Source: Holophagales bacterium UBA2201
Lineage (GTDB): Bacteria; Acidobacteriota; Thermoanaerobaculia; UBA2201
Assembly (NCBI GenBank): GCA_002327305.1
Contig: DCUZ01000016.1
Location: 7,873 to 71,872 of the forward strand
Reading direction: 5' to 3'
DNA length: 64,000 nt
The notes below the pieces were generated by a model. That model saw nothing but the letters and a program-made list of their open reading frames with translations, searched no databases and was not told where the DNA came from. Each line of letters starts with the position of its first letter. The first letter of the stretch is position 1. Made by a program: the position numbers and the translations under genes. Shown piece by piece: positions 1 through 64,000 of this stretch.

Positions 1-485
1 GCTTCCAGTTCGTGGGCGTGCTTTTGGATGGAAAAGATGGTCATCAATGCGCCCAGGCCGTAGCCCAAGGTGGTGGACATGTCTTCTTTCAACAGAATCT
101 TGTCGAGCCAGCGGACGGATCGCCGGTGCTTATAGGGGCAAGCCCCTTTGGGATGCTCTTCGTAATAGTAGGCGCCCACTTCGCCCACCAGGTAGCGGCC
201 CTCGCCCAGCGGCGCAAGAACGCGGTCGCCCTCCTGCATCTCGAATCCGAACCGGTAGACCTGTCCCGCCTGCCCCGCCACCGACGCCACACTCGCCCCT
301 TCCGCCTTCAGTTCCTTCTTTATGTCTTTAAGTATTATTTCTTCTTTTCTTAATTCATAATTCTTAATTTTTAATTTGGAGGTGAGGTCGGGTATCTGGT
401 TCCACCCGATGGCAATGAAGCCTTCTTTGCGTGCTTCTTCAATGTATTTGGAACCTTCGCCGAGGCGGATCAGATAATAACTCAC
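1..485 (-). CDS. hypothetical protein, partial (N-terminus in window, C-terminus beyond position 1)
   Basis: The minus strand is open from a GTG at 485 (preceded by GGAGGGG 4 nt upstream) to the window edge with no stop. Translation starts VSYYLIRLGEGSKYIEEARKEGFIAIGWNQIPDL, then a Lys/Glu-rich linker, then ...GEGRYLVGEVGAYYYEEHPKG. It is absent from the ORF track because its stop lies outside the window. Family not recognised. Confidence 0.4.
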   Translation of the reverse strand, partial: MSYYLIRLGEGSKYIEEARKEGFIAIGWNQIPDLTSKLKIKNYELRKEEIILKDIKKELKAEGASVASVAGQAGQVYRFGFEMQEGDRVLAPLGEGRYLVGEVGAYYYEEHPKGACPYKHRRSVRWLDKILLKEDMSTTLGYGLGALMTIFSIQKHAHELE

Positions 486-561
486 TATCCCCTCCAGATA
501 TTAATCATTGACATGTGACTGCCAAAGGACATTCTATTATATTTGTTCTCGGCATTCCCAT

Positions 562-2223
562 TCATGCTTGTGCAAGATGCCATAATTCAAGGATAAATGT
601 CCTAGTCAGATTGAAATCGGAGGGCCTGAGTCCTTTTCGAACTACTTCATTGCATTTCTTCTTAAAACTCCCATAATTCTCTTTTTCAATTACTCCAACA
701 CCATCAGCGTCACGAGCTACTGTCACTCCTAACTTCTCCGCTTCGGAGATCATTCGATCAGAATAATGTCGTTCGATGCCTCGAAAGGACCGTCCTAGTT
801 TAGGATTAAAAGCACTATCAGGCCAAACACAGACTTTGCAGGGATCATGCTTTGAGAATAGCTTTTCGAATTGTGCTTTCTTGGATGCAACATCCCAGTC
901 TAATAGTATGATCACTGGAGATGCAATATTGCGTGCACGCAATGCTGATTTATTCGACTTTAAATATGCGTAAAGTGCATCAACTCCCCCCGCATCTTCT
1001 TCTTCATCCATCTGCGCGAGATATTGGATTCTAATGCATCGCTGTGGCTTAATCAGTGCAAGGGCTTCATTCAAATATGCAGCATCGAATTTCCCTTCTA
1101 CTAATATCAGCGGATCAAGAGGGCAAAATAGAAGAGGATGTGTCCATCTTGAGACACCTGCCGAGGCTGAAAGATCAATGATAGCCCGTTTGTCTCGCTC
1201 TGGATTCAAATTTGTACCGCTTGTTCCTTTCTCTAAGAATGCAGCAGAATCTGCATGTTGAATTATCATATCAGAGTGCGTGGTAGCGAATATCTGCAGG
1301 CGACCACCTTGTTCAGAAGCAATTTCAGAAAGGTACGATGCTAGATGAGCTTCTAAAGATGTATGCAAAGACGACTCCGGCTCTTCTGCAAGCCAGACAG
1401 CAGCTTGTCGCCAGCCAAATTGTTGGAAATAGTCACGGTCAATCAGCGCCAATGTTTCAAACATAAGTAGGCTTTGGATACCAGACCCTTGAAATATATC
1501 GTCGACATCTATACCGAGGTCCTTAAGCCTGTATCCTAGCGCGAAAACAATGTTAGCCCAGTTGTCCGGAGTTTTTAATTGAACTCCCTCAATCCCTGGG
1601 CAGAGATCCTTTACATGCTTTGACATTGGCTCCAGTAATGTATTTGACGTTTCTTCAATTGCTCCAAACAATTCAGTCGGTCTTGGTGCTTTCTTTCCAA
1701 GGCGTCTGACAAGTGCGTCGCGAAGGGCGCTGTGCTGCTGTTGGATAACATCTATTGGAAGAACCCTGTTGGGCACATAACGGATTGGGATAAGTGATAA
1801 GAATTGTTCAATACGCTGAGAATTTTCATAGTCTAAAGGCTTAGTGCTATTATTAATATAATATTGGGTATTTATAGAAGCACGCTCCCATACCTTTGTG
1901 ATAGTGGTCCCGCTTGCAATAAGATGCTTTACCTCCTCCAGGCCCTTCCGAAAAGAGAAATTTCCCGGGATATTAAACTTGACGGAAACAGAAATCTGCT
2001 TCTTCCTATGCTTCTTTGCATGGGGGAGGTGAAAATCCCGGTCTATTTCAAGGGGAATGCCCGGCTCACAGTTATCTGTAAAATACGCATAGATCGCACG
2101 CAATACGTTCGACTTGCCTGAATTATTCAGCCCACATAAAACATTGAAGTTCCCGAATTCATTTAACTCCAGATCAGCAATTGATCGGAATCCTTTAATG
2201 CGTGCAGCGCTTATCAATTCCAT
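562..2223 (-). CDS. OLD-family ATP-dependent endonuclease (ABC ATPase + Toprim)
   Basis: N-terminal Walker A GLNNSGKSNVL, Walker B-like AVWLAEEPE and an ATTHS H-loop. The C-terminal Toprim region has LILVEGKFDAAYL and LLDWD motifs. The gene is AT-rich relative to the backbone. Confidence 0.75.
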   Translation of the reverse strand: MELISAARIKGFRSIADLELNEFGNFNVLCGLNNSGKSNVLRAIYAYFTDNCEPGIPLEIDRDFHLPHAKKHRKKQISVSVKFNIPGNFSFRKGLEEVKHLIASGTTITKVWERASINTQYYINNSTKPLDYENSQRIEQFLSLIPIRYVPNRVLPIDVIQQQHSALRDALVRRLGKKAPRPTELFGAIEETSNTLLEPMSKHVKDLCPGIEGVQLKTPDNWANIVFALGYRLKDLGIDVDDIFQGSGIQSLLMFETLALIDRDYFQQFGWRQAAVWLAEEPESSLHTSLEAHLASYLSEIASEQGGRLQIFATTHSDMIIQHADSAAFLEKGTSGTNLNPERDKRAIIDLSASAGVSRWTHPLLFCPLDPLILVEGKFDAAYLNEALALIKPQRCIRIQYLAQMDEEEDAGGVDALYAYLKSNKSALRARNIASPVIILLDWDVASKKAQFEKLFSKHDPCKVCVWPDSAFNPKLGRSFRGIERHYSDRMISEAEKLGVTVARDADGVGVIEKENYGSFKKKCNEVVRKGLRPSDFNLTRTFILELWHLAQA

Positions 2224-2348
2224 TCTTATCCTCTTTTCACATAAAGAAAATACTGCTTCTGATATAAGACAAGCCGATTCTGTGCCCCTAACATTCTATG
2301 TAGCAGCAGACAAGATATTATTTAAGTGACAATTTTAAGACACTACGC

Positions 2349-4508
2349 TTATTCATGGCTTTTCCCCTCAACTATATATATCTCTTCATCATTCAGACCA
2401 TAGAGCTCATAGACCAACTTATCGATCTGCCGGTCGGTTGCGTCTATTTGGCGCTGAAACAGATTCTTTTGCTCCTCCAACTTTGCGGCCGATATTTTCT
2501 TATGCAAGGTGAGCATAGTACCTACCAAATCTACTATCTGCCCATGCCGCACCTTATCATCATTATTTGTAAAATCAATGATTCGAACAGGCACTTTTTC
2601 CATGTACTGGTAGATCAAACGATATCGGTACTGCCCAGCACGAACGCCGAATGGAATGCTGATATTGCTAATTGCAAACCAGAAGAGTTTACTGTTAAGC
2701 AACCCCAGAAGATACGGATCATTTACCCCAATGCAATAAGCGGTATTGGATAGGTAATGCCCCTCCCTATCAAGGCAGAAGCGCGGCCCTTTGGCAATAT
2801 CTGGATAAATGATTTTTGCCTGATCAAAAACCTCCCAATAGGCCACATCATCTTGGATCTCATACCACTCATATCGGCCTGGTTTTCGTCCGCGCTTTGC
2901 GTTTTTATCGCGCTTGGGTGTCAGATCTTCTTTCCATTTTGAAAGATGCTCCATAATTGCAGGATAGTCCTTGATCCGTACACCACGCCGCGTGAAAATG
3001 AGCCATTGATCTGCTTCATGAAATACATATCGCCTGATATCTTCGCCGCCGAGCATCGGATGAATTAACTCCGCACTATTGGCATCCTTTCTAATGAGGT
3101 CAGTCCTTGTTTTGCTGTCGATAATGAAGGCTTCGTTAAGCCCTGTTTTAATTCCATAGCATATTTTATCTTTTGCAAAGTCGCAAAGAGGGATACCCGC
3201 CTTTGTTATCTTCTCGAATACATGGGCTTCATCATCGGATTTTAGCGACCAAGCATCTGGCTCCAATCTGACATGTGGGATAAAGTAATGATTGGCTTCG
3301 ACAAACGACTTTAAGTCTTGAATTTGCAGGGAAGGGATTCGGCTAACTTCCACGCTCTGGGGCTGTTCTGTTTTAACGAAAAGAGGAATGCATACATAAG
3401 TGTCTTTCGCGTTTTCAAACACGGCCAAGCCACCAAAGTCCACTATGCGAAGCACGCCTGCATGCTTTTTGATCTGACGACGTAGTGACTCACCATAGGT
3501 AGCCCGCAAGAAACTGCTTGAAACAATGATGCTGAAACGACCATTAGCGCGGAGGAGATCAAGGCCCCGTTCTATAAAATATGCGTAGAGGTCTGCCACC
3601 CCATGATAAGCTTCGTACTGCTTGGAGAAATAGTCTTTGAATTCTGATAGAGTTTCCTGTCTGACATAAGGCGGATTCCCGATCACCACATCAAACCCGC
3701 CGCCCTTCATGATCGCCGGGAACTCCCGATCCCAATCGAAGGCGTTGATCCGCTTCCGGTCCTCGTCCGAAAACATGTCCAGTTGCCTGCCCTGGTAGAA
3801 GTCCTGCCCGATGAGCGAATTCCCGCACTTTATATTGGCCGTGAGATCGGGGAGGACAAGCCCCCTCATATAAAGCATCATCTGCCCCTTGTCGAATCCC
3901 TTGTCCAATAGTTTAAGGTAGAGCGACATGATGGCCACTTCGGTGGCCTCGCGGTCGATGTCCACACCGAAGAGGTTGTTCTTGAGGATCCTCCCCTTCT
4001 TCTCCACGGTGAGGCGGACGTCGCCCTCGGCGGTCTGGTACCAGTCGCGGGCGTGGGCCTTGTCCTTTTTGTGCTCCGCGTACCACTCTTCATGGTATCG
4101 GATGAGCCGATCGAAGGCGCCCAGGAGGAAGGAGCCGGAACCGCACGCCGGATCGAGGATCTTGAGGGTTTCGATCTCCGCGGGGGTCTTGCCCTTGATC
4201 TTTTCGCCCACGGTGTGCTCGACTATGTAATCCACCACCCACTGCGGGGTGTAATAGACGCCGCCGGCGTGGCGGACCTCGGGCTTTTCCTCCACCTTGG
4301 CGCGGTGGCCCTCGGTCAACCAGATCTTGGAGCCCAGGAACCGCTCGTAGATGCGGCCCAGGATCTCCGGCTCGATGATGTCGAACTGGTAGGGGCTGGC
4401 TGGAGCCACCTCCCGCCCTGCCGAAGGATGAAGTATGAAGGAAAAATTATGAAGGAGGGGCAGAAGGGGGACAGGGGTGGGACGAGAAAAAGCTTCAAGA
4501 TAGGTCAT
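2349..4508 (-). CDS. Type IIG restriction-modification enzyme, C-terminal fragment (gamma-class N6-adenine MTase + target-recognition region); nuclease/helical N-terminal part missing
   Basis: The fragment aligns to residues ~310-994 of the intact paralog at 21694-24678 (YERFLG, AKVEEKPEV, YYTPQWVVDYIVEHTVG, LDPACGSGSFLLGAF, VIGNPPYVRQE). The first ~35 codons (4395-4508) show no homology to the paralog. It overlaps the 3' end of the four-helix-bundle gene by 14 nt. Confidence 0.7.
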   Translation of the reverse strand: MTYLEAFSRPTPVPLLPLLHNFSFILHPSAGREVAPASPYQFDIIEPEILGRIYERFLGSKIWLTEGHRAKVEEKPEVRHAGGVYYTPQWVVDYIVEHTVGEKIKGKTPAEIETLKILDPACGSGSFLLGAFDRLIRYHEEWYAEHKKDKAHARDWYQTAEGDVRLTVEKKGRILKNNLFGVDIDREATEVAIMSLYLKLLDKGFDKGQMMLYMRGLVLPDLTANIKCGNSLIGQDFYQGRQLDMFSDEDRKRINAFDWDREFPAIMKGGGFDVVIGNPPYVRQETLSEFKDYFSKQYEAYHGVADLYAYFIERGLDLLRANGRFSIIVSSSFLRATYGESLRRQIKKHAGVLRIVDFGGLAVFENAKDTYVCIPLFVKTEQPQSVEVSRIPSLQIQDLKSFVEANHYFIPHVRLEPDAWSLKSDDEAHVFEKITKAGIPLCDFAKDKICYGIKTGLNEAFIIDSKTRTDLIRKDANSAELIHPMLGGEDIRRYVFHEADQWLIFTRRGVRIKDYPAIMEHLSKWKEDLTPKRDKNAKRGRKPGRYEWYEIQDDVAYWEVFDQAKIIYPDIAKGPRFCLDREGHYLSNTAYCIGVNDPYLLGLLNSKLFWFAISNISIPFGVRAGQYRYRLIYQYMEKVPVRIIDFTNNDDKVRHGQIVDLVGTMLTLHKKISAAKLEEQKNLFQRQIDATDRQIDKLVYELYGLNDEEIYIVEGKSHE

Positions 4509-4875
4509 TTTGGGCCTTCACCTTCTTGATTATAGTAGCAAAGATGGCCGTAAGCTCATCGCATTCCTTCATTAGAGGCTTAAGTGTGTCTACGGGGTGG
4601 ATTCCGCTATCGCGTAAAAGTTCCAACCAATAGGCCGTTTCTTCAAGTTCTTTAAGGCTATCGCCCACCTTGGCCGAGAATTCGGCCTTGCTCCGGCTCC
4701 GATAGGCTTCGCGATAATTGGCTCCGATGGAAGTCCCTGATCGAAGGACCTGCTTTCCGATCATCCGCGCTTCAGGGCTTTTAGGTAGCCCGCTCGACAG
4801 GCGGATGATCTGGAGAGCGAAGCCCTTCGTCCTATCCCTCAAATCCTTCCCTTCGGCCCTGACTTCATCCCTCAT
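4495..4875 (-). CDS. four helix bundle protein (23S rRNA intervening-sequence protein family, TIGR02436-like)
   Basis: 126 aa with the family pattern DLRDRTKGFALQIIRL...LPKSPEARMIGKQVLRSGTSIGANYREAYRSRSKAEFSAKVGDSLKELEETAYWLELL. Its ATG overlaps the stop of the upstream fragment (ATGA). Confidence 0.8.
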   Translation of the reverse strand: MRDEVRAEGKDLRDRTKGFALQIIRLSSGLPKSPEARMIGKQVLRSGTSIGANYREAYRSRSKAEFSAKVGDSLKELEETAYWLELLRDSGIHPVDTLKPLMKECDELTAIFATIIKKVKAQNDLS

Positions 4876-5225
4876 ACTTCTGCCTTCATCCTTTTAGTGA
4901 GCGTGAAGACGGGCCGCTTGTCCGTGAGGGGCACATGGGGGGCCTTGGCCTCCACGAAGAACCGGGGCTTGCGCCGGACGCGGAAGGCGTAGTCGGGCTT
5001 TTTGATGGTGTCGCGTTCCTTCTGGCTATACTCGCGGTGGACGTCCCATTCGTCGCGGGGGAGGTGGGTTTGCTCGAAGTCCCAGCCGAGGGCCTGGAAG
5101 AGGGGGTCTATGAAGCGGTTTCTTGTTTCCGTTTCTTGGAAGGCTTTGGTTAGGTAGTGGGGTTCGTTTTTGTGGAAGTCTTCCACCTTTTGTTCGACGA
5201 GGGATTTGCCTTGGGAACGTTTCAT
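4872..5225 (-). pseudogene. N-terminal PD-(D/E)XK nuclease-domain fragment of a Type IIG R-M enzyme (truncated after the catalytic EAK motif)
   Basis: The 117-aa product is homologous to residues 1-~110 of the 994-aa paralog (FIDPLFQALGWDF, PDYAFRV..RFFVEAKAP versus FLDPFFKALGWDV, PDYCFRIGGVRKFFVEAKKP). It diverges and stops right after the EAK motif. It is in the same frame class as the C-terminal fragment. Confidence 0.65.
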
Positions 5226-5619
5226 GCCGCCACCCTACCAGCGGGCGACCCACCGGGTCGCCCCTACCAATACCCGCCGGCCACCTGCCTGGAGGGATTG
5301 CATCCCTCGCCTGCTTTCCTGCCGGCAAACCATCTGAACGCCATTACTGCTGATCGATACGGCCACTAATACCCCCTAAACCCTTTGAATGGCCCGAAAC
5401 ACTGGATAGGACTATACTCCCTTGAATGGGGCAGGGTCAAGGGCATGGCCGGGCTCCCGCGGCCGCTCAGTCCGGAAGGAATCGTTCAGATCTTTGTCTC
5501 CCGGGGCGTTGCCCCAAGCAGACGGTAAACCGGGCCTTGGGCCATCGAATAGTCAACGGCGGACAACGACCTGATTCCTTCAATGATATTGCAAAGGCAT
5601 GCGCTTTTACCAAGCGTGG

Positions 5620-6423
5620 CTAAGCGGCATGCGAAAGCCATGACACGATAAGAGATACGAGATGATCAGCGGCTTGCAGGCGGGCAGGCCATATGGAGAT
5701 CGCCCCAAAGATAGCCGCCAGGGCAAGCGCGACAGCGTTGGCACGGAAGACAGGATCTATAAACGTACCCGGGGCGCCGGAACCGGAAGCAAGACTCGCG
5801 ACCGCCCATTCTTCCCAAAATACTGTAATAAGAAGGCTGATACCGAGCGCAATCCAGATATAAAGGACCTTGAGGAGCCAGTAGAGGACCAACTGATTGG
5901 ATCCCGCCGCGCCTTGGCCGAGCCAGAACACGAAAGCACTCGCGACGAGCAGGATCGTCATGATTGCCGCGAGCGCCGCCGTCGGGCATGCCCGAATCCG
6001 GCTGTTGACGGCGACAAGCCGGAGCCGTTTGGCCGGAAGCAGGGAAAGGCCCCATATCACCGGAATGAAAATCAGCCAAAGAACGGGGACGCCTCCGAGG
6101 GCGACCGCCACAACGATTCCAACCACTGTGGAAAGGACATTCGCCAAAAACATGTAGATGACGGCCAGCCATCGCTTGAGGCCGCGCTGCAACACAGCGA
6201 ACAGCAATGCCTTGATGAGGACGATGACGCAAAGCACCTGGAGCGATGGGACAAGCCAGGACGGACCGGCAACCACCTTCATGAGTGGAAATATCGGTTC
6301 GCAGCCCATCAGGGCGCCGGAGGGGCACAGGGCGAGCAAGAAAGCAATGCTGGCCACGAGCAATGATCGTTTCGAGAGGGTCATGCGGCGCCTCCTGTGG
6401 ATGTCTTCATTTTGTGCATTCAT
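5620..6423 (-). CDS. hypothetical polytopic membrane protein
   Basis: 267 aa with multiple hydrophobic helices and no recognisable catalytic motif. The start may be the internal M of MTLSKRS. Confidence 0.45.
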   Translation of the reverse strand: MNAQNEDIHRRRRMTLSKRSLLVASIAFLLALCPSGALMGCEPIFPLMKVVAGPSWLVPSLQVLCVIVLIKALLFAVLQRGLKRWLAVIYMFLANVLSTVVGIVVAVALGGVPVLWLIFIPVIWGLSLLPAKRLRLVAVNSRIRACPTAALAAIMTILLVASAFVFWLGQGAAGSNQLVLYWLLKVLYIWIALGISLLITVFWEEWAVASLASGSGAPGTFIDPVFRANAVALALAAIFGAISIWPARLQAADHLVSLIVSWLSHAA

Positions 6424-6607
6424 GGCTTCTCCTGCAACTGCACTGAATTCCAGGCGGCCGTGATCCAGACGACGCGGCCCTTCCCCGCTGGGTGTGCCGA
6501 AAGCCCTGGAAATGGACAGAAATCGGCAAAGCCTCCAAAATCATATTCCCATGCTTCCGCATCATCCGCATCCTTCCTTCGCTAATTCCCGCCTTTCCCG
6601 CGGACTT

Positions 6608-6907
6608 TTACCCTTTCACCCCGCGGCCCCGCCAATAGCGTGGCCGACGGTGAAGATGGGCTACCGCTACAATAACGAGGCTCTGTTCATCCCGGCCATA
6701 AATGAGGCCATACGGGAAGCGGGCGAGAAAACAGCGTCGCAATTCAGGACCGATTTCGCTTCCGGAAGATGGGTAGACACTGATTCTTCGGACCGCCCGG
6801 TCCAACTCATCAAGGAATTCCATCCCCAATCCCGGCACCTGTACCTCGTACCATGCTACGGCATCGTCCAGTTCGCGTCGGGCGCGAATGGTGAACCTTA
6901 CGGTCAT
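6608..6907 (-). CDS. ParE/RelE-family type II toxin
   Basis: 99 aa with the ParE-like N-terminus MTVRFTIRARRELDDAVAWY, overlapping the upstream antitoxin by 4 nt. Confidence 0.75.
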   Translation of the reverse strand: MTVRFTIRARRELDDAVAWYEVQVPGLGMEFLDELDRAVRRISVYPSSGSEIGPELRRCFLARFPYGLIYGRDEQSLVIVAVAHLHRRPRYWRGRGVKG

Positions 6908-7126
6908 GACCTGCTGTACTTTTCCATGACGGCCCGATAGGACACGGTTTTAAGGCGGCCCGCCTTGTAGGCCTTCCACCGGCGATGCGCTTCCTGTGCC
7001 CAGGCACGGTCAATTTCCGGATCCGGCTGGTCAAGATCGGCCAGGATTGAATCCACCAGTTGAAGTTTTTCCATATCCGACAGGGATCGGATTTGTATGG
7101 CGAGTTTTTCCGCTTTGGCGCTCATA
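6904..7126 (-). CDS. type II antitoxin (putative addiction module component, ParD-like/CHP02574-like)
   Basis: MSAKAEKLAIQIRSLSDMEKLQLVDSILADLDQPDPEIDRAWAQEAHRRWKAYKAGRL. The start is placed at the internal ATG preceded by GGAGGTG; the longer track ORF is an N-terminal over-extension. Confidence 0.7.
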
Positions 7127-7330
7127 ATACGCACCTCCTGTGTTCGATTATAGTGTAGCACAGTGGTTTTCCACTCCCTCGTCACCGGCTCGTCGTTCGT
7201 CTTCCGCCCCGAGTCCGTTGGAAAAGCGAATCGGAGGGATTTGCCGAAAGCGAACGCCGGCTCGAAGAAGTCATCCCAGGAGCGGGACGCGCGGATGAAG
7301 CGGTCAACGGCGGTCGGGGGCATGGGGGGC

Positions 7331-7699
7331 TCATTCGGCCGCGAGGTTCCGGATGTAGTGGTTCAACTCCCTGGCCTTGCCGTCGAAGAACAGGGTGACG
7401 CAGGCCAGCACTTTCAACATCGACTGGACGCCGTCGGCCCTGGCCTCCGCGTCCGGTTGCCAGACGGCGTACCGGCCGGGGGCTTCGCTCCGGACCGCCA
7501 GATACCGCCGCGTCATGCTGTCATGGAAGATGATCGTCGGGGCCACCAGGGAGGGGTCCCGCTCCCGCTTGGCCAGCTCCCTCTTGAACGGGAAGGTCTT
7601 CACGAAGGAGAGGGCCGCGCTTTTTTCTATGGCCCCCATCTTCACCACATCGTCCGGCGACGAGGTGTCGAACAGAATCTTGTAGGTGAACCGGCTCAC
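7331..7699 (-). CDS. hypothetical protein
   Basis: 122-aa ORF in a plausible gap with no recognisable motifs. Confidence 0.35.
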   Translation of the reverse strand: MSRFTYKILFDTSSPDDVVKMGAIEKSAALSFVKTFPFKRELAKRERDPSLVAPTIIFHDSMTRRYLAVRSEAPGRYAVWQPDAEARADGVQSMLKVLACVTLFFDGKARELNHYIRNLAAE

Positions 7700-8004
7700 G
7701 GGCGCCCTCCGCCCCCCGCTCGCCGGCCTTTTCCAGGGCCGTTGCCGGGCGCCACTCGATTCCTCCGTGCCGGCGGGTCGGGGCCGCGCATTCCGCCACT
7801 ATACTCCCGCCTGGGAGAGGGGGTCAAGGGGGGGAGGAGGCCCCGCAAACGCATGCGCCGACCCGCACGCACGGGCGCTTGGGGCGTCCGCGGCAGGAAA
7901 GGACGCGGGGGGAACGGCCCGGCCCGGAAGGATGGACCCGGATCAAGCCGGCCGGGGATGCGAAGGGGCGGCTCCGCTCGGCGGAAGACGGCCCCACCGT
8001 CCCC

Positions 8005-9075
8005 TCACAGCTTCAGCGTCACCGCCAGGGTGGATTTGATGCGGGCGCCGGAGTCGGAGAAGAAATCCTCGCGCACATCGTGGAGGTAGCGCCCCAGGCC
8101 CGCCTCCACCTCGAGGTCCCGGCCGAGGGAGCGCCTCAGGCGCAGGGCGACGAAGTTCGTCGCGGCCTCGGTGAGGACGCGGGGATCGAAGAGGAGGTAG
8201 GAGCGCTCCAGCCGCCGGTCCTCGAACCGGAAGGAAAGGAGGAGGGTCCATCCCGGAGCGGGGGCGGCGGAGAGGGTGCCTTCGATCCCCCACCCCGTGT
8301 GCCCGAAGTCGGGGATGGATGAATCGGTCTCCTGGTAGAACAGCGCCGCCTGGACCAAAAACGGCCCCGCGACCTCCCACCCCAGGGAGACGAGGCGGAG
8401 GGTGTCGCGGTGGTCGCGGAACGAGGGGGGGGTGGGGGGCCCGCCGGAACCGCCCCCCGCGGGGATGACCAGAACGGGCTGGTCGAAATCCTGCACGGCG
8501 TAGGCGGCGGTGGCGCGAAGGCGGTGCCGCCCCCCCAGGGGCTGATCGGCCGCGAGGGAGGCGCGGGTCTGCCGGTGGGAAAAGACGGTGCGGTCCTGCA
8601 CCTCCAGGTCGCTCCAGTCGAGGGCGAGGCGGAGGCGGTCGTGCCACCGCAGGGCCGCCTCGGCGCCGAAGCGGGTGTAGGGGTCCTCCTCCACGGGGAA
8701 CCGCTCCTCCCTCCCCTGGGCGTCGCGGAACTGGTAGCGGGCGGAGCCGTCCAGCACCAGGCCGGCCCCCAGGGCTGCCCCGGCGCGGTATTCGAGGCCG
8801 CCGTAGAGCATCCGCGCGGGAGGGGGATCGGCGGACGAGCCCCCCCAGGGGTCCAGGACCGTGAAGTGGTAGGCGACGCTCTGCCGCGCCTTCGAGTACC
8901 CCCCCCCGACCCGCAGGGCCGAGAAGACGGCGCCGGCGTCGCCGGGTTCGAATTCATAGAGACGGGAATGGTGTTCGAGGCCGAGAGAGAACCGGCTCTC
9001 GCCCGCCCATTCCTCCGCCCCCCAGGCGCCGGCGGCCCAGAGGATGGCGCACAGGAGCGCGGTCAGACGGGTCAT
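8005..9075 (-). CDS. putative outer-membrane beta-barrel protein
   Basis: Signal peptide MTRLTALLCAILWAAGAWG followed by alternating amphipathic beta-strand-like sequence (start trimmed to this Met). Family unknown. Confidence 0.45.
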   Translation of the reverse strand: MTRLTALLCAILWAAGAWGAEEWAGESRFSLGLEHHSRLYEFEPGDAGAVFSALRVGGGYSKARQSVAYHFTVLDPWGGSSADPPPARMLYGGLEYRAGAALGAGLVLDGSARYQFRDAQGREERFPVEEDPYTRFGAEAALRWHDRLRLALDWSDLEVQDRTVFSHRQTRASLAADQPLGGRHRLRATAAYAVQDFDQPVLVIPAGGGSGGPPTPPSFRDHRDTLRLVSLGWEVAGPFLVQAALFYQETDSSIPDFGHTGWGIEGTLSAAPAPGWTLLLSFRFEDRRLERSYLLFDPRVLTEAATNFVALRLRRSLGRDLEVEAGLGRYLHDVREDFFSDSGARIKSTLAVTLKL

Positions 9076-9175
9076 CCCCCCCATTATCCCCGATGGGAGG
9101 GGCAAAAGCAATCCCGGAACCGCGCATTTGCTATAATCCGAAGATGCGTTCGCCAATCCCGCCCCGGACCGCCGG

Positions 9176-9943
9176 ATGCGCTTTCTCCTGACCAACGACG
9201 ACGGCATCTATTCGGAAGGGCTGAAGGTCCTCCACGACGCCCTTCTCCCCATGGGCGAGGTGTGGGTGTTCGCCCCCGACCGGGAGCGGAGCGCCGTCTC
9301 CCACGCGCTGACGCTGGACCGCCCCCTGCGCGCGGAGGAGCTCCGTCCCCGCTGGTGCGCCGTCTCGGGGACCCCCACCGACTGCGTCAACCTGGGGGCG
9401 ATGCACTTCATGAAGGGCTTCCCCCCCGACCTGGTGGTCTCCGGCATCAACATCGGCCTCAACCTGGGGGACGACGTCACCTATTCCGGCACCGTCTCCG
9501 CCGCCTTCGAGGCCTCCATCCTCGGCCTCCCCGGCTTCGCCTTCTCGCAGGAGATGGGGCGCGGCGTGGACCTGGCGGCCTCCGCCGCCGCGTGCGTCCG
9601 CATCGTGGCCTTCTTCGCACAGCGCGGCCTGCTCCGCCCCGGCGCCATCTACAACGTCAACATCCCCGCCGGCCCCTTCGGCCGGCCCCTCTTCGCCCGG
9701 CTCGGCAAGCGGCACTACCAGGAAAGCATCGTGGAGAAGCTGGACCCCCGCGGCCGGAAATACTACTGGATCGGCGGCGAGCCCATCCCGGGCCGGCCCG
9801 ACAAGGGAACCGATTTCGAGGCCCTCCACCGCCAGCGCATCAGCATCACCCCCCTCCATCTCGACCTGACGGAATATCCCGTCCTGCAGGACCTGCGGTC
9901 CCTGCAGGGGGAGTTGGAGGCCCTCTTCGATGCCCGGGAGTGA
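9176..9943 (+). CDS. surE: 5'/3'-nucleotidase SurE
   Basis: MRFLLTNDDGIYSEGL...SGINIGLNLG hallmark motifs. It is upstream of pcm as in the classic surE-pcm pair. Confidence 0.9.
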   Translation: MRFLLTNDDGIYSEGLKVLHDALLPMGEVWVFAPDRERSAVSHALTLDRPLRAEELRPRWCAVSGTPTDCVNLGAMHFMKGFPPDLVVSGINIGLNLGDDVTYSGTVSAAFEASILGLPGFAFSQEMGRGVDLAASAAACVRIVAFFAQRGLLRPGAIYNVNIPAGPFGRPLFARLGKRHYQESIVEKLDPRGRKYYWIGGEPIPGRPDKGTDFEALHRQRISITPLHLDLTEYPVLQDLRSLQGELEALFDARE

Positions 9944-10568
9944 CGACCGCCGCCGGGCCCTCCTCGACCACCTGCGGGAAACCGTCCCGTTCCTCCCCGC
10001 GACGGTGCTGGAGGCCCTGGACAAGGTGCCCCGCGACCGTTTCGTCCCCGGGGACTTCGCGGACCACGCCTGGGAGGACCAGGCCCTCTCCATCGGCCTG
10101 GAGCAGACCATCTCCCGCCCCTCCACCGTGGCGCGGATGCTCGCCGCCATCCAGCCGACGAAGAAGGACACGGTGCTGGAGGTGGGGACGGGGACCGGCT
10201 ACCAGACGGCCCTCCTGGCGGAACTGGCCCGGTTCGTCTTCTCCATCGAGCGGCTCCACGACCTGGGAAGCGCCGCCGCCGAGCGGCTCAAGGCCCTGGG
10301 CTATTCCAATTTCTCCATCAGTATCTTCGACGGCGGGTACGGGTGGCCCCAGTTCGCCCCCTACGACTGCATCGTGGCGGCCTGCGCCTCCCCCAAGCCG
10401 CCGCGGGCGCTGTTGACGCAGTTGAAGGAGGGGGGGCGGATGGTCATGCCGGTGGGGACGGGGCGCCACCAGCACCTCCTTTTCATCACCCGGGACGAGA
10501 AGGGATTCATCTACACCCATCTGGACAAAGTCACCTTCGTCCCCTTCATCACGGACGGGGTGAAGTGA
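9930..10568 (+). CDS. pcm: protein-L-isoaspartate O-methyltransferase
   Basis: VLEVGTGTGYQTALLA SAM-binding motif and PIMT-like length. It overlaps the surE end. Confidence 0.9.
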   Translation: MPGSDDRRRALLDHLRETVPFLPATVLEALDKVPRDRFVPGDFADHAWEDQALSIGLEQTISRPSTVARMLAAIQPTKKDTVLEVGTGTGYQTALLAELARFVFSIERLHDLGSAAAERLKALGYSNFSISIFDGGYGWPQFAPYDCIVAACASPKPPRALLTQLKEGGRMVMPVGTGRHQHLLFITRDEKGFIYTHLDKVTFVPFITDGVK

Positions 10569-10588
10569 CCGCCCACCCGTCCCCCCGG

Positions 10589-10696
10589 CGGGAAGGCGGG
10601 AAGGCGGGAAGGCCGGAAGGCCCCCCATCTGCCGACTGCCAACTGGAAACTGCCCACTGCCCACTGCCATCTGCCGACTGGAAACTGCCGACTGAA
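10589..10696. repeat. short tandem repeats: (GGGAAGGC)x4 followed by ~9 copies of the heptamer CTGCCNA
   Basis: Read directly in the pcm-apt intergenic region: gggaaggcgggaaggcgggaaggccggaaggcc, then ctgccga ctgccaa ctggaaa ctgccca ctgccca ctgccat ctgccga ctggaaa ctgccga. Confidence 0.75.
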
Positions 10697-10710
10697 TTGA
10701 AGGAGACCCC

Positions 10711-11223
10711 ATGGACCTGACGACCTACATCCGCGACATCCCCGATTTTCCCAAGCCCGGGATCCTGTTCAAGGACATCACCCCCCTGCTGGGGGACCCG
10801 CCGGCCTTCGCCTGCGCCATCGAGGCGATGGCAGAGGCCGTGGCCGAACTGACGGTGACCAAACTGCTGGGCATCGAGAGCCGCGGGTTCATCTTCGGCG
10901 GGGCGCTGGCCCTTCGGACGGGGCTGGGGTTCGTCCCCGTGCGCAAACCCGGCAAACTGCCCTTTACCACCATCCGCGAGACCTACGCCCTCGAATACGG
11001 CCAGGACTCCCTGGAAATCCACCATGACGCCGTGAAACGGGGGGAGCGGGTGGCCGTGGTGGACGATCTTCTCGCCACGGGGGGGACGGCCCTGGCGGCG
11101 ATCCGGCTGGCGGAGAAACTGGGGGCCGAGGTGGCCGGGGTGGTGTGCCTTGTGGAACTCGACTTCCTGCACGGCCGGGAAAAACTGGAGGGCTACCGGG
11201 TCCGTTCGCTGATCCATTTCTGA
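10711..11223 (+). CDS. apt: adenine phosphoribosyltransferase
   Basis: PRT motif VAVVDDLLATGGT and the IPDFPKPGILFKDITPLL N-terminus. Confidence 0.9.
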   Translation: MDLTTYIRDIPDFPKPGILFKDITPLLGDPPAFACAIEAMAEAVAELTVTKLLGIESRGFIFGGALALRTGLGFVPVRKPGKLPFTTIRETYALEYGQDSLEIHHDAVKRGERVAVVDDLLATGGTALAAIRLAEKLGAEVAGVVCLVELDFLHGREKLEGYRVRSLIHF

Positions 11224-11260
11224 ACCCGGGCCCCGGGCGCTTCCTCCCCCCCTCCTCCGC

Positions 11261-12208
11261 ATGCCCGACCCGCCGGCGCGCCTCTGCTTTTTCATCCAGA
11301 ACCACCGCCCGCCCGCCCAGGCGGCGCGGCTGATCTCGGCCCTGCGGCGGGGGGCCGGCGACCCCTTCGTCCTCGTGGGACACGACCCCTTCGCCGGGGC
11401 CGGGACGGCGGAGGAGGCGGAACGGACGCTGGGCGTCCCGGTCTTCGGGTTCCCTCATCCGGCGCGGCGCGGCTACTTTTCCCTCATCCGGCCCTGGTTC
11501 GAGGCCGTCGAATGGCTGGCCGGGCGCGGCATCCCCTACGACTGGCTGGTCTACCTTTCCGCGCAGGATTATCCCACCCGCCCCGTTGCGCAACTGGCCG
11601 CCCTGCTCGGCTCCACCCGCGCCGACGGATTCCTCCGCCATTGGCCGGCCTACGGACCCGGCGGTCCCTGGAGGAAACGGCAGGGGCGGCGGCGCTACGC
11701 CCTGCAGTATTTCGACGCTCCGCCGGCGCTTGCGCCCCTCCTGTGGGCCCTGCGGTGGATCAACGGCCTCCAGCCGTTCGTCCATCTGCACCGGGTCTAC
11801 GGCCCCCGCGTGGGGGTGTGGAGGGGGGAGGGCCCCTTCACCGGGGGGCGCGTCCCGTACGGGGGGACGCAGTGGAGCGTCCTGCGCCGCGCCTGCGCGG
11901 AATTCGCCGCGGGGCGGGCCCGCTCGGGCGACCCCGTGGTCCGCTGGTTCGAACGGACGGTGTGTCCCGACGAGGCGGTGGTGCAGACACTGCTGGTCCA
12001 CGACGGGCGCTTCCGTCTCGACGACGACGACCTCCACTTCACCGCCATGGCCGGGAGCCGGACCGGACGGCCGCGCGTCCTGGGAATGAAAGACCTGCCC
12101 TCCCTTCTGACGGGCCGGCACTTCTTCGCCCGCAAGTTCGACGCGGAAACGGACTCCCGGGTCCTGGACGCCCTCGACCGGCATCTTGCCGCGGGGGGCG
12201 AAGTTTGA
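11261..12208 (+). CDS. glycosyltransferase family 14-like (Core-2/I-branching enzyme domain)
   Basis: Pattern LCFFIQNH..RLISAL, YLSAQDYP, GGTQWSVL and a C-terminal HFFARKFD resemble the Branch domain. Confidence 0.55.
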   Translation: MPDPPARLCFFIQNHRPPAQAARLISALRRGAGDPFVLVGHDPFAGAGTAEEAERTLGVPVFGFPHPARRGYFSLIRPWFEAVEWLAGRGIPYDWLVYLSAQDYPTRPVAQLAALLGSTRADGFLRHWPAYGPGGPWRKRQGRRRYALQYFDAPPALAPLLWALRWINGLQPFVHLHRVYGPRVGVWRGEGPFTGGRVPYGGTQWSVLRRACAEFAAGRARSGDPVVRWFERTVCPDEAVVQTLLVHDGRFRLDDDDLHFTAMAGSRTGRPRVLGMKDLPSLLTGRHFFARKFDAETDSRVLDALDRHLAAGGEV

Positions 12209-12222
12209 TAAGGTAGAGGGTC

Positions 12223-14052
12223 ATGCCCGCCTTCCATCGCGTCGCCCTCATGCAGGCCTACCCCACCATCCCGGTCTGGCATGAATACTACATCCCCGAC
12301 CTGGTGGAACTGTGCATGCTGGCGGCGTCCCTCCGGCCCCTCGGATGCGCGGTGGACATCCCCGTCCACCCCAACGGCCGCGACCCCCTGGGGGAGTTCG
12401 AGCGGTACCTGGACCGATGCAAGCCGGACCTGGTGGGCCTCTCCGTCTTCACCTGCGGGGTCCCCTCCGCCCTGCGGTGCGCCGAGGCCGCCAAGCGGGC
12501 CGGGGCCGTGGTCGTCGCGGGGGGCTACCACCCCTCCGCCCGGCCGGAGGAGATGCTGGCCTCGCCCTTTGTGGACTGGGTGGTTCGCGGCGAGGGGGAG
12601 ATCACTCTGGCCGAGCTGGTCCGGACGGGTTCACCGGAGGGGGTGGAGGGGGTGTCGTTCCGCCGGGACGGAAGCGTGGTCCACAATCCGCCGCGCCCCC
12701 TCATCCCCGACCTCGACGCCCTGCCGGCGCCGTGGCGCGAGCTCCGGCCCGAGCGGGCCGGCCGCCGGGGCCTCGACTACCACACCGACACCATCTACGC
12801 CTCGCGCGGCTGCCGGGGGAAGTGCGTCTTCTGCGCCAACCACCTCGTGGGCGGGGCCTGGCGGGAGCGGGACATGGAGCACATCCTGGCCGAACTGCTC
12901 TCCCTTCCGCGCCCGCGCCGCAAGCGCCCCAAGAAGATCAAGTTCTGGGACTCCTCCTTCCTCGCCGACGCCCCCCGCGTGGAACGGCTGTGCCGGGGCA
13001 TTTTGGAGCACGGGCTCCAGCGCCCATTCCGCTTCATCGCCGAGAGCCGGGCGGAGGACATCGTCCGCGCCGCGGAGATCATTCCGCTGATGAAGGAGGC
13101 GGGGTTCGTCCGGATCGGGTGCGGCATCGAGAGCCCCCACAAGAAGACCCACGCCACGCTGAAGAAGGGGCTCAACCCCGACCACCTGCTCCGCGCCGTC
13201 GCCCTCCTCCAGGCCGTCAACATCCAGTTTTCCAAGTTCTACATCCTCGGACACGAGGGGGAGAGTGAGGAGGAGATCCGGGCCTACCCGGAGGAGGCGC
13301 TGAAGGTGGGGTTCAACCGCCAGCACACCACCTTCTTCATCATGACCCCCTATCCCGGCACGGAGCTGGCGCGGCGCTACGAGGAGCGGGGCCTCATCGC
13401 CAGCCGGGACTGGTCGCTCTACAACAATCTCGTGGCGGTGGTTTCGCCGGAGGGGATCCCGCCCCGGCGTTTGCAGGTGCTCCACGCCGGCGTGGTCCTG
13501 CGGCACAAGGGCTTCCGCCGGTTCCATGACGGCACCCCGGCGGCCGCCTGCCTGGGGGGGCTGTGGGAGCCGCTGTTTTTGCTCGCGCTGGTGGAGCGCC
13601 GCCGCGACCCCCACCGCACACGGCGGGAGCTGGCGGAGGACCTGCACGACGCCCTGGTCTCCGCAAGCGGGGAGGCCTCGCGTCCCACACGCCCGGACCG
13701 CCCCACCAGGTTCAAAGACCGCTTGGCCCTGCGCTTCCACCTGAAAGGCCGGCCCAGCGTCTGGGTGGGCGGGGGGGACGACGGGACCACGGCCACCATG
13801 GGGATCCGGCCGGGCGCCCCACCCCTGCCGGGCCGGTGGGAGGTGCACATCGACCTCCAGCGCCTGGCGGACCTGGCCGACCGGACCGACCAGCGCCTCC
13901 TCTCCAGCGACGCCCTCACCCTCTTCTGGACGCCGCGGGCCTTCCGCCTCCGGTGGGCGCCGTTGTTCGTCCGTGAAGTTTCGAAGGCCCTCTTCGGTCT
14001 GGCTCAAATGGCGTGGTTTCATTGCCGTGCGGCTCTGCGGCGGCGGCCCTGA
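12223..14052 (+). CDS. B12-binding domain radical SAM protein
   Basis: N-terminal cobalamin-binding-like region and radical SAM cluster motif CRGKCVFC (CxxxCxxC). Confidence 0.75.
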   Translation: MPAFHRVALMQAYPTIPVWHEYYIPDLVELCMLAASLRPLGCAVDIPVHPNGRDPLGEFERYLDRCKPDLVGLSVFTCGVPSALRCAEAAKRAGAVVVAGGYHPSARPEEMLASPFVDWVVRGEGEITLAELVRTGSPEGVEGVSFRRDGSVVHNPPRPLIPDLDALPAPWRELRPERAGRRGLDYHTDTIYASRGCRGKCVFCANHLVGGAWRERDMEHILAELLSLPRPRRKRPKKIKFWDSSFLADAPRVERLCRGILEHGLQRPFRFIAESRAEDIVRAAEIIPLMKEAGFVRIGCGIESPHKKTHATLKKGLNPDHLLRAVALLQAVNIQFSKFYILGHEGESEEEIRAYPEEALKVGFNRQHTTFFIMTPYPGTELARRYEERGLIASRDWSLYNNLVAVVSPEGIPPRRLQVLHAGVVLRHKGFRRFHDGTPAAACLGGLWEPLFLLALVERRRDPHRTRRELAEDLHDALVSASGEASRPTRPDRPTRFKDRLALRFHLKGRPSVWVGGGDDGTTATMGIRPGAPPLPGRWEVHIDLQRLADLADRTDQRLLSSDALTLFWTPRAFRLRWAPLFVREVSKALFGLAQMAWFHCRAALRRRP

Positions 14053-14153
14053 CCCCCGCCGGTCCATTTCCCGTCTCTTCTCCCCCGACTCCCTGTTCCC
14101 GGCCCCCTCTCCGTTCCATTGACGCGGGGGGGGCGTTGTGATAGGTTTGCCCC

Positions 14154-15641
14154 GTGGCCGAGCCCCCGCCCCCCGGCGCTTCCCCGGTCCCTGACCCGGA
14201 ACCGAAGGTCCCTGAAAAGGGTCCGGTGGTCCGTGCGCCGCTGGTGGCCGGATTGATGTTCGCCCTGATGACCGCGGCGCTTCTGCACCGGGTGCTCTCC
14301 TTCGCCCCCGCCACCATCGACGAACCCTACTGGATCTCGAGCGGCCACCTGGCGTGGCAACTCGTCAAGACGGGGGCGCCGCCCCATCGGTGGGCCGAGG
14401 CGTTCGACGAGGCCGGCCTGGGTCCCTTCGGCAACCAGAACCCCCCGGTCGGGAAGGTCCTTGTCGGGATGGCGGCGGATGTGGCCGGGGAGCCCGGCGA
14501 CCCCATGCGCTACCGGTGGGTCTGGCCGCGCAGTTATGCCTACAATCTGGCGGCGGGCAACCTGCCTCCTCCCGCCCTCCTGGCGGGGGTGCGGGGAATG
14601 ATCGCCCTCCTGGGCCTGGGCTCCCTGGTCTTGGTCTATCTGATCGCGCGCGAGGCGGCCGGGCGGGCGCGGTGGGCCCCCCTGCTCGCCCCCGCCATCC
14701 TGTTCTCCGACCGCGCCTTCCAGGACAGCGCCACGCGCGTTTTCATGGACGTGCCGCTGATGTTCCTGACCCTTACGGGGATATGGCTGACCCTGCGATG
14801 GATCCGCCGGGGAGGCATGGGCGCGCTGACCGGGGCGCTGGTCTTCGTGGGGCTGGCGTGCGCCACCAAGTTCAGCGCGGGCTCCCTGGCGGCGGCGACG
14901 GCGGCCCTGGTCGGCCTGGTCCGGGCCCCCTTCCGGAAGAGGGTCCTCCATGTCCTGCTGGCGGCGGCCGTTCCCGCGGCCGTCTTCGTCGCGGTCAATC
15001 CGTTCCTGTGGCCCCAACCGGTGAAGGGGACGCTGGCCCTCCTGCGGGAATGGTCGGCGATCATGCACGGCCAAAAGGCCGATCCCGCGCTGGCCGCCGA
15101 CGCCGTGACGGACCGGTGGAAGGCGGCCCGCCTCGTTCTTCGCAACGGCTGCGTGCCGGTGCGGCACGGCCCCGACGTGGTGGGGACGCCCGCCCCGTGG
15201 CACAACGCCCTCGCGGCGGCCCTCGCCTTCGCGGGGGTCGGCGGCCTGGCCCTGGCCGCCTTCCGCCGGGGGCGCGCCCCCGTCCCGGGGAGGGGGCGGT
15301 TCGCCGCGGCGCTCGGCCTGGGGACGGCGGCGGCCCTGGCGGCGGCCGGAACGCCGAAGGGGGCGGTGCTGACGGCGGCCGTTCTGGCCGTCGGGGCGTG
15401 GCGGACGGCGCGCCGGCTCCGGACCGCGCGCAGGTTCGAGGCCCCGGAGTATCTCGGCGCCCTGTTCTTGGCGACCCTGGCGGCCACGGTGGCGTGGCTG
15501 CCTTTCGACTGGCCCCGATTCTACCTGCCCGTGTTCAGCCTCTCTGCCGCATTCGCCGCCTGGGGGGCCATGGAGATGGAAGAGAACCTGAGCCGCTGTG
15601 CTGAACCGGACGCAGGGGCCGGGGGGACGAGACAAAGGTAA
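14154..15641 (+). CDS. polytopic membrane protein, possible ArnT/PMT-like glycosyltransferase
   Basis: At least 10 hydrophobic helices after a low-complexity N-terminus. It is adjacent to GT14 and radical SAM genes. The start is uncertain. Confidence 0.4.
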   Translation: MAEPPPPGASPVPDPEPKVPEKGPVVRAPLVAGLMFALMTAALLHRVLSFAPATIDEPYWISSGHLAWQLVKTGAPPHRWAEAFDEAGLGPFGNQNPPVGKVLVGMAADVAGEPGDPMRYRWVWPRSYAYNLAAGNLPPPALLAGVRGMIALLGLGSLVLVYLIAREAAGRARWAPLLAPAILFSDRAFQDSATRVFMDVPLMFLTLTGIWLTLRWIRRGGMGALTGALVFVGLACATKFSAGSLAAATAALVGLVRAPFRKRVLHVLLAAAVPAAVFVAVNPFLWPQPVKGTLALLREWSAIMHGQKADPALAADAVTDRWKAARLVLRNGCVPVRHGPDVVGTPAPWHNALAAALAFAGVGGLALAAFRRGRAPVPGRGRFAAALGLGTAAALAAAGTPKGAVLTAAVLAVGAWRTARRLRTARRFEAPEYLGALFLATLAATVAWLPFDWPRFYLPVFSLSAAFAAWGAMEMEENLSRCAEPDAGAGGTRQR

Positions 15642-15662
15642 TCCTCCCCCACACCCTACGCA

Positions 15663-15737
15663 CTACGGTCTACGGTCTACGGTCTACGGTCTACGGTCTA
15701 CGGTCTACGGTCTACGGTCTACGGTCTACGGTCTACT
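15663..15737. repeat. heptanucleotide tandem repeat (ACGGTCT)x~10
   Basis: ctacggtctacggtctacggtct... read directly in the gap between two convergent genes. Confidence 0.85.
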
Positions 15738-15738
15738 T

Positions 15739-16212
15739 TTATTCTATGGGTTCCGCCACCGTCGTGAACGCGAGGGTCCGCGCCAGCTCCTCCAGCGTTT
15801 TCCCCGCGGCGGGGTGGACCCAATCCGGCCACACCTCGGCGGCGGGCAGGAGCGCGAAGGAGCGCTCCAGGAACCGGGGATGGGGGAGGGTGAGGCGCGG
15901 GGTGTCCATGACGGCGCCCTCGCAGGCGAGGAGGTCGAGGTCGATGCGGCGCGGCCCCCAGCGCGGCCCCGGGACGCGGCCCAGGGCCGCCTCGATCCCC
16001 TGCAGTTCATCCAGGAGAACCTCGGGCGCCAGCGATGTCCGGACGAGGCAGGCGGCGTTGATGAAGTCGGGTTGACGGGGATCGCCCCATGGCGCCGAGC
16101 GGTAGAGGCGCGACCGCGCCGGCACCGAGGTGCCGCGCAATGCCGCGATCATGCCGATGGCTTCGGAAATGCGGCCGGCGGGGTCTTCGAGATTGCCGCC
16201 CAGGCCGACCAG
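15739..16212 (-). CDS. folK: 2-amino-4-hydroxy-6-hydroxymethyldihydropteridine pyrophosphokinase (HPPK)
   Basis: VGLGGNLEDP...YRSAPWGDPRQPDFINAACLV...RWGPRRIDLDLL..TPRLTLPHPR motifs. An ATG start is absent; the likely start is an in-frame CTG/alternative codon right after the upstream TAG, so the 5' end is uncertain. Confidence 0.65.
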   Translation of the reverse strand: MVGLGGNLEDPAGRISEAIGMIAALRGTSVPARSRLYRSAPWGDPRQPDFINAACLVRTSLAPEVLLDELQGIEAALGRVPGPRWGPRRIDLDLLACEGAVMDTPRLTLPHPRFLERSFALLPAAEVWPDWVHPAAGKTLEELARTLAFTTVAEPIE

Positions 16213-16222
16213 GGAGCGGAGG

Positions 16223-16531
16223 CTACTCCTCGTATTCGTGCTCGTAATCTTCGAAACTGCCCCGCTGGTCCTCCACCAGCTCCTCGTCAAGGTTTTCGTC
16301 CACCTTCTCCTCCCCCTCGTCGTCGGCGGGCGCGGCGGCCGGCTTCTCCTCCGGGGCCTCCTCCTCTTCCTCCACGGGGCGCACGCGCTTCTTCTCCCAG
16401 GCCTCCTTCTCCTCCGACTCGTTGACGCGGTGCTTGCACTTGGGGCAGATGGGCTCCGGCTTCCCCAGATCGTAGAACTTGATCCCGCAGTCGGGGTTGG
16501 TGCAGATATGTTTTTTACCGAGATCGGCCAT
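16223..16531 (-). CDS. zinc-ribbon protein with acidic C-terminal tail (FYDLGK family, TIGR02300-like)
   Basis: MADLGKKHICTNPDCGIKFYDLGKPEPICPKCKH followed by a Glu/Asp-rich tail. The start is placed at the ATG with AAGGAG 6 nt upstream. Confidence 0.55.
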   Translation of the reverse strand: MADLGKKHICTNPDCGIKFYDLGKPEPICPKCKHRVNESEEKEAWEKKRVRPVEEEEEAPEEKPAAAPADDEGEEKVDENLDEELVEDQRGSFEDYEHEYEE

Positions 16532-16621
16532 GGGCGCTCCTTGGGGGCGGAAAATGGAGGCCAATTAAACCAGAAGGAGGAGCGCTTGTCAAGCCGAGGG
16601 ACACAAGGGTACAATGCGCCG

Positions 16622-17275
16622 ATGCGCCTTCTCCTTTTCGTCGCCCTCCTGGCCGCCTCCCCGCCGCCTCCCGACACCATGGACGACCTCTTCGTGCGGA
16701 TGCGGACCGCGCAGGAGAAGGTCCGCACGCTGGAGGCGCGCTTCGAGCAGGTGAAACGGTCGTCCCTCCTGGCGGAGGAGGCGGTTTCCAGCGGGGTGAT
16801 GGTCTATCAACAGCCGGACCTCATCCGGTGGGAGTACCTCGCCCCCGACCCCCATGTCATCCTCATCCGGGGCGACGCGTTCAGCGCCTACTACCCGCAA
16901 TTGCAGAAACTCAAGACGGCCCGCGTGGCCCGCCTGCGCCACCGCCTCTTCAACTTCATCGTGGCCACCGAACCCCTGGAGAAACTGAAGTCCCATTTCC
17001 AGGTGGAGTTGCGGGAGGGGGGGGACCGCCCCACCCGGACCCTCGTCCTCACCCCCCTGACCCGGCAGATCCAAAAAACCCTCGCCCGGGTGACGATCCA
17101 GGTGGACAAGACCTCGTTCCTCCCCCTGGAACTGCTCATCGAGGAGGCCGACGGCGACTCCACCCGCATCCGGTTCACCGCCGTCACCGTCAATCGGGAA
17201 CTCCCCGCCGAACTCTTCCGCCTTCAGGTCCCCCCGGGGACCGTGGAAGAGACGTACGCCCCCGGCGGGCGATGA
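16622..17275 (+). CDS. LolA-like outer-membrane lipoprotein carrier protein
   Basis: Signal peptide MRLLLFVALLAASPP, a LolA-sized product (~217 aa) and a conserved central region. It overlaps the tgt start (ATGA). Confidence 0.55.
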   Translation: MRLLLFVALLAASPPPPDTMDDLFVRMRTAQEKVRTLEARFEQVKRSSLLAEEAVSSGVMVYQQPDLIRWEYLAPDPHVILIRGDAFSAYYPQLQKLKTARVARLRHRLFNFIVATEPLEKLKSHFQVELREGGDRPTRTLVLTPLTRQIQKTLARVTIQVDKTSFLPLELLIEEADGDSTRIRFTAVTVNRELPAELFRLQVPPGTVEETYAPGGR

Positions 17276-18336
17276 GCGCCCCGTTCACCCTCCTGGGACA
17301 AAACGGCGCCGCCAAGGGACGCCGGGGGTGCCTCCACACCGCGCACGGGGTCATCGAGACGCCCAACTTCATGCCGGTGGGGACCTACGGCACCCTCCGG
17401 GGCGTCCCCTCGCACCTCCTGCCGGACCTCGGCGCCCAGGTGATGCTGGTCAATTTCCTCCACCTCTTCTTCTATCCCGGCCCCGAGGCCCTGGCCCGCG
17501 CCGGGGGGGTCCACCGATTTTTCTCCATCCCCGTTCCGGTGCTGGCCGATTCGGGGGGATACCAGGTCTTCTCCCTCGGCTCCCACCGAAAGGTCGGGGA
17601 GGAGGGGGTGCCCTTTCAGGACCCCCGCTCCGGCCGCAAAGAGCTGTTCACCCCGGAGAAGGTGACGCAGTTCGAGGAGTCCATGGGGATGGACATCGGG
17701 ATGGTCCTGGATGTCTGCCTCCCCCACGATGCCGGTCGCAAAGCCCACGAAAAAGCCGTCGCAGTGACCCACCGGTGGGCGGAACGGGCCCTTGCCGCCG
17801 CCTCGCGCGAACGGATGCTTGTATTCGGCATCGGGCAGGGGGGGACCTTTCCCGACCTGCGCCGCCGCTCGGCCGAGGGGCTGGCGTCCCTCCCCTTCGA
17901 CGGCTACGGCATCGGGGGACTGGGCATCGGAGAGGAGCCGGAGCGCACCTTCGAGGCGCTGGAGGCCTCCCTCGAAGGATTGCCGGAGGACAAGCCCCGA
18001 TATTTCATGGGGATGGGGTACCCTCAGGACATCGCCCGGGCCGTGGCGATGGGGGTGGACCTCTTCGACTGCGTCCTCCCCACCCGCAACGCCCGCAACG
18101 GCCAGCTCTTCACCTCGCGGGGGGTCATCAACTTCAAACGCAGTGTTTTCAAGGAAGTACATGCCCCCCCCGATCCCGCCTGCGCCTGCCCCGTCTGCCG
18201 CCACTACTCCCTGGCCTACCTTCACGCCATGTTCCGACAGAGGGAAATGAGCGCCGCGGTCCTGGCCACCGTCCACAATGTGGCCTACTACCTTGACTTT
18301 TTGGCCAAAATCAGGGAAAATACCGCCTCCATTTAA
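17272..18336 (+). CDS. tgt: queuine tRNA-ribosyltransferase
   Basis: FMPVGTYGT, ADSGGYQV and the zinc motif CACPVCRHYSLAYLHA. The long track ORF 16828-18336 has a spurious N-terminal extension. Confidence 0.9.
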   Translation: MSAPFTLLGQNGAAKGRRGCLHTAHGVIETPNFMPVGTYGTLRGVPSHLLPDLGAQVMLVNFLHLFFYPGPEALARAGGVHRFFSIPVPVLADSGGYQVFSLGSHRKVGEEGVPFQDPRSGRKELFTPEKVTQFEESMGMDIGMVLDVCLPHDAGRKAHEKAVAVTHRWAERALAAASRERMLVFGIGQGGTFPDLRRRSAEGLASLPFDGYGIGGLGIGEEPERTFEALEASLEGLPEDKPRYFMGMGYPQDIARAVAMGVDLFDCVLPTRNARNGQLFTSRGVINFKRSVFKEVHAPPDPACACPVCRHYSLAYLHAMFRQREMSAAVLATVHNVAYYLDFLAKIRENTASI

Positions 18337-18359
18337 ATCCCCAAGGAGGGAATCCGGTT

Positions 18360-18650
18360 TTGAGCCAGAATCCGAACCCTATCATCAGTCTGCTTCCGCT
18401 CGTCGTCATCTTCGGCATCTTCTATTTTATGCTCATCCGCCCCATGCAGAAGAAGCAGAAGGCCCACGCCAACTTCCTCAAGGAGTTGAAGAAGGGCGAC
18501 AAGGTGGTCACCAACGGCGGACTCTACGGCGCCATCCTGGCCGTGGAGGACGACGCGGTGGTCCTTAAACTGTCGGAGAACGTGAAAGTGCGCGTCGCCA
18601 AGTCGGCCGTCGCGGGCGCCCAGCCCGGCGAGGGCAAGACCGAGTTGTAG
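18360..18650 (+). CDS. yajC: preprotein translocase subunit YajC
   Basis: Single N-terminal TM helix plus the GDKVVTNGGLYGAI motif, between tgt and secD. TTG start as in the track. Confidence 0.8.
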   Translation: MSQNPNPIISLLPLVVIFGIFYFMLIRPMQKKQKAHANFLKELKKGDKVVTNGGLYGAILAVEDDAVVLKLSENVKVRVAKSAVAGAQPGEGKTEL

Positions 18651-18670
18651 GCGGCGCCAAGGAGACCCCC

Positions 18671-20224
18671 GTGAAAAAAGAACTGCTCTGGAGACTCATC
18701 CTCATCGTCGCCATCACCGCCGGCTGCCTCTGGTCCATGTTCCCCCTGAAGGAACGGATCAACCTGGGGTTGGACCTGCGGGGCGGCAGCCACCTGGTCA
18801 TGGAGGTGCAGACGGGCGACGCCATCCGCGCCGACCGCAACGACGCCCACGACTTCCTGGTGGAAAAACTCAAGAAGGAGGGGATCACGGCCGGCGAGGC
18901 GCAGTTCCCCGCCGACAACACCTTCTCGATCATCGTGCCCGCCGATTCGATCAAGGAGGCGCGCGTCCAGGCCGAGGACGACCTCCCCGGCTGGAGCGCC
19001 GACTACTCCGGGACCACCCTCACCCTGAAAATGGCCGGCAACATGCTCAAGGACCGGGAGGACAAGGCGGTCCAGCAGGCCCTGCAGACCATCAGCAACC
19101 GCGTGGACGCCCTCGGCCTGGCCGAGCCGATCATCCTGCGCGAAGGGACCTCCAACCGCATCGTGGTCCAGCTCCCGGGCGTGGACGATCCGGAACGGGT
19201 CAAGGACATCATCAAGGCCACCGCCGTCCTGGACCTCAAACTCGTGGACAAGGGGCCCGCCGAGAACAGGGAGGACCTGATCCAGGCCTACGCCGGCAGC
19301 GTCCCCGCCCATGTCGAGATCATCGGCGGCAAGTACAAGGACGAATCGGGGCGCACCATCCGCAATTTCTACGCCGTGGAGAAGAAGGCCGCCGTCTCCG
19401 GGCGCGACCTCAAGAACGCCCGCCGCTCCATGGACCGCTACAACCAGCCCGCCGTGGAGTTCTCCCTCAACGCCCAGGGGGCCAAGAAATTCGCCAAGGT
19501 CACCGGGGAGAACATCAACCGGCGCCTGGCCATCATCCTGGACAACCAGGTGATGTCGGCCCCCAACATCAAGGCGCAGATCTCCGATTCCGGCATCATT
19601 GAGGGGAGTTTCGACATCCAGGAGGCCGAGGACCTGGCCCTGACCCTGCGCTCCGGCTCCCTCCCCGCCTCGGTCATCTATCTTGAAGAGCGGACGGTGG
19701 GCCCCTCCCTCGGACAGGATTCCATCAACCGGGGGGTCAAGTCCGGCCTCATCGGGCTGCTCATCGTCGCCGTCTTCATGCTGTTCTATTACCGCCTCGC
19801 CGGCGTCAATGCCGTCACGGCCCTGTGCCTCAACATCGTCATCCTCCTCGGCGTGATGGCCTACTTCCGCGCCGTCCTCACCCTCCCCGGCATCGCCGGC
19901 GTGGTCCTGACCATCGGCATGGCGGTGGACGCCAACGTCCTGATCTTCGAGCGCATCCGGGAGGAGATCCTCCTGGGCAAGTCGGTCAAGGCGGCCATCC
20001 AGCTCGGGTTCTCGCGGGCCATGTCGGCCATCGTGGACTCCAACCTCACCACCATCATCTCGGCCCTGTTCCTCTTCCAGTTCGGAACGGGCCCCATCAA
20101 GGGTTTCGCCGTGACGCTCATCATCGGCCTCTGCGCCTCCATGTTCACGGCCATCTTCGTTTCGCGGTCCATCTTCGACTTCTTCTTCAAGTACCGCGAA
20201 CGCGTCGAGACCCTGAGCATATAG
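18671..20224 (+). CDS. secD: protein translocase subunit SecD
   Basis: LGLDLRGGSHLVMEV... with a 6-TM C-terminal domain, in tgt-yajC-secD-secF order. Confidence 0.9.
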   Translation: MKKELLWRLILIVAITAGCLWSMFPLKERINLGLDLRGGSHLVMEVQTGDAIRADRNDAHDFLVEKLKKEGITAGEAQFPADNTFSIIVPADSIKEARVQAEDDLPGWSADYSGTTLTLKMAGNMLKDREDKAVQQALQTISNRVDALGLAEPIILREGTSNRIVVQLPGVDDPERVKDIIKATAVLDLKLVDKGPAENREDLIQAYAGSVPAHVEIIGGKYKDESGRTIRNFYAVEKKAAVSGRDLKNARRSMDRYNQPAVEFSLNAQGAKKFAKVTGENINRRLAIILDNQVMSAPNIKAQISDSGIIEGSFDIQEAEDLALTLRSGSLPASVIYLEERTVGPSLGQDSINRGVKSGLIGLLIVAVFMLFYYRLAGVNAVTALCLNIVILLGVMAYFRAVLTLPGIAGVVLTIGMAVDANVLIFERIREEILLGKSVKAAIQLGFSRAMSAIVDSNLTTIISALFLFQFGTGPIKGFAVTLIIGLCASMFTAIFVSRSIFDFFFKYRERVETLSI

Positions 20225-20233
20225 GAGCGGGCC

Positions 20234-21376
20234 ATGCTGCGCATCTTACGCAATCCCCAATTTCCCTTCATGAAGTACCGGCTCCACTGGCTGGCCTTCT
20301 CCGCCCTGCTCATCCTGGCCGCCGTCGTCGCCTTCTTCGTCCGCGGCGGGTTCAACTTCGGCATTGATTTCGCCGGCGGGACCCAGGTGGCCGCCAAGTT
20401 CCGCGAGCCGATGGACATCGCCAAACTGCGTGCCATCCTGGAGGCCGCGGGCTTCAAGGACACCACCATCCAGCATTTCGACGATCCGGCCCTCAATGAG
20501 TTCCTCATCCGCGTCCAGAACATCGAGGGGCGCGAGGGCGAGACCGTCAGCCAGCTCCTGGGCGTCCTCGGCCGGTCGCTCAACGCCCCCCCTCCGGAAT
20601 CCGACCTCAACCTCCTCGGCACCAAGGCGGTCGCCGAGATCCTCTCCTCCGGCCCCTCCGAGAGCCCCGAGACCGTCCAGTCCGTGGCCGCGGCCATCGC
20701 CGCCCTCAAGAAGGACAAGGGGATCCTGGCCTCCCACGCCGACCTCAAGGACATCGACGGCCTGAGCCCCGCGATGTTCGACACCCTCAAGCAGAAGACC
20801 GCCGTGGGGCCCTACAGCGTCCTCTCTTCCGAGAGCGTCGGCCCCAAGGTGGGGAAGGACATCCAGAAAAAGGCCGTCTGGGCCGTCCTGGGGTCCCTCG
20901 CCGGAATGCTGGTCTACATCGCCTTCCGGTTCAAGCACTTCTCCTGGGGCCTCGGCGCCATCGCGGCGATCTTCCACGACGTCCTGATCATCCTCGGGTT
21001 CATGCTCTTCACCAACCGCCCCCTCGACCTCACCGGCGTCGCCGCCCTCCTGACGCTGATGGGCTATTCCATGAACGACACCGTCATCGTCTTCGACCGC
21101 ATCCGCGAGAACATGCGCCTCCGCAAACCCGGCACCCTGCTGGAGATCATGGACCGCTCCATCAACGAGACCCTCTCCCGCACCATCATCACCTCCGGCA
21201 CCACCTGGACCGTGGTGGCCTGCCTCTTCTTCCTCGGCGGCGACGTCATCAACAATTTCGCCTTCATCCTCTTCTGGGGCATCCTCATCGGCACCTACTC
21301 CTCCATCTACATCGCCAGCCCCCTGGCCTGGGCCTTCACCCGCAGGGCCTACGACCGGACCGCGAAGAAGAAGTAA
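20234..21376 (+). CDS. secF: protein translocase subunit SecF (with an expanded periplasmic domain)
   Basis: GIDFAGGTQV... and C-terminal TM bundle. It is ~80 aa longer than typical SecF because of an insert between TM1 and TM2. Confidence 0.9.
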   Translation: MLRILRNPQFPFMKYRLHWLAFSALLILAAVVAFFVRGGFNFGIDFAGGTQVAAKFREPMDIAKLRAILEAAGFKDTTIQHFDDPALNEFLIRVQNIEGREGETVSQLLGVLGRSLNAPPPESDLNLLGTKAVAEILSSGPSESPETVQSVAAAIAALKKDKGILASHADLKDIDGLSPAMFDTLKQKTAVGPYSVLSSESVGPKVGKDIQKKAVWAVLGSLAGMLVYIAFRFKHFSWGLGAIAAIFHDVLIILGFMLFTNRPLDLTGVAALLTLMGYSMNDTVIVFDRIRENMRLRKPGTLLEIMDRSINETLSRTIITSGTTWTVVACLFFLGGDVINNFAFILFWGILIGTYSSIYIASPLAWAFTRRAYDRTAKKK

Positions 21377-21405
21377 CCGCCCCCCCCCGTCCCCATGATC
21401 GCCGC

Positions 21406-21436
21406 GGCCCCGGGGCAACCCGGGGCCGTTCGTTTT
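21406..21436 (+). terminator. putative rho-independent terminator downstream of secF
   Basis: GC stem GGCCCCGGGG-CAA-CCCGGGGCC followed by GTTCGTTTT, 30 nt after the secF stop. It is also convergent with the displaced 3' gene remnant on the other strand. Confidence 0.5.
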
Positions 21437-21455
21437 GGGGATCTCCCGGGGTTGG

Positions 21456-21621
21456 TCAGCGGTTCAGCGCCGGGAACGATGCCAGCGGGGGGGCGCCCCA
21501 GATGCGGACGGACGCGGGGATCCCGTTGACGACGCAGGTCCACGAACCGTCCGTGCCCAACCCCGACATCTCCGCCATCCACACCGCCCCCCAGCCGTCC
21601 CGCGACGGGGCCTCGATGCGG
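21456..21621 (-). pseudogene. displaced native 3' end (alternative C-terminus) of the secreted-protein gene now at 27580-28080
   Basis: Reading the minus strand through repeat copy A gives ...MAEMSGLGTDGSWTCVVNGIPASVRIWGAPPLASFPALNR*. This is homologous to the C-terminus of the 27580-28080 product (...DYTWACTVDGRHSSIRVWGTPPLSSFPALNQAK*). Confidence 0.55.
21549..21621. repeat. 73-bp direct repeat, copy A (att-like boundary)
   Basis: 72/73 nt identical to 27680-27752 (tccgtgccca[a/g]ccccgacatctccgccatccacaccgccccccagccgtcccgcgacggggcctcgatgcgga). Confidence 0.85.
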
Positions 21622-21693
21622 AGTGCCATCCGGTCCCGGAGCCGGTCGCCGGATGTCTGCCGTTTGGGGGAGCTTTCCTAACGTCGCTTCGGA

Positions 21694-24678
21694 GTGTACA
21701 ATAAGCGCATGGGCATTGAAACAATCAAAGGTCTCGTGGACCGGTTTGAAACCCATCGGGATTCCTATACCTCCGGCTCCTACAACGAAACCCAGCTCCG
21801 CCGCGAGTTCCTGGACCCCTTCTTCAAGGCCCTCGGTTGGGATGTCTTCAACGAAAAGGGCTACGACGAGGCCTACAAAGAGGTCATCCACGAGGATTCC
21901 CTCAAGATCGGCGAATCCACCAAGGCCCCCGACTACTGCTTCCGCATCGGCGGCGTGCGCAAGTTTTTCGTGGAGGCCAAGAAGCCCTCCGTCAACGTCA
22001 AAGAGGATGTCTCCCCCGCCTACCAATTGCGCCGCTATGCCTGGAACGCCGACCTCCCCCTTTCCATCCTCACCGATTTCGAGGAGTTCGCCGTCTACGA
22101 TTGCCGTGAAAAGCCGGCTCTGACCGACAAGGCCTCCAGGGCCCGCGTCCTCTACCTCCCCTTCCACGAGTACCCGGAGCGCTGGGAGGAACTGGCCGCG
22201 CTTTTCTCCCCCGAGGCCGTCCTCAAGGGCTCCTTCGACCGCTACGCCCGATCGGCCAAGGCCAAGCGGGGCACCGCCGGGGTGGACGACGCCTTCCTAG
22301 AGGACATCGAGCGGTGGCGGGAACTGCTGGCCAGGGGCTTCGCCCTGCGCAACCCGGCCCTCTCCACCCATACCCTCAACTTCGCCGTTCAGCGCACCAT
22401 TGACCGCATCATCTTCCTGCGCATCGCCGAGGACCGCGGCCTGGAGCCCTACGGCACGCTTCTGGGGCAAATCAACGGCGAAGGCGTCTATCCCCGCCTC
22501 GTCGAGCTCTTCCGCAAGGCCGACCAGAAATACAACTCCGGCCTCTTCCACTTCCAGAATGAGAAGGGCCAGCACGAACGGCCCGACGACCTCACCCCCC
22601 GCCTCCACCTCGACGACAAGCCGCTGAAGGCGATCATCCAAGGGCTCTACTACCCCGAGAGCCCCTACGAGTTCTCCGTCATGCCCGCCGACATCCTGGG
22701 GCAGGTCTATGAGCGGTTCCTGGGAAAAGTCATCCGCCTCACCGCCGGCCATCAGGCCAAGGTGGAGGAGAAGCCGGAGGTGAAAAAGGCCGGCGGCGTA
22801 TTTTATACTCCCACCTTCATCGTGGACTACATCGTCCGGCATACGGTGGGACGGCTCCTGGAGGGCAAGACCCCCAAACAGATTTCAAGCCTGCGCATCC
22901 TGGACCCCGCCTGCGGCTCCGGCTCCTTCCTTCTGGGAGCCTACCAGTGCCTTCTCGACTGGCACCGCGACTGGTACCTTGCCGACGGCGCCGCGATACA
23001 CCCCAAGGAGATTTACCGCGCCCACACCGGGCAGTGGCGCCTCACCACCCCGGAGCGCAAGCGCATCCTCCTCAACTCCATCCACGGCGTGGACCTGGAC
23101 CCGCAGGCTGTGGAGGTCACCAAGCTCTCCCTCCTGCTGAAAGTCCTGGAGGGGGAGACGGAGCAGACTCTCCAGCACCAGATGGACTTCATGCGCGCCC
23201 GCGCCCTGCCCGACTTGGGGCGTAACATCCAGTGGGGCAACTCCCTCATCGGGGGCGACTACACCCACGGCCGGCAGTTGGACTTCGTGCCGGAGGAGGA
23301 GCGGTACCGCGTCAACCCCTTTGATTGGGCCCGCCAGTTCTCCGCCGTCATGGAGGCGGGGGGCTTCGACGCCGTCATCGGCAATCCCCCTTATGTGCGG
23401 CAGGAGACCCTGGGCGACGACTTCAAAGCGTATGCCGGCACGCACTTCAAGACCTTCGCCGGCACCGCCGACCTCTATGTCTATTTCATCGAGCGGGGCA
23501 TCTCGCTCCTGAAGGATGGCGGGATCTTCTCCTACATCGTCGCCAACAAGTGGCTGAGGGCCGCCTATGGGAAGCCTCTCCGGCAGTGGCTCAAGGACAA
23601 GGCCGTCGAGGAGATCGTGGACTTCGGCGACCTCCCCGTCTTCCAGGGCGCCACCACCTACCCCTGCATCCTGCGCGTCGCCAAGAGCAAGGCCAAGAAG
23701 AGTTTCAGCGCCGCCAAAGTACCGGACTTGGAGTTCACCGATCTGGAGGAGAAGGTCAAGGACCTGCGATACACCGTAGAGAAGACGACCCTCTCTCCAG
23801 ACGGCTGGTCGTTGGCCGACGCCAAGGTTTCGGCCCTCCTGGGGAAGATCAAGGCCCAAGGAATCCCTCTGAAAGAGTATGTCAAGGGAAAGATCTATCG
23901 GGGCGTTCTGACCGGCTTCAACGAGGCCTTTGTTATTGACGAGGCGACAAAGAAACGGCTCATCCAAGAAGACCCCAAAAGCGCCGAACTCATCAAGCCC
24001 TTCCTCCAGGGGCGCGACATCAAGCGGTATCAGCCGCCCACCCCGACGCGCTATCTCATCTTTACGCGCCGGGGAGTGGACATCAAACGCTATCCCGCCA
24101 TCGAGCGGCATCTGCTCCAATATAAAGAACTTCTAATGCCGAAGCCGAAAAACTGGAAGGGGAAAGAGTGGAAGGGGCGCAAGCCGGGGGCGTATCAGTG
24201 GTACGAGATTCAAGACAGCACCGATTATTACTCGGAATTTGAGAAGCCTAAGATTCTCTGGCCTGAAATAGCAGGCGATGCACGCTTCACCTTTGACCCC
24301 GCAGGCTGCTATGCCAACAACAAAGTGTTTCTAATTCCCTCTGAGGATAAATACCTTCTTGGCTTGTTGAACTCTTCGTTGCTAAAGACCTTCATACACT
24401 CCGTATGCACTGATCTCCAGGGCAGTAGTTTCAACTTCAGTGCTGTCTTTGTGCAAAAGACGCCTATCGTTGTGCCTGATCTTAAGGACAAAACACGGGT
24501 GAAGGCCAAAGAAGAGATCCTCGCCCTGGTGGACCAGCTACTTAAGATGAATGCCGACCTGGCTACCTGCACAAGCAATCAGCAGCGGGTGCTATGCCAG
24601 CGATATATTCTTGCCCACGAGAAGCAGATAAATAATGCTGTCTGTTCAATATACCGAATCGATCATGATGATTGCTAG
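21694..24678 (+). CDS. Type IIG restriction-modification enzyme (PD-(D/E)XK nuclease + gamma-class N6-adenine MTase + TRD), intact
   Basis: 994 aa. N-terminal PDYCFRIGGVRKFFVEAKKP (PD..EAK), SAM motif LDPACGSGSFLLGAY and catalytic VIGNPPYVRQE. The size and order match MmeI-like Type IIG/IIL enzymes. An alternative start is at 21709. Confidence 0.8.
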   Translation: MYNKRMGIETIKGLVDRFETHRDSYTSGSYNETQLRREFLDPFFKALGWDVFNEKGYDEAYKEVIHEDSLKIGESTKAPDYCFRIGGVRKFFVEAKKPSVNVKEDVSPAYQLRRYAWNADLPLSILTDFEEFAVYDCREKPALTDKASRARVLYLPFHEYPERWEELAALFSPEAVLKGSFDRYARSAKAKRGTAGVDDAFLEDIERWRELLARGFALRNPALSTHTLNFAVQRTIDRIIFLRIAEDRGLEPYGTLLGQINGEGVYPRLVELFRKADQKYNSGLFHFQNEKGQHERPDDLTPRLHLDDKPLKAIIQGLYYPESPYEFSVMPADILGQVYERFLGKVIRLTAGHQAKVEEKPEVKKAGGVFYTPTFIVDYIVRHTVGRLLEGKTPKQISSLRILDPACGSGSFLLGAYQCLLDWHRDWYLADGAAIHPKEIYRAHTGQWRLTTPERKRILLNSIHGVDLDPQAVEVTKLSLLLKVLEGETEQTLQHQMDFMRARALPDLGRNIQWGNSLIGGDYTHGRQLDFVPEEERYRVNPFDWARQFSAVMEAGGFDAVIGNPPYVRQETLGDDFKAYAGTHFKTFAGTADLYVYFIERGISLLKDGGIFSYIVANKWLRAAYGKPLRQWLKDKAVEEIVDFGDLPVFQGATTYPCILRVAKSKAKKSFSAAKVPDLEFTDLEEKVKDLRYTVEKTTLSPDGWSLADAKVSALLGKIKAQGIPLKEYVKGKIYRGVLTGFNEAFVIDEATKKRLIQEDPKSAELIKPFLQGRDIKRYQPPTPTRYLIFTRRGVDIKRYPAIERHLLQYKELLMPKPKNWKGKEWKGRKPGAYQWYEIQDSTDYYSEFEKPKILWPEIAGDARFTFDPAGCYANNKVFLIPSEDKYLLGLLNSSLLKTFIHSVCTDLQGSSFNFSAVFVQKTPIVVPDLKDKTRVKAKEEILALVDQLLKMNADLATCTSNQQRVLCQRYILAHEKQINNAVCSIYRIDHDDC

Positions 24679-26002
24679 CGCCGCAAACCCAGGCGTCTTC
24701 AACATACGCAGCGAATTATCAGATAAAAGCATTAGAATTCTATCAAACCAAATTGATCAAGTATTTTCGAAGAAGGGATTGGCCTTTCCGAGAAGTGCAG
24801 AAGAATTGAAAAAGTATGCTTATAATCCTTACATTAAAATAGATGGCAATATTTTTCATTTAAGTGCAATCGGATCGCAAGCGCTTGAGCGCATATTGGC
24901 CATATTTCAAGGCATTAAACCGCTGAGCGATTTACTTAGCCCAAATGATTATTACCGGATCATCCTTGGCGAGATCGAGAATTGGATCAATCGCAAATTG
25001 GTACCAAGTCCTGATGTATTCATTGATTCGGTAGAAAAGCATATATTGACCTATATAGATTGGTATCAGTTTCTATGCAAAATAGATGGGTTAATCTTGC
25101 AAGGTGTTGATCAATTGCCAATAGGAGGAAAAATAATAAGTAAGTACACACCAGAAATTCTCGATAACATAATGCAAAAATCGGATGATTTTATAAAGAT
25201 CATCAATACTGAACATAATAATTCTATTGTTATTTCAGGGAAAGAAAGAGGATCGATTGATTCAGCTTCGAGAAAATTCTGCTTCAATGCAGAATTGTGC
25301 CTATCGCTGTTGCGATTGTATCACTGTATCGCAAGAGGAGGTGATATACTGCGCCCCAAAATTAGGTTAGTTAGCGAGTGTCATGGCGCTTATGGATCAG
25401 CTATTGTATTTGGATGGGATGAGAAAACAAAGAGCGAAACTTGGATAAGACATTTTAAGGAAGATTTAAGCCTTGTAATAGACAATGAAATGTTAACTTA
25501 CTTCAGAAAGCAATGTTATTGGGATCAGTTAGCGGGCCTTATCTTAAAAGAAGACAGAAGCGAAGTAGAGGAAGCGATAGTTAAATCACTTTATTGGTTT
25601 GGCGAAGCGCATAAGGAACGCACAATTGTTACAAAATGGATTCTATTGTGGACTTGCATTGAATGCTATTTTTCTATTGATGATGAGCGGATAACAGAAA
25701 ATAATGCAATGGGCGTTGCAACTTTCCTTAAATTTGGTGGATATTCATTTGACGAATATAATGATTATCGCAAATTAAAGAGCAAGATCAGGAAATATTA
25801 TGAACTTAGAAGTCTTGCTCTGCACAGAGCATCTTATCAACATATTGAGTCTGAAGCTCTCGAGACATTTGCTCAAATGGTTGCCTGGGTGATCATTATA
25901 ATGGTCTCATTGTCATTGAGAGGTTATAACAATTTAGTCCAGATAAAGAAAGAAGCAGAAAGATTAGATAGCCTGCACTATTCGGATCAGAAAAATGGAT
26001 AA
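24635..26002 (+). CDS. hypothetical protein (AT-rich; C-terminal Rx4H HEPN-like motif), candidate defence-associated partner of the Type IIG gene
   Basis: 455 aa. Its start overlaps the R-M gene stop (alternative ATGs at 24665/24668). The C-terminal helical region contains YELRSLALHRASYQH (Rx4H). No other recognisable motif. Confidence 0.5.
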   Translation: MLSVQYTESIMMIASAANPGVFNIRSELSDKSIRILSNQIDQVFSKKGLAFPRSAEELKKYAYNPYIKIDGNIFHLSAIGSQALERILAIFQGIKPLSDLLSPNDYYRIILGEIENWINRKLVPSPDVFIDSVEKHILTYIDWYQFLCKIDGLILQGVDQLPIGGKIISKYTPEILDNIMQKSDDFIKIINTEHNNSIVISGKERGSIDSASRKFCFNAELCLSLLRLYHCIARGGDILRPKIRLVSECHGAYGSAIVFGWDEKTKSETWIRHFKEDLSLVIDNEMLTYFRKQCYWDQLAGLILKEDRSEVEEAIVKSLYWFGEAHKERTIVTKWILLWTCIECYFSIDDERITENNAMGVATFLKFGGYSFDEYNDYRKLKSKIRKYYELRSLALHRASYQHIESEALETFAQMVAWVIIIMVSLSLRGYNNLVQIKKEAERLDSLHYSDQKNG

Positions 26003-26354
26003 AGCGCTTTACATTTCCCTGCTCGTTGCCGTTGCAACTCCCGTTGTAGCATTCGCCCTGCGGCTGGCCTGGAAGGCAATCCGGCTATGGCATGCCCGCC
26101 GTCTCTCAGTGGAGGAGAAGCATCTGCTCCACTATGCGGCCAAATCCCAAGGCATGATCCACCACATGGAGGCCGATCAAATCCCCGGCGGATGGGTCCG
26201 CGCCGGCGGGATGGATTTCGACACGGAGCCCCGCCGGGCGGGTCTTTACCTTGCGGCTCTCGAACGCCTGATCGCCCTGGGCTATGTGGAGTACAAGTCG
26301 GGAAACCTATTCACTTTGACCCATTCCGGCTGGAAAAAGGGGGAAAGGACATGA
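25995..26354 (+). CDS. small membrane-anchored hypothetical protein
   Basis: 119 aa with one N-terminal TM helix (LYISLLVAVATPVVAFAL). Its ATG overlaps the upstream stop by 8 nt. Confidence 0.4.
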   Translation: MDKALYISLLVAVATPVVAFALRLAWKAIRLWHARRLSVEEKHLLHYAAKSQGMIHHMEADQIPGGWVRAGGMDFDTEPRRAGLYLAALERLIALGYVEYKSGNLFTLTHSGWKKGERT

Positions 26355-26397
26355 TGGCCGCCCGTATCGCATTCTGGAAATCGCGGAGGATGTTCTG

Positions 26398-27408
26398 ATG
26401 GTCGTTCATGCATCCTATGTCTGCCCCCGTTGTCATGGAGGCATGGAGATCGGGCCAAGCGGACTGATCTGTCCGGCCTGCACAATCACTTATCCGGTGG
26501 CGGATGGTATCGCCGACTTCTCTGAAGGCCATTACTACGATCAGTTCGACCCCTCCTCCTCGCTCACCGTCGAACATCAGGCGGGGCTAAATCACGAGGT
26601 CGAGGGGTCCCGATGGCGCATCCAGGCCTATTATCTCCCCAAGATCGAAACGACTTTACGCAAATTTGCTCTGGAGCGCTCCAGGATACAGATCCTGGAT
26701 TGCGGCTGCGGCAACGGCTGGTCGGTGGACCTGCTAAACGACACGGGGCTCTTGACCTGGGGGGTTGACCTGTCCCAATTGCGCCGGTGGCAGTGGAGGG
26801 AGCGCAAGCACAAAGGCAACCTTGCGGTGGCCGACGCCCGCCGTCTTCCCTTCGAGGATGGCCGTTTTCATTTCATCCTCTGTTCCGGCGTCATTGAGCA
26901 CATCGGGGTCCAGGAGTACAAGCTGGGGGCCTATAGCGTGAAACCCCTGGAAAACCGCGACGCCATGCGAACAGCATTCCTTTCCGAACTCCTGCGGGTC
27001 CTCGCTCCCGGCGGCACGCTCTGGCTGGATTGTCCCAACGGGGCCTTCCCCATTGATTTCTGGCATGGCGATCGGGTGGGCCAGGCCCGCCGCCATGCGC
27101 TGAATGAGGGCTTCCTGGCCAAGACCGGCGAGATTCGGAGCTATCTATCGGCGATCAAGACGCCGGCTTCCTTGAAGCCGCGCAGCCCTCATCGCCTATT
27201 CCGCTTCCAGCAGGTGGGGCGGCATTGGTACGGTCGTGCGATCCGGCCTTTGATGGGTATATATTTCAACCTCATGCGTGTGTTTCCTTTCTCCATCTTG
27301 GCCGGCACGGGCCTCAATCCGTACTTGGTCCTGGAGATCAGCAAGGAGGCAGATCATGTGCATTCGAAGGAGCACTCTACGGCAATATTGCTTATCAAAC
27401 AACAGTAA
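26398..27408 (+). CDS. class I SAM-dependent methyltransferase with N-terminal Trm112-like zinc ribbon
   Basis: CPRCHGGM...CPAC zinc ribbon, then ILDCGCGNGWSVDLL (motif I) and ADARRLPFEDGRFHFILCSGVIEHI (Methyltransf_11-like). No DNA-MTase DPPY/NPPY motif. Confidence 0.7.
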   Translation: MVVHASYVCPRCHGGMEIGPSGLICPACTITYPVADGIADFSEGHYYDQFDPSSSLTVEHQAGLNHEVEGSRWRIQAYYLPKIETTLRKFALERSRIQILDCGCGNGWSVDLLNDTGLLTWGVDLSQLRRWQWRERKHKGNLAVADARRLPFEDGRFHFILCSGVIEHIGVQEYKLGAYSVKPLENRDAMRTAFLSELLRVLAPGGTLWLDCPNGAFPIDFWHGDRVGQARRHALNEGFLAKTGEIRSYLSAIKTPASLKPRSPHRLFRFQQVGRHWYGRAIRPLMGIYFNLMRVFPFSILAGTGLNPYLVLEISKEADHVHSKEHSTAILLIKQQ

Positions 27409-27579
27409 CACCGGCAAAACTCCGCTATGAACTTGTGCCTTCCAACGGCAACCATTATTATTTGATCACCGCTTATAGTGCCAATCAGGAAAGCAGCCCT
27501 GGAAATGGCACCAGCGGGCCCCGTCCTGTCTCGCAATGCACCTGCCCGCCATAAATACGGACGAGAAAAGCCCAGCTAT

Positions 27580-28080
27580 TTATTTTGCCTGATTCAATGC
27601 CGGAAATGAAGAAAGCGGCGGCGTGCCCCATACCCGGATTGAGCTATGCCTGCCATCAACGGTGCAAGCCCATGTATAATCCGTGCCCAGCCCCGACATC
27701 TCCGCCATCCACACCGCCCCCCAGCCGTCCCGCGACGGGGCCTCGATGCGGAACTCCAGGGGGTCCTTCAACGCGTGGCCGGGGACGCGGAGGAACCGGA
27801 CCTCGTCGGCCGGCAGGTCGCCGAGCTTCCCGCCGTTCAGGATGATCGCGCCGCCGGTCAGGGACCACGCCCGCAGGCGCATCTCCTGCCGCCCGGCACG
27901 GGCGAAGGCACGCACGAAAACGACGGTTTCCGGCTCCGCCGCCGGCAATTTCCCGTCCCGCCAGATCACTTGGCCTCCCGGTTCCGCGGCGCGGAGCTTC
28001 TCCGAGTGGAAGCGGTGGACGGATTGCCACAAAATACAAATGGCGAAAAGGGACAGGCCGGCAATCAATATCCGTTTCAT
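27580..28080 (-). CDS. secreted hypothetical protein (host gene carrying island-supplied 3' end)
   Basis: 166 aa with signal/TM MKRILIAGLSLFAICILW. Its last ~60 codons include repeat copy B and a lower-GC tail. Confidence 0.5.
   Translation of the reverse strand: MKRILIAGLSLFAICILWQSVHRFHSEKLRAAEPGGQVIWRDGKLPAAEPETVVFVRAFARAGRQEMRLRAWSLTGGAIILNGGKLGDLPADEVRFLRVPGHALKDPLEFRIEAPSRDGWGAVWMAEMSGLGTDYTWACTVDGRHSSIRVWGTPPLSSFPALNQAK
27680..27752. repeat. 73-bp direct repeat, copy B (att-like boundary, within coding sequence)
   Basis: See copy A. Here it encodes LEFRIEAPSRDGWGAVWMAEMSGLGT of the 27580-28080 product. Confidence 0.85.
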
Positions 28081-28085
28081 GGATA

Positions 28086-28470
28086 GTTTCGAGTTTCGAG
28101 TTTCGAGTTTCGAGTTGAGAAGCGGGAAACGCGGTTTCGAGTCTCGAGTTTAGAGTTTCGAGTTGTCAAACGGGAAACGCAGTTTCGAGTTTCGAGTTTC
28201 GAGTTTCGAGTTGAGAAGCGGGAAACGCGGTTTCGAAGTTCGAGTTCATAGTTTCGTGTTGAGAAGCAGGATGTAGAGAGAGTTGTGCTTTTAACTTTCA
28301 ACTCGCAACTCGCAACTTTGCTCTGGTTTTGTCTTTAATTCGGAACTCGAAACTCGAAACTCGCAACTTTGCTCTGGTTTTGTCTTTAATTCGAAACTCG
28401 CAACTCGCAACTCGCAACTTTGCTCTGGTTTTGTCTTTAATTCGAAACTCGCAACTCGCAACTCGCAACT
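28086..28470. repeat. composite tandem-repeat array: 4 units of ~48 bp built from (TTTCGAG)n + TTGAGAAGCGGGAAACGCGG, then 3-4 units of ~51 bp built from (AACTCGC/AACTCGA)n + AACTTTGCTCTGGTTTTGTCTTTAATTCG
   Basis: Read directly. It occupies the whole intergenic/promoter region between the ABC-2 permease stop and the start of the 27580-28080 gene. Confidence 0.85.
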
Positions 28471-28475
28471 GCATT

Positions 28476-29294
28476 TTAATACTGCCCCAACGACCCGTCC
28501 CGCTTGGCATTCCGGACGGCGGCGTTGAAGAGCCACAGGCTGAGGGGGACGAGGACGGCGGAGAAGGCGAGGAGGTAGAGATAGCTGCCGCCGAGGTCGG
28601 CCACCCCCTTCCCTTCGAGGATGGAACCCCGCAGGACGGCCAGGGCATGGGTGGTGGGGATGAGGTCGGAGAGGGTCTGCAGGGCCGGCGGCAGGATCTC
28701 CTTGGGGAAGAAGACGGTGCCGAAGAGGGCCGAGGCGGTGCCGAAGAAATAGGAGACCGGCTCGCCCCGCTTGAACAATAAAACCGAGGCGGCGGCAAGG
28801 TTGCCGATGGCACCGAAGGTGATCGAGCAAAGGAATAGCGGCAGAACGAAATTCATAACCTCGAGATCGGGCAGGGGGACGTCGAAAAGCAGGCGGGCCG
28901 CCAAGAGAAGAAGATAAAGACGCAGGATACCGGCGATAAAATCAGACACCATGCTCAGCGCCGGCATCTCGCAGGGCCATCGCAGCAAGTTCAGGGTGTA
29001 CTCCAGCGTGCCGTTCATCTGCTGTTCGCGGATACGGCTGGAGGAGCTGTACATGATGGTGGTGAGCATCCCCTGGAGGGCCAGCCCCAGGATGACATAA
29101 GGGAAGTAGCCTCCGGGCGAGGCGAAACCGCCCATTCCCTTGTCCATGAGGGTGGCGATGAAATACCAAAGAAACAGGGTGAAAAGCCAGGCTCCGGCCT
29201 GCAGAATGACATTCAACCGGTAGGAGAGGGCAAGGCGGATGTCCCGCTCAAGGAACAGGCCCATGCGACGGACGGTGTCCAGATGATTACTCAT
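28476..29294 (-). CDS. ABC-2 family transporter permease
   Basis: 6-TM permease pattern with a start ATG overlapping the ATPase stop (ATGA). The track ORF is trimmed to MSNHLDTV. Confidence 0.7.
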   Translation of the reverse strand: MSNHLDTVRRMGLFLERDIRLALSYRLNVILQAGAWLFTLFLWYFIATLMDKGMGGFASPGGYFPYVILGLALQGMLTTIMYSSSSRIREQQMNGTLEYTLNLLRWPCEMPALSMVSDFIAGILRLYLLLLAARLLFDVPLPDLEVMNFVLPLFLCSITFGAIGNLAAASVLLFKRGEPVSYFFGTASALFGTVFFPKEILPPALQTLSDLIPTTHALAVLRGSILEGKGVADLGGSYLYLLAFSAVLVPLSLWLFNAAVRNAKRDGSLGQY

Positions 29295-29946
29295 GCCAGC
29301 GTTTCCGTTCGCGTGCACGCCGACAGAAGGGCGTGCTCCTGCGGCGAGGCGATGATGACCGTCTTCTGCCCTTGAAATTTCTTAAGGATCTCTCTCAGGC
29401 AAGTGAGGCCGATGTCGTCGAGGGACCGGAACGGCTCGTCGAGGAGGTAGAGGGGAGCGTCCATGGCGAAGGCCCGAACAAGCGCCACCTTCTGCCGCTC
29501 GCCGGTGGAGAGAGAGTCGAACCGCCGGTGCAAGAACGGCCCGATTCCGAACATCTCCTCCCATTGCTTAGCGCTGTCCTCCTTCACAGGGTTGGGAAGG
29601 ATGGAAAGGAAGAATTTCAGGTTCTGGCGCACCGTGAGCCGGAAGTAGAACGAGCGTTCCTCCGGCCCGACATAGACGACGCGGCCCTTGATCTTCTCCT
29701 CGCCCCTCGGCAGGGGGTGGCCCAGCACCTCCACCGTCCCGCCGTCGGCGTAGAGGGCCCCGGCGACGATCTTGAGCAAAGTGGTCTTCCCGGCGCCGTT
29801 GCGCCCCTTCAATCCCACGATCTCTCCCGCCTCCACGCGCAGGGAGACGCCCTTGAGGGCATCCACTTGTGGCGAGGGGGGATTGAGGAGATTCCAGGCC
29901 CCGCGACGGGGGAAGATCTTGGTAACGGAGTCCAGCAGGACGGCCG

Positions 29947-29950
<4 letters not shown>
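29291..29950 (-). CDS. ABC transporter ATP-binding protein
   Basis: Walker A GRNGAGKTTLLK, signature LSTGERQKV and Walker B LYLLDEPF. The start ATG is preceded by a GGAG-like site. Confidence 0.85.
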
Positions 29951-30806
<856 letters not shown>

Positions 30807-30810
<4 letters not shown>

Positions 30811-31724
30811 TTCAGGGCGTCCTGGATGCGGCAGGCCACCTCGAGGGCGCGGCCGCCCTTGTCGCCGTCCACCCGCGGGGCCCGCCCCCCCTCGATGGCC
30901 CCGACGAAGTCGGCCAGCTCGGCCCTCAGCGGCTCCTGCTGGCGCACCTCCACCTTCCGCTCCTCGACGCGGGGCGCTCCGCCGCCGGTCTCCAACGCGA
31001 AGGCCTTGATGGACTTGTCGGCGTAGTCCACGGAGAAGTAGGCGCGCGGCTCGAAGATGCGCAGTTTGCGGACCCGCTCCAGACTGATGCGCGAGGCGGT
31101 GAGGTTGGCCACCACCCCGTTGTCGAACTCGAGGCGGGCGTTGGCGATGTCCACCTTGGGGGAGAGGACCGGGACGCCGGAGGCGCGCACCTCGCGCACC
31201 TCGGAGCGGGCCAGGTCCTGGACGATCTGGATGTCGTGGATCATGAGGTCGAGGATGACGTCCACGTCGAGGGAGCGGGGGGTGAAGACGGCGAGGCGCT
31301 CGACGGTGATGTAGCGGGGGTTCTGGACCATGGGGAGGACCGCCTCCACGGCGGGGTTGTGCCGCTCGATGTGCCCCACCGCCAGGACCAGCCCCTTCGA
31401 TCGGAAGGCCTCCGCCATCCGGCGCGCCTCGTCGAGGGAGAAGGCGATGGGCTTCTCCACCAGGACGTGCTTCCCGGCGTCGGCCGCCTCGAGGACGACC
31501 GCCTGGTGGTGGACGGTGGGGACCGCCACCACGACCGCGTCGCAGGCGGCGAGGAGGGCTTCGAGGGTGGGGTGGGCCGGAATGCCGAACTGGGCGGCCA
31601 CTTCCTTCGCCCGCTCGGCGTTCTGGTCATGGATGCCGATGAATTGCGCGCCGTCGAACCCGGCGAGGACGCGGGTGTGGTGATAGCCGAAGACCCCGGT
31701 CCCCACCACCCCGACGCGGATCAT
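30807..31724 (-). CDS. Gfo/Idh/MocA family oxidoreductase
   Basis: MIRVGVVGTGVFG Rossmann start and EKP motif (HVLVEKPIA). The start is trimmed from the longer track ORF. Confidence 0.7.
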
Positions 31725-32506
31725 CGCGCCACCACCCCGCGTTTGGCGGCCTTGACGAAGTCGAGGAAGTAGCGGGTGTGCTCGTCCATCGCCACCTCGG
31801 CCTCGGCCTGCCTGAGGGCATCCTCGCGGAGGGTGTTGGTCTGGAAGAGGATCCTGAAGAGCTTGCGGAGGTTCTCGATGGTCTCCTCGGGGAAGTTCTT
31901 CCGCTTGAGGCCGAGGGTGTTGATGCCGTAGGCCCTTGCGGGCCGGCCGCCCGCCGTCTTGACATAGGGGAGGACATCCTGCGTGGCCACGGTGAACCCG
32001 CCCATGAAGGCGTGGCGGCCGACGCGGCAGAACTGATGGACGGCGGAGAAGGCCCCGATCGCGGCCCAGTCGTCCACCTCGACATGGCCCGCCAGGGTGC
32101 CGGCGTTGGCGAAGATGCAATGGTCGCCGACGTGGCAGTCGTGGGCGACGTGGGCGTAGGCCATGAAGAGGTTGTCGCTTCCGACGGTGGTGTGGCCGCC
32201 CCCCCCGGGGGTGCCCCGGTGGAAGGTGGTGTACTCACGGATGAGGTTGCGGTCCCCGATGGTCAGGCGGGTGGGCTCGCCCGCGTACTTGAGGTCCTGC
32301 GGCGGGAACCCGATGTGGCAGGGCCCCTGGATGGTGTTGTCCCCGCCGATGGCGGTGAGCCGCTCCACCTGGACGAAGGCGACCAGTTTCGTTCCGCGCT
32401 TGATGGTGACATCGGGGCCGATGATGCAGTAGGGACCCACCGTGACGCCGTCTTCGAGGACGGCCCCGGGGTCCACGATGGCGGTGGGGTGGATCCAAGC
32501 GCTCAT
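31721..32506 (-). CDS. lpxA: acyl-ACP--UDP-N-acetylglucosamine O-acyltransferase
   Basis: Left-handed beta-helix hexapeptide repeats with a C-terminal helical domain, placed after fabZ. Confidence 0.9.
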   Translation of the reverse strand: MSAWIHPTAIVDPGAVLEDGVTVGPYCIIGPDVTIKRGTKLVAFVQVERLTAIGGDNTIQGPCHIGFPPQDLKYAGEPTRLTIGDRNLIREYTTFHRGTPGGGGHTTVGSDNLFMAYAHVAHDCHVGDHCIFANAGTLAGHVEVDDWAAIGAFSAVHQFCRVGRHAFMGGFTVATQDVLPYVKTAGGRPARAYGINTLGLKRKNFPEETIENLRKLFRILFQTNTLREDALRQAEAEVAMDEHTRYFLDFVKAAKRGVVAR

Positions 32507-32931
32507 TTATCCACCATCACGGAGGTGAGTTCGGCCTCGGCGCAGACCACCCCGTCCACCTTGGCCTCGCCCCAAAGTTTGCAGGTGGTGGCCCGCTTGT
32601 GGAGGACCTTGATCTCAAACCGGATCTGGTCCCCCGGAACGATGGGCTTGCGGAACCGGGCCCGGTCGATCCCCATGAAATAGACGAGTTTGGCGTCCTT
32701 GTCCTCCACCTCGCCCAGGAGCATGCAACCGCCCGTCTGCGCCATGGCCTCGATGATCAGGACCCCCGGCATGATGGGCTTGCCGGGGAAGTGCCCCTGG
32801 AAGAAGGGCTCGTTGATGGTGACGTTTTTGAGCCCCACCACGTGCTCCGGCCCCGATTCCAGGATGCGGTCCACCAGGAGAAAGGGGTAGCGGTGGGGGA
32901 GGTTCTGCAGGATTGCCTGGATGTCCATCAT
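32503..32931 (-). CDS. fabZ: 3-hydroxyacyl-ACP dehydratase FabZ
   Basis: LPHRYPFLLVDRI...HFPGKPIMPGVL hot-dog fold motifs (142 aa). Confidence 0.9.
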   Translation of the reverse strand: MMDIQAILQNLPHRYPFLLVDRILESGPEHVVGLKNVTINEPFFQGHFPGKPIMPGVLIIEAMAQTGGCMLLGEVEDKDAKLVYFMGIDRARFRKPIVPGDQIRFEIKVLHKRATTCKLWGEAKVDGVVCAEAELTSVMVDK

Positions 32932-33920
32932 GGATTCTCTCCTCCTTTGCGAAGCTTGTTCATGAGTTCCGGAAGGCGGGCCAGGGCGGCCTGCTCCTTG
33001 AGCCAGACCTTGTGGTTTCGGGATGGGAATCCCGATACCATCGTTCCGTCGGGGGTGTCCTTGGCCACGCCGGTCTTGGCGGTGACCGTGACCCCACGGC
33101 CGATGGTGATGTGCCCCACGGCGCCCGACTGGCCGGCGAAGACGCAGTGGTCGCCGATCGTGGTGGATCCGGCGATCCCCACCTGCCCCACGAGCACCGC
33201 GTGGCGGCCGATTTGGACATTGTGGGCGACCATCACCAGGTCGTCCAGTTTGGTGCCGTCGCCCACGACGGTGGGAGAGAGGGTGCCCGCGTCCACGCAG
33301 GCATTGGCGCCGATCTCGACGTCGTCGCCCAGCCGCACGCCGCCCACCTGCGGGATCTTGCAATACCGCCCTTCATGGAACGCGAACCCGAACCCGTCGG
33401 CCCCCAGCACCGCGCCGCCGTGGATGACGCACCGTTTTCCCACGGCCACGCGGGGGTAGAGGACGGCGTTGGGAAAGATGACCGTGTCGTCGCCCACCGT
33501 CACGTCGCGCATGAGGACGGCCCCCGAATGGACCGTGACCCGTTCCCCCAGGACGGTCCGGGGACCGACGACGGCGCCGGGATGGATCCGGGCGGAGGGG
33601 GGGACGACGGCCGAAGCGGCGATGGGGCCCGGCTCAGGGGGGTCCTGCGGCTCGGGATGGAAGCGGCCGACCAGGAGGGAGAGGGCATAGTAGGGGTCGG
33701 CGTGCCGCAGGAGGTGCCGGCCCGGCAGGAGGGTCTTTTCGTCGGCGAGGAAGGCCCGGGCGGGGCAGGCCGCGGCCCGGGCGGCGTACTTGGCCGAGGT
33801 GAGGAAGGCGAGGTCCCCCTCCTCCGCCTCGTCCACGGGCTTCAACCGCTCCACTTTCCATTCCCCGTCCCCTTCAACCCGGCCGCCGATCAACCGGGCC
33901 AGCTCCTCCAGGGTCGGCAT
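32928..33920 (-). CDS. lpxD: UDP-3-O-acylglucosamine N-acyltransferase
   Basis: LpxD N-terminal domain followed by hexapeptide repeats, in lpxD-fabZ-lpxA order. Confidence 0.85.
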   Translation of the reverse strand: MPTLEELARLIGGRVEGDGEWKVERLKPVDEAEEGDLAFLTSAKYAARAAACPARAFLADEKTLLPGRHLLRHADPYYALSLLVGRFHPEPQDPPEPGPIAASAVVPPSARIHPGAVVGPRTVLGERVTVHSGAVLMRDVTVGDDTVIFPNAVLYPRVAVGKRCVIHGGAVLGADGFGFAFHEGRYCKIPQVGGVRLGDDVEIGANACVDAGTLSPTVVGDGTKLDDLVMVAHNVQIGRHAVLVGQVGIAGSTTIGDHCVFAGQSGAVGHITIGRGVTVTAKTGVAKDTPDGTMVSGFPSRNHKVWLKEQAALARLPELMNKLRKGGENP

Positions 33921-33926
33921 GGAGGC

Positions 33927-34460
33927 CTATTTGCTGGTCTTGGGGGCCGGGAGGTTGACCTGGGAATTGAACCGCTTCAGGATCTCGTCGGTGATGTCCG
34001 AGGCATCGTCGGCGTACACCAGGCCGCTGTTGAATTTGTTGAACAGGAGGGCGAACCCCATCTCCTTCCCCGTCTGGTTGATGATGGGGAAGATCTTGTC
34101 CTCCAGTTTCTTCAGTTCCTCGTCCCGGACCTCCTTCAGTTCCCGTTCGGTGTCGTCCTTGAACCGCTTGTAGGTGATCTGGCTGTCCTCGAACTTCTTC
34201 TGGAGCTCCTTCATTTTCTGCTCGGAAAGGATGAACTTCTGCTCCTCGAGCTGTTTTTGGATGTCGAGGATGTTCTTCTCGTACGCCTTGGCCTCCTCCA
34301 CCTTCTTCTCCTGGATCCTCTTCAGTTTCAGGAAGGACTCCTTGCCGGCGGACGACTCGGAGACCACCCGCTCCACGTCGATGACGCCGATCTTGGGGCT
34401 TTGGGCCGCCGCGAGGGCGGGAAGGATCAGGGCCAGGACCAGGACCGTAATACGTTTCAT
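33927..34460 (-). CDS. skp: OmpH/Skp periplasmic chaperone
   Basis: Signal peptide then a Lys/Glu-rich coiled-coil of ~170 aa, immediately upstream of lpxD. Confidence 0.75.
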   Translation of the reverse strand: MKRITVLVLALILPALAAAQSPKIGVIDVERVVSESSAGKESFLKLKRIQEKKVEEAKAYEKNILDIQKQLEEQKFILSEQKMKELQKKFEDSQITYKRFKDDTERELKEVRDEELKKLEDKIFPIINQTGKEMGFALLFNKFNSGLVYADDASDITDEILKRFNSQVNLPAPKTSK

Positions 34461-34710
34461 AACATGCCTCCTCTGGGATTGGTGGGACGCGTTGAAGGAT
34501 TTATCATACCATAATCTTAAGCCGGTCGAACCCTCCGCGAGGGCGGTTCGGGACGGCCCATCCGCCCCCCGACGGCCGCGACGGGCGCCGGTCCGACCCC
34601 GCCGCCGCCGGGGTCGTCGGGTGCGTTGACTTCAGGGAGGGCTTGCTCTACCATTTCAGAGTGAACGACGCGCGGGAAGGGCCCATCCGGCCCCTTCCGG
34701 AAAGGCGACC

Positions 34711-35019
34711 ATGCATTATCTGTTGATCTACGATCTGGCGCCCGATTATCTGGGTCGGCGCGGCGAGTTCCGCGGGGAGCACCTTCGGCTGGCCTGGGAG
34801 GCCGCGGAAAGGGGTGAACTGGTCCTGGGGGGGGCCGTGGGCGATCCTCCCGACGCCGCCATCCTATTCTTTCAGGGAGATTCGCCGGACGGCGCCGAGC
34901 GGTTCGCGAAGGCCGACCCCTATGTGGCGAACGGCCTCATCAAGGCCTGGCGGGTTCGCCCCTGGACAACGGTGGTGGGCGCGGGGGCCGCGACGCCGGT
35001 GAAGCCGGAAGGTCGGTGA
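34711..35019 (+). CDS. YciI-like protein
   Basis: ~100 aa starting MHYLLIYDL, with an ...FQGDS...FAKADPYV... pattern. Confidence 0.5.
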   Translation: MHYLLIYDLAPDYLGRRGEFRGEHLRLAWEAAERGELVLGGAVGDPPDAAILFFQGDSPDGAERFAKADPYVANGLIKAWRVRPWTTVVGAGAATPVKPEGR

Positions 35020-35053
35020 ACGGGGGACCTGCGGCCCGCGGCGCCGAAACGAT

Positions 35054-35374
35054 TCAGGCGTCCTCGAGCTTGACGGCGGTGCCGTAGGCCAGCAGTTCGG
35101 CCGCCCCCTGCGTGATCATGGAGGTGACGAACCGCGTGTTGACGATGGCGTCGGCCCCGAGACCGCGCGCCTCCTCCACCATGCGGTCGAGGGCCTGCTC
35201 GCGCGATTCGGCCATCAGTTTGGTGTACTCGTGGATCTCCCCTCCCACGAGGTTGCGGAAAGCGGCCAGGATGTCCTTCCCCACGTGCCGGGCGCGGACG
35301 GCGTTGCCCCGGACGATGCCGAGGGTCCGGACCACCCGCTTGCCGGCGATCGAATCGGTCGAGACGACGATCAT
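35054..35374 (-). CDS. YbjQ/UPF0145 family protein
   Basis: MIVVSTDSIAGKRVVRTLGIVRGNAVRARHVGKDILAAFRNLVGGE... The start is trimmed to the family-typical Met. Confidence 0.7.
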   Translation of the reverse strand: MIVVSTDSIAGKRVVRTLGIVRGNAVRARHVGKDILAAFRNLVGGEIHEYTKLMAESREQALDRMVEEARGLGADAIVNTRFVTSMITQGAAELLAYGTAVKLEDA

Positions 35375-35814
35375 TTCTTCACCTCCCGGTAGCGGTCGGA
35401 CCGCGCCTCCCCGAGACGGTCCATCAGGATGGAGATCCCCAGCAGGACGACGCCCGTCAGGCCGCCGAAAACCAGCAGTTTGACGGCCAGCCCCTCGGGG
35501 CCCGTCGCCACCTGCCAGAGGGCGTAGCCCGACAGGGCCAGGGCCCAGACGATGGCCAGGAACCACCCGGTGAACCGCGTCGCGGCGCTGACGGGCCCGG
35601 CCGGCCGTTCGGTCCACTGCTCCTCCCTTGGTTCGTTGAATTGCGTGCTCATGGCGGTCTCCTTCACGGATCGGATTTGGTCGAACAGCGCGCGGCAGGC
35701 CGGGCACTCCTCCAGGTGGAGGCGCACCCGCTGGTCCGCCGCCTGGGTCAGTTCCCCGTCCAGGTGGCCGGAAAGCAGGGCCTGGTCGAAACCACGGGGG
35801 CAGGATTCATGCAT
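35371..35814 (-). CDS. anti-sigma factor (zf-HC2 type, membrane-anchored)
   Basis: HLEECPACRALFDQ zinc-finger motif plus a C-terminal TM helix, immediately downstream of the ECF sigma gene. Confidence 0.6.
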   Translation of the reverse strand: MHESCPRGFDQALLSGHLDGELTQAADQRVRLHLEECPACRALFDQIRSVKETAMSTQFNEPREEQWTERPAGPVSAATRFTGWFLAIVWALALSGYALWQVATGPEGLAVKLLVFGGLTGVVLLGISILMDRLGEARSDRYREVKK

Positions 35815-36418
35815 GGCCGACTCCCTTCATCCGCCGGCGGAGGTGCCGGGCCATCAATGCCCGGGCCGCGTGCAGGCGGGACATGACCGTCCCCACGGGG
35901 ATCCCCAGGACCTCGGCGATCTCGCGGTAGGGCAGGTCGTGGTACTCGCGCAGGATCAGGATCTCCCGCGCCGCGGCATCCAATTCCCCCAGGGCCTCCC
36001 AGACCATCCGGCGCGTCTCCTGGCGCTCCGCCTCCCCGTGCGGGTCCTCCGGGGAGCGCCCCCCTCCGGCGGCCAGGACGGTCTCCGCGGCCCGTCTCCG
36101 CACGGCGTCCCTCCGCCGGGAGTCGGCCACCGTGTTGCGGACGATCTTCAGGAGCCACGGCCGCAGGGGCCGGGCGGGATCGAACCGGCCGCGGTGCCGG
36201 AAGAGCCTGAGGAGCGATTCCTGGGCCGCGTCCAACGCCTCGTCGGGATCGCCCGTCAACTGCAGGGCGAAGAGGTAGGCCGTGCGCCGGCACCGCCGCA
36301 GGAGGGCCTCCCACGCGCCGGCATCCCCGGCGAAGGCGGCCCGGAGGAGGACGGCCTCCTCGGGTTCGGGAGGGGCGGGGGGGATGGGGGGCTCGATCAG
36401 GGCCATAGCGCTGTTCAC
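35807..36418 (-). CDS. RNA polymerase ECF-subfamily sigma-70 factor
   Basis: Region 2 (LRLFRHRGRFDPARPLRPWLLKIVRN) and region 4 (LPYREIAEVLGIPVGTVMSRL) signatures. Confidence 0.8.
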   Translation of the reverse strand: MNSAMALIEPPIPPAPPEPEEAVLLRAAFAGDAGAWEALLRRCRRTAYLFALQLTGDPDEALDAAQESLLRLFRHRGRFDPARPLRPWLLKIVRNTVADSRRRDAVRRRAAETVLAAGGGRSPEDPHGEAERQETRRMVWEALGELDAAAREILILREYHDLPYREIAEVLGIPVGTVMSRLHAARALMARHLRRRMKGVGHA

Positions 36419-36533
36419 ATGATACCCTACGCGCGTCCCCGCCGTTTATTCGACCTTTTCGCGGTCCCGTCCGGGCGGGCGGGGAGGAAAGAGGGTACAA
36501 TAGCCCGGATCGTTCATCGTTCGGAGTGTCCCC

Positions 36534-37796
36534 ATGCCCTCGCTCGGCCATCAACTGCCGCTCTGGTCCGTCGTCCCGTTCGCCTCCCTCCTGCTCTGCA
36601 TCGCCTTTTTCCCCCTGGCGTTCGGGCACTGGTGGGAGAAGAACCGCCACAAGGCCCTCGTGGCCGCCCTCCTCGCGCTCCCGGTGGTGGCCCTGTTCTG
36701 GCATTTCGGCGATTTCCGGCCCCTGCTCCACGAGGTGACGGAGTATTTCTCGTTCATCGTCCTCCTGGGCTCCCTCTTCGTCATCAGCGGCGGCATCTAC
36801 GTCCGCGGCGACATCCTGGCCACGCCGCGCAACAACACCCTCTTCCTGGCCCTGGGGGGCCTGATGGCCAATTTCTTCGGCACCACCGGAGCGGCCATGC
36901 TCCTCATCCGCCCCCTCCTGCGCACCAACGCGGAGCGCAAACACATCCGCCATATCCCCATTTTTTTCATCTTCGTCGTCGCCAACGTGGGAGGGTGCCT
37001 CCTTCCCGTCGGCGACCCGCCCCTCTTCATGGGCTATCTCCGCGGCGTCCCCTTTTTCTGGACCCTCCGGCTCCTTCCCCAATGGCTGTTCATGATGGCC
37101 CTTCTGCTGACCACCTTCTACCTGGTGGACCGCCATTTCTGGAACAAGGAGCCCCGGGAGGCCCTTCTCGCCGACCGCCTCCACTACCGCCCCGTGGGGA
37201 TCTTCGGCCGCATCAATCTGTTCCTCATCGCGGGAGTGCTCATGTGCGTGGTGTTCCTCGAGGCCCCCGTGCGCGAGATCGTCATGCTGGCCCTGGCCGG
37301 CCTCTCCCTGCGCTTCACCCACCGGCGGGTCCGGAAGAGGAACCAGTTCAATTTCGCCCCCATCGTGGAGGTGGCGGTCCTCTTCGCCGGCATCTTCGCC
37401 ACCATGGTCCCCGCCCTCCTCATCCTGGAGGCCCGGGGGTCGGCTTTGGGCGTGACGGAGCCGTGGCAGTTTTTCTGGGCCACCGGGCTCCTCTCCTCCT
37501 TCCTCGACAACGCCCCCACCTACCTGACCTTCCTGGCCCTCGCGCAGGGGCTCTCCGCCGCGGGCGGCCTGGCCCGTGAGGTGGTGGGGGTCCCCGCGGA
37601 ACTGCTCGCCGCCATCTCCCTGGGGGCGGTCTTCATGGGGGCCAACACCTACATCGGCAACGGCCCCAACTTCATGGTGAAGGTGATCTGCGAGCACCAG
37701 AGGGTGAAGATGCCCTCCTTCTTCGGCTACATGCTTTGGTCGGGGGCGGTGTTGCTCCCGCTCTTCCTGCTCGTGACCCTGGTTTTTTTTCGCTGA
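36534..37796 (+). CDS. polytopic permease, putative Na+/H+ antiporter (ArsB/NhaD-superfamily-like)
   Basis: 420 aa with ~11 TM helices. Family assignment is tentative. Confidence 0.45.
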   Translation: MPSLGHQLPLWSVVPFASLLLCIAFFPLAFGHWWEKNRHKALVAALLALPVVALFWHFGDFRPLLHEVTEYFSFIVLLGSLFVISGGIYVRGDILATPRNNTLFLALGGLMANFFGTTGAAMLLIRPLLRTNAERKHIRHIPIFFIFVVANVGGCLLPVGDPPLFMGYLRGVPFFWTLRLLPQWLFMMALLLTTFYLVDRHFWNKEPREALLADRLHYRPVGIFGRINLFLIAGVLMCVVFLEAPVREIVMLALAGLSLRFTHRRVRKRNQFNFAPIVEVAVLFAGIFATMVPALLILEARGSALGVTEPWQFFWATGLLSSFLDNAPTYLTFLALAQGLSAAGGLAREVVGVPAELLAAISLGAVFMGANTYIGNGPNFMVKVICEHQRVKMPSFFGYMLWSGAVLLPLFLLVTLVFFR

Positions 37797-37811
37797 CCGC
37801 GCCGGCTTGTT

Positions 37812-38204
37812 TCACCCCACCTCGACCTCGATGTCCGGGGGCGTTTCGAGGGTCCGGTGGACGGGACAGCCGTGGACGAGGCGCTTGATCAGCGCGTGTT
37901 TGGAGGCCGGAACGTCGCGCGGCAGTTCGATGTCGAGGGTGAAGCGGGTGACGCGGCGGGGCAGATCGCCCTTGACATAGGTTAAGTTCACCGTCACCGG
38001 ACCGTCGGCGTACCCGCGGGCCCGGCACCAGGCCTCCACCGTCATCCCCACGCACGCCCCCAGCGAGGCGGCCAGCAGTTCGACGGGCGAGGGTCCGCGG
38101 TCGGTCCCCCCCGCTTCGGGGTCGGGGTCCACGGCCAATGCGTGCTTCCGAAGGCGCAGGGTCCAGCCGCTCCCCGGTTCGTTCCTGGCGGTGATCAGGT
38201 CCAT
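37812..38204 (-). CDS. OsmC/Ohr family peroxiredoxin-like protein
   Basis: PVELLAASLGACVGMTV...VHGCPV pattern with conserved cysteines. Confidence 0.75.
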   Translation of the reverse strand: MDLITARNEPGSGWTLRLRKHALAVDPDPEAGGTDRGPSPVELLAASLGACVGMTVEAWCRARGYADGPVTVNLTYVKGDLPRRVTRFTLDIELPRDVPASKHALIKRLVHGCPVHRTLETPPDIEVEVG

Positions 38205-38284
38205 GGGACACCTCGTTCGGCAGGGATCGGGTCATTATCGCAGAAATCGCGGGGGCCCGCTTCGGGTACAATGGGTGGCGCGCC

Positions 38285-39667
38285 ATGAGGTCCCCCACCC
38301 GCCTTCTTCTGATCATCGGCCTCGCCGGTCTGGCCCTGACCGCGCTCTTGTTCTGGCGCGGCCAGGCGTTCGGCGACCAGCTCTCTCTCCTCGCCCGCGG
38401 GTGGCTCCTGGCGGCGCGGGGGGAACTGGTCCCCTACGGCAATCCCCTCTCCACCGGCGGGCACGAACCGGGGGCCCTGACCAGCCTGCTCGTCGGCCTC
38501 CCCCTTTTCGCGTGGATGGACTACCGCGCCCCCGTCGTCCCCATCGTCCTGGCGCATCTGCTGGCGTGGTGGCTGTTGGACCGGGTGGTGCGGGAGGCCC
38601 TGGACGGCCGGGCGCGGGTTTTGCTCGGGGTCCTCTTCTGGCTGAGCCCCTGGCGCCTCTATTTCTCCGGCTTCCTGTGGAACCCCAACTACCTCTTCCT
38701 TTTCGGGGCCATGCACCTGTGGTCGGCCTGGCGGCAGGCGGAGCGTCCCCGGTTCTGGGCCAGCGCCGTCCAGGCCCTGGCCATCGGCCTCACCTTCCAA
38801 TTGCACGCCTCCTTCATCCTCCTCGCCGCGGCCTCGGCCCTTCTCTGGTGGCGGGGCTGGCAGCGCCTCCACTGGGGCGGCCTGGCCTTCGGCGGCGCCC
38901 TGGCCTCCCTCACCCTCGTCCCATGGCTCCTGTCACTGGGGACCCACCCGGAGATCACCGCCGCTTCCAAAGGGTTCCTGGGACGGGGCCTGGTGGAGGT
39001 CTACCCGGTCATCCGCGGCCTGGCCTATTGGGTGCGCTACGCCTCCCTGGCGGTGAGCCACAAGATGCTGATCCTCGATTTCTCCCCGTCCCTCGGCCCC
39101 CGGATCGATGTCTGGCTGGCCCCCGCCGTCTCCTGGACAGCCACCGCCGGGGCGGTCCTTACCCTCCCCTTCTCCGCCTGGGCCGACTGGCGCCTCCTGC
39201 GTGAAAGAGGACGCGGTTGGTTTCGCTCCCTGCGCCGCCCCGGCCTGGAGGCCCCGGAGGGGCGCGCCTGGTTGGGCGGCTACGCCGTCCTTTCCCTGGC
39301 CGCGGCGTTCCTGGTCTTCTGTCTCTCCCCCACCACCATCATGTTCTGGCAGGGGATACCCCTGTTCCACGCCGCCCTCCTTCCCCTCCTGCTCTGGGCG
39401 GCCGCCCGCCTCGACGGCCGCCGAGCCCCCTGGATCCGGCGGGCCGCCGCCGCCCTCGCCGTGGCCTCCCTCCTGATGGGAATGGCCATGGCAGCCGGAG
39501 CCCGCCAGTACCGGTGCGAGGGGCGGGGCCACGGCCGGTGGCCCCTGCGGTACGATTCCCGGATGTTCGACGACCTGGGGATGCGGGAGAAATGCCCTTG
39601 GCCGGTCAACGTCCCCGGGGCCGGCTGGCCCGACGGCCTGCCTCCGGAGGGGCCCCTGGCGCCGTGA
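38285..39667 (+). CDS. hypothetical polytopic membrane protein
   Basis: 460 aa, Trp/Leu-rich TM helices. It overlaps the next gene (GTGA). Confidence 0.4.
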   Translation: MRSPTRLLLIIGLAGLALTALLFWRGQAFGDQLSLLARGWLLAARGELVPYGNPLSTGGHEPGALTSLLVGLPLFAWMDYRAPVVPIVLAHLLAWWLLDRVVREALDGRARVLLGVLFWLSPWRLYFSGFLWNPNYLFLFGAMHLWSAWRQAERPRFWASAVQALAIGLTFQLHASFILLAAASALLWWRGWQRLHWGGLAFGGALASLTLVPWLLSLGTHPEITAASKGFLGRGLVEVYPVIRGLAYWVRYASLAVSHKMLILDFSPSLGPRIDVWLAPAVSWTATAGAVLTLPFSAWADWRLLRERGRGWFRSLRRPGLEAPEGRAWLGGYAVLSLAAAFLVFCLSPTTIMFWQGIPLFHAALLPLLLWAAARLDGRRAPWIRRAAAALAVASLLMGMAMAAGARQYRCEGRGHGRWPLRYDSRMFDDLGMREKCPWPVNVPGAGWPDGLPPEGPLAP

Positions 39668-40881
39668 TCGAAGGCCTCTTCGCTCTCACGATCATGGCGG
39701 TCGGGATGGCGGCCGCGGGCCTGTACCTCCAGCGGGTGCTGCGCTTGGAGAAACACCATCGGACCGTATCGCTTGCCCGACAATTCAATCTCTCCATGGA
39801 TGGAGGCACGGCCCGCGGGATCTGGAACGGGCATCCGATGGAGGTGAGAGTGCGTGACCTGCACAGATATGGAGGAATGGATCTTGACCTGCGTGTGGGA
39901 GGAGCGAACCCCAGAATAGCCATCACCCGGGAACCGGTCTTATTAATCCGCCGTCTCCCCCCTCCACCCGGCCCTTTTCTGCCCGTCGCCTTGAGCGCCG
40001 GCTACCGGGAACCCGACGACATCGTGACGGGAGACGGGGAGTTCGATGCATTGATTCGTGTTAAGGGCCCCATCGGATTCGGCGTGGGGATTTTGGATCG
40101 GGAAACGCGACGCCTCATCCAAGCGGTGGACGGATTGGGATCCGACACCACCAGAGTGTGGTCGAACGGGACAGGGATACAGGTGAAGGAGGGATGGATT
40201 ACCCTGCGACAGCGGGATCACCGAGCCGGCCCTGACACCGACATCGGATACTGGTTGAAATTGATGGTCGAGCTGGCGGAGGCGCTGGCCAAGCGCGGCC
40301 GGGCCCGTCCCCTTGACAACCTGCTGGAGAACTTCCGCTCCGAACGGGACCCGGAGGTGCGGCGGGTCAACCTGGCCTGCCTGGGCGCCTACTATCCCGT
40401 CGCCCCGGAGACCCTCGAAGCGAGCCGCGAGGCGCTGGGGGACCCGGGGAGCGACTGGCTCCGCCTCCAGGGCGCGGTCAACCTGCGCCGGGAAGGATGG
40501 CCGGCCCTCCAGGCCCTCGCGGACGACTCCACCCGGCTGGACGGCGTAAGGGCCGCCGCCCTGCGGGCCCTGGGGCTCTCCCTTCCACCCGGCGAGGCGG
40601 AGCCCCTGCTCCTCGCGCATCTGGATTCGCCGGATCCCGGCCTGGCCCTTTCCGCCGTGGATACATTGGGCGACGTCGGCCGCACGGCCGCCATGGCGGC
40701 GCGCCTGGACCGGTGGGCCGGGGGCCGCGAGGAAAAGGCGGAGATGAAAATCGGACGGGAGGCCGCGGCGAAGGTGCGGGCGCGGCTTTCGGGGGCCGGG
40801 CCGGGCCGCCTGTCGCTGGAGGAAACGGTGGAGGAGGGGCGCCTCAGCCATCCGGGGGAGGGGCCCGACCCGCGACCCTGA
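39664..40881 (+). CDS. hypothetical protein with N-terminal TM helix and helical-repeat (HEAT-like) C-terminal region
   Basis: GTG start overlapping the upstream stop. Features TM helix LFALTIMAVGMAAAGLY then repeats like VRRVNLACLGAY.., VRAAALRALG.., LALSAVDTLG. Confidence 0.35.
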   Translation: MIEGLFALTIMAVGMAAAGLYLQRVLRLEKHHRTVSLARQFNLSMDGGTARGIWNGHPMEVRVRDLHRYGGMDLDLRVGGANPRIAITREPVLLIRRLPPPPGPFLPVALSAGYREPDDIVTGDGEFDALIRVKGPIGFGVGILDRETRRLIQAVDGLGSDTTRVWSNGTGIQVKEGWITLRQRDHRAGPDTDIGYWLKLMVELAEALAKRGRARPLDNLLENFRSERDPEVRRVNLACLGAYYPVAPETLEASREALGDPGSDWLRLQGAVNLRREGWPALQALADDSTRLDGVRAAALRALGLSLPPGEAEPLLLAHLDSPDPGLALSAVDTLGDVGRTAAMAARLDRWAGGREEKAEMKIGREAAAKVRARLSGAGPGRLSLEETVEEGRLSHPGEGPDPRP

Positions 40882-40945
40882 CGGCCCCCCTTGTCATGAT
40901 CAGGGAATACGGGGGCATATCGGTTATAATATCCGCTCATGCACC

Positions 40946-43012
40946 ATGAAAGACGGACTCCGGAAACTGGCGGCCATCCTGTTCACCGACATCGTCGGGT
41001 ACAGTTCGCTCGCGGAAGCCGATGAACGGCTGACGCTGGAACTGCTGGAAGAGCACCGTCAACTCATCCGCCCCATCCTTTTACGCCACAACGGACGCGA
41101 GATCAAGACCATCGGCGACGCCTTCATGGTGAAGTTCGCCTCCGCCGTCGAGGCCGTGCAGTGTGCCCTCGACATCCAGGTGCGCCTGCGGAAGCGGAAC
41201 CTCAAGGAGCCCCCCCGGCGGCAGGTCCGGGTGCGCGTGGGGATCCACCTCGGGGATGTCGTCCACGAGGACAACGACCTCTTCGGCGAGGGGGTGAACA
41301 TCGCCTCGCGCATCGTCCCCCTGGCCGAACCGGGCGGGGTGTGTCTGACGGAGGCGGTGAGGGCCCAGGTGCACAATAAACTGGCCTACCCCCTCGAACC
41401 GCTCGGCCGCCGGAAACTGCGCAACCTTCAGGTCCCGGCGGAGCTCTACCGGGTGGTCTTCCCCTGGTCGGAGGCCGAAGCGCCGGAGGCGGGCCTGCGG
41501 CGCTGGCTCAAGCCGTTCATCCTCATCCCGACCGTCCTGGCCCTGGCGGGACTGGCCGGGGGCGCCTTCCTCCTCCTTCACGGGAAGCGCCCCGCCGCCA
41601 CCCCGCCCTCCCCTGTCCCGGCCCCCGTACGGTCCATCGCCGTCCTCCCCCTGGCCGACTTCTCCGCCCGCCCCGATACGGCGTACTTCGCCGACGGGAT
41701 GACGGAGGCGCTCATCACCGACCTGGCCAAGGTGCGGGCGCTGAAGGTGATCTCCCGCACCTCGATGATGCGCTACAAGGGGACGGAAAAATCGGTCCCC
41801 GAGATCGCGCGCGAATTGGGGGTGGAGGCGGTCCTGGAGGGGTCCATCACCCGGGAGGGCCGCCGCGTGCGCATCTCCGCCAAACTGCTCGAGGCCAGGA
41901 CGGACCGCACCCTGTGGGCGGAATCCTACGAGCGGGAGACCCGCGACGTTTTGGCCCTCCAGCGGGAGGTGGCCCGCGCCATCGCCCAGGCGGTGCAGGT
42001 GCGCCTCACCCCCCTGGAGGAGGCCTCCCTCGGACAGGCGCGGCCGGTGGACCCCGCGGCCTACGACGCCTACCTGCAGGGGCTCTACCACTGGAACCGG
42101 CGCACCCGGACCGACCTGGAGGCGAGCGTCCGCCTCTTCAGGGAATCCATGGACGCGGACCCCGGCTATGCCCCCGCCTACGCCGGCCTGGCCGGGGCGC
42201 GCGTCGTGATGGCCGACTGGGGTTACGAGGATCCGGCGCGAATGTACGGCGAGGCCCGCGCCATGGCGGAGAAGGCCGTCGCCCTCGACCCCCTGCTGGC
42301 CGAGGCCCACACCGCCATGGGGGCCTGGCATGTCCACCGGTGGGAGTGGCGGGACGCGGAAGCGGCGTTCAAGCGGGCGCTGGAGATCAATCCCGGGTAC
42401 GCCACCGCCCACCAGTGGTACGCCGAGATCCTCCTCTCCATCGGCCGCTTCCCCGAGGCCCTCGCCCACGCCCGCACCGCCTGCGACCTCGACCCCCTCT
42501 CCCTCATCGCCCGGACCATCCTGGGCGTCACCCTCTACCAGTCCCGCCAGTACGACCCCGCCATCGCCGAACTTGAAAAGACCCTCGAAATGGACCCGGG
42601 GTTCTTCCTCGCCCGGCGCGCCCTGTGGTTCTGCCACATCATGAAGGGGGACGCCGGGCGGGCCGCGGCCGAGTACCGGCGCCTCCTGGAGGATACCGGG
42701 GCCGGCGGCGCGGCCCTGGCGGCCTTCGACGGGGCCTACGGCCGGGACGGCATCCGCGGCGTCTGGCGATGGCTCCTCGACGAAGGGATCCCCCTCGTCC
42801 CCCAGCCCTACAGCCAACCCTACTACTACGCCACCTACCATGCCTTCCTGGGGGAGAACGCGGCGGCGCTGGACCGGCTGGAGGAGGCCCTGGCCCTGCG
42901 CTCGTCCAACCTTTCCCAAGTGGCCACCGATCCCGCCATGGACGCCCTGCGGAACGAACCCCGGTTCCGGGACCTGCTCAGGACCATGGGCCTGGAAGGC
43001 GTCGCCCCTTGA
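40946..43012 (+). CDS. class III adenylate/guanylate cyclase domain protein with TM segment and C-terminal TPR repeats
   Basis: Cyclase homology domain motifs FTDIVGYS, IKTIGDAFM, GIHLGDVV, GEGVNIASRI. Then a TM helix and TPR-like repeats. Confidence 0.7.
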   Translation: MKDGLRKLAAILFTDIVGYSSLAEADERLTLELLEEHRQLIRPILLRHNGREIKTIGDAFMVKFASAVEAVQCALDIQVRLRKRNLKEPPRRQVRVRVGIHLGDVVHEDNDLFGEGVNIASRIVPLAEPGGVCLTEAVRAQVHNKLAYPLEPLGRRKLRNLQVPAELYRVVFPWSEAEAPEAGLRRWLKPFILIPTVLALAGLAGGAFLLLHGKRPAATPPSPVPAPVRSIAVLPLADFSARPDTAYFADGMTEALITDLAKVRALKVISRTSMMRYKGTEKSVPEIARELGVEAVLEGSITREGRRVRISAKLLEARTDRTLWAESYERETRDVLALQREVARAIAQAVQVRLTPLEEASLGQARPVDPAAYDAYLQGLYHWNRRTRTDLEASVRLFRESMDADPGYAPAYAGLAGARVVMADWGYEDPARMYGEARAMAEKAVALDPLLAEAHTAMGAWHVHRWEWRDAEAAFKRALEINPGYATAHQWYAEILLSIGRFPEALAHARTACDLDPLSLIARTILGVTLYQSRQYDPAIAELEKTLEMDPGFFLARRALWFCHIMKGDAGRAAAEYRRLLEDTGAGGAALAAFDGAYGRDGIRGVWRWLLDEGIPLVPQPYSQPYYYATYHAFLGENAAALDRLEEALALRSSNLSQVATDPAMDALRNEPRFRDLLRTMGLEGVAP

Positions 43013-43602
43013 ACCACCCCCCCGAGCCCCTCCCCCTCCTCCGTTTTCCCGGCGCCGTCACCGTGGTGGACACGACGGCGAAACTGGACGCCATGGCGGG
43101 CATGATGGCGGCCGAACCCCTTCTGGGATTCGACACGGAGACGCGCCCCGCGTTCCGGAAAGGGGAGAAACACCCCCCCGCCCTGGTCCAACTGGCGACG
43201 GACGGGATGGCCTGCATCGTCCAACTCCGGAAGACGGGATTTTCGGAAACCCTGGCCGCCCTGCTGGCCGACGGACGCGTCCTGAAGGCGGGGGTGGGGA
43301 TCCGGGACGACCTCAAGGCCCTGCAGGAACTGCGCCCCTTCGAACCGGCAGGGTTCGTGGACCTGGGCGAACTCGCCAGGCAGCGCGGCATCGCCGAACG
43401 GGGGGTCCGGTCCCTCGCCATGCGGTTCCTCGGCGGCCGGATCTCGAAGGGGGCGCAAACCTCCAACTGGGCCGCCGCCGTCCTCACCGAGCGGCAGTTG
43501 CGCTACGCCGCCACCGACGCGTGGGCGTGTTATAAACTATTTTTCCATCTTGGGGAAAAAAGTCGTTCCCTGCAAGCCGGGGACGCCGGGGGAAGACCCT
43601 AA
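43009..43602 (+). CDS. 3'-5' exonuclease domain protein (RNase D/DnaQ-like)
   Basis: LGFDTETRP (Exo I), VQLATDGMACIV, YAATDAWACYKLF (Exo III). TTG start overlapping the upstream stop (TTGA). Confidence 0.65.
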   Translation: MNHPPEPLPLLRFPGAVTVVDTTAKLDAMAGMMAAEPLLGFDTETRPAFRKGEKHPPALVQLATDGMACIVQLRKTGFSETLAALLADGRVLKAGVGIRDDLKALQELRPFEPAGFVDLGELARQRGIAERGVRSLAMRFLGGRISKGAQTSNWAAAVLTERQLRYAATDAWACYKLFFHLGEKSRSLQAGDAGGRP

Positions 43603-43608
43603 GAACGC

Positions 43609-43809
43609 TTAACGGGAATCGGTGAACCCCTGGTCCAGCGCCTTCGCGTACTCCTCGGGCGCGAACCCGGGGCACCGACGATCGAGCTCGTCCATCAGAA
43701 AATTCCACACTTGAGGCCATTCCTTTCGGCTTAATCCGGGCCAGCGATTGTCCCGATATTCATCCGCGACCGCATAGGCCTCGGACGAGAGCCGGTCCCG
43801 GCGGGGCAT
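43609..43809 (-). CDS. small hypothetical protein
   Basis: 67 aa with a start overlapping the phosphatase stop (TGATG). No recognisable motif. Confidence 0.3.
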   Translation of the reverse strand: MPRRDRLSSEAYAVADEYRDNRWPGLSRKEWPQVWNFLMDELDRRCPGFAPEEYAKALDQGFTDSR

Positions 43810-44846
43810 CACGGGAGGAGGGGCGGCGTGTCCGGCGCGGCCGGGGGAGCGACCCTCAGGAACGAGAGGCGGGGCGGGCGGCCGTAATCGGAAAACCACG
43901 CGCGATGTTCCTCCACCATATCCACCGCCATGAGGTAGAGTCCCGGGGCCGCGGGGGCCGCAAAAACCAGGGTCCAGTCCCGGCTCGCCCCGACGGCCAC
44001 CCCTCCCTCCTCCATCCCGGCGCGACAGGCGTCCCACCCCTCGTTGCGGTGATCATAGTAGTAGTCCTCCGGATCGGCGGGGGGCCCGATAAACGGTCCG
44101 TACAGCCGGACGCCGAGGCGGATGCCGCGTTCCGGTCCGGCCGAAAGGACCCAGGGCCGCGACCCGGTATTGGTGACCCGCACGGGGTGGCGCACCGGGT
44201 CGGATGCCGTCGCCTCGGCTGGAGGTTCCCCGGCTTCGAGGGCGAAACGGAACTCCTCCGGGCAATAGGCGCGCTCCACATAATCCACGAGGGCCGCGCG
44301 GTCCGGCGGCCGCCCCTCGTTGACGCACCAGGCCTCGAACCCGTCCACGAACCGTCTCTGCGGGTTCCCCTTCAGGCGGAGACGCTTGCCGAAATCGCGC
44401 ACCCAGGAGGCGGCCTCGTCGAAGGGCCGGTCCCACAGCATCAGGGCCAGGAATGCCCCGAGGGAGGACCGGTCGATGCCGGAATGGCAGTGGATGAGGA
44501 TCGGTTCGGGCAGGGAGGGGAAACGGCGGATGTACCGTTCGAGCATGTGCCTGGGCGGGTCCGTGGAGGCCATGAACGGGAGGTCGAGACGCATGATGCC
44601 GGCCCGGTCGGTGCAGGCCTTCTCCGCCAGATGATCGGCGCTTCCCTTCGCAGGGTCCCGCAAACTGACGATGGAGCGGATGCCGAGGTCGCGGATCCAG
44701 CGTTCACATTGGCCGCCGCGCGGCTGGCCCGACAGGTACAGATGACCGGGGACCACCGTGCGGGGAGTGATTACGGCGCAGGAGAAGAGGCCGAGCAGAA
44801 AAACACCCAAGCTTATTTTGCGTTCCACGGGGAGGAATTGTAGCAC
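43809..44846 (-). CDS. dual-specificity/tyrosine protein phosphatase domain protein
   Basis: CX5R active site HCHSGIDRS, an N-terminal signal/TM, and a C-terminal extra domain of unknown function. Confidence 0.6.
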   Translation of the reverse strand: MLQFLPVERKISLGVFLLGLFSCAVITPRTVVPGHLYLSGQPRGGQCERWIRDLGIRSIVSLRDPAKGSADHLAEKACTDRAGIMRLDLPFMASTDPPRHMLERYIRRFPSLPEPILIHCHSGIDRSSLGAFLALMLWDRPFDEAASWVRDFGKRLRLKGNPQRRFVDGFEAWCVNEGRPPDRAALVDYVERAYCPEEFRFALEAGEPPAEATASDPVRHPVRVTNTGSRPWVLSAGPERGIRLGVRLYGPFIGPPADPEDYYYDHRNEGWDACRAGMEEGGVAVGASRDWTLVFAAPAAPGLYLMAVDMVEEHRAWFSDYGRPPRLSFLRVAPPAAPDTPPLLP

Positions 44847-44948
44847 AGCGTCCGCGGCTCGCCGTCAGGCCCGCGGGATTGGAGCACCGGGTGCCGGAAC
44901 GGCCGCCTGTTCATTGACAGTCAAAGTCGCGGCCTATACAATACCGCC

Positions 44949-46844
44949 GTGCAACAAATCGGGCGCTACACCATCGAACGGGAAGCCGGCCGGGGGGCGA
45001 TGGGAATCGTCTACCTCGCCGTGGACCCCGTCCTGGACCGCCGCGTGGCCCTCAAAACCGTCCGCCTCCCCGAGGCGCTGGACGAGGGGGAGCGGGCGGA
45101 GTACATCAGGCGCTTCTACCGCGAGGCGCAGGCCGCCGGCAAGCTCTCCCACCCCGGCATCGTCACGATCTACGACGCGGGTTTCGACGAGACCTCCCGG
45201 TCCCATTTCATCGCCATGGAGTTCATCGCCGGGGTCACCCTCAAGCAGTTCATCTCCGACGGCCTCCGCCTCGCCCCGCGCCAGGCGGCCTTCATCGCCG
45301 CCGGCGTGGCCGAGGCCCTGGACTACGCCCACGCCCAGGGGGTCGTCCACCGCGACATCAAACCCGCCAACATCATCCTCACCGACCGCGGCGCCGTCAA
45401 GATCGCCGATTTCGGCATCGCGAAGGTCCCCTCGTCCCATCTGACGATGGAGGGCACCTACCTCGGGACCCCCGCCTACACCTCCCCCGAACAGGTGCTG
45501 GGGCGGGTGGTGGACGGGCGCAGCGACCTCTTTTCCCTGGGCATCGTCCTTTACGAGCTCCTCGCCGGGCGCAAGCCCTTCCCGGCGGACCATTTGGGCC
45601 AACTCTTCCACGCCATCGCCTACGAGCCCCACCCCCCCCTCGGGGAGATTCTGCCCGGCTGTCCCCCCGCCCTCGCCGCCGTGGTGGACCGCGCCCTCCA
45701 CAAGGACGCCTCCGCCCGGTACGCCGGCGGCCTCGACTTCGCCCGCGATTTGAAAGCCTTTCTCGGTCCCGGAGAGTCCGCCTCCCTGGAGACCGACGGG
45801 CCCTTGGATGCGGGAGGTGGGGCCCAAGAGGCCGGACACTTGGCGCAAAACCCCCTGGACGACCTCCTCGCCTACCTGGAGGAGACCACCCGCCGCCTGG
45901 CCCCGGAGAATACCCCCGTCTCCCCCGGCCGCAAGGCGGCCCCAGGGCTCGGGCCGGGGTTCCGCGGCCGCGCTCTCCAATGGCTTGGGGGGGGAAGGGG
46001 CACGGGTTGGCTGGCCAGGGAGTTGAAAGCTCCCCTCGCTCTCTTTCTCGTCGCCGGCACCACCCTCGCGGCGGCGGCGGGCCTGGGAACGCTCTGGATG
46101 GAAGCCCGGGAAAATTCCAGCGCGAATTACGCCTCTCTCGCGGAGCCCGTCCCGGCTTGGCGGGGCGAGATCCGGACGGGGCGGGCGGAATTGGAGGCGG
46201 GCGAGGCGGAGCGGGCCTTGGCGCGGTTTCAGGACCTCCGCCTCCGACGCCCCCAGTCGCCCGCCCTGGCCGACCTCACCGGAGCCGCCCTGGAAGGATT
46301 GTTGGAGTCCCTGGCGGCATCCCTCCCGCCGCAACAGCAGGTCCAGCGCCTCCAGGTGATGGGAGAGGTGGCCCGCCGGGAAGGCGACACCGCCAGCGCG
46401 GCGGAGTTCTTCCAGGCGGCCCTGCGGATCGAACCCCAGAACCCGGCCGCCGCCGCCGCCCTTGAGGCCGTCTCAGCCGTCCCTTCTCCGACCCCACCCC
46501 CTCCGGCCCCCGAGGGACCGTCATCCCCGGCCCTGCGGCTCAGGTTCGACAGCCCCGTCCCCAAGGGCTACATTCTCGTCCATGCCGACGAGGCACAGAT
46601 CCTGCGGAGGGCGTTCTCCTTCAACGGCAAGGATGCATTGGAGGGCGGAATCCGGGGCCGGCTGGACGAACCCCTCCCGCTCCAACCCGGCCGGCACACG
46701 GTGAAGGTGTGGGTCACGGTCAAAGGGAAGCCGGAGTACACGGTCCACGGGTCCCTGCCGGTGGACCTGGTCCCGGGCCGGACGGCCGTCCTGGCCGTCG
46801 GGCTCGACCAGGCCGAGCAGAAGCTTTCCCTCTCCCTGAAATAG
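44949..46844 (+). CDS. serine/threonine protein kinase
   Basis: Gly loop GRGAMGIVY, VALK, HRDIKPANIIL, DFGIA, and a long C-terminal non-kinase region. Confidence 0.85.
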   Translation: MQQIGRYTIEREAGRGAMGIVYLAVDPVLDRRVALKTVRLPEALDEGERAEYIRRFYREAQAAGKLSHPGIVTIYDAGFDETSRSHFIAMEFIAGVTLKQFISDGLRLAPRQAAFIAAGVAEALDYAHAQGVVHRDIKPANIILTDRGAVKIADFGIAKVPSSHLTMEGTYLGTPAYTSPEQVLGRVVDGRSDLFSLGIVLYELLAGRKPFPADHLGQLFHAIAYEPHPPLGEILPGCPPALAAVVDRALHKDASARYAGGLDFARDLKAFLGPGESASLETDGPLDAGGGAQEAGHLAQNPLDDLLAYLEETTRRLAPENTPVSPGRKAAPGLGPGFRGRALQWLGGGRGTGWLARELKAPLALFLVAGTTLAAAAGLGTLWMEARENSSANYASLAEPVPAWRGEIRTGRAELEAGEAERALARFQDLRLRRPQSPALADLTGAALEGLLESLAASLPPQQQVQRLQVMGEVARREGDTASAAEFFQAALRIEPQNPAAAAALEAVSAVPSPTPPPPAPEGPSSPALRLRFDSPVPKGYILVHADEAQILRRAFSFNGKDALEGGIRGRLDEPLPLQPGRHTVKVWVTVKGKPEYTVHGSLPVDLVPGRTAVLAVGLDQAEQKLSLSLK

Positions 46845-46885
46845 GCCGCTGTCGCGCGGCGGTCCGGAATGGGGCCCAGGCCGTA

Positions 46886-47866
46886 TCAGGACAGCCTTCG
46901 GATGACCAACACCGCCAGATCGTCGGTCCGGGGGGCGCCGGCCCGGTGCGCCCGCCAGGCGGCCAGGACGGCCCCCAGCACCGCGTCGGCCGGCAGTCCC
47001 GCCGTGGCCGCGATGATGGACTCCACCGGCGCCCGGCCGAACTCCTGCCCGGCGGGGTCGGCGGCCTCGGAGAGGCCGTCGGTATAGACGGCCAGAGCGT
47101 CCCCCGGCGCCAACTTGAGCGTCCGGACCGCGGCGCTCTCCTCGCAGAACACCCCCAGCGGGAGGCCCGTGGCCTCCAGCGCCGTCACCGCCCCGCCCAA
47201 ACGCGCCAGTACGGGGGGGTGCCCGGCGTTGCAGAGGGCCGCCGACCCGTCGGGCCTCACGCGCCCGCACACCAGCGTGGCGTAGTGCATGGGGAGGGTG
47301 ACCTGGCAGAAGAGGCGGCCGGCCTGCTCCACCATCCCCTCCAGCGGCAGGTCGAGCGGGGCGAGGGTGCGGAAGATGGCGTGCAGTTGGGACATGAGCA
47401 TCGAGGCGGCGATCCCCTTCCCCGAGACGTCCCCGAGGATGAAATAGAACCCGCCATCCGGCGCCGGGATGAGGTCGCAGTAGTCACCGCTGACGGCGCC
47501 GAGGGGTTCGTAATGATAGGCCACCTCCCAGCCGGGCGCGACGAAATCGCGCGGCGGCAGGAGCCCCCGCTGGACCTGGGCGGCCAGCGCCATGTCGGCC
47601 TCCAGGGCCCGGGCCGCCGCCGGCGGAAGATGGTCGAGGCAGAAGGTCTCCATGGGGTTGGCCAGCAGGCGGTCGGTCTCCACGGGATCGTGGCACACCT
47701 CGCAGAGGCCGTAGGTGCCGCCGTCCATCCGGGCCAGGGCGGCGTCCACCTGCTCGAGGAGGCGGGTCACCTCGGCGGGGGGACAGCAGTCCCCGGCCGG
47801 GCCTTTGAGCTTGCTCCGACGGTCCAGCAGTTCGGAGCGCAGGGTTTCTTCAATACGGACGCTCAT
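46886..47866 (-). CDS. PP2C/SpoIIE-family protein phosphatase with N-terminal TraR/DksA-like zinc-finger region
   Basis: GDVSGKGIAASMLM and DGLSEA PP2C motifs. The N-terminal has CEVCHDP...FCLDH. The start is at the ATG with GGGAGGA upstream (track ORF over-extended). Confidence 0.75.
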   Translation of the reverse strand: MSVRIEETLRSELLDRRSKLKGPAGDCCPPAEVTRLLEQVDAALARMDGGTYGLCEVCHDPVETDRLLANPMETFCLDHLPPAAARALEADMALAAQVQRGLLPPRDFVAPGWEVAYHYEPLGAVSGDYCDLIPAPDGGFYFILGDVSGKGIAASMLMSQLHAIFRTLAPLDLPLEGMVEQAGRLFCQVTLPMHYATLVCGRVRPDGSAALCNAGHPPVLARLGGAVTALEATGLPLGVFCEESAAVRTLKLAPGDALAVYTDGLSEAADPAGQEFGRAPVESIIAATAGLPADAVLGAVLAAWRAHRAGAPRTDDLAVLVIRRLS

Positions 47867-48233
47867 GCGGTCCTCCCGGGGATCATGGTTCCCCGATGAT
47901 ACCACGCCTGGAGGCGTGGATCTATTCGGTCGACCGCTCCGGCCCATCGGCGAGGAGATGCTTGTGGCCGCCTTCCCCGGTCTCCCGGGGGCTCTGCGCA
48001 AGCAGTGCCCCCGGGAGACCACTGGTCCCGACGCCGCTCCTCGTCTCGGGGGAGGGGGTATGGGGCTGGTTGCCCCCCGGGCCGCTCCGATCTTCACCGG
48101 GGCGGCTCCCAGGCCAGCCCCCACTGCGCTAATTATATTTCGCAAAGAAACGACCCTCCGTATCAATGCTATGCGAACTTATTGACCTGTCTTTTCACAA
48201 TGAAAATCTATTTTTCCACAGCTATATTGGCAT

Positions 48234-48911
48234 TTATAAATATTGCGGGAAGAATAAGCCTTCAGTGTCACCACTATGTGAACTAATCTCTTCTTCTTTT
48301 AGAAGACGGACATCACCGTATCTGCCAACAAATACCGTCTCTTTGAATATGGTTGGCATATATGCTTTAGGAATTGGCTTTATTACATATCGCGTTATTT
48401 CATAACCGTAACCAACGGGAACTACCCTGGCCTCTTGGAAGCGAAGCCACTTCCATTTGCTGGTGGGGAGGCACACACCAATGCAGCCGCTATGCCCTGT
48501 TCGAGGATAGATCTCTAATTTCTGCTCTTCAAACAAATGTACTGTATTAAAAGAAGAAAAGAATCTGAAATAAACTAAAGCGTCAGATGCACTCCATAAA
48601 AATATGCAGCCATGAAGGTCATTGGGACCTTTCACTTCATTTTCCAGCCCGTTCTTTTTAAGTACTACTTTTTCAGTGTACTCGGGGGGAATGCTGACGC
48701 CGGGAACGAACTCCACGTGACAGTCTTCTTTGAGCATCGTCAGTGTTATGCATGTGCTATCAGAAGTATAATCCAGACATCGATAGCTGGAGCCATTAAT
48801 GGAATGCCACCCTGCTCTGGAGGCGCAGCCGATTGTTGTAACGGCGACAAGCAGAAGTAATGATTGACTCAGCACGAGTTTATAGCTCTCTATGAGGTTC
48901 TTTGGCATCAT
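48234..48911 (-). CDS. putative lipoprotein, paralog 1 (possible orphan Rhs immunity protein)
   Basis: Signal peptide + lipobox-like TIGC. ~40% identical over ~150 aa to the 49068-49763 product. In a low-GC region. Confidence 0.45.
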   Translation of the reverse strand: MMPKNLIESYKLVLSQSLLLLVAVTTIGCASRAGWHSINGSSYRCLDYTSDSTCITLTMLKEDCHVEFVPGVSIPPEYTEKVVLKKNGLENEVKGPNDLHGCIFLWSASDALVYFRFFSSFNTVHLFEEQKLEIYPRTGHSGCIGVCLPTSKWKWLRFQEARVVPVGYGYEITRYVIKPIPKAYMPTIFKETVFVGRYGDVRLLKEEEISSHSGDTEGLFFPQYL

Positions 48912-49067
48912 GATTATTCCCCTGCCTTTCTACAATGGGATTCTTTCTTCTCTTGCTGAACTTTAACGGTTGCGTTGATGTATTTTATACATTTTAGACT
49001 ACCTATTCATATTTGCTATTTTGGGTTGCACCGCACCGGCACTCTTGATCATCGTGCCTGCCGGTCC

Positions 49068-49763
49068 CTAGATGAATCCAGCAAAGCCCACCCTTTCCGT
49101 ATATTTCGGGTCATCAGTAATCTTTTCTTCGCTTATTAAATCTACTCCACCATCCTTGCGTACGAGCACTATTTCTTTATATATCGTAGGCAAATATGCT
49201 TTTGGGAACGGTTTTATAATGAACCTTGTTATCTCAAAGCCATCATTCTTTGGAGTCACGACTGGATCGTGCAAATGAAGATTGTTCCAGCTCCTATTCG
49301 TCGTGCACACTAAGATGCATCCTCGATGGCCTTTAGGTGCAAATATTTCCTTCTTCTCGTCTTCAAAAAGGTGCGCGGTGTTTTCACTTGAAAAGAAGCG
49401 CAAATACTCTATTGCTTCCTCTGGCGTTTCAATATTTGCGCATCCTTTGAGATCGTTTGGGCCATTAACTCTTCTCATTTCATCTCCACGAATCAAAACA
49501 ACCCTTTCGCTTATCTGAGGGGGGATTGTATCTCCCTCAATAAATTGCAGCGAACACTCAGCATAAATCATTGGGAGATTAATGCACCTGCAATAAGGAG
49601 GGTATTTTCCCTTAAGATACCTGTCGCCGAGAAAACAGTTCAGTTTTTCATGATTAGCGCACGCCAATTCAAGCGATGCGAAGGACAGGAATATCAGAGC
49701 AAGAAAATACCTACGTGCGCGAGGGCAAATCATATTATTTACTTGCATCCGCGAAGTAATCAT
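49068..49763 (-). CDS. putative lipoprotein, paralog 2 (possible orphan Rhs immunity protein)
   Basis: Signal peptide + LELAC. Shared blocks RFFSS.NT.HLFE..K.EI..GH.GCI.VC and EITR.IIKP.PKAY.PTI.KE.V.V. Confidence 0.45.
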   Translation of the reverse strand: MITSRMQVNNMICPRARRYFLALIFLSFASLELACANHEKLNCFLGDRYLKGKYPPYCRCINLPMIYAECSLQFIEGDTIPPQISERVVLIRGDEMRRVNGPNDLKGCANIETPEEAIEYLRFFSSENTAHLFEDEKKEIFAPKGHRGCILVCTTNRSWNNLHLHDPVVTPKNDGFEITRFIIKPFPKAYLPTIYKEIVLVRKDGGVDLISEEKITDDPKYTERVGFAGFI

Positions 49764-49816
49764 ATATTATTCTCCTTCTATTTGTCAGGGCATTTTCCAC
49801 AAAAATCCTCTTTTGA

Positions 49817-50182
49817 TTATTTTTGACTCTCAAGATTCTTGTCCAAGAAATAATTGCAACTTCCCGAGCCAAATCTGGACCTAAGTCTGGCCTTCTCCAG
49901 ACAGGGAACCGAAACGCCATAGGCATAGCATTCAGTGCAGGGTGTGTCGCTTCCCTGCAACCCTGGGTTGCTATTGGGAGATCTGCCTTTGCACGCATTG
50001 GGCCTCTTCTGCGTGAACCATTCAATGTGCGCCACCTCATGTTTTTCAAAGCAATCCGGCGCACAATCCGGGCGCTCAAGCCATCTCCATTTGAATCCCC
50101 CGCAACCGTCGCACACTGTTATGGCGAAATCTGTTAAGACAGCGTGAGAATTGTTCTTTTCAAACACAGAATATTCAAGCAT
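49817..50182 (-). CDS. Cys-rich small hypothetical protein (possible orphan toxin module remnant)
   Basis: 121 aa with 11 Cys (VCDGCGG, CAPDC, CTECY), in the low-GC tract between lipoprotein genes. Confidence 0.3.
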   Translation of the reverse strand: MLEYSVFEKNNSHAVLTDFAITVCDGCGGFKWRWLERPDCAPDCFEKHEVAHIEWFTQKRPNACKGRSPNSNPGLQGSDTPCTECYAYGVSVPCLEKARLRSRFGSGSCNYFLDKNLESQK

Positions 50183-50256
50183 GCCTTCCAGGTCAATAAA
50201 ACCCGACGGATTGTTATGAGCATAATATTATACTGCGGCAAAGGTGTGAAATACTT

Positions 50257-50787
50257 TTATTTCCATCCTCCTCCTCGGAACATAATGCTGACTGCATGCA
50301 ACTTAAAAAATTCTTCTCCCGCCAATATTGTGATCTTTAGCGTATAACTATCCTTGCTTGCCGGGATAAAATAGGTGCCGGGATCATCGTTGAGTGACTC
50401 TGATTTCCTGCGATAGCCGAATGCATCTGCACAGTCAACGCTACAAGTCCAGACCCAATTCGCTAAATCGTCTTTTTGGGTGAAAATATTATTGCCATCC
50501 GATGTATTCAATGCAACTTCTACCCTGGCGGCTGTTCGTTTGGCTTCGGATACTGCACCAGCAGCATCAAGCGAAGCAACATGAAAGCCCATAACGAAGC
50601 GCGTTGAAGGCAGCCGCCCAATCATGTATTCCTTTGTCGGAACGCTATTAGGGCCTAGATCCAAAATATATTGATCAATTGCTTCTGCTGCTCCCCGATC
50701 AGCAAAAGTTCCATCTCCAATATAGCGCCATTCTTTGTTGCAAGAAACACTCAAAAACATGCAGAACAATAATAACTTTGCCTTCAT
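50257..50787 (-). CDS. putative lipoprotein, candidate immunity protein for the adjacent Rhs toxin
   Basis: Signal peptide + lipobox LSVSC, 13 nt downstream of the rhs stop on the same strand. Confidence 0.4.
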   Translation of the reverse strand: MKAKLLLFCMFLSVSCNKEWRYIGDGTFADRGAAEAIDQYILDLGPNSVPTKEYMIGRLPSTRFVMGFHVASLDAAGAVSEAKRTAARVEVALNTSDGNNIFTQKDDLANWVWTCSVDCADAFGYRRKSESLNDDPGTYFIPASKDSYTLKITILAGEEFFKLHAVSIMFRGGGWK

Positions 50788-50799
50788 GGTTTCTTCCTC

Positions 50800-53700
50800 T
50801 CATTTCTTGGGTGGCTTTGTGGGCGGAGCGGGTTGAGGCGGATTGTCGTCAATTCCAGGCGCACTACCCAAGCCTTCCGGCACACCCCCTTTGCAGCAAG
50901 CCCGTGCTACGGTTCCGGCATAAGTATTGCTATTAGGGCCGAGTAGACGATACTCTCCGCGTGGATAGTTGTCGGAAGCATCCTTGATACATCGGTCCTG
51001 ATCGCCTGCTGAACAATCTCGTGGGCAATCTTTGCATATTCCTCCTTGGTCACGTGGATCATCAGTGCGCGGTATGCCTATGGTTGATGAATTTTCTCCT
51101 CTTTTTTGAGGGTATAATCCATAAGTCGTGTTGCTATTAGCGACAATGTAACAATGACGCTTTCTAAAAATATCTCCTGCAACTGTGCTAGCAACCCGGC
51201 GACAGCACACTTTGGCACTTAGCCCCAGGAAATCAAAATTAGAAATCGGATTCAGGATAGAATATGCAAACGGATTTAGTCCACCCTCGATCAAGCCAGC
51301 CGGATCCGAAGTACTGTACCTCCCCAGCCTGCTCCCGTACCACCTATGGCCGTTGTAGTAGAGCGAGGCATTGTCCACGGCCGCATCGGCAACCTGCCCC
51401 GGGAACCTCAAGAGGTTCGTGACCGTGCCGCTTTCCCCATATAGCCTCCCAAAGGGGTAATAGACCCCTTCCCACACCGACGCTTGAGAGGAGTCTGTCA
51501 TGGCGAGCGGCGTCATGAGGTGGTCGGTGTGGTAATAGTAGACCGCATCCGTCGGGACACCCTTGAAGATTTTGTAGGCGTAGTTGTTGGAGTTGCCGAG
51601 CACATTGTCGTCGTAGATCTTGGGGGTGAGTTCCTGGATCATCGAGGGGCTGGAGAACGTGAAGTCGTTGGTGGAGCGGTAAACGCGGAAGTTCTCGTTC
51701 CCGCCGTAGAGGGTCCAATCCAGATGGACATACCCGCCGGTCTTGTCGGCCTTAAGGTAACTCCCAATGGTCATCCAAGGGGGCTGGTTCACGACCTGCG
51801 CCACGGGCTCCGTCCTGTTGTAAATGTAATCGGTCCAGAAACCGCTTGAAAGGTCCTTCTCGGCGATCAATTGACCTTCGAGGCCGTAGAAGAAAAGGAC
51901 GGTCTTCGAGGGATACACCGCCTCGCGCCTTCGCATCTGATAATCATAGAAGTAGCTGGCCGTGGCCCCCGAGTCCACGTTCACCATGTGCCCATGACTG
52001 CCGTAGCCGTAGACGTGGAGGGAATCCGCCGTGATGCTCCCGTCGGCGTTGAAGGTGAAGCTCTCCGGCTCATGGCCCGTGGTGCTGGTCAGCCTGTTCG
52101 TGCCGGATTGGTAGTTATACGAGGTAGAATCAGCGTTCTCGGTTTTCGTCAGGCGGTTTCCATTGCGATCATACGAGTAGCCCATGGAGCCCCACAGCCC
52201 CGAGGCCGAGGTCAGGCGGTAAAGGTCGTCATACCCGTAACTCCGGGAGTACGACCCGCTGATGGCGGTGATGTTGAACTCGTCGTCGTGGGTGTAGGTC
52301 GTCGAGATGGGGCCATTGGCGTTGGAGGAGGGCCGGTATTTGAGGTCGAAAGCCCTTGCGAGGGAGAGCCCATTGCCGAAGGTCCCGGCCGATTGCGGCC
52401 CGAAAGGATAGTAGCCCATCCCGGACAGAAGCGGCTGGGAGGACCCGTTCACCACGGCGGAGATTGCCGAAACCTTGCCGATCACGGTGTTGACGGTATA
52501 CGCCACCTGGCGGCCGTCGGGGTGGGTGAGGGTGGTCTGGTTGCCGTTCTTGTCGAAGGTATACGCTGTGGTGTAGGGCGTGGCTGAAATCGTGATTGTC
52601 TCGTTCTTCTCCCGTCCCGTCTTGAAGTAGTTGAAGGTGGTGGTCCCCGCTGAGTCCGCGACCATCGTCAGCCTGCCGATCCCGTAGGAGGTCGCGAGTT
52701 CATCATATGTCAAGGTCACGTTGTAGGAGCCGATGGGATAAACAATCGTTGAAAGACGGTTCAGCGCGTCGTAGGTCCGCGTCGTGGTGGCCGATAGGGC
52801 GTCCGTCTCTGTGAGCGTGTTTCCGGCCGGGTCGTAGGTGCGGTCGGTGGTCCCCGAGTCGGGCGAAACCGTGCGACGTAGGTCGCCGAAATCATCGAAT
52901 GTATACGTGGTGGCGTGCCCCTCTGGGTCGGTGACCTGCGTCAGATTGCCGTGCGAATCATAGCCGAATTGGGTGGTGACGGGAATGGCCCCATCTAAAA
53001 CGGTTGTGGACTGGAGGCGGTTCAGGGCATTGTAGACGTGGGTGGTGTAGTGGTCGCCACTCGTGTAGGGGTGGTTGGCGTCGTCGAGATATTGCAGATT
53101 TCCGGCGGGATCATAGAAATATTCCGTGTAGGTGGCGTCGGGGTTGATGGTCTTCCAAAGGCGGTTGTGATCGTCAAAGGCGTACTCGGTGATCTTGTCC
53201 TGCGTGTAACTCCCGCCCTGCCACTGGTAATATTCCTCCTTGGTTTTATTGCCGTGCTTGTCCCAGGTGTAGACGGACTTGTCCCCGTGGGCGCCCATGG
53301 AGGCTTCCAACTCGTACTCGGTGAGCCGCCCGGCGGCATCGAAGGTGTAGTTCACGACGTTCCCCTCGGGCTGGATGAGGTAGTCGAGGCGTCCATTGTC
53401 GTCAAAGAAGGTTTGCGTCGTAATGGTCTCCGTTTCGATCCCGTGGGGGAGAATGCTCTCCACCGTCACCCGCCCCAGGGCGTCGGTCGTCCGCTGGGTC
53501 TGGACTCCGTTGGGGTCGGTGGTCAGGAGGGCGGTTCCGAAAACGTCGTAATTCTCGAACTGCCGGATGTGGCCGCGGGCGTTAGTGATGCGGTACAGCC
53601 TGCCCCGGAGATTCAGGTTTGAATCGCCGTCCGGGTGATACTGCCAGGTCGTGAGGTCGGCAACATCCGTGCGGGGGCCGTCATGTTGGATGGGTCGGTG

Positions 53701-55701
53701 GGCCGAATCATAGGTGGTGGTTTCGGTGTGGACGGTCGGGGTGACATCGGTATCATAAAGCCACCCCGTGGTCGTTGTGGTGAAGATGGTATGGCTGGGG
53801 GTGGAGAGGTCGTATTCGATGGTCTTGGTCTCTCCGGTCTTGACGACGGAGGGATACTGGATTTTCGTGATCATTCCCGGAAGCTCGGTGTTTTCATAGA
53901 AATAGTTCGTGGTCTTTTCCAGGGCCGTCCCGAAGGCTTCGGTCAAGGTCGTCAGGCGTCCGGTGGTATCGTACTGCTTCTTCGTGATGTTGCTGTTGGC
54001 GTCGGTGATCTGCGTTGTTCGGTTGTGCTCATCGTATAGGAACGATGCATCCTGGAATCCGCACCCGCCCCCGCAGCTTCCTTGGATTTGGGTCACCAGC
54101 CCGCGCCCGCCCTGATATCTCCAGTCGTAGGTGGTGATGATATTAGTCGTGTCGTTCTGGTGTTCCGTTACAATGGTTGAGACATTGGAAGGGTAGGATA
54201 TTTGTAACCATTCCTGATTACCCTCTTTGTAGGATGATGTCGCCCGGCGGCTGGAGTCGTAGGTGTGGGCTTCGAGGATTTGTCCGGCCCGGTTCTTCGC
54301 CTGGAGGAGGTTCTTGGGGCTGGCGGAATCATAAACATATAGCCGGTCGGGATTGGCAGTGCCGTTGCCCGGAAAGAAGACCTGCGTCAGATAATTGTTC
54401 GTCCCGTCATAAAAGAACCGCCATGCCGTCGTGCCGTCCCAGAGGGTAATCTGATTGACGCGGTTGGAGGCATTGTAGGAGAGGGCGATGGTCCGGTTGA
54501 GAGGGTCCGTCACGCCCGTCAATCTTCCCCCCGTGTACGCGCCGGTGTAGCAGTTTCCGTAGAAATCGCATGACCGGTCCCACAAGCCTGAGCTTTTGGT
54601 GAAGCGCGTCGTGTTCCCGTTGAGGTCCGCGATTGTGAGCGTGCTCCCGTCGTCCATCATCGTGCCTTGCTGGTCATACGGCCAGTAGGCGGTGAAAGTG
54701 TTCGCGGAGGGGGCGTCTTCGAGGTAGTACCGTTTGCGCCCTTCGGCGTTGACGTGGCGGTAGATTCTTCGGGTGTCCGAAAGAGTGTTGGTGAGGGTGA
54801 GGCGTTGGTTGAAGGTGTGCGTCCAGCCGTACCCCATCCAGCCGCCCGTCGTCGCCAGCACCTTCTCCTGGTTGTTGTAGGCCCGCGTGAAGGTGAAGCC
54901 GGCGATGTCGTCGAGGGTGAAATCGCTCTCATCGTAGTGCATGTTGCCGGAGGATACGTTGATGGGCCCGCCCACGCATACACTGCCGCCGCCCTCATTG
55001 CAGCATTCCCAATCGGGGGAGGCCGTACAACCGCTCTCTAATGGTAGGGGGATCGGGACGCCCACAGAACCGCTGGTGAGGGACGAAGAGCAGCCTGAAG
55101 TCCCGGTGCACCGCTCCATGCGGGCGGAATAATTCAGCGTGGTGCCCGCGGCGGAGCACGCCACGCCGAACACGGGATACCACGTCCCCTGCTCGAAACG
55201 GGGCTCGCAGAAGATGTCGGCCACACGGGCGTTCGAGCAGTTCTTCGCCCCGGTGTAGTCCTGGATGACGCACATACCCCCCGCCGCGCACCCCCACGGG
55301 TTGGTCTGGCACCAGTGGCACGGCGCCTGGAAAGGGACCGTCGCGACGATAGTGAATCCCCCCGATTTGGGGACTACCGAAGCCGACAAATCAATGGAAT
55401 TGGAATATTGGGCGCTGGTACAGCCTGCGCAGGTGCCGGAACACATGCAACTGTAAGGGTAGCCGTAATCCTCAAGCTGTTTCTCACAAAGATGGCCCGG
55501 CACCGTGGCCGAGCCGTCATATCTACACTGAAGGAGTTCTGCTGCACCCGAGGGGCATTGGTAGCAGGCCGAGGTCGGATACCCGACCGTCTGGTCGCAG
55601 CCTTGGGCGCATCCGCTCGGCGGCGGGAAATCCACGGCCAAACCCACCGCCGGGCTGAGGACCGTACCAAAGGAAAAGAGCACCGATAGCACCGCCTTCA
55701 T
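50800..55701 (-). CDS. Rhs/YD-repeat polymorphic toxin (signal peptide, Cys-rich N-terminal region, RHS repeats, variable Cys-rich C-terminal domain)
   Basis: 1633 aa. Many YD repeats (YTYDALNRL, YFYDPAGNL, YGYDDLYRLTSA). The RHS core ends with the DPAGLIEGGLNPFAYS (DPxGL-like) motif, followed by a ~170-aa Cys-rich tail. Confidence 0.85.
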   Translation of the reverse strand: MKAVLSVLFSFGTVLSPAVGLAVDFPPPSGCAQGCDQTVGYPTSACYQCPSGAAELLQCRYDGSATVPGHLCEKQLEDYGYPYSCMCSGTCAGCTSAQYSNSIDLSASVVPKSGGFTIVATVPFQAPCHWCQTNPWGCAAGGMCVIQDYTGAKNCSNARVADIFCEPRFEQGTWYPVFGVACSAAGTTLNYSARMERCTGTSGCSSSLTSGSVGVPIPLPLESGCTASPDWECCNEGGGSVCVGGPINVSSGNMHYDESDFTLDDIAGFTFTRAYNNQEKVLATTGGWMGYGWTHTFNQRLTLTNTLSDTRRIYRHVNAEGRKRYYLEDAPSANTFTAYWPYDQQGTMMDDGSTLTIADLNGNTTRFTKSSGLWDRSCDFYGNCYTGAYTGGRLTGVTDPLNRTIALSYNASNRVNQITLWDGTTAWRFFYDGTNNYLTQVFFPGNGTANPDRLYVYDSASPKNLLQAKNRAGQILEAHTYDSSRRATSSYKEGNQEWLQISYPSNVSTIVTEHQNDTTNIITTYDWRYQGGRGLVTQIQGSCGGGCGFQDASFLYDEHNRTTQITDANSNITKKQYDTTGRLTTLTEAFGTALEKTTNYFYENTELPGMITKIQYPSVVKTGETKTIEYDLSTPSHTIFTTTTTGWLYDTDVTPTVHTETTTYDSAHRPIQHDGPRTDVADLTTWQYHPDGDSNLNLRGRLYRITNARGHIRQFENYDVFGTALLTTDPNGVQTQRTTDALGRVTVESILPHGIETETITTQTFFDDNGRLDYLIQPEGNVVNYTFDAAGRLTEYELEASMGAHGDKSVYTWDKHGNKTKEEYYQWQGGSYTQDKITEYAFDDHNRLWKTINPDATYTEYFYDPAGNLQYLDDANHPYTSGDHYTTHVYNALNRLQSTTVLDGAIPVTTQFGYDSHGNLTQVTDPEGHATTYTFDDFGDLRRTVSPDSGTTDRTYDPAGNTLTETDALSATTTRTYDALNRLSTIVYPIGSYNVTLTYDELATSYGIGRLTMVADSAGTTTFNYFKTGREKNETITISATPYTTAYTFDKNGNQTTLTHPDGRQVAYTVNTVIGKVSAISAVVNGSSQPLLSGMGYYPFGPQSAGTFGNGLSLARAFDLKYRPSSNANGPISTTYTHDDEFNITAISGSYSRSYGYDDLYRLTSASGLWGSMGYSYDRNGNRLTKTENADSTSYNYQSGTNRLTSTTGHEPESFTFNADGSITADSLHVYGYGSHGHMVNVDSGATASYFYDYQMRRREAVYPSKTVLFFYGLEGQLIAEKDLSSGFWTDYIYNRTEPVAQVVNQPPWMTIGSYLKADKTGGYVHLDWTLYGGNENFRVYRSTNDFTFSSPSMIQELTPKIYDDNVLGNSNNYAYKIFKGVPTDAVYYYHTDHLMTPLAMTDSSQASVWEGVYYPFGRLYGESGTVTNLLRFPGQVADAAVDNASLYYNGHRWYGSRLGRYSTSDPAGLIEGGLNPFAYSILNPISNFDFLGLSAKVCCRRVASTVAGDIFRKRHCYIVANSNTTYGLYPQKRGENSSTIGIPRTDDPRDQGGICKDCPRDCSAGDQDRCIKDASDNYPRGEYRLLGPNSNTYAGTVARACCKGGVPEGLGSAPGIDDNPPQPAPPTKPPKK

Positions 55702-56164
55702 AACTTCCCTCCTTTTCAGTCTATCATAGATAGACGCTGCGCCGGGGCTGAGCCCTTGAGGATCACCCCGGACGATTCACGCCCATGGGCTTCTGCCCTT
55801 GGGCCAAAGTCGGTTCCATCAAGTAGGTACAAAAACAGCGGTTCTTGCTTACCTTGACTTTGAGATGGGCTCTAAGCAAGGAGTCGCCGAAAGAGGGGGG
55901 GGGTGACTAAGCGGCTTGGGATTTCCATTCCATCATCTGCTAAAAGAGCGCTTGAAAAGGACCCTTTAGACATGCCTTTGGCGTCCCTCAGGGGTTCCTG
56001 GGCCTCGGCAAGGGGTGTCGCATGCCAACACACTACACCCTGATAGCTATATTTGCCAAGTATGGCCTATTGAAGATTCTATATTTACAGCATTATTGCT
56101 TTGGTAGCCAAGCAAATTTTCCGTTTATTAATTAATCGCCATAGCATATAAAAGCTCCTGAGCC

Positions 56165-56554
56165 TTGTACTACAGACTAACGAAGCGGTTTGGAGCGCGA
56201 ATCCGCCAATTGCGGCTGCAGAAGAAGCTGACCCAGGAGCGGCTAGCCGATAGGGCGGGACTGCATGTGACCTTTGTAAGCCTGGTGGAGCGGGGGCGAC
56301 ACAACGCGAACCTCAAGACGATCAACAAGCTTTCCAAGGGCCTGAAAGTGCCGGTATGGGAAATTTTCATTGGCATGGAGAGGGCGAGAGACCTTCCAAA
56401 GTATGAGCAGTTGAGGCTGAAGGGGTTTATCAGGAAAGGACCAGGCAAGCCTCCACTGGTGGATGAGAAGGGGCGAAGAATCCGGCCCATAAGAAGCCGG
56501 GCACGCAGGAAAACAGCCGCCCAGGCCACCGGGAAGGCCAAACGAAAACCCTGA
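56165..56554 (+). CDS. XRE-family HTH transcriptional regulator
   Basis: Cro/C1-type HTH LTQERLADRAGLHVTFVSLVERGRHNANLKTINKL plus a basic C-terminal tail. Confidence 0.7.
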   Translation: MYYRLTKRFGARIRQLRLQKKLTQERLADRAGLHVTFVSLVERGRHNANLKTINKLSKGLKVPVWEIFIGMERARDLPKYEQLRLKGFIRKGPGKPPLVDEKGRRIRPIRSRARRKTAAQATGKAKRKP

Positions 56555-56674
56555 AGCACCCCCCGAAGCCCCCACCCCAGACCCCCTTCCAGGCTATCTC
56601 CGGCATAGAGTCCTTCCGCCCCCCCCCTATCCCCCCGAGAGGCTTGGGGTGTTTGTTGAGACTGGCAGTGAACA

Positions 56675-57649
56675 CTACGCTTCTCCCACCCCCGTCCGGA
56701 CCATCCATCCCACCGCCCCCGCCAGCGCCGCCAGTTGGAGTACGAGCAAGAGCGGGTTGAAGGAGACGTGGGGCAGGAGGTGGAAGGTGCGGTAGGCCAT
56801 CAGGCCGGCCAGGATCACGCCGTCGAAGAAGAGGACCGCCCCGGCGATCCGCCGCAGGGGGTTGGCCAGGAGGGAAAAGAACGGGACGGCGAAAAGGAGG
56901 ACCACCGCGCCGTAGAACAGGGCGTTGCCCCAGGGGAGGTGGAACCGGGCCTGGAGGTAGTGCACCTCCTCGGGGATGTTGGCGTACCAGATGGTGAGGT
57001 ACTGGGCGAAGAAGAGGCCACCCCAGAAGAGCGCGAACCCGAAGGTGAGGGTGGCGGTGTCCTTGAGCGTGGCGGGGGGGCAGGCGCCGCGTCGGCTCAG
57101 GAAGAAACAGATGATGCCCGCCAGCGCCAGGCCGGCATAGAGGGCCTCGACCATGTAGAGGGCGGGGAACATGGTGGAGATCCAGGGATAGTCGAAGCTC
57201 ATCACCTGGTCCACCGCCATCACCGAGTGGGAGACCACGAAACTGAAAATGTAGGCCACGGCCCAGGCCCGGCGCCGTTCCGAACCCTTCCGCATGGCGC
57301 GGATGAACATCATGGCGATCACAAATGAGACGATGAACAGGATGTGGGAACGGAAGGCGACCCCCGCTGAATTCAGCCAGGCCGTGGGCTGGTGACTCCA
57401 AGCGTAGAGGGCGATGTCCGGATCGGCCAGGCAGGGGATGAAGAACAGGGGCCACATCCCCATCAACGGTTTGCGCAGGGGGGCGATCCATTGCGCGTTG
57501 GAGAGTTCGGCGGCCGCCACGAGGAGGATGCTCCCCTGCGCCAGCGCCGCGGCGAGGAGAAAGGTGAGCAGTTTAGAGGCGGAGGCGTCCAGATAATAGA
57601 ATAGCCCATAGACCAGAAGGGCCAGGATCCACGGTCCGTTCTTCTTCAT
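56675..57649 (-). CDS. polytopic membrane protein, possibly an accessory subunit of the adjacent ACIII-like complex
   Basis: 324 aa with ~8 TM helices and no CxxCH. It overlaps the ActD-like gene. Confidence 0.4.
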   Translation of the reverse strand: MKKNGPWILALLVYGLFYYLDASASKLLTFLLAAALAQGSILLVAAAELSNAQWIAPLRKPLMGMWPLFFIPCLADPDIALYAWSHQPTAWLNSAGVAFRSHILFIVSFVIAMMFIRAMRKGSERRRAWAVAYIFSFVVSHSVMAVDQVMSFDYPWISTMFPALYMVEALYAGLALAGIICFFLSRRGACPPATLKDTATLTFGFALFWGGLFFAQYLTIWYANIPEEVHYLQARFHLPWGNALFYGAVVLLFAVPFFSLLANPLRRIAGAVLFFDGVILAGLMAYRTFHLLPHVSFNPLLLVLQLAALAGAVGWMVRTGVGEA

Positions 57650-58077
57650 GCCTGCTCCTTCACGAAGATGGCGTAGGCGTTCCCGGTCTCCTCGGGGGCG
57701 AGGATGCTCCGGATGTCCGGGAACCGGTTCAAATGGAAGAACCCCAGGATGGAGGCGACGGCCCCCAGGAGGATGGTCAATTCGAAGGCGATGATCATGA
57801 AGGGCGGGAGGGAGATAAGGGGCTTGCCGCTGGTGATCAGCGGCCAGGCCAGGACGGCGTAAGTGGTGAGGCCGAACCCCATCGCCGCCCCCAGGACGGC
57901 CCCCGTGCCGGTGAACCAGCCCAGGGGCGATGGCGGCGTGCGGAGAATGTGAAACGCCTCGTGGACCGGGACGGGGGTCCGCACCTCGATCGAGGATGTC
58001 GGAACTCCGTCGTCCACGAGTTCCTTCAGCTTGGCCAGGAATTCGGTTTTATCGTCGCAGAGATATTTCTGGGTCAT
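57646..58077 (-). CDS. DUF3341/ActD-like membrane subunit of quinol:cytochrome c oxidoreductase
   Basis: Soluble N-terminal domain plus two C-terminal TM helices with PLISLPPFMIIAFELTILLGA, typical of ActD. Confidence 0.7.
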   Translation of the reverse strand: MTQKYLCDDKTEFLAKLKELVDDGVPTSSIEVRTPVPVHEAFHILRTPPSPLGWFTGTGAVLGAAMGFGLTTYAVLAWPLITSGKPLISLPPFMIIAFELTILLGAVASILGFFHLNRFPDIRSILAPEETGNAYAIFVKEQA

Positions 58078-58094
58078 GATCCCTCCTCGGCGGC

Positions 58095-58320
58095 AAAGGA
58101 AGAAGTAAGAATTAAGAAGTATGAAAAAATGAAACGAAGGCTTAATCCTACTCTGTACGTCTCTTCCTTCATAATTCTTACTTCTGCCTTCTGCCTTCTC
58201 ATTCGTGCTCCTCGACTGGAAAGGATGAATTAAAAATTAAGAAGTATGAATAAACAAGACAGAACGCCGCCTCCTTCTTAATTCTTACTTCTTCCTTCTG
58301 CCTTTTCATTGCTGCTCCTC
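58095..58320. repeat. tandem ~110-bp duplication of the actC 3' end plus AT-rich palindromic motif (TTCATAMTTCTTAATT)
   Basis: ...gagcacgaatgagaaggcagaaggcagaagtaagaattatgaag... and ...gagcagcaatgaaaaggcagaaggaagaagtaagaattaagaag... are direct repeats. The motif gaattaaaaattaagaagtatgaataa also matches 351-376 (24/26, opposite strand). Confidence 0.6.
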
Positions 58321-59610
58321 CTTGATCTCCGTGATCGCGAGGACGGGCAGGGCCTTGACGAAGAGGAGGAAGATGGTGAAGAAGAGGCCGAACGAGCCCA
58401 CGGTGATCCCCACCGCGATCCACGAGAAGGCCGGCTTGCCCCACGCGTAGGGCTCGAAGTCGTGCGCCAGAGAGGTGACGATGATGATGAAGCGCTCCAG
58501 CCACATCCCCACATTGACGAAGAGGGAGAGGACGAAGAGGTAGGCGATGCTGCGCCGCAGTTTCTTCACGAACAGGGACAGCGGCAGGAGGCAGTTGCAG
58601 AAGACCATCAGATAGTAGGCCCACTTGAAGTCGCCGAAGAGGCGGTAGGAGAAGTGGGCGGTCTCGAAGACGTTGCCGCTGTACCACGCCAGGGCGATCT
58701 CCATCACATAGGCGTAGGCCACGATCAGCGAGGTGAAGAGGAGGGTCTTGGCCAGGGCCTCGAAGTGGTCGATGGTGATGTACCGTTCCAGCCGCAGGAT
58801 CTTCCGCATCGGGATGACCAGCGTCATCACCATGGCGCAGCCGGAGAAGATGGCCCCGGCGACGAAATAGGGGGCGAAAATGGTGGTGTGCCAGCCGGGG
58901 ATGACGCTCATGGCGAAGTCCCACGAGACGACGGAGTGGACGCTGATGACGAGGGGGGTGGCGAAGGAGGCCAGGAAGATGTAGAGTTTTTCCCAATGCC
59001 TCCACTGCGTGTGCGTCCCCGTCCACCCCAGCGAGAGGATGCGGTAGGCCCAGTGACGGATGCCGGTGGTGCGGCGGCGGGCAATGGCCAGGTCGGGCAC
59101 CATGCCGACGTAGAAGAAGAGGAAGGAAACGGTGAAGTAGGTGGAGACGGCGAAGACGTCCCAGATCAGGGGCGAGCGGAAGTTGACCCACAGGAGGCGC
59201 TGGTTGGGGTAGGGCAATAACCAGTAGAAGAGCCAGACGCGCCCCAGGTGGATGAGGGGGAAGAGGCCGGCCGTCATCACCGCGATGACGGTCATCGCCT
59301 CGGCGGAGCGGTTGAAGGCCTTGCGGAACCGGGCGCGGAAGAGGAAAAGGACGGCGGAAATGAGGGTCCCCGAGTGGGCGATGCCGACCCAGAAGACGAA
59401 GTCGGTGATGTACATGTACCAACCCACCGGGTTGTTCTTCCCCGACAGGTGCATCCCGCCCCAGATCTGGAGCCCCCAGCAGGCCATCCCCACGGCGAAC
59501 ATCAGGGCGGTGAAGGCCAGGGCGGCCCAGTAGACCTTTCGCGGGCTCTGCATCCCCCCAAGGACGTCCACCTCCACCCGGTCGTGGAAGGAGAGGGGCT
59601 TATCGCTCAT
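58306..59610 (-). CDS. NrfD/PsrC-family quinol-interacting membrane subunit (ActC-like)
   Basis: 434 aa with 10 TM helices and the NrfD-family pattern. The start overlaps the actB stop (ATGA). Confidence 0.85.
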   Translation of the reverse strand: MSDKPLSFHDRVEVDVLGGMQSPRKVYWAALAFTALMFAVGMACWGLQIWGGMHLSGKNNPVGWYMYITDFVFWVGIAHSGTLISAVLFLFRARFRKAFNRSAEAMTVIAVMTAGLFPLIHLGRVWLFYWLLPYPNQRLLWVNFRSPLIWDVFAVSTYFTVSFLFFYVGMVPDLAIARRRTTGIRHWAYRILSLGWTGTHTQWRHWEKLYIFLASFATPLVISVHSVVSWDFAMSVIPGWHTTIFAPYFVAGAIFSGCAMVMTLVIPMRKILRLERYITIDHFEALAKTLLFTSLIVAYAYVMEIALAWYSGNVFETAHFSYRLFGDFKWAYYLMVFCNCLLPLSLFVKKLRRSIAYLFVLSLFVNVGMWLERFIIIVTSLAHDFEPYAWGKPAFSWIAVGITVGSFGLFFTIFLLFVKALPVLAITEIKEEQQ

Positions 59611-62453
59611 GGTTCCCCTCCACCAGTTTCGAGTTTCGAGTTTCGAGTTTCGAGTTTGCGTGGTCGGAACTCTGAGCTCCGAACTCCGAACTCCGAACTC
59701 CGAACTGTTTTCAAGTAGTACACCGCCGGCCTCGTCCCGAGCGATTCGAGGACCCGGTAGGCCCGGGGGGAGGCGGCCTGCTTCGAAACCGCCGATGCGG
59801 GGTCGAGGAGATTGCCGAAGGTGATGGCGCCGGTTGGGCAGGTCTGGGCGCAGGCGGTGGTGAGGTCGCCGTCGCGCACCTTTTGCCCTTTATCCTTCGC
59901 CTGGTCCTTGGCGCCGACGATGCGCTGGATGCAGAAGGTGCACTTCTCCATCACCCCCGCGGGACGGCGGGAGAGGTCTGGGTTGGTCATCTTCGGCAGG
60001 GGTTCCGGCAGGGGTTCGTCCAGCCAGTTGAACCGGCGCACCTTGTAGGGGCAGTTGTTGGCGCAGTAGCGGGTGCCGACGCAGCGGTTGTATACCTGCG
60101 CGTTGAGCCCCTCGGGATTGTGGTAGGTGGCCAGGACCGGGCACACCGCCTCGCAGGGGGCGTGGTCGCAGTGCTGGCAGAGCATGGGGAGGAATTCAAG
60201 GCGGCCGTCGCCGCCGAAATAGGGCTCCAGCCGGATCCACGCCATCTCGCGCCCCTTGAGGTGCTCGTCGAGGCCGGTGAGGCGGATGTTGTTCTCCAGG
60301 TAGCAGGCCGCCACGCAGGAGGAACAGCCGGTGCACTTGTCCAGGTCGATCGCCATCCCCCAGCGGTAGTCCTTGTGTTCGTGCTCGGGGTAGAGGGTGG
60401 CCTGGGTATGATTCGGCTTGTCGATTGGATCGCCCCGCCATTCCGCGCGCATGCCATCTTGCGCGCAAAATATTATCAATTCCCTTTTTTCCTGAAGGAT
60501 GCCCCGGCCCGTCGCGGTCATGCCGCCCGACAGGATGGGAAGGCGGACCTTCTCCCCCTTGGCCCTGATGGATTTCAGCGGGAAGATGGCGTCGGGTTCG
60601 GCTGCGGCAAACCTTGACAGGGGGAGATTCTCTCCCATGAGGAAGGGGCGCTGGATCATAAAGACCCCTTCGGCGAGGCCCATCTGGACCTTGACGGGAA
60701 GATCGAGCGAAACGCCGTCAATGTCCGCTGTGACGACATCCTTGTCCGCCACTCCCAGTTTGCGGGCATCCTCCGTGGAGACGGAGAGCCACCGGCCGTA
60801 GGTGATGGTGGAAAGGGGGTCGGGGATCTCGTGGAGGAGCGGCAGGGCCGCCGACCGGCCGTCGCCGGTCCGCACGGAGGGGGTGATCACGGCGACGGGG
60901 GTCTTGGCAGTAGGAGCAAACAAGATCTTGGGGGGAGATTCAAGCCTAATCTCCAGAGATTCCTCAACCTGTTGTTCAAAGCAAGCAAAGCCTTTATTCA
61001 ATGCAGTTGGAGAGATCCTCCATCTATTGCTGATCTCTTTCTGCATATCGTACTGCTCAACTATGAAGTCAAGCAATACATCACCTAAGGCGCGGCTGTC
61101 GTGAATTGGTGCAATTGCAGGGGCGTGAACGTTCGAAAGGCCTGTCCTGGGCAATTGATCTCCCCATGATTCCAGCGGAAGCGATAACGGCAGGACAATC
61201 GTGCAGGCTCGTATCGTCGGCGTGAGAGTGTCGCCAATTCCCACCACAAGAGAGGCGCGGCCGGTGGCATTGCGAAGTTCAGGGATATGGGCGTGGGGGT
61301 CGGCCCCGGCGGCGATGAAAATCCCGCCGCTACTGGCTTTGCGAGCCTCTGCCCAGGCCAGGAGTTCGGAATTCCCGCCGCCGTTGGGCCGCTTTATGAA
61401 GTGGCCGAAGTCCACCGTGCAATCGGTCATCCCCAGGGCAAACTGGTTGAGCGCCGTCATCATCGCTGCCGCCTCGCCTCCCGGCCCCGCCGTGCAGACG
61501 CCGCCGGCGATGAGGAGGGGTGCCTGCGCGGAGCCCAGCGCGCCGGCCAGCCGGTCGAGGGAAGCGGCGTCCATCCCCGTCTCGAAAAGCGCCTGCTCGC
61601 GGCTGACGAACGGCACGGCCGCCAGGACCGTCGGGGGCAGAGGTTTCCTCGCGGGCAGGGCCCGGATTAGGTGAGCGAGGAGGAACGCCTCGCTGCCGGG
61701 GCGGACCGTGATACGAAGGTCGGCGTTGGACCCGGTGAGGGAGAAGTGGGGCTCCAAGTGGAGCCACTCGAAGCCGCCACGCGTGCGGTTCTCCGCGACC
61801 TTCCGGGCGTACTCCACCGGGCTAACGAAGGTCTCCAGGATATCGGCCCCCAGAGTGACCAACAGGTCGGCCTTCTCCATGGCGTAGGAAGGAACGACGG
61901 GGCGACCGAAGAGTTTGTCATTGGCCTTGGCGATGGCAGAAGGAAAAAGAGGATCAAAGATGATATGTTCGATTCCGAACCTATCACAGAATGCCACCAT
62001 CAGCGTAGCTAACGCTCCGGTCGCTGTGTCGGTCACCAACAGGTGCGGCCCCTTCTCCTTGAGCGCGTTGCCGATGGTTTCGAGGGCGGTGTCCCAGGTG
62101 ACGGGCTGGAAGACCCCATCCCTCTGTTGGACGAGGGGTTCCTTGATCCGCTCGGGATTGTAGAGCCGCGAGAGCGAGGCCTGGCCGCGGATGCACAGCG
62201 CCCCGCGGTTGATCGGATGCTCGGGATTCCCCTCCAGCTTCACCGGCCACCCCTCGCGCACCCGGGCCAGGACGCCGCACCCGGCGGGGCATTCGGTGCA
62301 GATGGTCGGCACCCACTTTGCCTCGCCCGGCAGGACGCCGTCGTCCGGCGGTACGAGGGCCGGGATCAGTTTTTCCGGCGGCTTGCCCTGGCAGGCCACC
62401 GCCGCTGTCCCTCCGGCCAACCCCAATATGCGCAAGAACTGTCGTCTATTCAT
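59607..62453 (-). CDS. molybdopterin-oxidoreductase-like + 4Fe-4S ferredoxin fusion subunit (ActB-like), Tat signal
   Basis: Tat motif NRRQFLRILGLAGG, then a MopB-type domain (CTECPAGCG). The C-terminal 4Fe-4S region has CTGCSSCVAAC, CQHCDHAPC, CPYKV, CTFCIQRI. The start is trimmed to MNRRQFL. The final ~30 codons are encoded by heptamer repeats. Confidence 0.8.
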   Translation of the reverse strand: MNRRQFLRILGLAGGTAAVACQGKPPEKLIPALVPPDDGVLPGEAKWVPTICTECPAGCGVLARVREGWPVKLEGNPEHPINRGALCIRGQASLSRLYNPERIKEPLVQQRDGVFQPVTWDTALETIGNALKEKGPHLLVTDTATGALATLMVAFCDRFGIEHIIFDPLFPSAIAKANDKLFGRPVVPSYAMEKADLLVTLGADILETFVSPVEYARKVAENRTRGGFEWLHLEPHFSLTGSNADLRITVRPGSEAFLLAHLIRALPARKPLPPTVLAAVPFVSREQALFETGMDAASLDRLAGALGSAQAPLLIAGGVCTAGPGGEAAAMMTALNQFALGMTDCTVDFGHFIKRPNGGGNSELLAWAEARKASSGGIFIAAGADPHAHIPELRNATGRASLVVGIGDTLTPTIRACTIVLPLSLPLESWGDQLPRTGLSNVHAPAIAPIHDSRALGDVLLDFIVEQYDMQKEISNRWRISPTALNKGFACFEQQVEESLEIRLESPPKILFAPTAKTPVAVITPSVRTGDGRSAALPLLHEIPDPLSTITYGRWLSVSTEDARKLGVADKDVVTADIDGVSLDLPVKVQMGLAEGVFMIQRPFLMGENLPLSRFAAAEPDAIFPLKSIRAKGEKVRLPILSGGMTATGRGILQEKRELIIFCAQDGMRAEWRGDPIDKPNHTQATLYPEHEHKDYRWGMAIDLDKCTGCSSCVAACYLENNIRLTGLDEHLKGREMAWIRLEPYFGGDGRLEFLPMLCQHCDHAPCEAVCPVLATYHNPEGLNAQVYNRCVGTRYCANNCPYKVRRFNWLDEPLPEPLPKMTNPDLSRRPAGVMEKCTFCIQRIVGAKDQAKDKGQKVRDGDLTTACAQTCPTGAITFGNLLDPASAVSKQAASPRAYRVLESLGTRPAVYYLKTVRSSEFGVRSSEFRPRKLETRNSKLETGGGEP
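59626..59707. repeat. heptanucleotide tandem repeats (GTTTCGA)x4 then (CCGAACT)x5, inside the 3' end of actB
   Basis: cagtttcgagtttcgagtttcgagtttcgagtttgcg...ctccgaactccgaactccgaactccgaactg. Same heptamer as in the 28086-28470 array. Confidence 0.8.
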
Positions 62454-62565
62454 GCCGATTCTCCATGCGCGACCTTCCAATTGCTGAATGGTGCCGCAGG
62501 CTTCAGCCTGCGCGTTTTTAAAATTCCAAGGGCGCAGCATGCTGCGCCCCTACGAATGCTTTTCA

Positions 62566-63075
62566 TCATTTGTGGCACGCCCAACAGTCGGTCGGGGCGC
62601 CCTTCTGCCGGTGGCAGTTGACGCAGAACCCCATCTGCAATGAACGCACCTGGCGCACGCGCGTCTGCGCCTTGAGCTCCCCGTGACAGACGGCGCAGTC
62701 CACGCCGGCCCTGATGTGGCGCTTGTGGGTGAACCGGACATGCCAGGGGACGGCGTGCACCCTGACCCACGGAACGGGCTCCTTGCGCTCCCAGTAGCCG
62801 GCCAGCTGCCGGATCTCGGGCCGGTCGGCCGCGGCGCTCTCGTGGCACTCCATGCAGACGCTCATCGCCGGCACCCCCGCGCGCGGGGACTGGTCGGCGG
62901 TGGTGTGGCAATGGGCGCACGCGAGCCCCACGCTCAGGATGTGGGTGGGATGGGGGAACGCGATGGGCTGGACCGGGGCCTCGTGCTTCCGCCAATCCCA
63001 CGCCAGGGCTCCCACGGCGGCGAGGGCGGTCATGAAGTAGCCCGTCAGGAGGAGCGGGAGGATGATCTTCTTCAT
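62566..63075 (-). CDS. pentaheme cytochrome c (ActA/NrfB-like)
   Basis: 169 aa with signal peptide MKKIILPLLL and five haem motifs: CAHCH, CMECH, CAVCH, CVNCH, CWACH. Confidence 0.8.
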   Translation of the reverse strand: MKKIILPLLLTGYFMTALAAVGALAWDWRKHEAPVQPIAFPHPTHILSVGLACAHCHTTADQSPRAGVPAMSVCMECHESAAADRPEIRQLAGYWERKEPVPWVRVHAVPWHVRFTHKRHIRAGVDCAVCHGELKAQTRVRQVRSLQMGFCVNCHRQKGAPTDCWACHK

Positions 63076-64000
63076 CGCTGTGCCTCCCCGTGCTCCATGA
63101 GATATTTCGCCACCGACTTGACCTCGCCCAGCGACAACCCCAACGCCGGCATGGCCGGGTAGGCGGGGTCCACCTTCACCGGCTTGCGGATGAAGGCCTC
63201 CAGATCCCCGAGGCGGTCCCGGTACTTGGGAAGGACCTGGTTGTAGGGCGGCCCCACCACCTTGCGGTCGAATTGGTGACAGGCGGTGCACCGCTCGTTG
63301 AAGATCTGCTCGCCGAGGGCGACATCGACGACGATGGAGGCCGCCATCAGGTCCTCCCGCCGGGCCGTCTCCTCGGCACGCAGGGCGGCGGACTCCATGG
63401 CGGCGAGGATGGCGTGCTCCCGGTTGGCCGCCGCCTGCAGGTCCACGGTGCGGAAGGCCTGCAAGCCGAACAGGACCAGGGCCGAGCCGAAGACGCAGGC
63501 GGCGAACCGGGCGTGGGCGTTCTTCAACATGGTGAAGGCCAGAAGCGAAGAGAGCATGAGCAGGACCACCATCGCGGCGGCCAGGGCAAAGCCGCGGTCG
63601 GACAGCGCCTGGAACGGCAGGGTATAGAGGTCCCACACCAGGACCAAAGGCAGGAGGAGGCCGCCACCGAGCGCCATTCCGGCCCCCAGGTTGCGCAGGA
63701 AGATCAGGGAGCGCTCCTCCCCTTCCAGTTTCCGCTCGCTCCACCGGAAATAGAAGTAGAGCACGGCCCCGCCGGTGGCCAGGACCGACAGGAGGAGCAG
63801 GGCGGCCAGGTGCACGGCGACGGAGACGGAGAAGAGGTGGGGCAGGGGCGTCTCCACGAACCCCCAGTGCTCGGGGAGGAAACCGAGGTCCAGGACGGAG
63901 GTGAGCCCCGCCAGGGAGAGAAGGAGCACGGCCGCGCCGGCGCCGCCGAGCCGGGGGTCCAGCCCGCGCTGGTAGGCCAGCAGGAGGCCGAACGCCAGGA
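63072..64000 (-). CDS. membrane protein with C-terminal class I cytochrome c domain, 5'-partial (start beyond window end)
   Basis: CTACH haem motif near the C-terminus with several TM helices. The minus-strand frame stays open upstream of the track's GTG (63929) to the window edge. Confidence 0.55.
   Translation of the reverse strand, partial: LAFGLLLAYQRGLDPRLGGAGAAVLLLSLAGLTSVLDLGFLPEHWGFVETPLPHLFSVSVAVHLAALLLLSVLATGGAVLYFYFRWSERKLEGEERSLIFLRNLGAGMALGGGLLLPLVLVWDLYTLPFQALSDRGFALAAAMVVLLMLSSLLAFTMLKNAHARFAACVFGSALVLFGLQAFRTVDLQAAANREHAILAAMESAALRAEETARREDLMAASIVVDVALGEQIFNERCTACHQFDRKVVGPPYNQVLPKYRDRLGDLEAFIRKPVKVDPAYPAMPALGLSLGEVKSVAKYLMEHGEAQR

Follow-up and report, generated by a model that had tools for sequence, protein, structure and literature searches.

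A heptamer array fills an intercistronic spacer

The locus lies within a 64,000-nucleotide stretch of DNA, hereafter the window. A 395-bp spacer (28081-28475) separates an ABC-2 permease gene from the gene for a 166-aa protein, both on the minus strand. The features of the locus are as follows, with the basis of each in parentheses.

28476-29294, minus strand: ABC-2 type transporter permease gene, 272 aa as called in public assemblies (Pfam PF01061; L001 and L129 gene calls)
28472-28474, minus strand: ATG one base past the permease stop, TAA-A-ATG (sequence)
28299-28470, minus strand: 5' arm on the mRNA strand, 3.4 units of 51 nt (TRF)
28262-28298, minus strand: central single-copy segment of ~40 nt, hairpin apex (sequence, folds, orthologues)
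28085-28271, minus strand: 3' arm on the mRNA strand, 3.9 units of 48 nt (TRF)
28077-28301, minus strand: second open frame, 74 codons, TTG start (ORF list, translations)
27580-28080, minus strand: 166-aa protein gene (N-terminal signal/anchor sequence)

The TAA stop codon of the permease gene (28478-28476) adjoins the array on its 5' side with respect to the mRNA strand, and the exact permease protein is present in 15 contigs. A Pfam search assigned no family to the 166-aa protein. Its orthologues (163 to 165 aa) are placed after the permease gene in all relatives and are 68 to 75% identical to the window protein, with a mean column identity of 81%. The conserved gene order is lpxD-fabZ-lpxA-...-ABC ATPase-permease-spacer-163 to 166 aa gene, a co-directional string that is kept in five lineages.

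A first-pass annotation had described a composite repeat array filling the promoter region of an island-interrupted gene. The position of the array directly upstream of the 166-aa gene was verified, with the ATG at 28080. Because the permease gene is on the same strand, however, the tract lies between two cistrons, and the term promoter region alone does not describe it. Nor is the gene interrupted: the 166-aa ORF is intact, and the island has integrated into its 3' end, where it provides a replacement C terminus. The identical 395-bp spacer occurs in L001 and L002, two independent JGI metagenome assemblies, showing that it is not an assembly artefact.

The spacer is a quasi-palindromic satellite

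The repeat array itself is real. It occupies 98% of the spacer (28085-28470), and TRF resolved it into two opposed heptamer arrays, one at 28086-28271 with a period of 48 bp (3.9 copies, 86% matches; alternatively a period of 96 bp with 1.8 copies and 93% matches) and one at 28299-28470 with a period of 51 bp (3.4 copies, 95% matches, score 323). Every unit consists of four heptamers and a core of 20 to 23 nt. In the 51-nt unit, four heptamers of the GTTGCGA/GTTTCGA type are joined to the 23-nt core ATTAAAGACAAAACCAGAGCAAA, which is repeated exactly three times, and a 29-nt core, AACTTTGCTCTGGTTTTGTCTTTAATTCG, likewise has three exact occurrences, compared with 0 expected. The 48-nt unit combines a 20-nt core of the CGCGTTTCCCGCTTCTCAAC type with four AACTCGA heptamers, and the arm that it builds stops 4 nt short of the ATG at 28080. 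Here the 20-nt core TTGAGAAGCGGGAAACGCGG occurs exactly twice, while the remaining two units have diverged, one to TTGTCAAACGGGAAACGCAG and the fourth to a degenerate form. The earlier unit counts can be made more exact: the 51-bp units number three plus a partial one, and the four 48-bp units are two perfect, one diverged and one degenerate.

The central segment contains GTTAAAAGCACA, which has counterparts in the related lineages L143 (GTTAAAAGCAAA) and L239 (GTAAAAGCGCA). It also carries the sequence TTGA, in which the stop codon of a short frame, ORF1, overlaps a TTG. Searching for (GTTTCGA)2 with at most two mismatches gave 20 matches inside the array, compared with 0.14 expected for the whole window; those in the left half lie on the plus strand and those in the right half on the minus strand, and thus the two halves are mutually inverted. 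When AACTCGC is reverse-complemented and rotated to GTTGCGA, it agrees with GTTTCGA in 6 of 7 bases. Read along the mRNA strand, the order is stop-A-AUG, 3.4 copies of four GUUGCGA-type heptamers plus the 23-nt core, a center of ~40 nt, 3.9 copies of the 20-nt core plus four AACUCGA, 4 nt, and AUG. We agree that the tract is not a CRISPR array, since the sequences between the heptamer blocks are identical copies rather than unique spacers, in two inverted halves. The spacer is thus a quasi-palindromic satellite made of heptamer simple-sequence repeats. The cores of the 48- and 51-bp units are confined to 28085-28470, and only the heptamer tract recurs, at 59626.

Secondary-structure prediction supported the description of the tract as a long imperfect palindrome of repeated modules, with both strands folding strongly. 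The sense (minus) strand has a predicted folding energy as RNA of -132.8 kcal/mol (z -6.2) and the plus strand of -174.6 kcal/mol (z -12), and the spacer as a whole can form a single long, imperfect hairpin in which one helix of 20 bp is perfect. A hairpin is predicted for the spacers of all five lineages.

In all five, the more stable fold is that of the antisense strand, which is not what one expects of a sense-strand RNA element. We attribute the stronger antisense fold to G.U pairing on the G/U-rich strand (23 G.U pairs in the plus-strand fold versus 2 in the minus-strand fold). An antisense RNA function was considered and rejected: the asymmetry is reversed at a second site in the window, between ActC and ActD, and hence follows G/U-richness and not a consistent functional strand.

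Related lineages carry smaller hairpins at the same junction

Four related lineages have a smaller heptamer hairpin, of 126 to 225 bp, at the orthologous junction.

L141 spacer: 126 bp, (GGTTCCT)n/(AACTCGG)n
L143 spacer: 225 bp, three 42-bp units
L147 spacer: 162 bp, one 42-bp unit
L239 spacer: 126 bp, (GTTCCAA)4/(TGGAACC)4

Across the lineages, the heptamer pairs of the arms are GTTGCGA/AACTCGA, GGTTCCT/AACTCGG, AGTCTCG/GACTCGA and GTTCCAA/TGGAACC. The arm sequences thus differ but co-vary, and the loop is partly conserved. Duplexes formed by a lineage's own arms have a mean energy of -35.5 kcal/mol, compared with -22.5 kcal/mol for arms paired across lineages, with a rank of only 2 of 24 in the arm-pairing permutation test. 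The repeats had been likened to protein-binding sites. Since the heptamers turn over completely while arm complementarity is retained, a base-paired structure fits better than a fixed DNA-binding motif.

The spacers of L143 and L147 are 88% identical (142/162), and their nonrepeat leader and loop are 87 to 95% identical, while the flanking genes of these two lineages show 73 to 76% protein identity and 57 to 68% identity at third codon positions. In the loci of the relatives (9 to 11 kb), the junction arrays are the sole period-7 repeats. A more distant relative, with a permease 53% identical, has only a 54-bp gap at the junction; together with the ActB/ActC junction of L139, which lacks an array that the window has there, this indicates that the element is dispensable. 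Even without selection, inverted repeats could come to co-vary through template switching or gene conversion between the arms.

Orthologous spacers of 126, 162, 225 and 395 bp, plus one variant of 197 bp, show that the number of units in the tract has changed over evolution. Phase variation, which had been suggested for the tract, was not supported by the assemblies: unit copy number was the same across the independent assemblies of each lineage (3, 3, 3 and 2 assemblies, in which minority length classes are invisible), with one ambiguous exception, L003. Identical spacers were shared by the window, L001 and L002; by L143, L144 and L145; by L140, L141 and L142; and by L239 and L240. Contig L003 has flanks that are 99.8% identical and a 197-bp spacer with exactly two units fewer in each half. 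This shortening could be an assembly collapse; the deletions fall at the longest identical stretches. Short-read assemblies break at the array, and the Logan contigs all stop 33 nt into it. In a metagenome survey of copy number, the exact central 23-mer gave 0 matches, and a protein-guided scan recovered only a second copy of the L239 type.

Signals and open frames across the spacer

A scan of 28081-28475 found no sigma-70-like promoter, although the promoter consensus of this lineage may differ, and no intrinsic terminator-like site on either strand. Together with the co-directional gene string conserved across five lineages, this argues against the label of promoter region. Rfam gave no match in the window at the gathering threshold and none at an E value of ≤1 in 27950-28600. 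We found no Shine-Dalgarno sequence before the ATG of the 166-aa gene or its orthologue in the window, L143 and L147; a weak GGA at some distance is all that L141 offers, and the AAGGGG of L239 lies too far upstream of the start of the downstream gene. ActC, ActD and a gene starting at 10711 are each preceded by GGAGG or AAGGAG.

All five lineages retain the stop-A-ATG motif. From this ATG (28474), ORF1 runs for 58 codons (28474-28298) and spans the whole 51-bp array. The second open frame overlaps the ORF1 stop codon (TTGA), and its own TGA overlaps the ATG of the 166-aa gene (ATGA); its role as a translated “relay” ORF is hypothetical. The frame that begins at the conserved ATG has no stop before the next start codon in L141, L143 and L239, where the two overlap (ATGA), and in L147 it stays open until 2 nt before that codon. 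The other five frames carry 2 to 5 stops in L143 and L147. Spacer length is a multiple of three in all four relatives, as are the unit lengths of 42, 48 and 51. Coding potential of the window array itself was considered and discarded: no frame is open across the whole, and the bridging frame, which is split into two ORFs and would need a TTG restart, is no more stop-free than the other frames.

Heptamer arrays recur at gene junctions in the window and beyond

Using TRF and a scan, we identified 11 period-7 arrays in the window, compared with 0.15 expected in shuffles, while other periods were near chance. The arrays at 347, 10625, 15663, 28085-28470, 58096-58304 and 59625-59706 all lie at gene junctions, and the window arrays employ at least seven different heptamers. 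Four further features are the following.

59611-59715, minus strand: ActB/ActC hairpin pair, alternative complex III (sequence, folds, relatives)
58078-58305, minus strand: ActC-ActD spacer, two tandem modules of ~106 bp (sequence; fold z -6.2)
10587-10694, plus strand: (GGCGGGAA)x4.4 then (CCNACTG)x10, directly upstream of the Shine-Dalgarno sequence and ATG (10711) of a co-directional gene
15663-15736, no strand assigned: perfect (CTACGGT)x10.6 array between two convergent genes

The ActB/ActC hairpin, a second pair of this kind and located within the alternative complex III operon, consists of five copies of GTTCGGA, a 20-nt loop and 4.7 copies of AACTCGA, followed by GGAGG and ATG. The ActB ORF runs through it and reaches 977 aa, versus 921 to 936 aa in relatives. 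Each ActC-ActD module pairs purine-rich (AGAAGTA/AGAATTA) with pyrimidine-rich (TACTTCT/TAATTCT) heptamers in a hairpin and carries GGAGG, and small ORFs of 36 and 42 aa (JGI gene calls), chained through ATGA, connect the modules. In the relative L137, ActC and ActD overlap, and there is no insert. The array at 10587-10694 showed no hairpin potential (fold z +1.8).

A genome scan for the GTTTCGA family returned more than 120 loci across many phyla. In other phyla, we found a reverse-complement partner within 200 nt for 38 of 114 (GTTTCGA)n arrays, compared with 2 to 3 in null controls; inverted pairing is thus common, at one-third of these arrays, among heptamer arrays in unrelated phyla. The idea of GTTTCGA as a special cross-phylum family was dropped, since in viral contigs control heptamers of the same composition equalled or exceeded it in frequency (5, 19 and 58 matches versus 7 for GTTTCGA) and the heptamer sequence itself is therefore not special. 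A literature search for the heptamer string returned nothing relevant. Upstream of genes in other phyla, (AACTCGA)n arrays showed a weak strand bias (44 versus 27, with crude gene calls), and the bias of heptamer arrays in general toward stop-free sequence was marginal (53 of 56 versus 47.1 expected).

Comparison with known heptamer repeats

The tract belongs to a known but poorly understood class, the intergenic heptameric simple-sequence repeats. As in the STRR-like class, 7-nt repeats stand head to tail in three or more copies, outside conserved coding sequence, and several heptamers are used. The consensus heptamers of the STRRs are CCCCAGT, TTGGTCA and CAACAGT; no arrays of these three were found in the window, and the tract is not an STRR in the strict sense. 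The nearest named ActB relatives are ≤50% identical and are not cyanobacteria. STRR heptamers are described for heterocystous cyanobacteria (Mazel 1990, as cited in Rehm 2015, PMC4692102), and the intergenic DNA of prokaryotes contains an excess of heptameric repeats (Mrazek 2007, as cited in the same paper). As far as these sources are quoted there, the STRRs and the window share period-7 arrays in intergenic or intra-operon positions, several heptamers per genome and the lack of an agreed function. Unlike the STRRs, the window arrays occur in a different, high-GC genome and have inverted pairs, higher-order units and positional orthologues.

To our knowledge, the hmw loci of Haemophilus influenzae are the only heptamer repeats with a worked-out mechanism, and their 5'-UTR heptamer hairpin is the closest mechanistic analogue. 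RNase III cleaves the (AUCUUUC)n hairpin in the hmw1A 5'-UTR, and the HMW1A level is inverse to repeat number, so that repeat number alters output (Rapun-Araiz et al. 2025, PMC12721329). In hmw1A/hmw2A, (ATCTTTC)n, and in the window alike, a heptamer array follows the upstream signals and precedes the start codon of a gene for a secreted or surface protein (PMC12721329), and the repeats sit in an arm of a long imperfect RNA hairpin, which in the window is predicted. The hmw hairpin, however, has one repeat arm opposite a G-rich unique region, whereas both window arms are heptamer arrays with 48- and 51-bp units; hmw is a monocistronic 5'-UTR behind a mapped promoter, whereas the window tract is intercistronic; and hmw repeat number varies within populations, whereas no such variation was seen among the independent assemblies of the window lineage.

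The REP/BIME elements of enterobacteria are mosaics of inverted palindromic units in transcribed intercistronic and 3' regions; their stem-loops stabilize upstream mRNA and set relative expression within operons. REP units are palindromes of ~35 to 40 nt, present in hundreds of near-identical copies and spread by RAYT transposases. Like REP/BIME, the window tract is a mosaic of inverted units split by short motifs, but its arrays are microsatellites generated locally and not dispersed copies.

In marine Beggiatoaceae, TAACTGA direct repeats, for which a post-transcriptional or translational role has been proposed, lie a few nucleotides before start codons without a Shine-Dalgarno sequence, as do the window heptamers (MacGregor 2015, PMC4679880). 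There, a single dominant heptamer occurs in 2 to 6 direct copies with essentially no inverted partners (PMC4679880), whereas the window has many heptamers and its conserved feature is hairpin pairing. The GGGAATC repeats of Xanthomonas resemble the window in that related species have intergenic arrays flanked by the same genes but varying widely in length and sequence (Rehm et al. 2015, PMC4692102), some as inverted pairs, but they are G-rich and form G-quadruplexes (PMC4692102), while the window heptamers are not G-tracts.

A candidate RNA-level tuning element

We put the probability at about 0.5 that the tract is a co-transcribed RNA hairpin, grown from an old heptamer hairpin, that tunes expression of the downstream gene. 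On this model, the old hairpin at the junction would have been enlarged in the window lineage by unequal slippage or exchange between adjacent heptamer tracts, which would have duplicated modules of a core and four heptamers on each arm. The tract would be transcribed together with the transporter genes and would act in the RNA, where a long double-stranded hairpin would part the permease stop codon from a start codon without a Shine-Dalgarno sequence and so set the amount of downstream protein. Possible routes are RNase III-type processing, protection of mRNA ends and control of ribosome access, and ribosomes may relay across the hairpin via the short open frames. Arm length would then serve as a slowly evolving rheostat and not as a rapid on/off switch. 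Since related uncultured bacteria have this design at the same place with other repeats and copy numbers, the tract probably tunes expression at the RNA level and is less likely to be a promoter array or a rapid on/off switch.

A functionless by-product is possible, although in our judgment unlikely: slippage would make the heptamers, template switching would invert them and unequal exchange would build the units, giving a tolerated, self-renewing tract with at most incidental effects on expression. Such an origin agrees with the over-representation of heptamer repeats in prokaryotic intergenic DNA (PMC4692102, citing Mrazek 2007), with the several unrelated heptamers of the window and the abundance of control heptamers in viral contigs, with the junctions that lack an array (ActB/ActC in L139, ActC/ActD in L137, and the 54-bp gap), and with arms that are fully replaced between lineages while the copies within an array share the same variant, a pattern of concerted evolution. 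It accounts poorly for a hairpin kept at the exact junction in five lineages despite synonymous-site saturation in the flanking genes, for the L143/L147 leader and loop being better conserved than neighboring third codon positions, and for the conserved stop-A-ATG and loop motifs. Moreover, the downstream gene has no good Shine-Dalgarno sequence (three lineages have none, and in the other two it is weak or too far away), and its expression should therefore depend on the action of the spacer.

An array acting as DNA, with iteron-like sites for a transcription factor or nucleoid protein or with the promoter of the 166-aa gene, seems improbable. The modules are regularly repeated directly upstream of a start codon, three heptamers make 21 bp or about two helical turns, and the failure to find a sigma-70-like -35/-10 pair in the tract weighs little in a deep-branching lineage whose consensus may differ. 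A conserved DNA-binding protein would, however, need a conserved site, and both heptamers and cores differ completely among the orthologous spacers while arm complementarity is kept; similar arrays also occur in an ORF tail and between coupled alternative complex III genes, where a promoter is not expected. We regard as slightly less credible still a contingency locus in which rapid slippage switches or grades secreted-protein expression within populations, after the precedent of hmw phase variation with its heptamer repeat in a 5'-UTR hairpin (PMC12721329). Unit number does vary between lineages, from 0 higher-order units in L141 and L239 through one in L147 and three of 42 bp in L143 to 3.4 + 3.9 in the window, and L003 has two units fewer in each half. 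Yet spacers are identical across independent assemblies from different samples, L003 could be a collapse in assemblies that tend to break at the array, and these are environmental sequences with no hint of host-driven antigenic selection (the sample code MLSBCLC presumably denotes a hydrocarbon or tailings community). It is very improbable that the spacer codes for one or two real small repeat proteins with a sequence that is itself important. The conserved ATG after the upstream stop and the frame left open in L143 and L147, where the other frames carry stops, would suit such proteins, but the peptides are unrelated between lineages beyond the residues imposed by the heptamers, synonymous sites are as conserved as nonsynonymous ones between L143 and L147, indicating constraint at the nucleotide level, no source calls a gene in the spacer, and the frame is broken in the window.

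The junction offers a natural comparative series, with five lineages that share one hairpin design but have different heptamers and 0 to 4 higher-order units, and it separates what is conserved (pairing, loop, stop-A-AUG and frame) from what is free (sequence and copy number). It is doubtful, but conceivable, that heptamer-array hairpins are a general intercistronic coupling rheostat, translatable and relayed by ribosomes, in this lineage and possibly in many phyla. Array hairpins would then colonize translationally coupled junctions and be kept translatable through stop-free heptamers, units in multiples of three and an AUG one base after the upstream stop. With a UGA overlapping the next AUG or UUG, ribosomes would melt the hairpin and reach the start codon that lacks a Shine-Dalgarno sequence, and the efficiency of coupling would be set by the length and pairing of the microsatellite-built arms. 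If the hairpin or relay reading is true, it would explain the build-up of period-7, stop-free repeats at operon junctions and would describe a simple, portable device for tuning expression inside operons; if not, the tract is still a clean example of microsatellites becoming higher-order quasi-palindromes that break short-read assemblies. Of the four arrays that lie inside operons in the window, three fit the relay pattern, namely, those at the permease/166-aa gene, ActB/ActC and ActC/ActD junctions.

Two inverted heptamer arrays fill an intercistronic spacer

The 395-bp tract at 28081-28475 lies between two minus-strand genes. The gene order lpxD-fabZ-lpxA-GFO/IDH-PNP_UDP-ABC ATPase-permease-spacer-163- to 166-aa gene is kept in all relatives recovered, and this conserved co-directional string identifies the tract as an intercistronic spacer. 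We inspected region 27400-29000 and searched it for repeat arrays with Tandem Repeats Finder, which gave the following features.

Features of the permease/166-aa junction
Stop at 28476, minus strand: ABC-2 permease gene (PF01061), preceded by its ATPase gene
28299-28470: right array, period 51, 3.4 copies, 95% matches
28086-28271: left array, period 48, 3.9 copies, 86% matches (equally valid as period 96, 1.8 copies, 93%)
Beyond the spacer, minus strand: 166-aa protein gene, N-terminal signal/anchor, no Pfam family

Both methods confirmed the two adjoining arrays that the first-pass annotation had described upstream of the 166-aa gene; they cover 28085-28470, and the unit in each consists of four heptamers (28 nt) and a core of 20 or 23 nt. 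The 29-mer singled out in that annotation occurs exactly three times (zero expected), while its 20-mer has two exact occurrences against zero expected, the remaining two 48-bp units having diverged. Heptamer-dimer matches number 20 inside the array, compared with 0.14 expected for the entire window, and lie on opposite strands, plus for the left half and minus for the right, showing that the halves are inverted relative to each other, as expected from the earlier description of their heptamer cores as near reverse complements. We conclude that the tract is a quasi-palindrome derived from a heptamer microsatellite.

In keeping with the proposed palindrome, the spacer is predicted to fold as RNA into a single long imperfect hairpin, with energies of -132.8 kcal/mol for the sense (minus) strand (z -6.2) and -174.6 kcal/mol for the plus strand (z -12); the DNA folds of the two strands reach -87.5 and -84.8 kcal/mol. 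The plus strand fold contains 23 G.U pairs and the minus strand fold 2, and at the ActC/ActD site described below the strand asymmetry is opposite. Since the G/U-rich strand always pairs better, we read this asymmetry as a composition effect.

The hairpin is an old resident of the junction

Using the permease protein (75-79% identity), we recovered four further lineages, represented by loci in public assemblies.

Spacers at the same junction in related lineages
L141 (also L140, L142): 126 bp; (GGTTCCT)3.6, loop, (AACTCGG)3.7
L143 (also L144, L145): 225 bp; five-heptamer 5' arm (AGTCTAA/AGTTTCG), loop, three 42-bp units, each of four ACYCGAG heptamers and ACTATATTTTCRYA
L147: 162 bp; L143-type design with one unit
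L239 (also L240): 126 bp; (GTTCCAA)4, loop, (TGGAACC)4

A hairpin is predicted for the spacers of all lineages, and in the 9- to 11-kb loci of the relatives period-7 repeats are confined to the junction arrays. In a more distant relative with a 53%-identical permease, the gap at the junction is only 54 bp. The arms co-vary between lineages: the mean duplex energy is -35.5 kcal/mol for own-lineage arm pairs versus -22.5 kcal/mol for cross-lineage pairs, although a permutation test ranked the true pairing only 2/24 because two lineages share GGTTCC-type arms. The spacers are otherwise unalignable across lineages, with three short elements conserved, namely stop-A-ATG and, at the loop, AAAAGC[AG]CA (5' side) and CTTCTYC (3' side). 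The genes flanking the L143 and L147 spacers are as divergent as any pair (73-76% amino-acid identity, 57-68% at third codon positions), whereas the spacers themselves are identical at 142/162 positions (leader 26/30, loop 39/41), a similarity that indicates nucleotide-level constraint or recent transfer. The heptamer quasi-palindrome is an old resident of this junction, and we infer that it grew in the window lineage when modules made of a core and four heptamers were duplicated on each arm. The source organism belongs to an uncultured, deep-branching lineage; relatives of its ActB protein reach 76% identity in two metagenome bins, and all others are at or below 50%.

Copy number is identical between assemblies of a lineage, with one exception

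The window spacer recurs without differences in two further, independent assemblies (L001 and L002) and so is not an artefact. Spacers are likewise identical between independent assemblies within the other lineages (L143 = L144 = L145; L140 = L141 = L142; L239 = L240), and unit number differs between lineages. The sole exception within a lineage is contig L003, which matches the window at 99.83% identity over 6.6 kb and is shorter by exactly 102 bp and 96 bp, two units per half. These deletions fall on the longest identical stretches of the array, and short-read contigs routinely end 33 nt into it, so the shortening may be an assembly collapse. Of the phase-variation tract proposed earlier, an evolutionarily dynamic tract remains, with no indication of rapid phase variation in the assemblies compared.

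Open frames span the spacer in relatives and are split in the window

Neither the 166-aa gene nor its orthologues have a good Shine-Dalgarno (SD) sequence: none precedes the start codon in the window, L143 or L147, and those in L141 and L239 are weak or too distant. GGAGG or AAGGAG is present before ActC, ActD and the gene at 10711. Read from the conserved ATG, the frame in L141, L143 and L239 has no stop until it meets the following start codon in an ATGA overlap, and in L147 it stays open until 2 nt short of the start codon; the other five frames of the L143 and L147 spacers contain 2-5 stops each. In all four relatives the length of the spacer is divisible by three, as are the unit lengths of 42, 48 and 51. 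In the window, where the 395-bp spacer is 2 mod 3, a translation check found no reading frame open across the whole tract, and the frame is split in two.

Short frames in the window spacer
28474..28298, minus strand: ORF1, 58 codons; terminal TGA overlaps a TTG
28301..28077, minus strand: ORF2, starts at that TTG and ends in ATGA at the 166-aa gene start

This arrangement, like that at the junctions of the alternative complex III (ACIII) operon, suggests that translation could be relayed across heptamer inserts. Across all arrays collected, 53/56 are stop-free on at least one strand versus 47.1 expected, a marginal enrichment only.

Heptamer arrays recur in the window

When we scanned the window for tandem repeats with periods of 4-12, 11 period-7 arrays of at least three copies emerged. 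Composition-matched shuffles gave 0.15, and other periods were at chance level.

Other arrays in the window
59667-59706: (GAACTCC)n, partner of the next array, between ActB and ActC
59625-59657: (AGTTTCG)n, between ActB and ActC, a recurrence of the tract found in the 395-bp spacer
58078-58305: ActC-ActD spacer, two tandem ~106-bp modules, fold z -6.2
15663-15736: (CTACGGT)10.6, 100% matches, between convergent genes
10587-10694: (GGCGGGAA)4.4 octamer array and degenerate (CCNACTG)10 heptamer array, directly 5' of the SD and ATG of the gene at 10711

The ActB/ActC junction carries (GTTCGGA)5 and (AACTCGA)4.7 in the window, (GTTCAGA)4 and (CTCAACG)3.6 in relative L137, and no array in relative L139. 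The window ActB ORF has no stop before the arrays (59607-59730, minus strand) and reads through them to a stop overlapping the ActC ATG (ATGA), which explains a predicted length of 977 aa versus 921-936 aa in relatives. Its final ~35 residues (…VRSSEFGVRSSEF…KLETRNSKLET…) are encoded by heptamer repeats. Each ActC-ActD module consists of a hairpin, built from purine-rich heptamers and pyrimidine-rich ones, with GGAGG behind it, and the insert is bridged by two ATGA-chained ORFs of 36 and 42 aa (58078-58309, minus strand), annotated as genes by JGI; in L137, ActC and ActD overlap directly. Both small ORFs have a K/R/E-rich N terminus, a hydrophobic C terminus and their own GGAGG, and each is encoded by the two arms of a heptamer hairpin; a similar ORF of 37 aa exists in L139 and none in L137. 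The ACIII junctions show heptamer-array turnover between relatives. Copies inside one array all carry the same lineage-specific variant, that is, they evolve in concert. The arrays at 10587-10694 have no hairpin potential (z +1.8). The (CTACGGT)10.6 array has no inverted partner, and an AT-rich (TTCTTAA)x4.3 array lies at 347-376, directly before a GGAGG.

Inverted heptamer arrays are widespread

Searching one genome per species for exact (GTTTCGA)3 returned more than 120 loci in many phyla, and the 847 kb of these loci held 49 other perfect heptamer arrays, compared with at most 15 for any other period. We rejected GTTTCGA as a special sequence: three control heptamers of the same composition were on a par or commoner in viral contigs, at 5, 19 and 58 loci versus 7 for GTTTCGA, so the general feature is the period-7 excess. 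The commonest of the four (58 loci; viral loci L180-L237) was (GTTGTCA)3; its reverse complement includes CAACTGA, which differs at one position from the Beggiatoaceae/cyanobacterial TAACTGA repeat. A reverse-complement partner array lay within 200 nt of 38/114 (GTTTCGA)n arrays from many unrelated phyla (loci L004-L123), while reverse-only and complement-only controls gave 2-3. Copy number reaches 43 in locus L091. In a Chloroflexota MAG (DASRCF010000010.1; L042 1270-1909), a GTTTCGG/GTTTCAG/GTTTCGA run is followed by three ~178-bp higher-order units in the inverted orientation, each holding (AACTCGA)x3; the growth pattern in this unrelated phylum is the same as that of the window array.

Possible functions of the hairpin

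Intergenic heptameric SSRs are a known class, and Rehm 2015 (PMC4692102, citing Mrazek 2007) already records the period-7 excess. In Beggiatoaceae, TAACTGA repeats lie 5' of SD-less start codons (MacGregor 2015, PMC4679880). The principle of an SSR hairpin in a leader is also known: ten AUCUUUC repeats in the Haemophilus influenzae hmw1A 5'-UTR make up one arm of a hairpin, RNase III cuts this hairpin, and expression is graded by repeat number (PMC12721329). This is the closest worked-out analogue of the 395-bp spacer. What is new is the two-armed, higher-order composite architecture, the conserved junction position with co-varying arms over five lineages, the frequency with which heptamer arrays in general occur as inverted pairs and, possibly, the relay-ORF arrangement.

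The likeliest function, to which we give about an even chance, is that of a hairpin formed within the polycistronic RNA, which would set the output of the SD-less 166-aa gene, perhaps through double-strand-specific processing or protection and by controlling ribosome access. The main rival, a tolerated and self-renewing by-product of slippage and template switching, is possible but distinctly less probable; the concerted variants within arrays speak for it, and it could also produce the arm co-variation. A DNA-binding or promoter array is improbable. The tract had been assigned to a promoter region, but it is intercistronic in a conserved minus-strand gene string and contains no sigma-70-like promoter; an intrinsic terminator was likewise absent from the spacer, and Rfam gave no match in the window at the gathering threshold and none in the spacer region at E<=1. 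Given the identical spacers within lineages, with L003 as the exception, we rate a fast contingency switch slightly lower still. Least probable is a genuine small protein encoded by the spacer, whose frame is open in relatives and split in the window.

Island and other observations

A ~6-kb, partly low-GC island at about 21623-27679 (region 21456-27752) is inserted in the 3' end of the 166-aa gene. It carries genes for a 994-aa MmeI-like type IIG restriction-modification enzyme and a 336-aa SAM methyltransferase, together with two ORFs of 455 and 119 aa, and is flanked by a 73-bp direct repeat (21550-21622 = 27680-27752, 98.6%). The original 3' end of the gene (...RIEAPSRDGWGAVWMAEMSGLGTDGSWTC...ALNR*) persists, displaced, at 21622-21456; the gene, previously called island-interrupted, is therefore restored. 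A different MmeI-family gene lies nearby in relative L141. Regions 1-4000, 24000-26000 and 48000-51000 have 36-48% GC against a background of 62-73%, which makes additional foreign or island DNA likely. Two genes lie directly downstream of the ACIII operon, one for a large RHS/YD-repeat toxin of 1633 aa and one for an XRE-type HTH protein (window about 55000-56000; L124 5868-6263).

Follow-up and report, generated by a model that had tools for sequence, protein, structure and literature searches.

An Rhs polymorphic-toxin locus with two uncatalogued candidate toxin-immunity pairs and decayed orphan modules, probably acquired by horizontal transfer

Rhs/YD loci with arrays of orphan modules have been described in E. 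coli, Salmonella, Dickeya, Serratia and bee-gut symbionts (PMC10539506, PMC8125069). They have a YD shell with a DPxGL-ended core, unrelated tips on near-identical cores, and an immunity gene directly 3' of the tip. Further downstream they carry 5'-truncated tips with core-end stubs and immunity genes, and their GC content is below that of the host. The locus described here, which lies in a 64-kb stretch of DNA (the window), shares these traits. It differs in that the Rhs protein begins with a probable Sec signal peptide, is Cys-rich in its N-terminal part and lacks any PAAR/VgrG linkage, that T6SS genes are absent from the ORFs scanned within the 64-kb window, that the core-end stub is reduced to ~15 codons without DNA homology to the live gene, and that both immunity families are exported proteins or lipoproteins. 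In all likelihood the locus is an Rhs polymorphic-toxin island that arrived by horizontal transfer, made of an Rhs toxin, its cognate immunity gene and fossil orphan modules. The layout is well known, indeed textbook, and therefore leaves the view of Rhs systems unchanged; the toxin and immunity protein families are uncatalogued.

The rhs gene (50800..55701, minus strand), defined by its ORF and by Pfam and NCBIfam domains, encodes a protein of 1633 aa that also occurs, identical in sequence, on 17 metagenome contigs. A search for it among the GTDB species representatives gave no match. A signal peptide called by eye (aa 1-22, 55636-55701) is followed by a Cys-rich N-terminal region (aa 23-243, 54973-55635), a DUF6531 plug (aa 244-322, 54736-54972) and the YD/RHS shell with the Rhs-associated core (aa 323-1494, 51220-54735), all on the minus strand. 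A sequence-only reading of this DNA had listed five ORFs, all of which are present on the minus strand where it placed them. It had also recognised an RHS repeat protein, and the domain matches agree: Pfam gives RHS_repeat (PF05593, E 1.3e-32, six stretches), DUF6531 (E 1e-15) and RHS (E 8.6e-10), and NCBIfam gives Rhs_assc_core (TIGR03696) at aa 1414-1494, with 54.7 bits for a cut-off of 32.5. The RHS/YD repeats of the shell are matched by TIGR01643 as well (E 3.7e-19). Cysteine counts bear out the same reading's description of a Cys-rich N-terminus and tail: aa 24-244 contain 23 of them and the final 139 aa 9, whereas the shell has 4 over its 1250 aa.

Two motifs mark the end of the core, DPAGL (aa 1466-1470, 51292-51306) and DFLGL (aa 1490-1494, 51220-51234), both on the minus strand. 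They align with the DPxGL...DPxGL of homologs, the second having F for P here, and a profile search also pairs this core end with those of solved Rhs/Tc structures (TcC/YenC2). Judging from this alignment, DFLGL is the presumed site of autoproteolytic release and the start of the variable tip. All homologs have a DPxGL in front of the toxin; DFLGL is its counterpart in the alignment, and the tip is therefore ~139 aa long. The sequence-only reading had ended the core at DPAGL and given a tail of ~170 aa; DPAGL is part of the core end, but as the first of two motifs, and the tip is shorter accordingly.

The N-terminus of the protein resembles, by eye, a Sec signal peptide. Neither the N-terminal Cys-rich region nor an insert in the core matched a family above threshold in Pfam, NCBIfam or PHROGs, and PDB sequence and profile searches with the N-terminal region returned no match. 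T6SS-delivered Rhs effectors would have PAAR or VgrG, T6SS genes nearby and no signal peptide. Pfam scans found neither a PAAR nor a VgrG domain in this protein, and its features together argue against such delivery; a T6SS may be encoded elsewhere in the genome. WapA of Bacillus and Streptococcus (PMC12704120) is likewise an Rhs-repeat toxin that depends on a signal peptide for its export, has a polymorphic tip and is followed by an immunity gene. However, WapA belongs to monoderms and has cell-wall-binding repeats, whereas the N-terminal domain found here is unrelated and the host is probably a diderm, because the partners of the toxins are lipoproteins and ActB, at only 45-49% identity to MAGs of several phyla, is closest to diderm phyla.

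The tip, which we call CT1 (Rhs aa 1495-1633, 50803..51219, minus strand), holds the nine C-terminal cysteines. A DPxGL core end precedes CT1 in all 10 homologs from protein searches and in 17 of the 17 metagenome loci with enough upstream sequence. The motifs CCR, (R/K)HC, GPNSNT(Y/F)AGT and CC are invariant. Comparison of these homologs establishes CT1 as a conserved, uncatalogued family that is confined to Rhs C-termini. It matched no Pfam, NCBIfam or PHROGs family above threshold. Below threshold, Pfam returned PPPDE/Peptidase_C97 (PF05903, 14.9 bits for a gathering threshold of 29.2) and DUF3750 (PF12570, 14.8 bits for a threshold of 25), both at the NSNTY segment, to which the DUF3750 match is confined. 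We rejected membership in PPPDE/Peptidase_C97 on the score and on the His/Cys (NCNHF) dyad, which CT1 does not show. Compared with PPPDE/Peptidase_C97 (DeSI-2, 2wp7), with the LRAT/PLAAT 'H-box/NC-motif' proteins and with DUF3750, CT1 is set apart by its nine Cys, which include invariant CC pairs and a CxxC insert. To our knowledge, none of these families is known as an Rhs toxin tip. The main Rhs tip of another locus (L007; WYHAY...STNSNATA) was rejected as a relative of CT1 (hhalign probability 0.3%), and it is not DUF3750 by Pfam.

Searches of the PDB with the CT1 sequence and with a CT1-only profile (A5) found nothing apart from the Rhs core end, and Foldseek of CT1 against the PDB gave no significant match. 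The fold resembles TseH (PDB 6v98), with moderate scores. CT1 probably has a permuted papain/NlpC-P60-like fold, in which His1516 (51154-51156) and Ser1591 in NSNTY (50929-50931), both on the minus strand, would be the candidate residues. TseH, of the TseH/TsiH pair of Vibrio cholerae, is a T6SS cargo that stands on its own and uses a Cys as nucleophile, and it has no sequence similarity to CT1, which is fused to Rhs and has Ser at the corresponding helix N-terminus. DUF3750 has been described as a papain-like family in which a conserved Ser replaces Cys (PMC10318531); CT1 likewise has a Ser. TseH is toxic only in the periplasm, where its partner neutralises it (PMC4453574), and envelope (periplasmic) action of CT1 is consistent with this fold match and with the exported or lipoprotein partners. 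The cysteines of CT1 could bind metal instead of forming disulfides.

Directly downstream of CT1 lies I1 (50257..50787, minus strand), a 176-aa lipoprotein with lipobox LSVSC and a C-terminal GGWK. It belongs to no Pfam, NCBIfam or PHROG family. The sequence-only reading had taken this gene for the cognate partner of the toxin, and synteny speaks for it: among 23 other CT1 loci, from unrelated genomes, 19 have an I1 homolog immediately 3' of the tip, starting 3-140 nt downstream (the remaining 4 of the 23 have no detectable I1). The lipobox Cys is invariant in the I1 alignment, and homolog lipoboxes such as LAGC and FSGC also fit the consensus. Orphan CT1 modules without a shell also have I1 downstream (L007). 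From this synteny, I1 is the candidate immunity protein of CT1.

A sister Rhs in another locus (L019) illustrates the exchange of tips. It is 75% identical to the Rhs core over aa 926-1500, identity collapses past LRFPGQ (~aa 1434), and beyond the core it has an unrelated tip, CT2. Elsewhere CT2 is live on full-length Rhs proteins, namely in L019, which is of the same Rhs lineage, and in L013/L015, L017/L018, P0025, P0041, P0050 and P0066. A search of 1.84 billion cluster representatives gave 48 further CT2 matches at E <1e-3, one of which (P0047, a repeat protein) was judged spurious. In the sequences inspected, the match is always C-terminal in a long Rhs protein, and HExxH is invariant. The family spans ~100 aa, with ~8 Cys, an N-terminal CDG(C/S/H)GG motif and a conserved Glu ~32 residues past HExxH. 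Zincin-like metallopeptidase tips of polymorphic toxins were reportedly described by Zhang et al. in 2012 (Pfam Tox-MPTase families). CT2 is like them in its HExxH, its Glu and its position at the Rhs C-terminus, and unlike them in its size, cysteines and CDG(C/S/H)GG motif; Pfam gave no match to it even with E allowed up to 10. NCBIfam and PHROGs gave no family above threshold, and the CT2 profile (A3) found nothing in the PDB beyond the Rhs core end. By its motif, CT2 is a putative zincin-like metallopeptidase.

In the window, CT2 is present as an orphan module (49793..50233, minus strand) composed of a degenerate core-end stub, a 121-aa ORF and ~8 more codons with homology past a premature TAA. 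The ORF (49817-50182, minus strand) carries H48-E49-x-x-H52 and E84. It is called as a gene in one JGI assembly (P0011) and in none of the six assemblies listed. The sequence-only reading had reported it as a Cys-rich ORF; it exists, but as a fragment of a longer tip rather than a standalone gene, with homology running through both of its stops. The C-terminus of the L019 Rhs aligns with the module in tblastn at 42% identity over 156 aa (E 1e-33), crossing the premature TAA and the in-frame stop 15 codons 5' of the ATG. Looking for DPxGL-type remnants upstream of the orphan ORFs had been suggested at the same time, and one is found 5' of this ORF: between the stop and the initial Met the frame reads YYAHNNPSGFIDLEG (50183-50227, minus strand), compared with YSWNNPITFIDPDGF in the intact sister Rhs. 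The premature TAA strips the module of the conserved C-terminal ...(D/E)(F/Y)C.

The next gene, I2a (49068..49763, minus strand), encodes a 231-aa exported protein, probably a lipoprotein, and is the candidate immunity gene of CT2. Its homologs P0013, P0014 and P0015 are each the next gene after an rhs with a CT2 tip (L019, L013/L015 and L017/L018, three of three distinct pairs), and the ORF 3' of a distant CT2 (L121) weakly resembles I2 (hhalign probability 39%). I2b (48234..48911, minus strand), of 225 aa, is a paralog of I2a and a putative orphan immunity gene whose toxin is gone. The two share 41% identity across 203 aa (E 6e-56), in line with the ~40% noted before, and neither has a Pfam, NCBIfam or PHROGs family above threshold. 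Between them a second CT2 has left part of its 3' end (48914..49000, minus strand), which reads …EKKESHCRKAGE followed by a stop and is separated from the start codon of I2b by 2 nt. In L019 the counterpart, the CT2 end TKKNEYCTKAGQ and its stop, lies 1 nt before the start of I2. The tblastn E of the remnant is only 0.77, so its assignment rests on position and motif. The displaced toxin-immunity modules that had been proposed for this tract are thus found, as stub, CT2 and I2a, and as a second CT2 stump adjoining I2b. The description of three lipoproteins needs more nuance: the lipobox is clear in I1, acceptable in I2b (TTIGC) and non-canonical in I2a (LELAC). Within the I2 family, the LLGAC of P0014/15 fits PROSITE-style rules and the LCLAC of L019 does not, and a Cys after the hydrophobic region is conserved in all full-length members. 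The three proteins fall into two unrelated families, I1 and I2a/I2b; I1 was rejected as a relative of I2a (BLASTP E 15).

These observations suggest a mechanism, given here as a proposal. The Rhs protein would be exported by Sec via its own signal peptide, with the YD shell enclosing CT1 and aspartyl autoproteolysis of the core after DFLGL(1494) releasing it. In a competitor, CT1 would hydrolyse peptidoglycan or membrane lipid of the envelope from the periplasmic side, as an amidase or esterase of permuted papain/NlpC-P60 type that relies on His1516 and Ser1591, and periplasm-anchored I1 would block it in the producer and its kin. The downstream tract holds the remains of earlier tips: a CT2 cut off from the shell and truncated, adjoining I2a, then a ~12-codon stump of another CT2, then I2b. 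The orphan CT2 would no longer be deliverable. The retention of I2a and I2b may reflect the protection they give against neighbours that still have Rhs proteins with tips of the CT2 type (zincin-like metallopeptidase). For the enzymatic and periplasmic parts of this proposal we estimate an even chance of being right. We propose only tentatively, as a rather doubtful whole, that CT1 proteins form a family of periplasmic toxins of circularly permuted papain/NlpC-P60-like type with a Ser nucleophile (His1516/Ser1591), stabilised by disulfides or metal, blocked by a dedicated lipoprotein and carried, in a diderm lineage not yet in culture, by an Rhs cocoon that is exported through Sec and needs no T6SS.

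Orphan rhs modules are described in Salmonella as being re-fused to the live rhs by recombination. The orphan CT2 might be a usable spare, re-fused in this way or expressed from its internal ATG at 50182. HExxH and most conserved residues are intact (alignment A3), one assembly calls the ORF, and the minus strand has a promoter-like match at 50250-50222. But such matches are as common in shuffled sequence, the ORF is uncalled in the six assemblies listed, and the module has no route of delivery without a shell. Promoter and terminator scans as a whole gave counts at or below those in shuffled sequence and are therefore uninformative. The in-frame stop before the ATG and the loss of the C-terminal end also count against a spare, as does the stub, which has no blastn match to the DNA of the live rhs 3' core (15/48 nt identical in register). 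We consider a usable spare quite unlikely; given the missing DNA homology and the premature stop, the orphan CT2 reads as a decayed fossil. It is very unlikely that the exported proteins encoded downstream serve the toxin as accessory partners (in chaperoning, secretion or activation) or are unrelated cargo of the island. Rhs effectors may have accessory proteins, for example EagR or DUF1795, and I1, I2a and I2b belong to no known family. Yet known Rhs accessory genes lie upstream and their products are cytoplasmic, unlike here. Moreover, the partners co-vary with the tip and not with the shell (I1 with CT1, I2 with CT2), I1 follows CT1 even in shell-less modules, and I2b survives without a toxin, as immunity genes would.

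CT1 could also act in the target cytoplasm, or be a non-enzymatic binding domain in which the papain-like likeness and the Ser/His pair are incidental. The moderate fold scores and the lack of a PDB sequence relative in profile searches are compatible with this, and in papain-like proteins a Ser at the nucleophile position often marks inactive members, so that catalysis may be weak or absent (PMC10318531); we still consider it unlikely. The match of the core end to TcC/YenC2 structures would also suit a Tc/ABC toxin directed at eukaryotes, with this protein as its BC-like component, instead of a weapon against bacteria. However, the window showed no TcA- or TcB-like genes, and tip-specific exported partners with orphan immunity genes are a hallmark of inter-bacterial systems, which makes a Tc/ABC toxin extremely unlikely.

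With the antibacterial polymorphic-toxin island as the preferred reading, the value of the locus is that of a catalogue: two toxin-immunity pairs without a match in Pfam, NCBIfam or the PDB, each backed by conserved synteny, CT1/I1 in about 30 loci and CT2/I2 in about 48 cluster representatives. CT1 lends itself to testing whether Ser-for-Cys papain-like folds are active enzymes, on which PMC10318531 is undecided. If true, the Ser-nucleophile interpretation would give DUF3750-type 'Ser instead of Cys' proteins their first functional context. The apparent Sec signal of an Rhs protein whose host is probably a diderm prompts the question of how the cocoon crosses the outer membrane and reaches its target; if the Rhs protein is indeed exported by Sec, it would exemplify T6SS-free Rhs delivery in diderms.

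Base composition sets the island apart from its surroundings. No tRNA genes or flanking direct repeats marking an integration site were found around it. GC content falls along the island from 0.63 to 0.42: it is 0.586 in the shell, 0.505 in the toxin tip and 0.42-0.47 in the four downstream genes, compared with 0.70 and 0.625 in the flanks, as the AT-rich downstream tract of the sequence-only reading implied. Divergent from rhs, an XRE-family HTH gene (56165..56554, plus strand; Pfam HTH_3, E 2.6e-12) has an intermediate GC of 0.567, and the spacer between them (55702-56164) is AT-rich, with a GC of 0.497. This gene is possibly a member of the island or its regulator.

The locus belongs to the Rhs polymorphic-toxin systems that carry orphan modules, whose organisation is well described (e.g. 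PMC10539506, PMC8125069). An ORF scan found all five minus-strand ORFs precisely as the sequence-only reading had given them: a 1633-aa Rhs protein (50800-55701), a 176-aa lipoprotein, I1 (50257-50787), a 121-aa ORF (49817-50182), and the paralogs I2a (231 aa, 49068-49763) and I2b (225 aa, 48234-48911). The proposed AT-rich tract is also present. GC declines in steps along the island, from 0.63 at the 5' end of rhs to 0.586 in the shell (the YD/RHS-repeat part before the core end), 0.539 at the core end, 0.505 in the toxin tip and 0.42-0.47 in the four downstream genes, against 0.70 and 0.625 in the flanks. Seventeen metagenome contigs, oil-sands tailings samples among them, carry the identical locus.

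The Rhs/YD-repeat identity of the large protein is confirmed by Pfam (RHS_repeat, E 1.3e-32; DUF6531, aa 244-322; RHS, aa 1387-1420) and by the NCBIfam Rhs-associated core domain (aa 1414-1494). The protein has no match among GTDB representatives. Its N-terminus, MKAVLSVLFSFGTVLSPAVGLA|VDF, appears by inspection to be a Sec-type signal peptide. The anticipated Cys-rich N-terminal region and tail are both there: the ~220 residues after the signal peptide contain 23 Cys and the final 139 residues 9, compared with 4 across the 1250-aa shell. The N-terminal region with its 23 Cys (aa 23-243; 54973-55635, minus strand) has no match in Pfam or PDB and may serve in receptor binding or export; P0041, another Rhs protein, also has a Cys-rich start. 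An insert of ~80 aa (aa 1305-1385; 51547-51789, minus strand), reading NQPPWMTIGSYLKADKTGGYVHLDWTLYGG..FRVYRS..NNYAYKIFKG, separates the last YD repeats from the RHS motif. It lacks a match in Pfam, resembles a small Fn3-like beta-sandwich domain and is kept in P0025 and in the sister Rhs of L019. Two core-end motifs follow: DPAGL at aa 1466, and DFLGL at aa 1490-1494. Every homolog has DPxGL as its second motif, directly before the conserved tip, hence the live tip, CT1, spans aa 1495-1633. A Cys-rich tip thus does follow the core, but it is not the ~170 aa first proposed.

The 121-aa ORF had been read as an orphan module, and the relatives of I2a identify its origin. These are few, all those examined sit immediately behind an Rhs gene, and the C-termini of these Rhs proteins are homologous to the 121-aa ORF. 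We call this tip family CT2. In L019, the Rhs core is 75% identical to that of the window over aa 926-1500 and diverges past LRFPGQ, ending in ...YSWNNPITFIDPDGF...ICDGCGGFDW...CFKKHEEAHIGWF...YCTKAGQ*, and an I2a homolog (64% identical) begins 1 nt past the Rhs stop. The L019 C-terminus matches the window at 50233-49793 (tblastn, 42% identity over 156 residues, E 1e-33). The alignment crosses a stop 15 codons upstream of the ATG of the 121-aa ORF (V*YYAHNNPSGFIDLEG-MLEY), which provides the core-end remnant expected upstream of an orphan, as a degenerate stub. It also crosses the ORF's own stop (ESQK*SKEDFCGK versus the conserved ...DFCK* or ...EYCTK). Because homology runs across both stops, the ORF is a displaced CT2 tip, refined here to a decayed, prematurely stopped fossil: the module has kept the core-end stub and lost the shell, the early stop removes the last conserved Cys, and the ORF has no gene call in the six assemblies shown. 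The frame between I2a and I2b closes with ...EKKESHCRKAGE*, which matches how CT2 ends in L019 (TKKNEYCTKAGQ*). Its stop is 2 nt ahead of the I2b ATG, a junction that the intact pair of L019 has as well. The match is weak alone (tblastn E 0.77), and its position makes it credible as the stump of a second CT2. The orphan toxin has decayed while its partners are retained. I2a and I2b are both intact, 41% identical and unrelated to I1. Their description as paralogous lipoproteins holds for the paralogy and for a conserved Cys past a hydrophobic N-terminal segment, but the I2a lipobox is non-canonical. Re-activation by recombination is unlikely in this genome since the stub has no DNA homology to the 3' core of the live rhs.

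When 1.84 billion cluster representatives were searched exhaustively with HMMER, 49 CT2 matches were obtained at E < 1e-3, including the window's own ORF and one spurious match. The domain is C-terminal in the sequences inspected, among them Rhs proteins of 1587-1717 aa. Its use extends beyond Rhs proteins, as P0033 (153 aa) consists of a CT2 domain by itself, bears its own signal peptide and lacks any Rhs part. Conserved motifs are CDG(C/S/H)GG, an invariant HExxH, PxxC(K/R)G and (T/S)ECxAY, whose Glu lies ~32 residues past the second His of HExxH. This is the pattern of a putative minimal gluzincin, and from the motif alone CT2 would be a metallopeptidase; it has no sequence relative in Pfam or PDB. 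In L013 (2029-3525), a 498-aa Rhs fragment directly follows a CT2-I2 pair and its tip has a different HExxH (MHEVTHQL), with a weak Aspzincin_M35 match (E 0.0054); metallopeptidase-type tips are arrayed in tandem here. An uncalled signal-peptide ORF (L121, 8990-9560), which lies downstream of the distant CT2-bearing Rhs P0041, contains ALEFLRLFT. This is similar to the I2 motif AIEYLRFFSS (hhalign probability 39%, E 3e-4), and a further 789-aa Rhs fragment lies beyond the ORF.

The chief interest lies in CT1, which may be a papain-like toxin of the Ser type, and in the delivery route. A search of 5.8 billion proteins gave 10 CT1 relatives (55-58% identity), none with Pfam domains, and a metagenome scan added 20 loci. 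The Rhs core end precedes CT1 wherever enough upstream sequence is available. Invariant are CCR, (R/K)HC(Y/W), GGxCxxC, YP, GPNSNT(Y/F)AGT and CC. Fold matches of the predicted model were the PPPDE deSUMOylase 2wp7 (6.8), the T6SS effector TseH 6v98 (6.4), PLAAT4 (6.4), Aichivirus 2A (5.9), NDUEG7 (8iuf, a respiratory supercomplex subunit; 5.5) and YiiX (5.4); in Foldseek the top match was PLAAT4, not significant (E 0.23). In this papain-like fold the catalytic His is usually on a strand and the nucleophile at a helix N-terminus. In the model His1516 is part of a strand and Ser1591 stands at the start of the long helix, and these may be the equivalent residues. The sole Pfam hints, PPPDE and DUF3750, are sub-threshold and both fall precisely over the NSNTY segment. 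DUF3750 is a papain-like family of unknown activity in which a conserved Ser replaces Cys (PMC10318531). CT1 resembles both, yet is assignable to neither: its Pfam scores reach about half of the thresholds, and it has Ser where PPPDE has Cys. The suggested family search of tip and lipoproteins thus returned no catalogued family, only these hints and the modelled papain-like matches.

The 176-aa lipoprotein had been proposed as the partner of the tip. I1 has a canonical lipobox (LSVSC). In 16 of the 20 added loci, and also in L007, L008 and L010, CT1 is followed after 3-140 nt by the start of an I1 homolog. The homologs are 23-78% identical to one of three I1 references and ~30% to the window's I1; the lipobox Cys and a C-terminal GGWK are invariant among four aligned members. 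This synteny is the genomic signature of a putative cognate toxin-immunity pair. I1 travels with the tip rather than the shell, since the CT1-I1 pair of L007 is an orphan module too, behind an Rhs gene bearing another tip. In this arrangement (L007, 2883-7099, and L008; a Burkholderiales MAG) the Rhs gene has its own 132-aa lipoprotein, and the element also carries integrase, primase and ORF6N antirepressor-like genes. In L116 (1-2418) CT1 and its I1 homolog share one continuous frame, either a missing stop or a fusion.

Taken together, the data show the Rhs architecture, a conserved core with polymorphic tips, two partner families each specific to a tip, and a decayed CT2 beside retained I2a/I2b. 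The overall interpretation of an Rhs toxin with an orphan immunity array is supported. The Rhs protein would be exported via Sec. As the core-end profile matches solved Rhs/Tc structures, the YD shell may enclose CT1 and autoproteolysis after Leu1494 may free it; CT1 could then act as a His/Ser hydrolase on an envelope substrate from the periplasm. The signal peptide argues against T6SS loading, and we found no T6SS genes in the window. Orphan rhs genes are known in Salmonella and E. coli. This locus differs from the described orphan-module systems in that it has an apparent Sec signal and a Cys-rich N-terminus instead of T6SS adaptors; its stub is very short and offers no recombination substrate, its partners are exported or lipoproteins, and both its toxin and both its immunity families are uncatalogued.

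On one side the island is bordered by a SpoIIE-phosphatase/Ser-Thr kinase pair, on the other by an alternative complex III-like operon (56675-62540, minus strand), which directly adjoins it and encodes ActB-like (977 aa), NrfD/ActC (434 aa), ActD (143 aa) and a membrane protein (324 aa). Compared with GTDB species representatives, ActB reaches no more than 45-49% identity, to MAGs of several diderm phyla, which indicates a host from a poorly sampled lineage. Divergent from rhs, across a 463-nt AT-rich spacer that starts at 55702 (GC 0.497), is an XRE-type HTH gene (56165-56554, plus strand) that may be an island-borne regulator; HTH_3 genes also adjoin CT1-I1 modules in L007, L008 and L010-L012. 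Two Eco57I/MmeI-like type IIG restriction-modification genes (719 and 994 aa) and an AAA_15/AbiEii-like ATPase (553 aa), in regions 562-4508 and 21694-24678, make the window rich in defence genes beyond the island. The metagenome contig L002 (12922-15961) has the same island, but past ~104 codons of SpoIIE it continues with other genes (NTP_transferase, Toluene_X outer-membrane protein); either the strain is rearranged or the assembly is chimeric.
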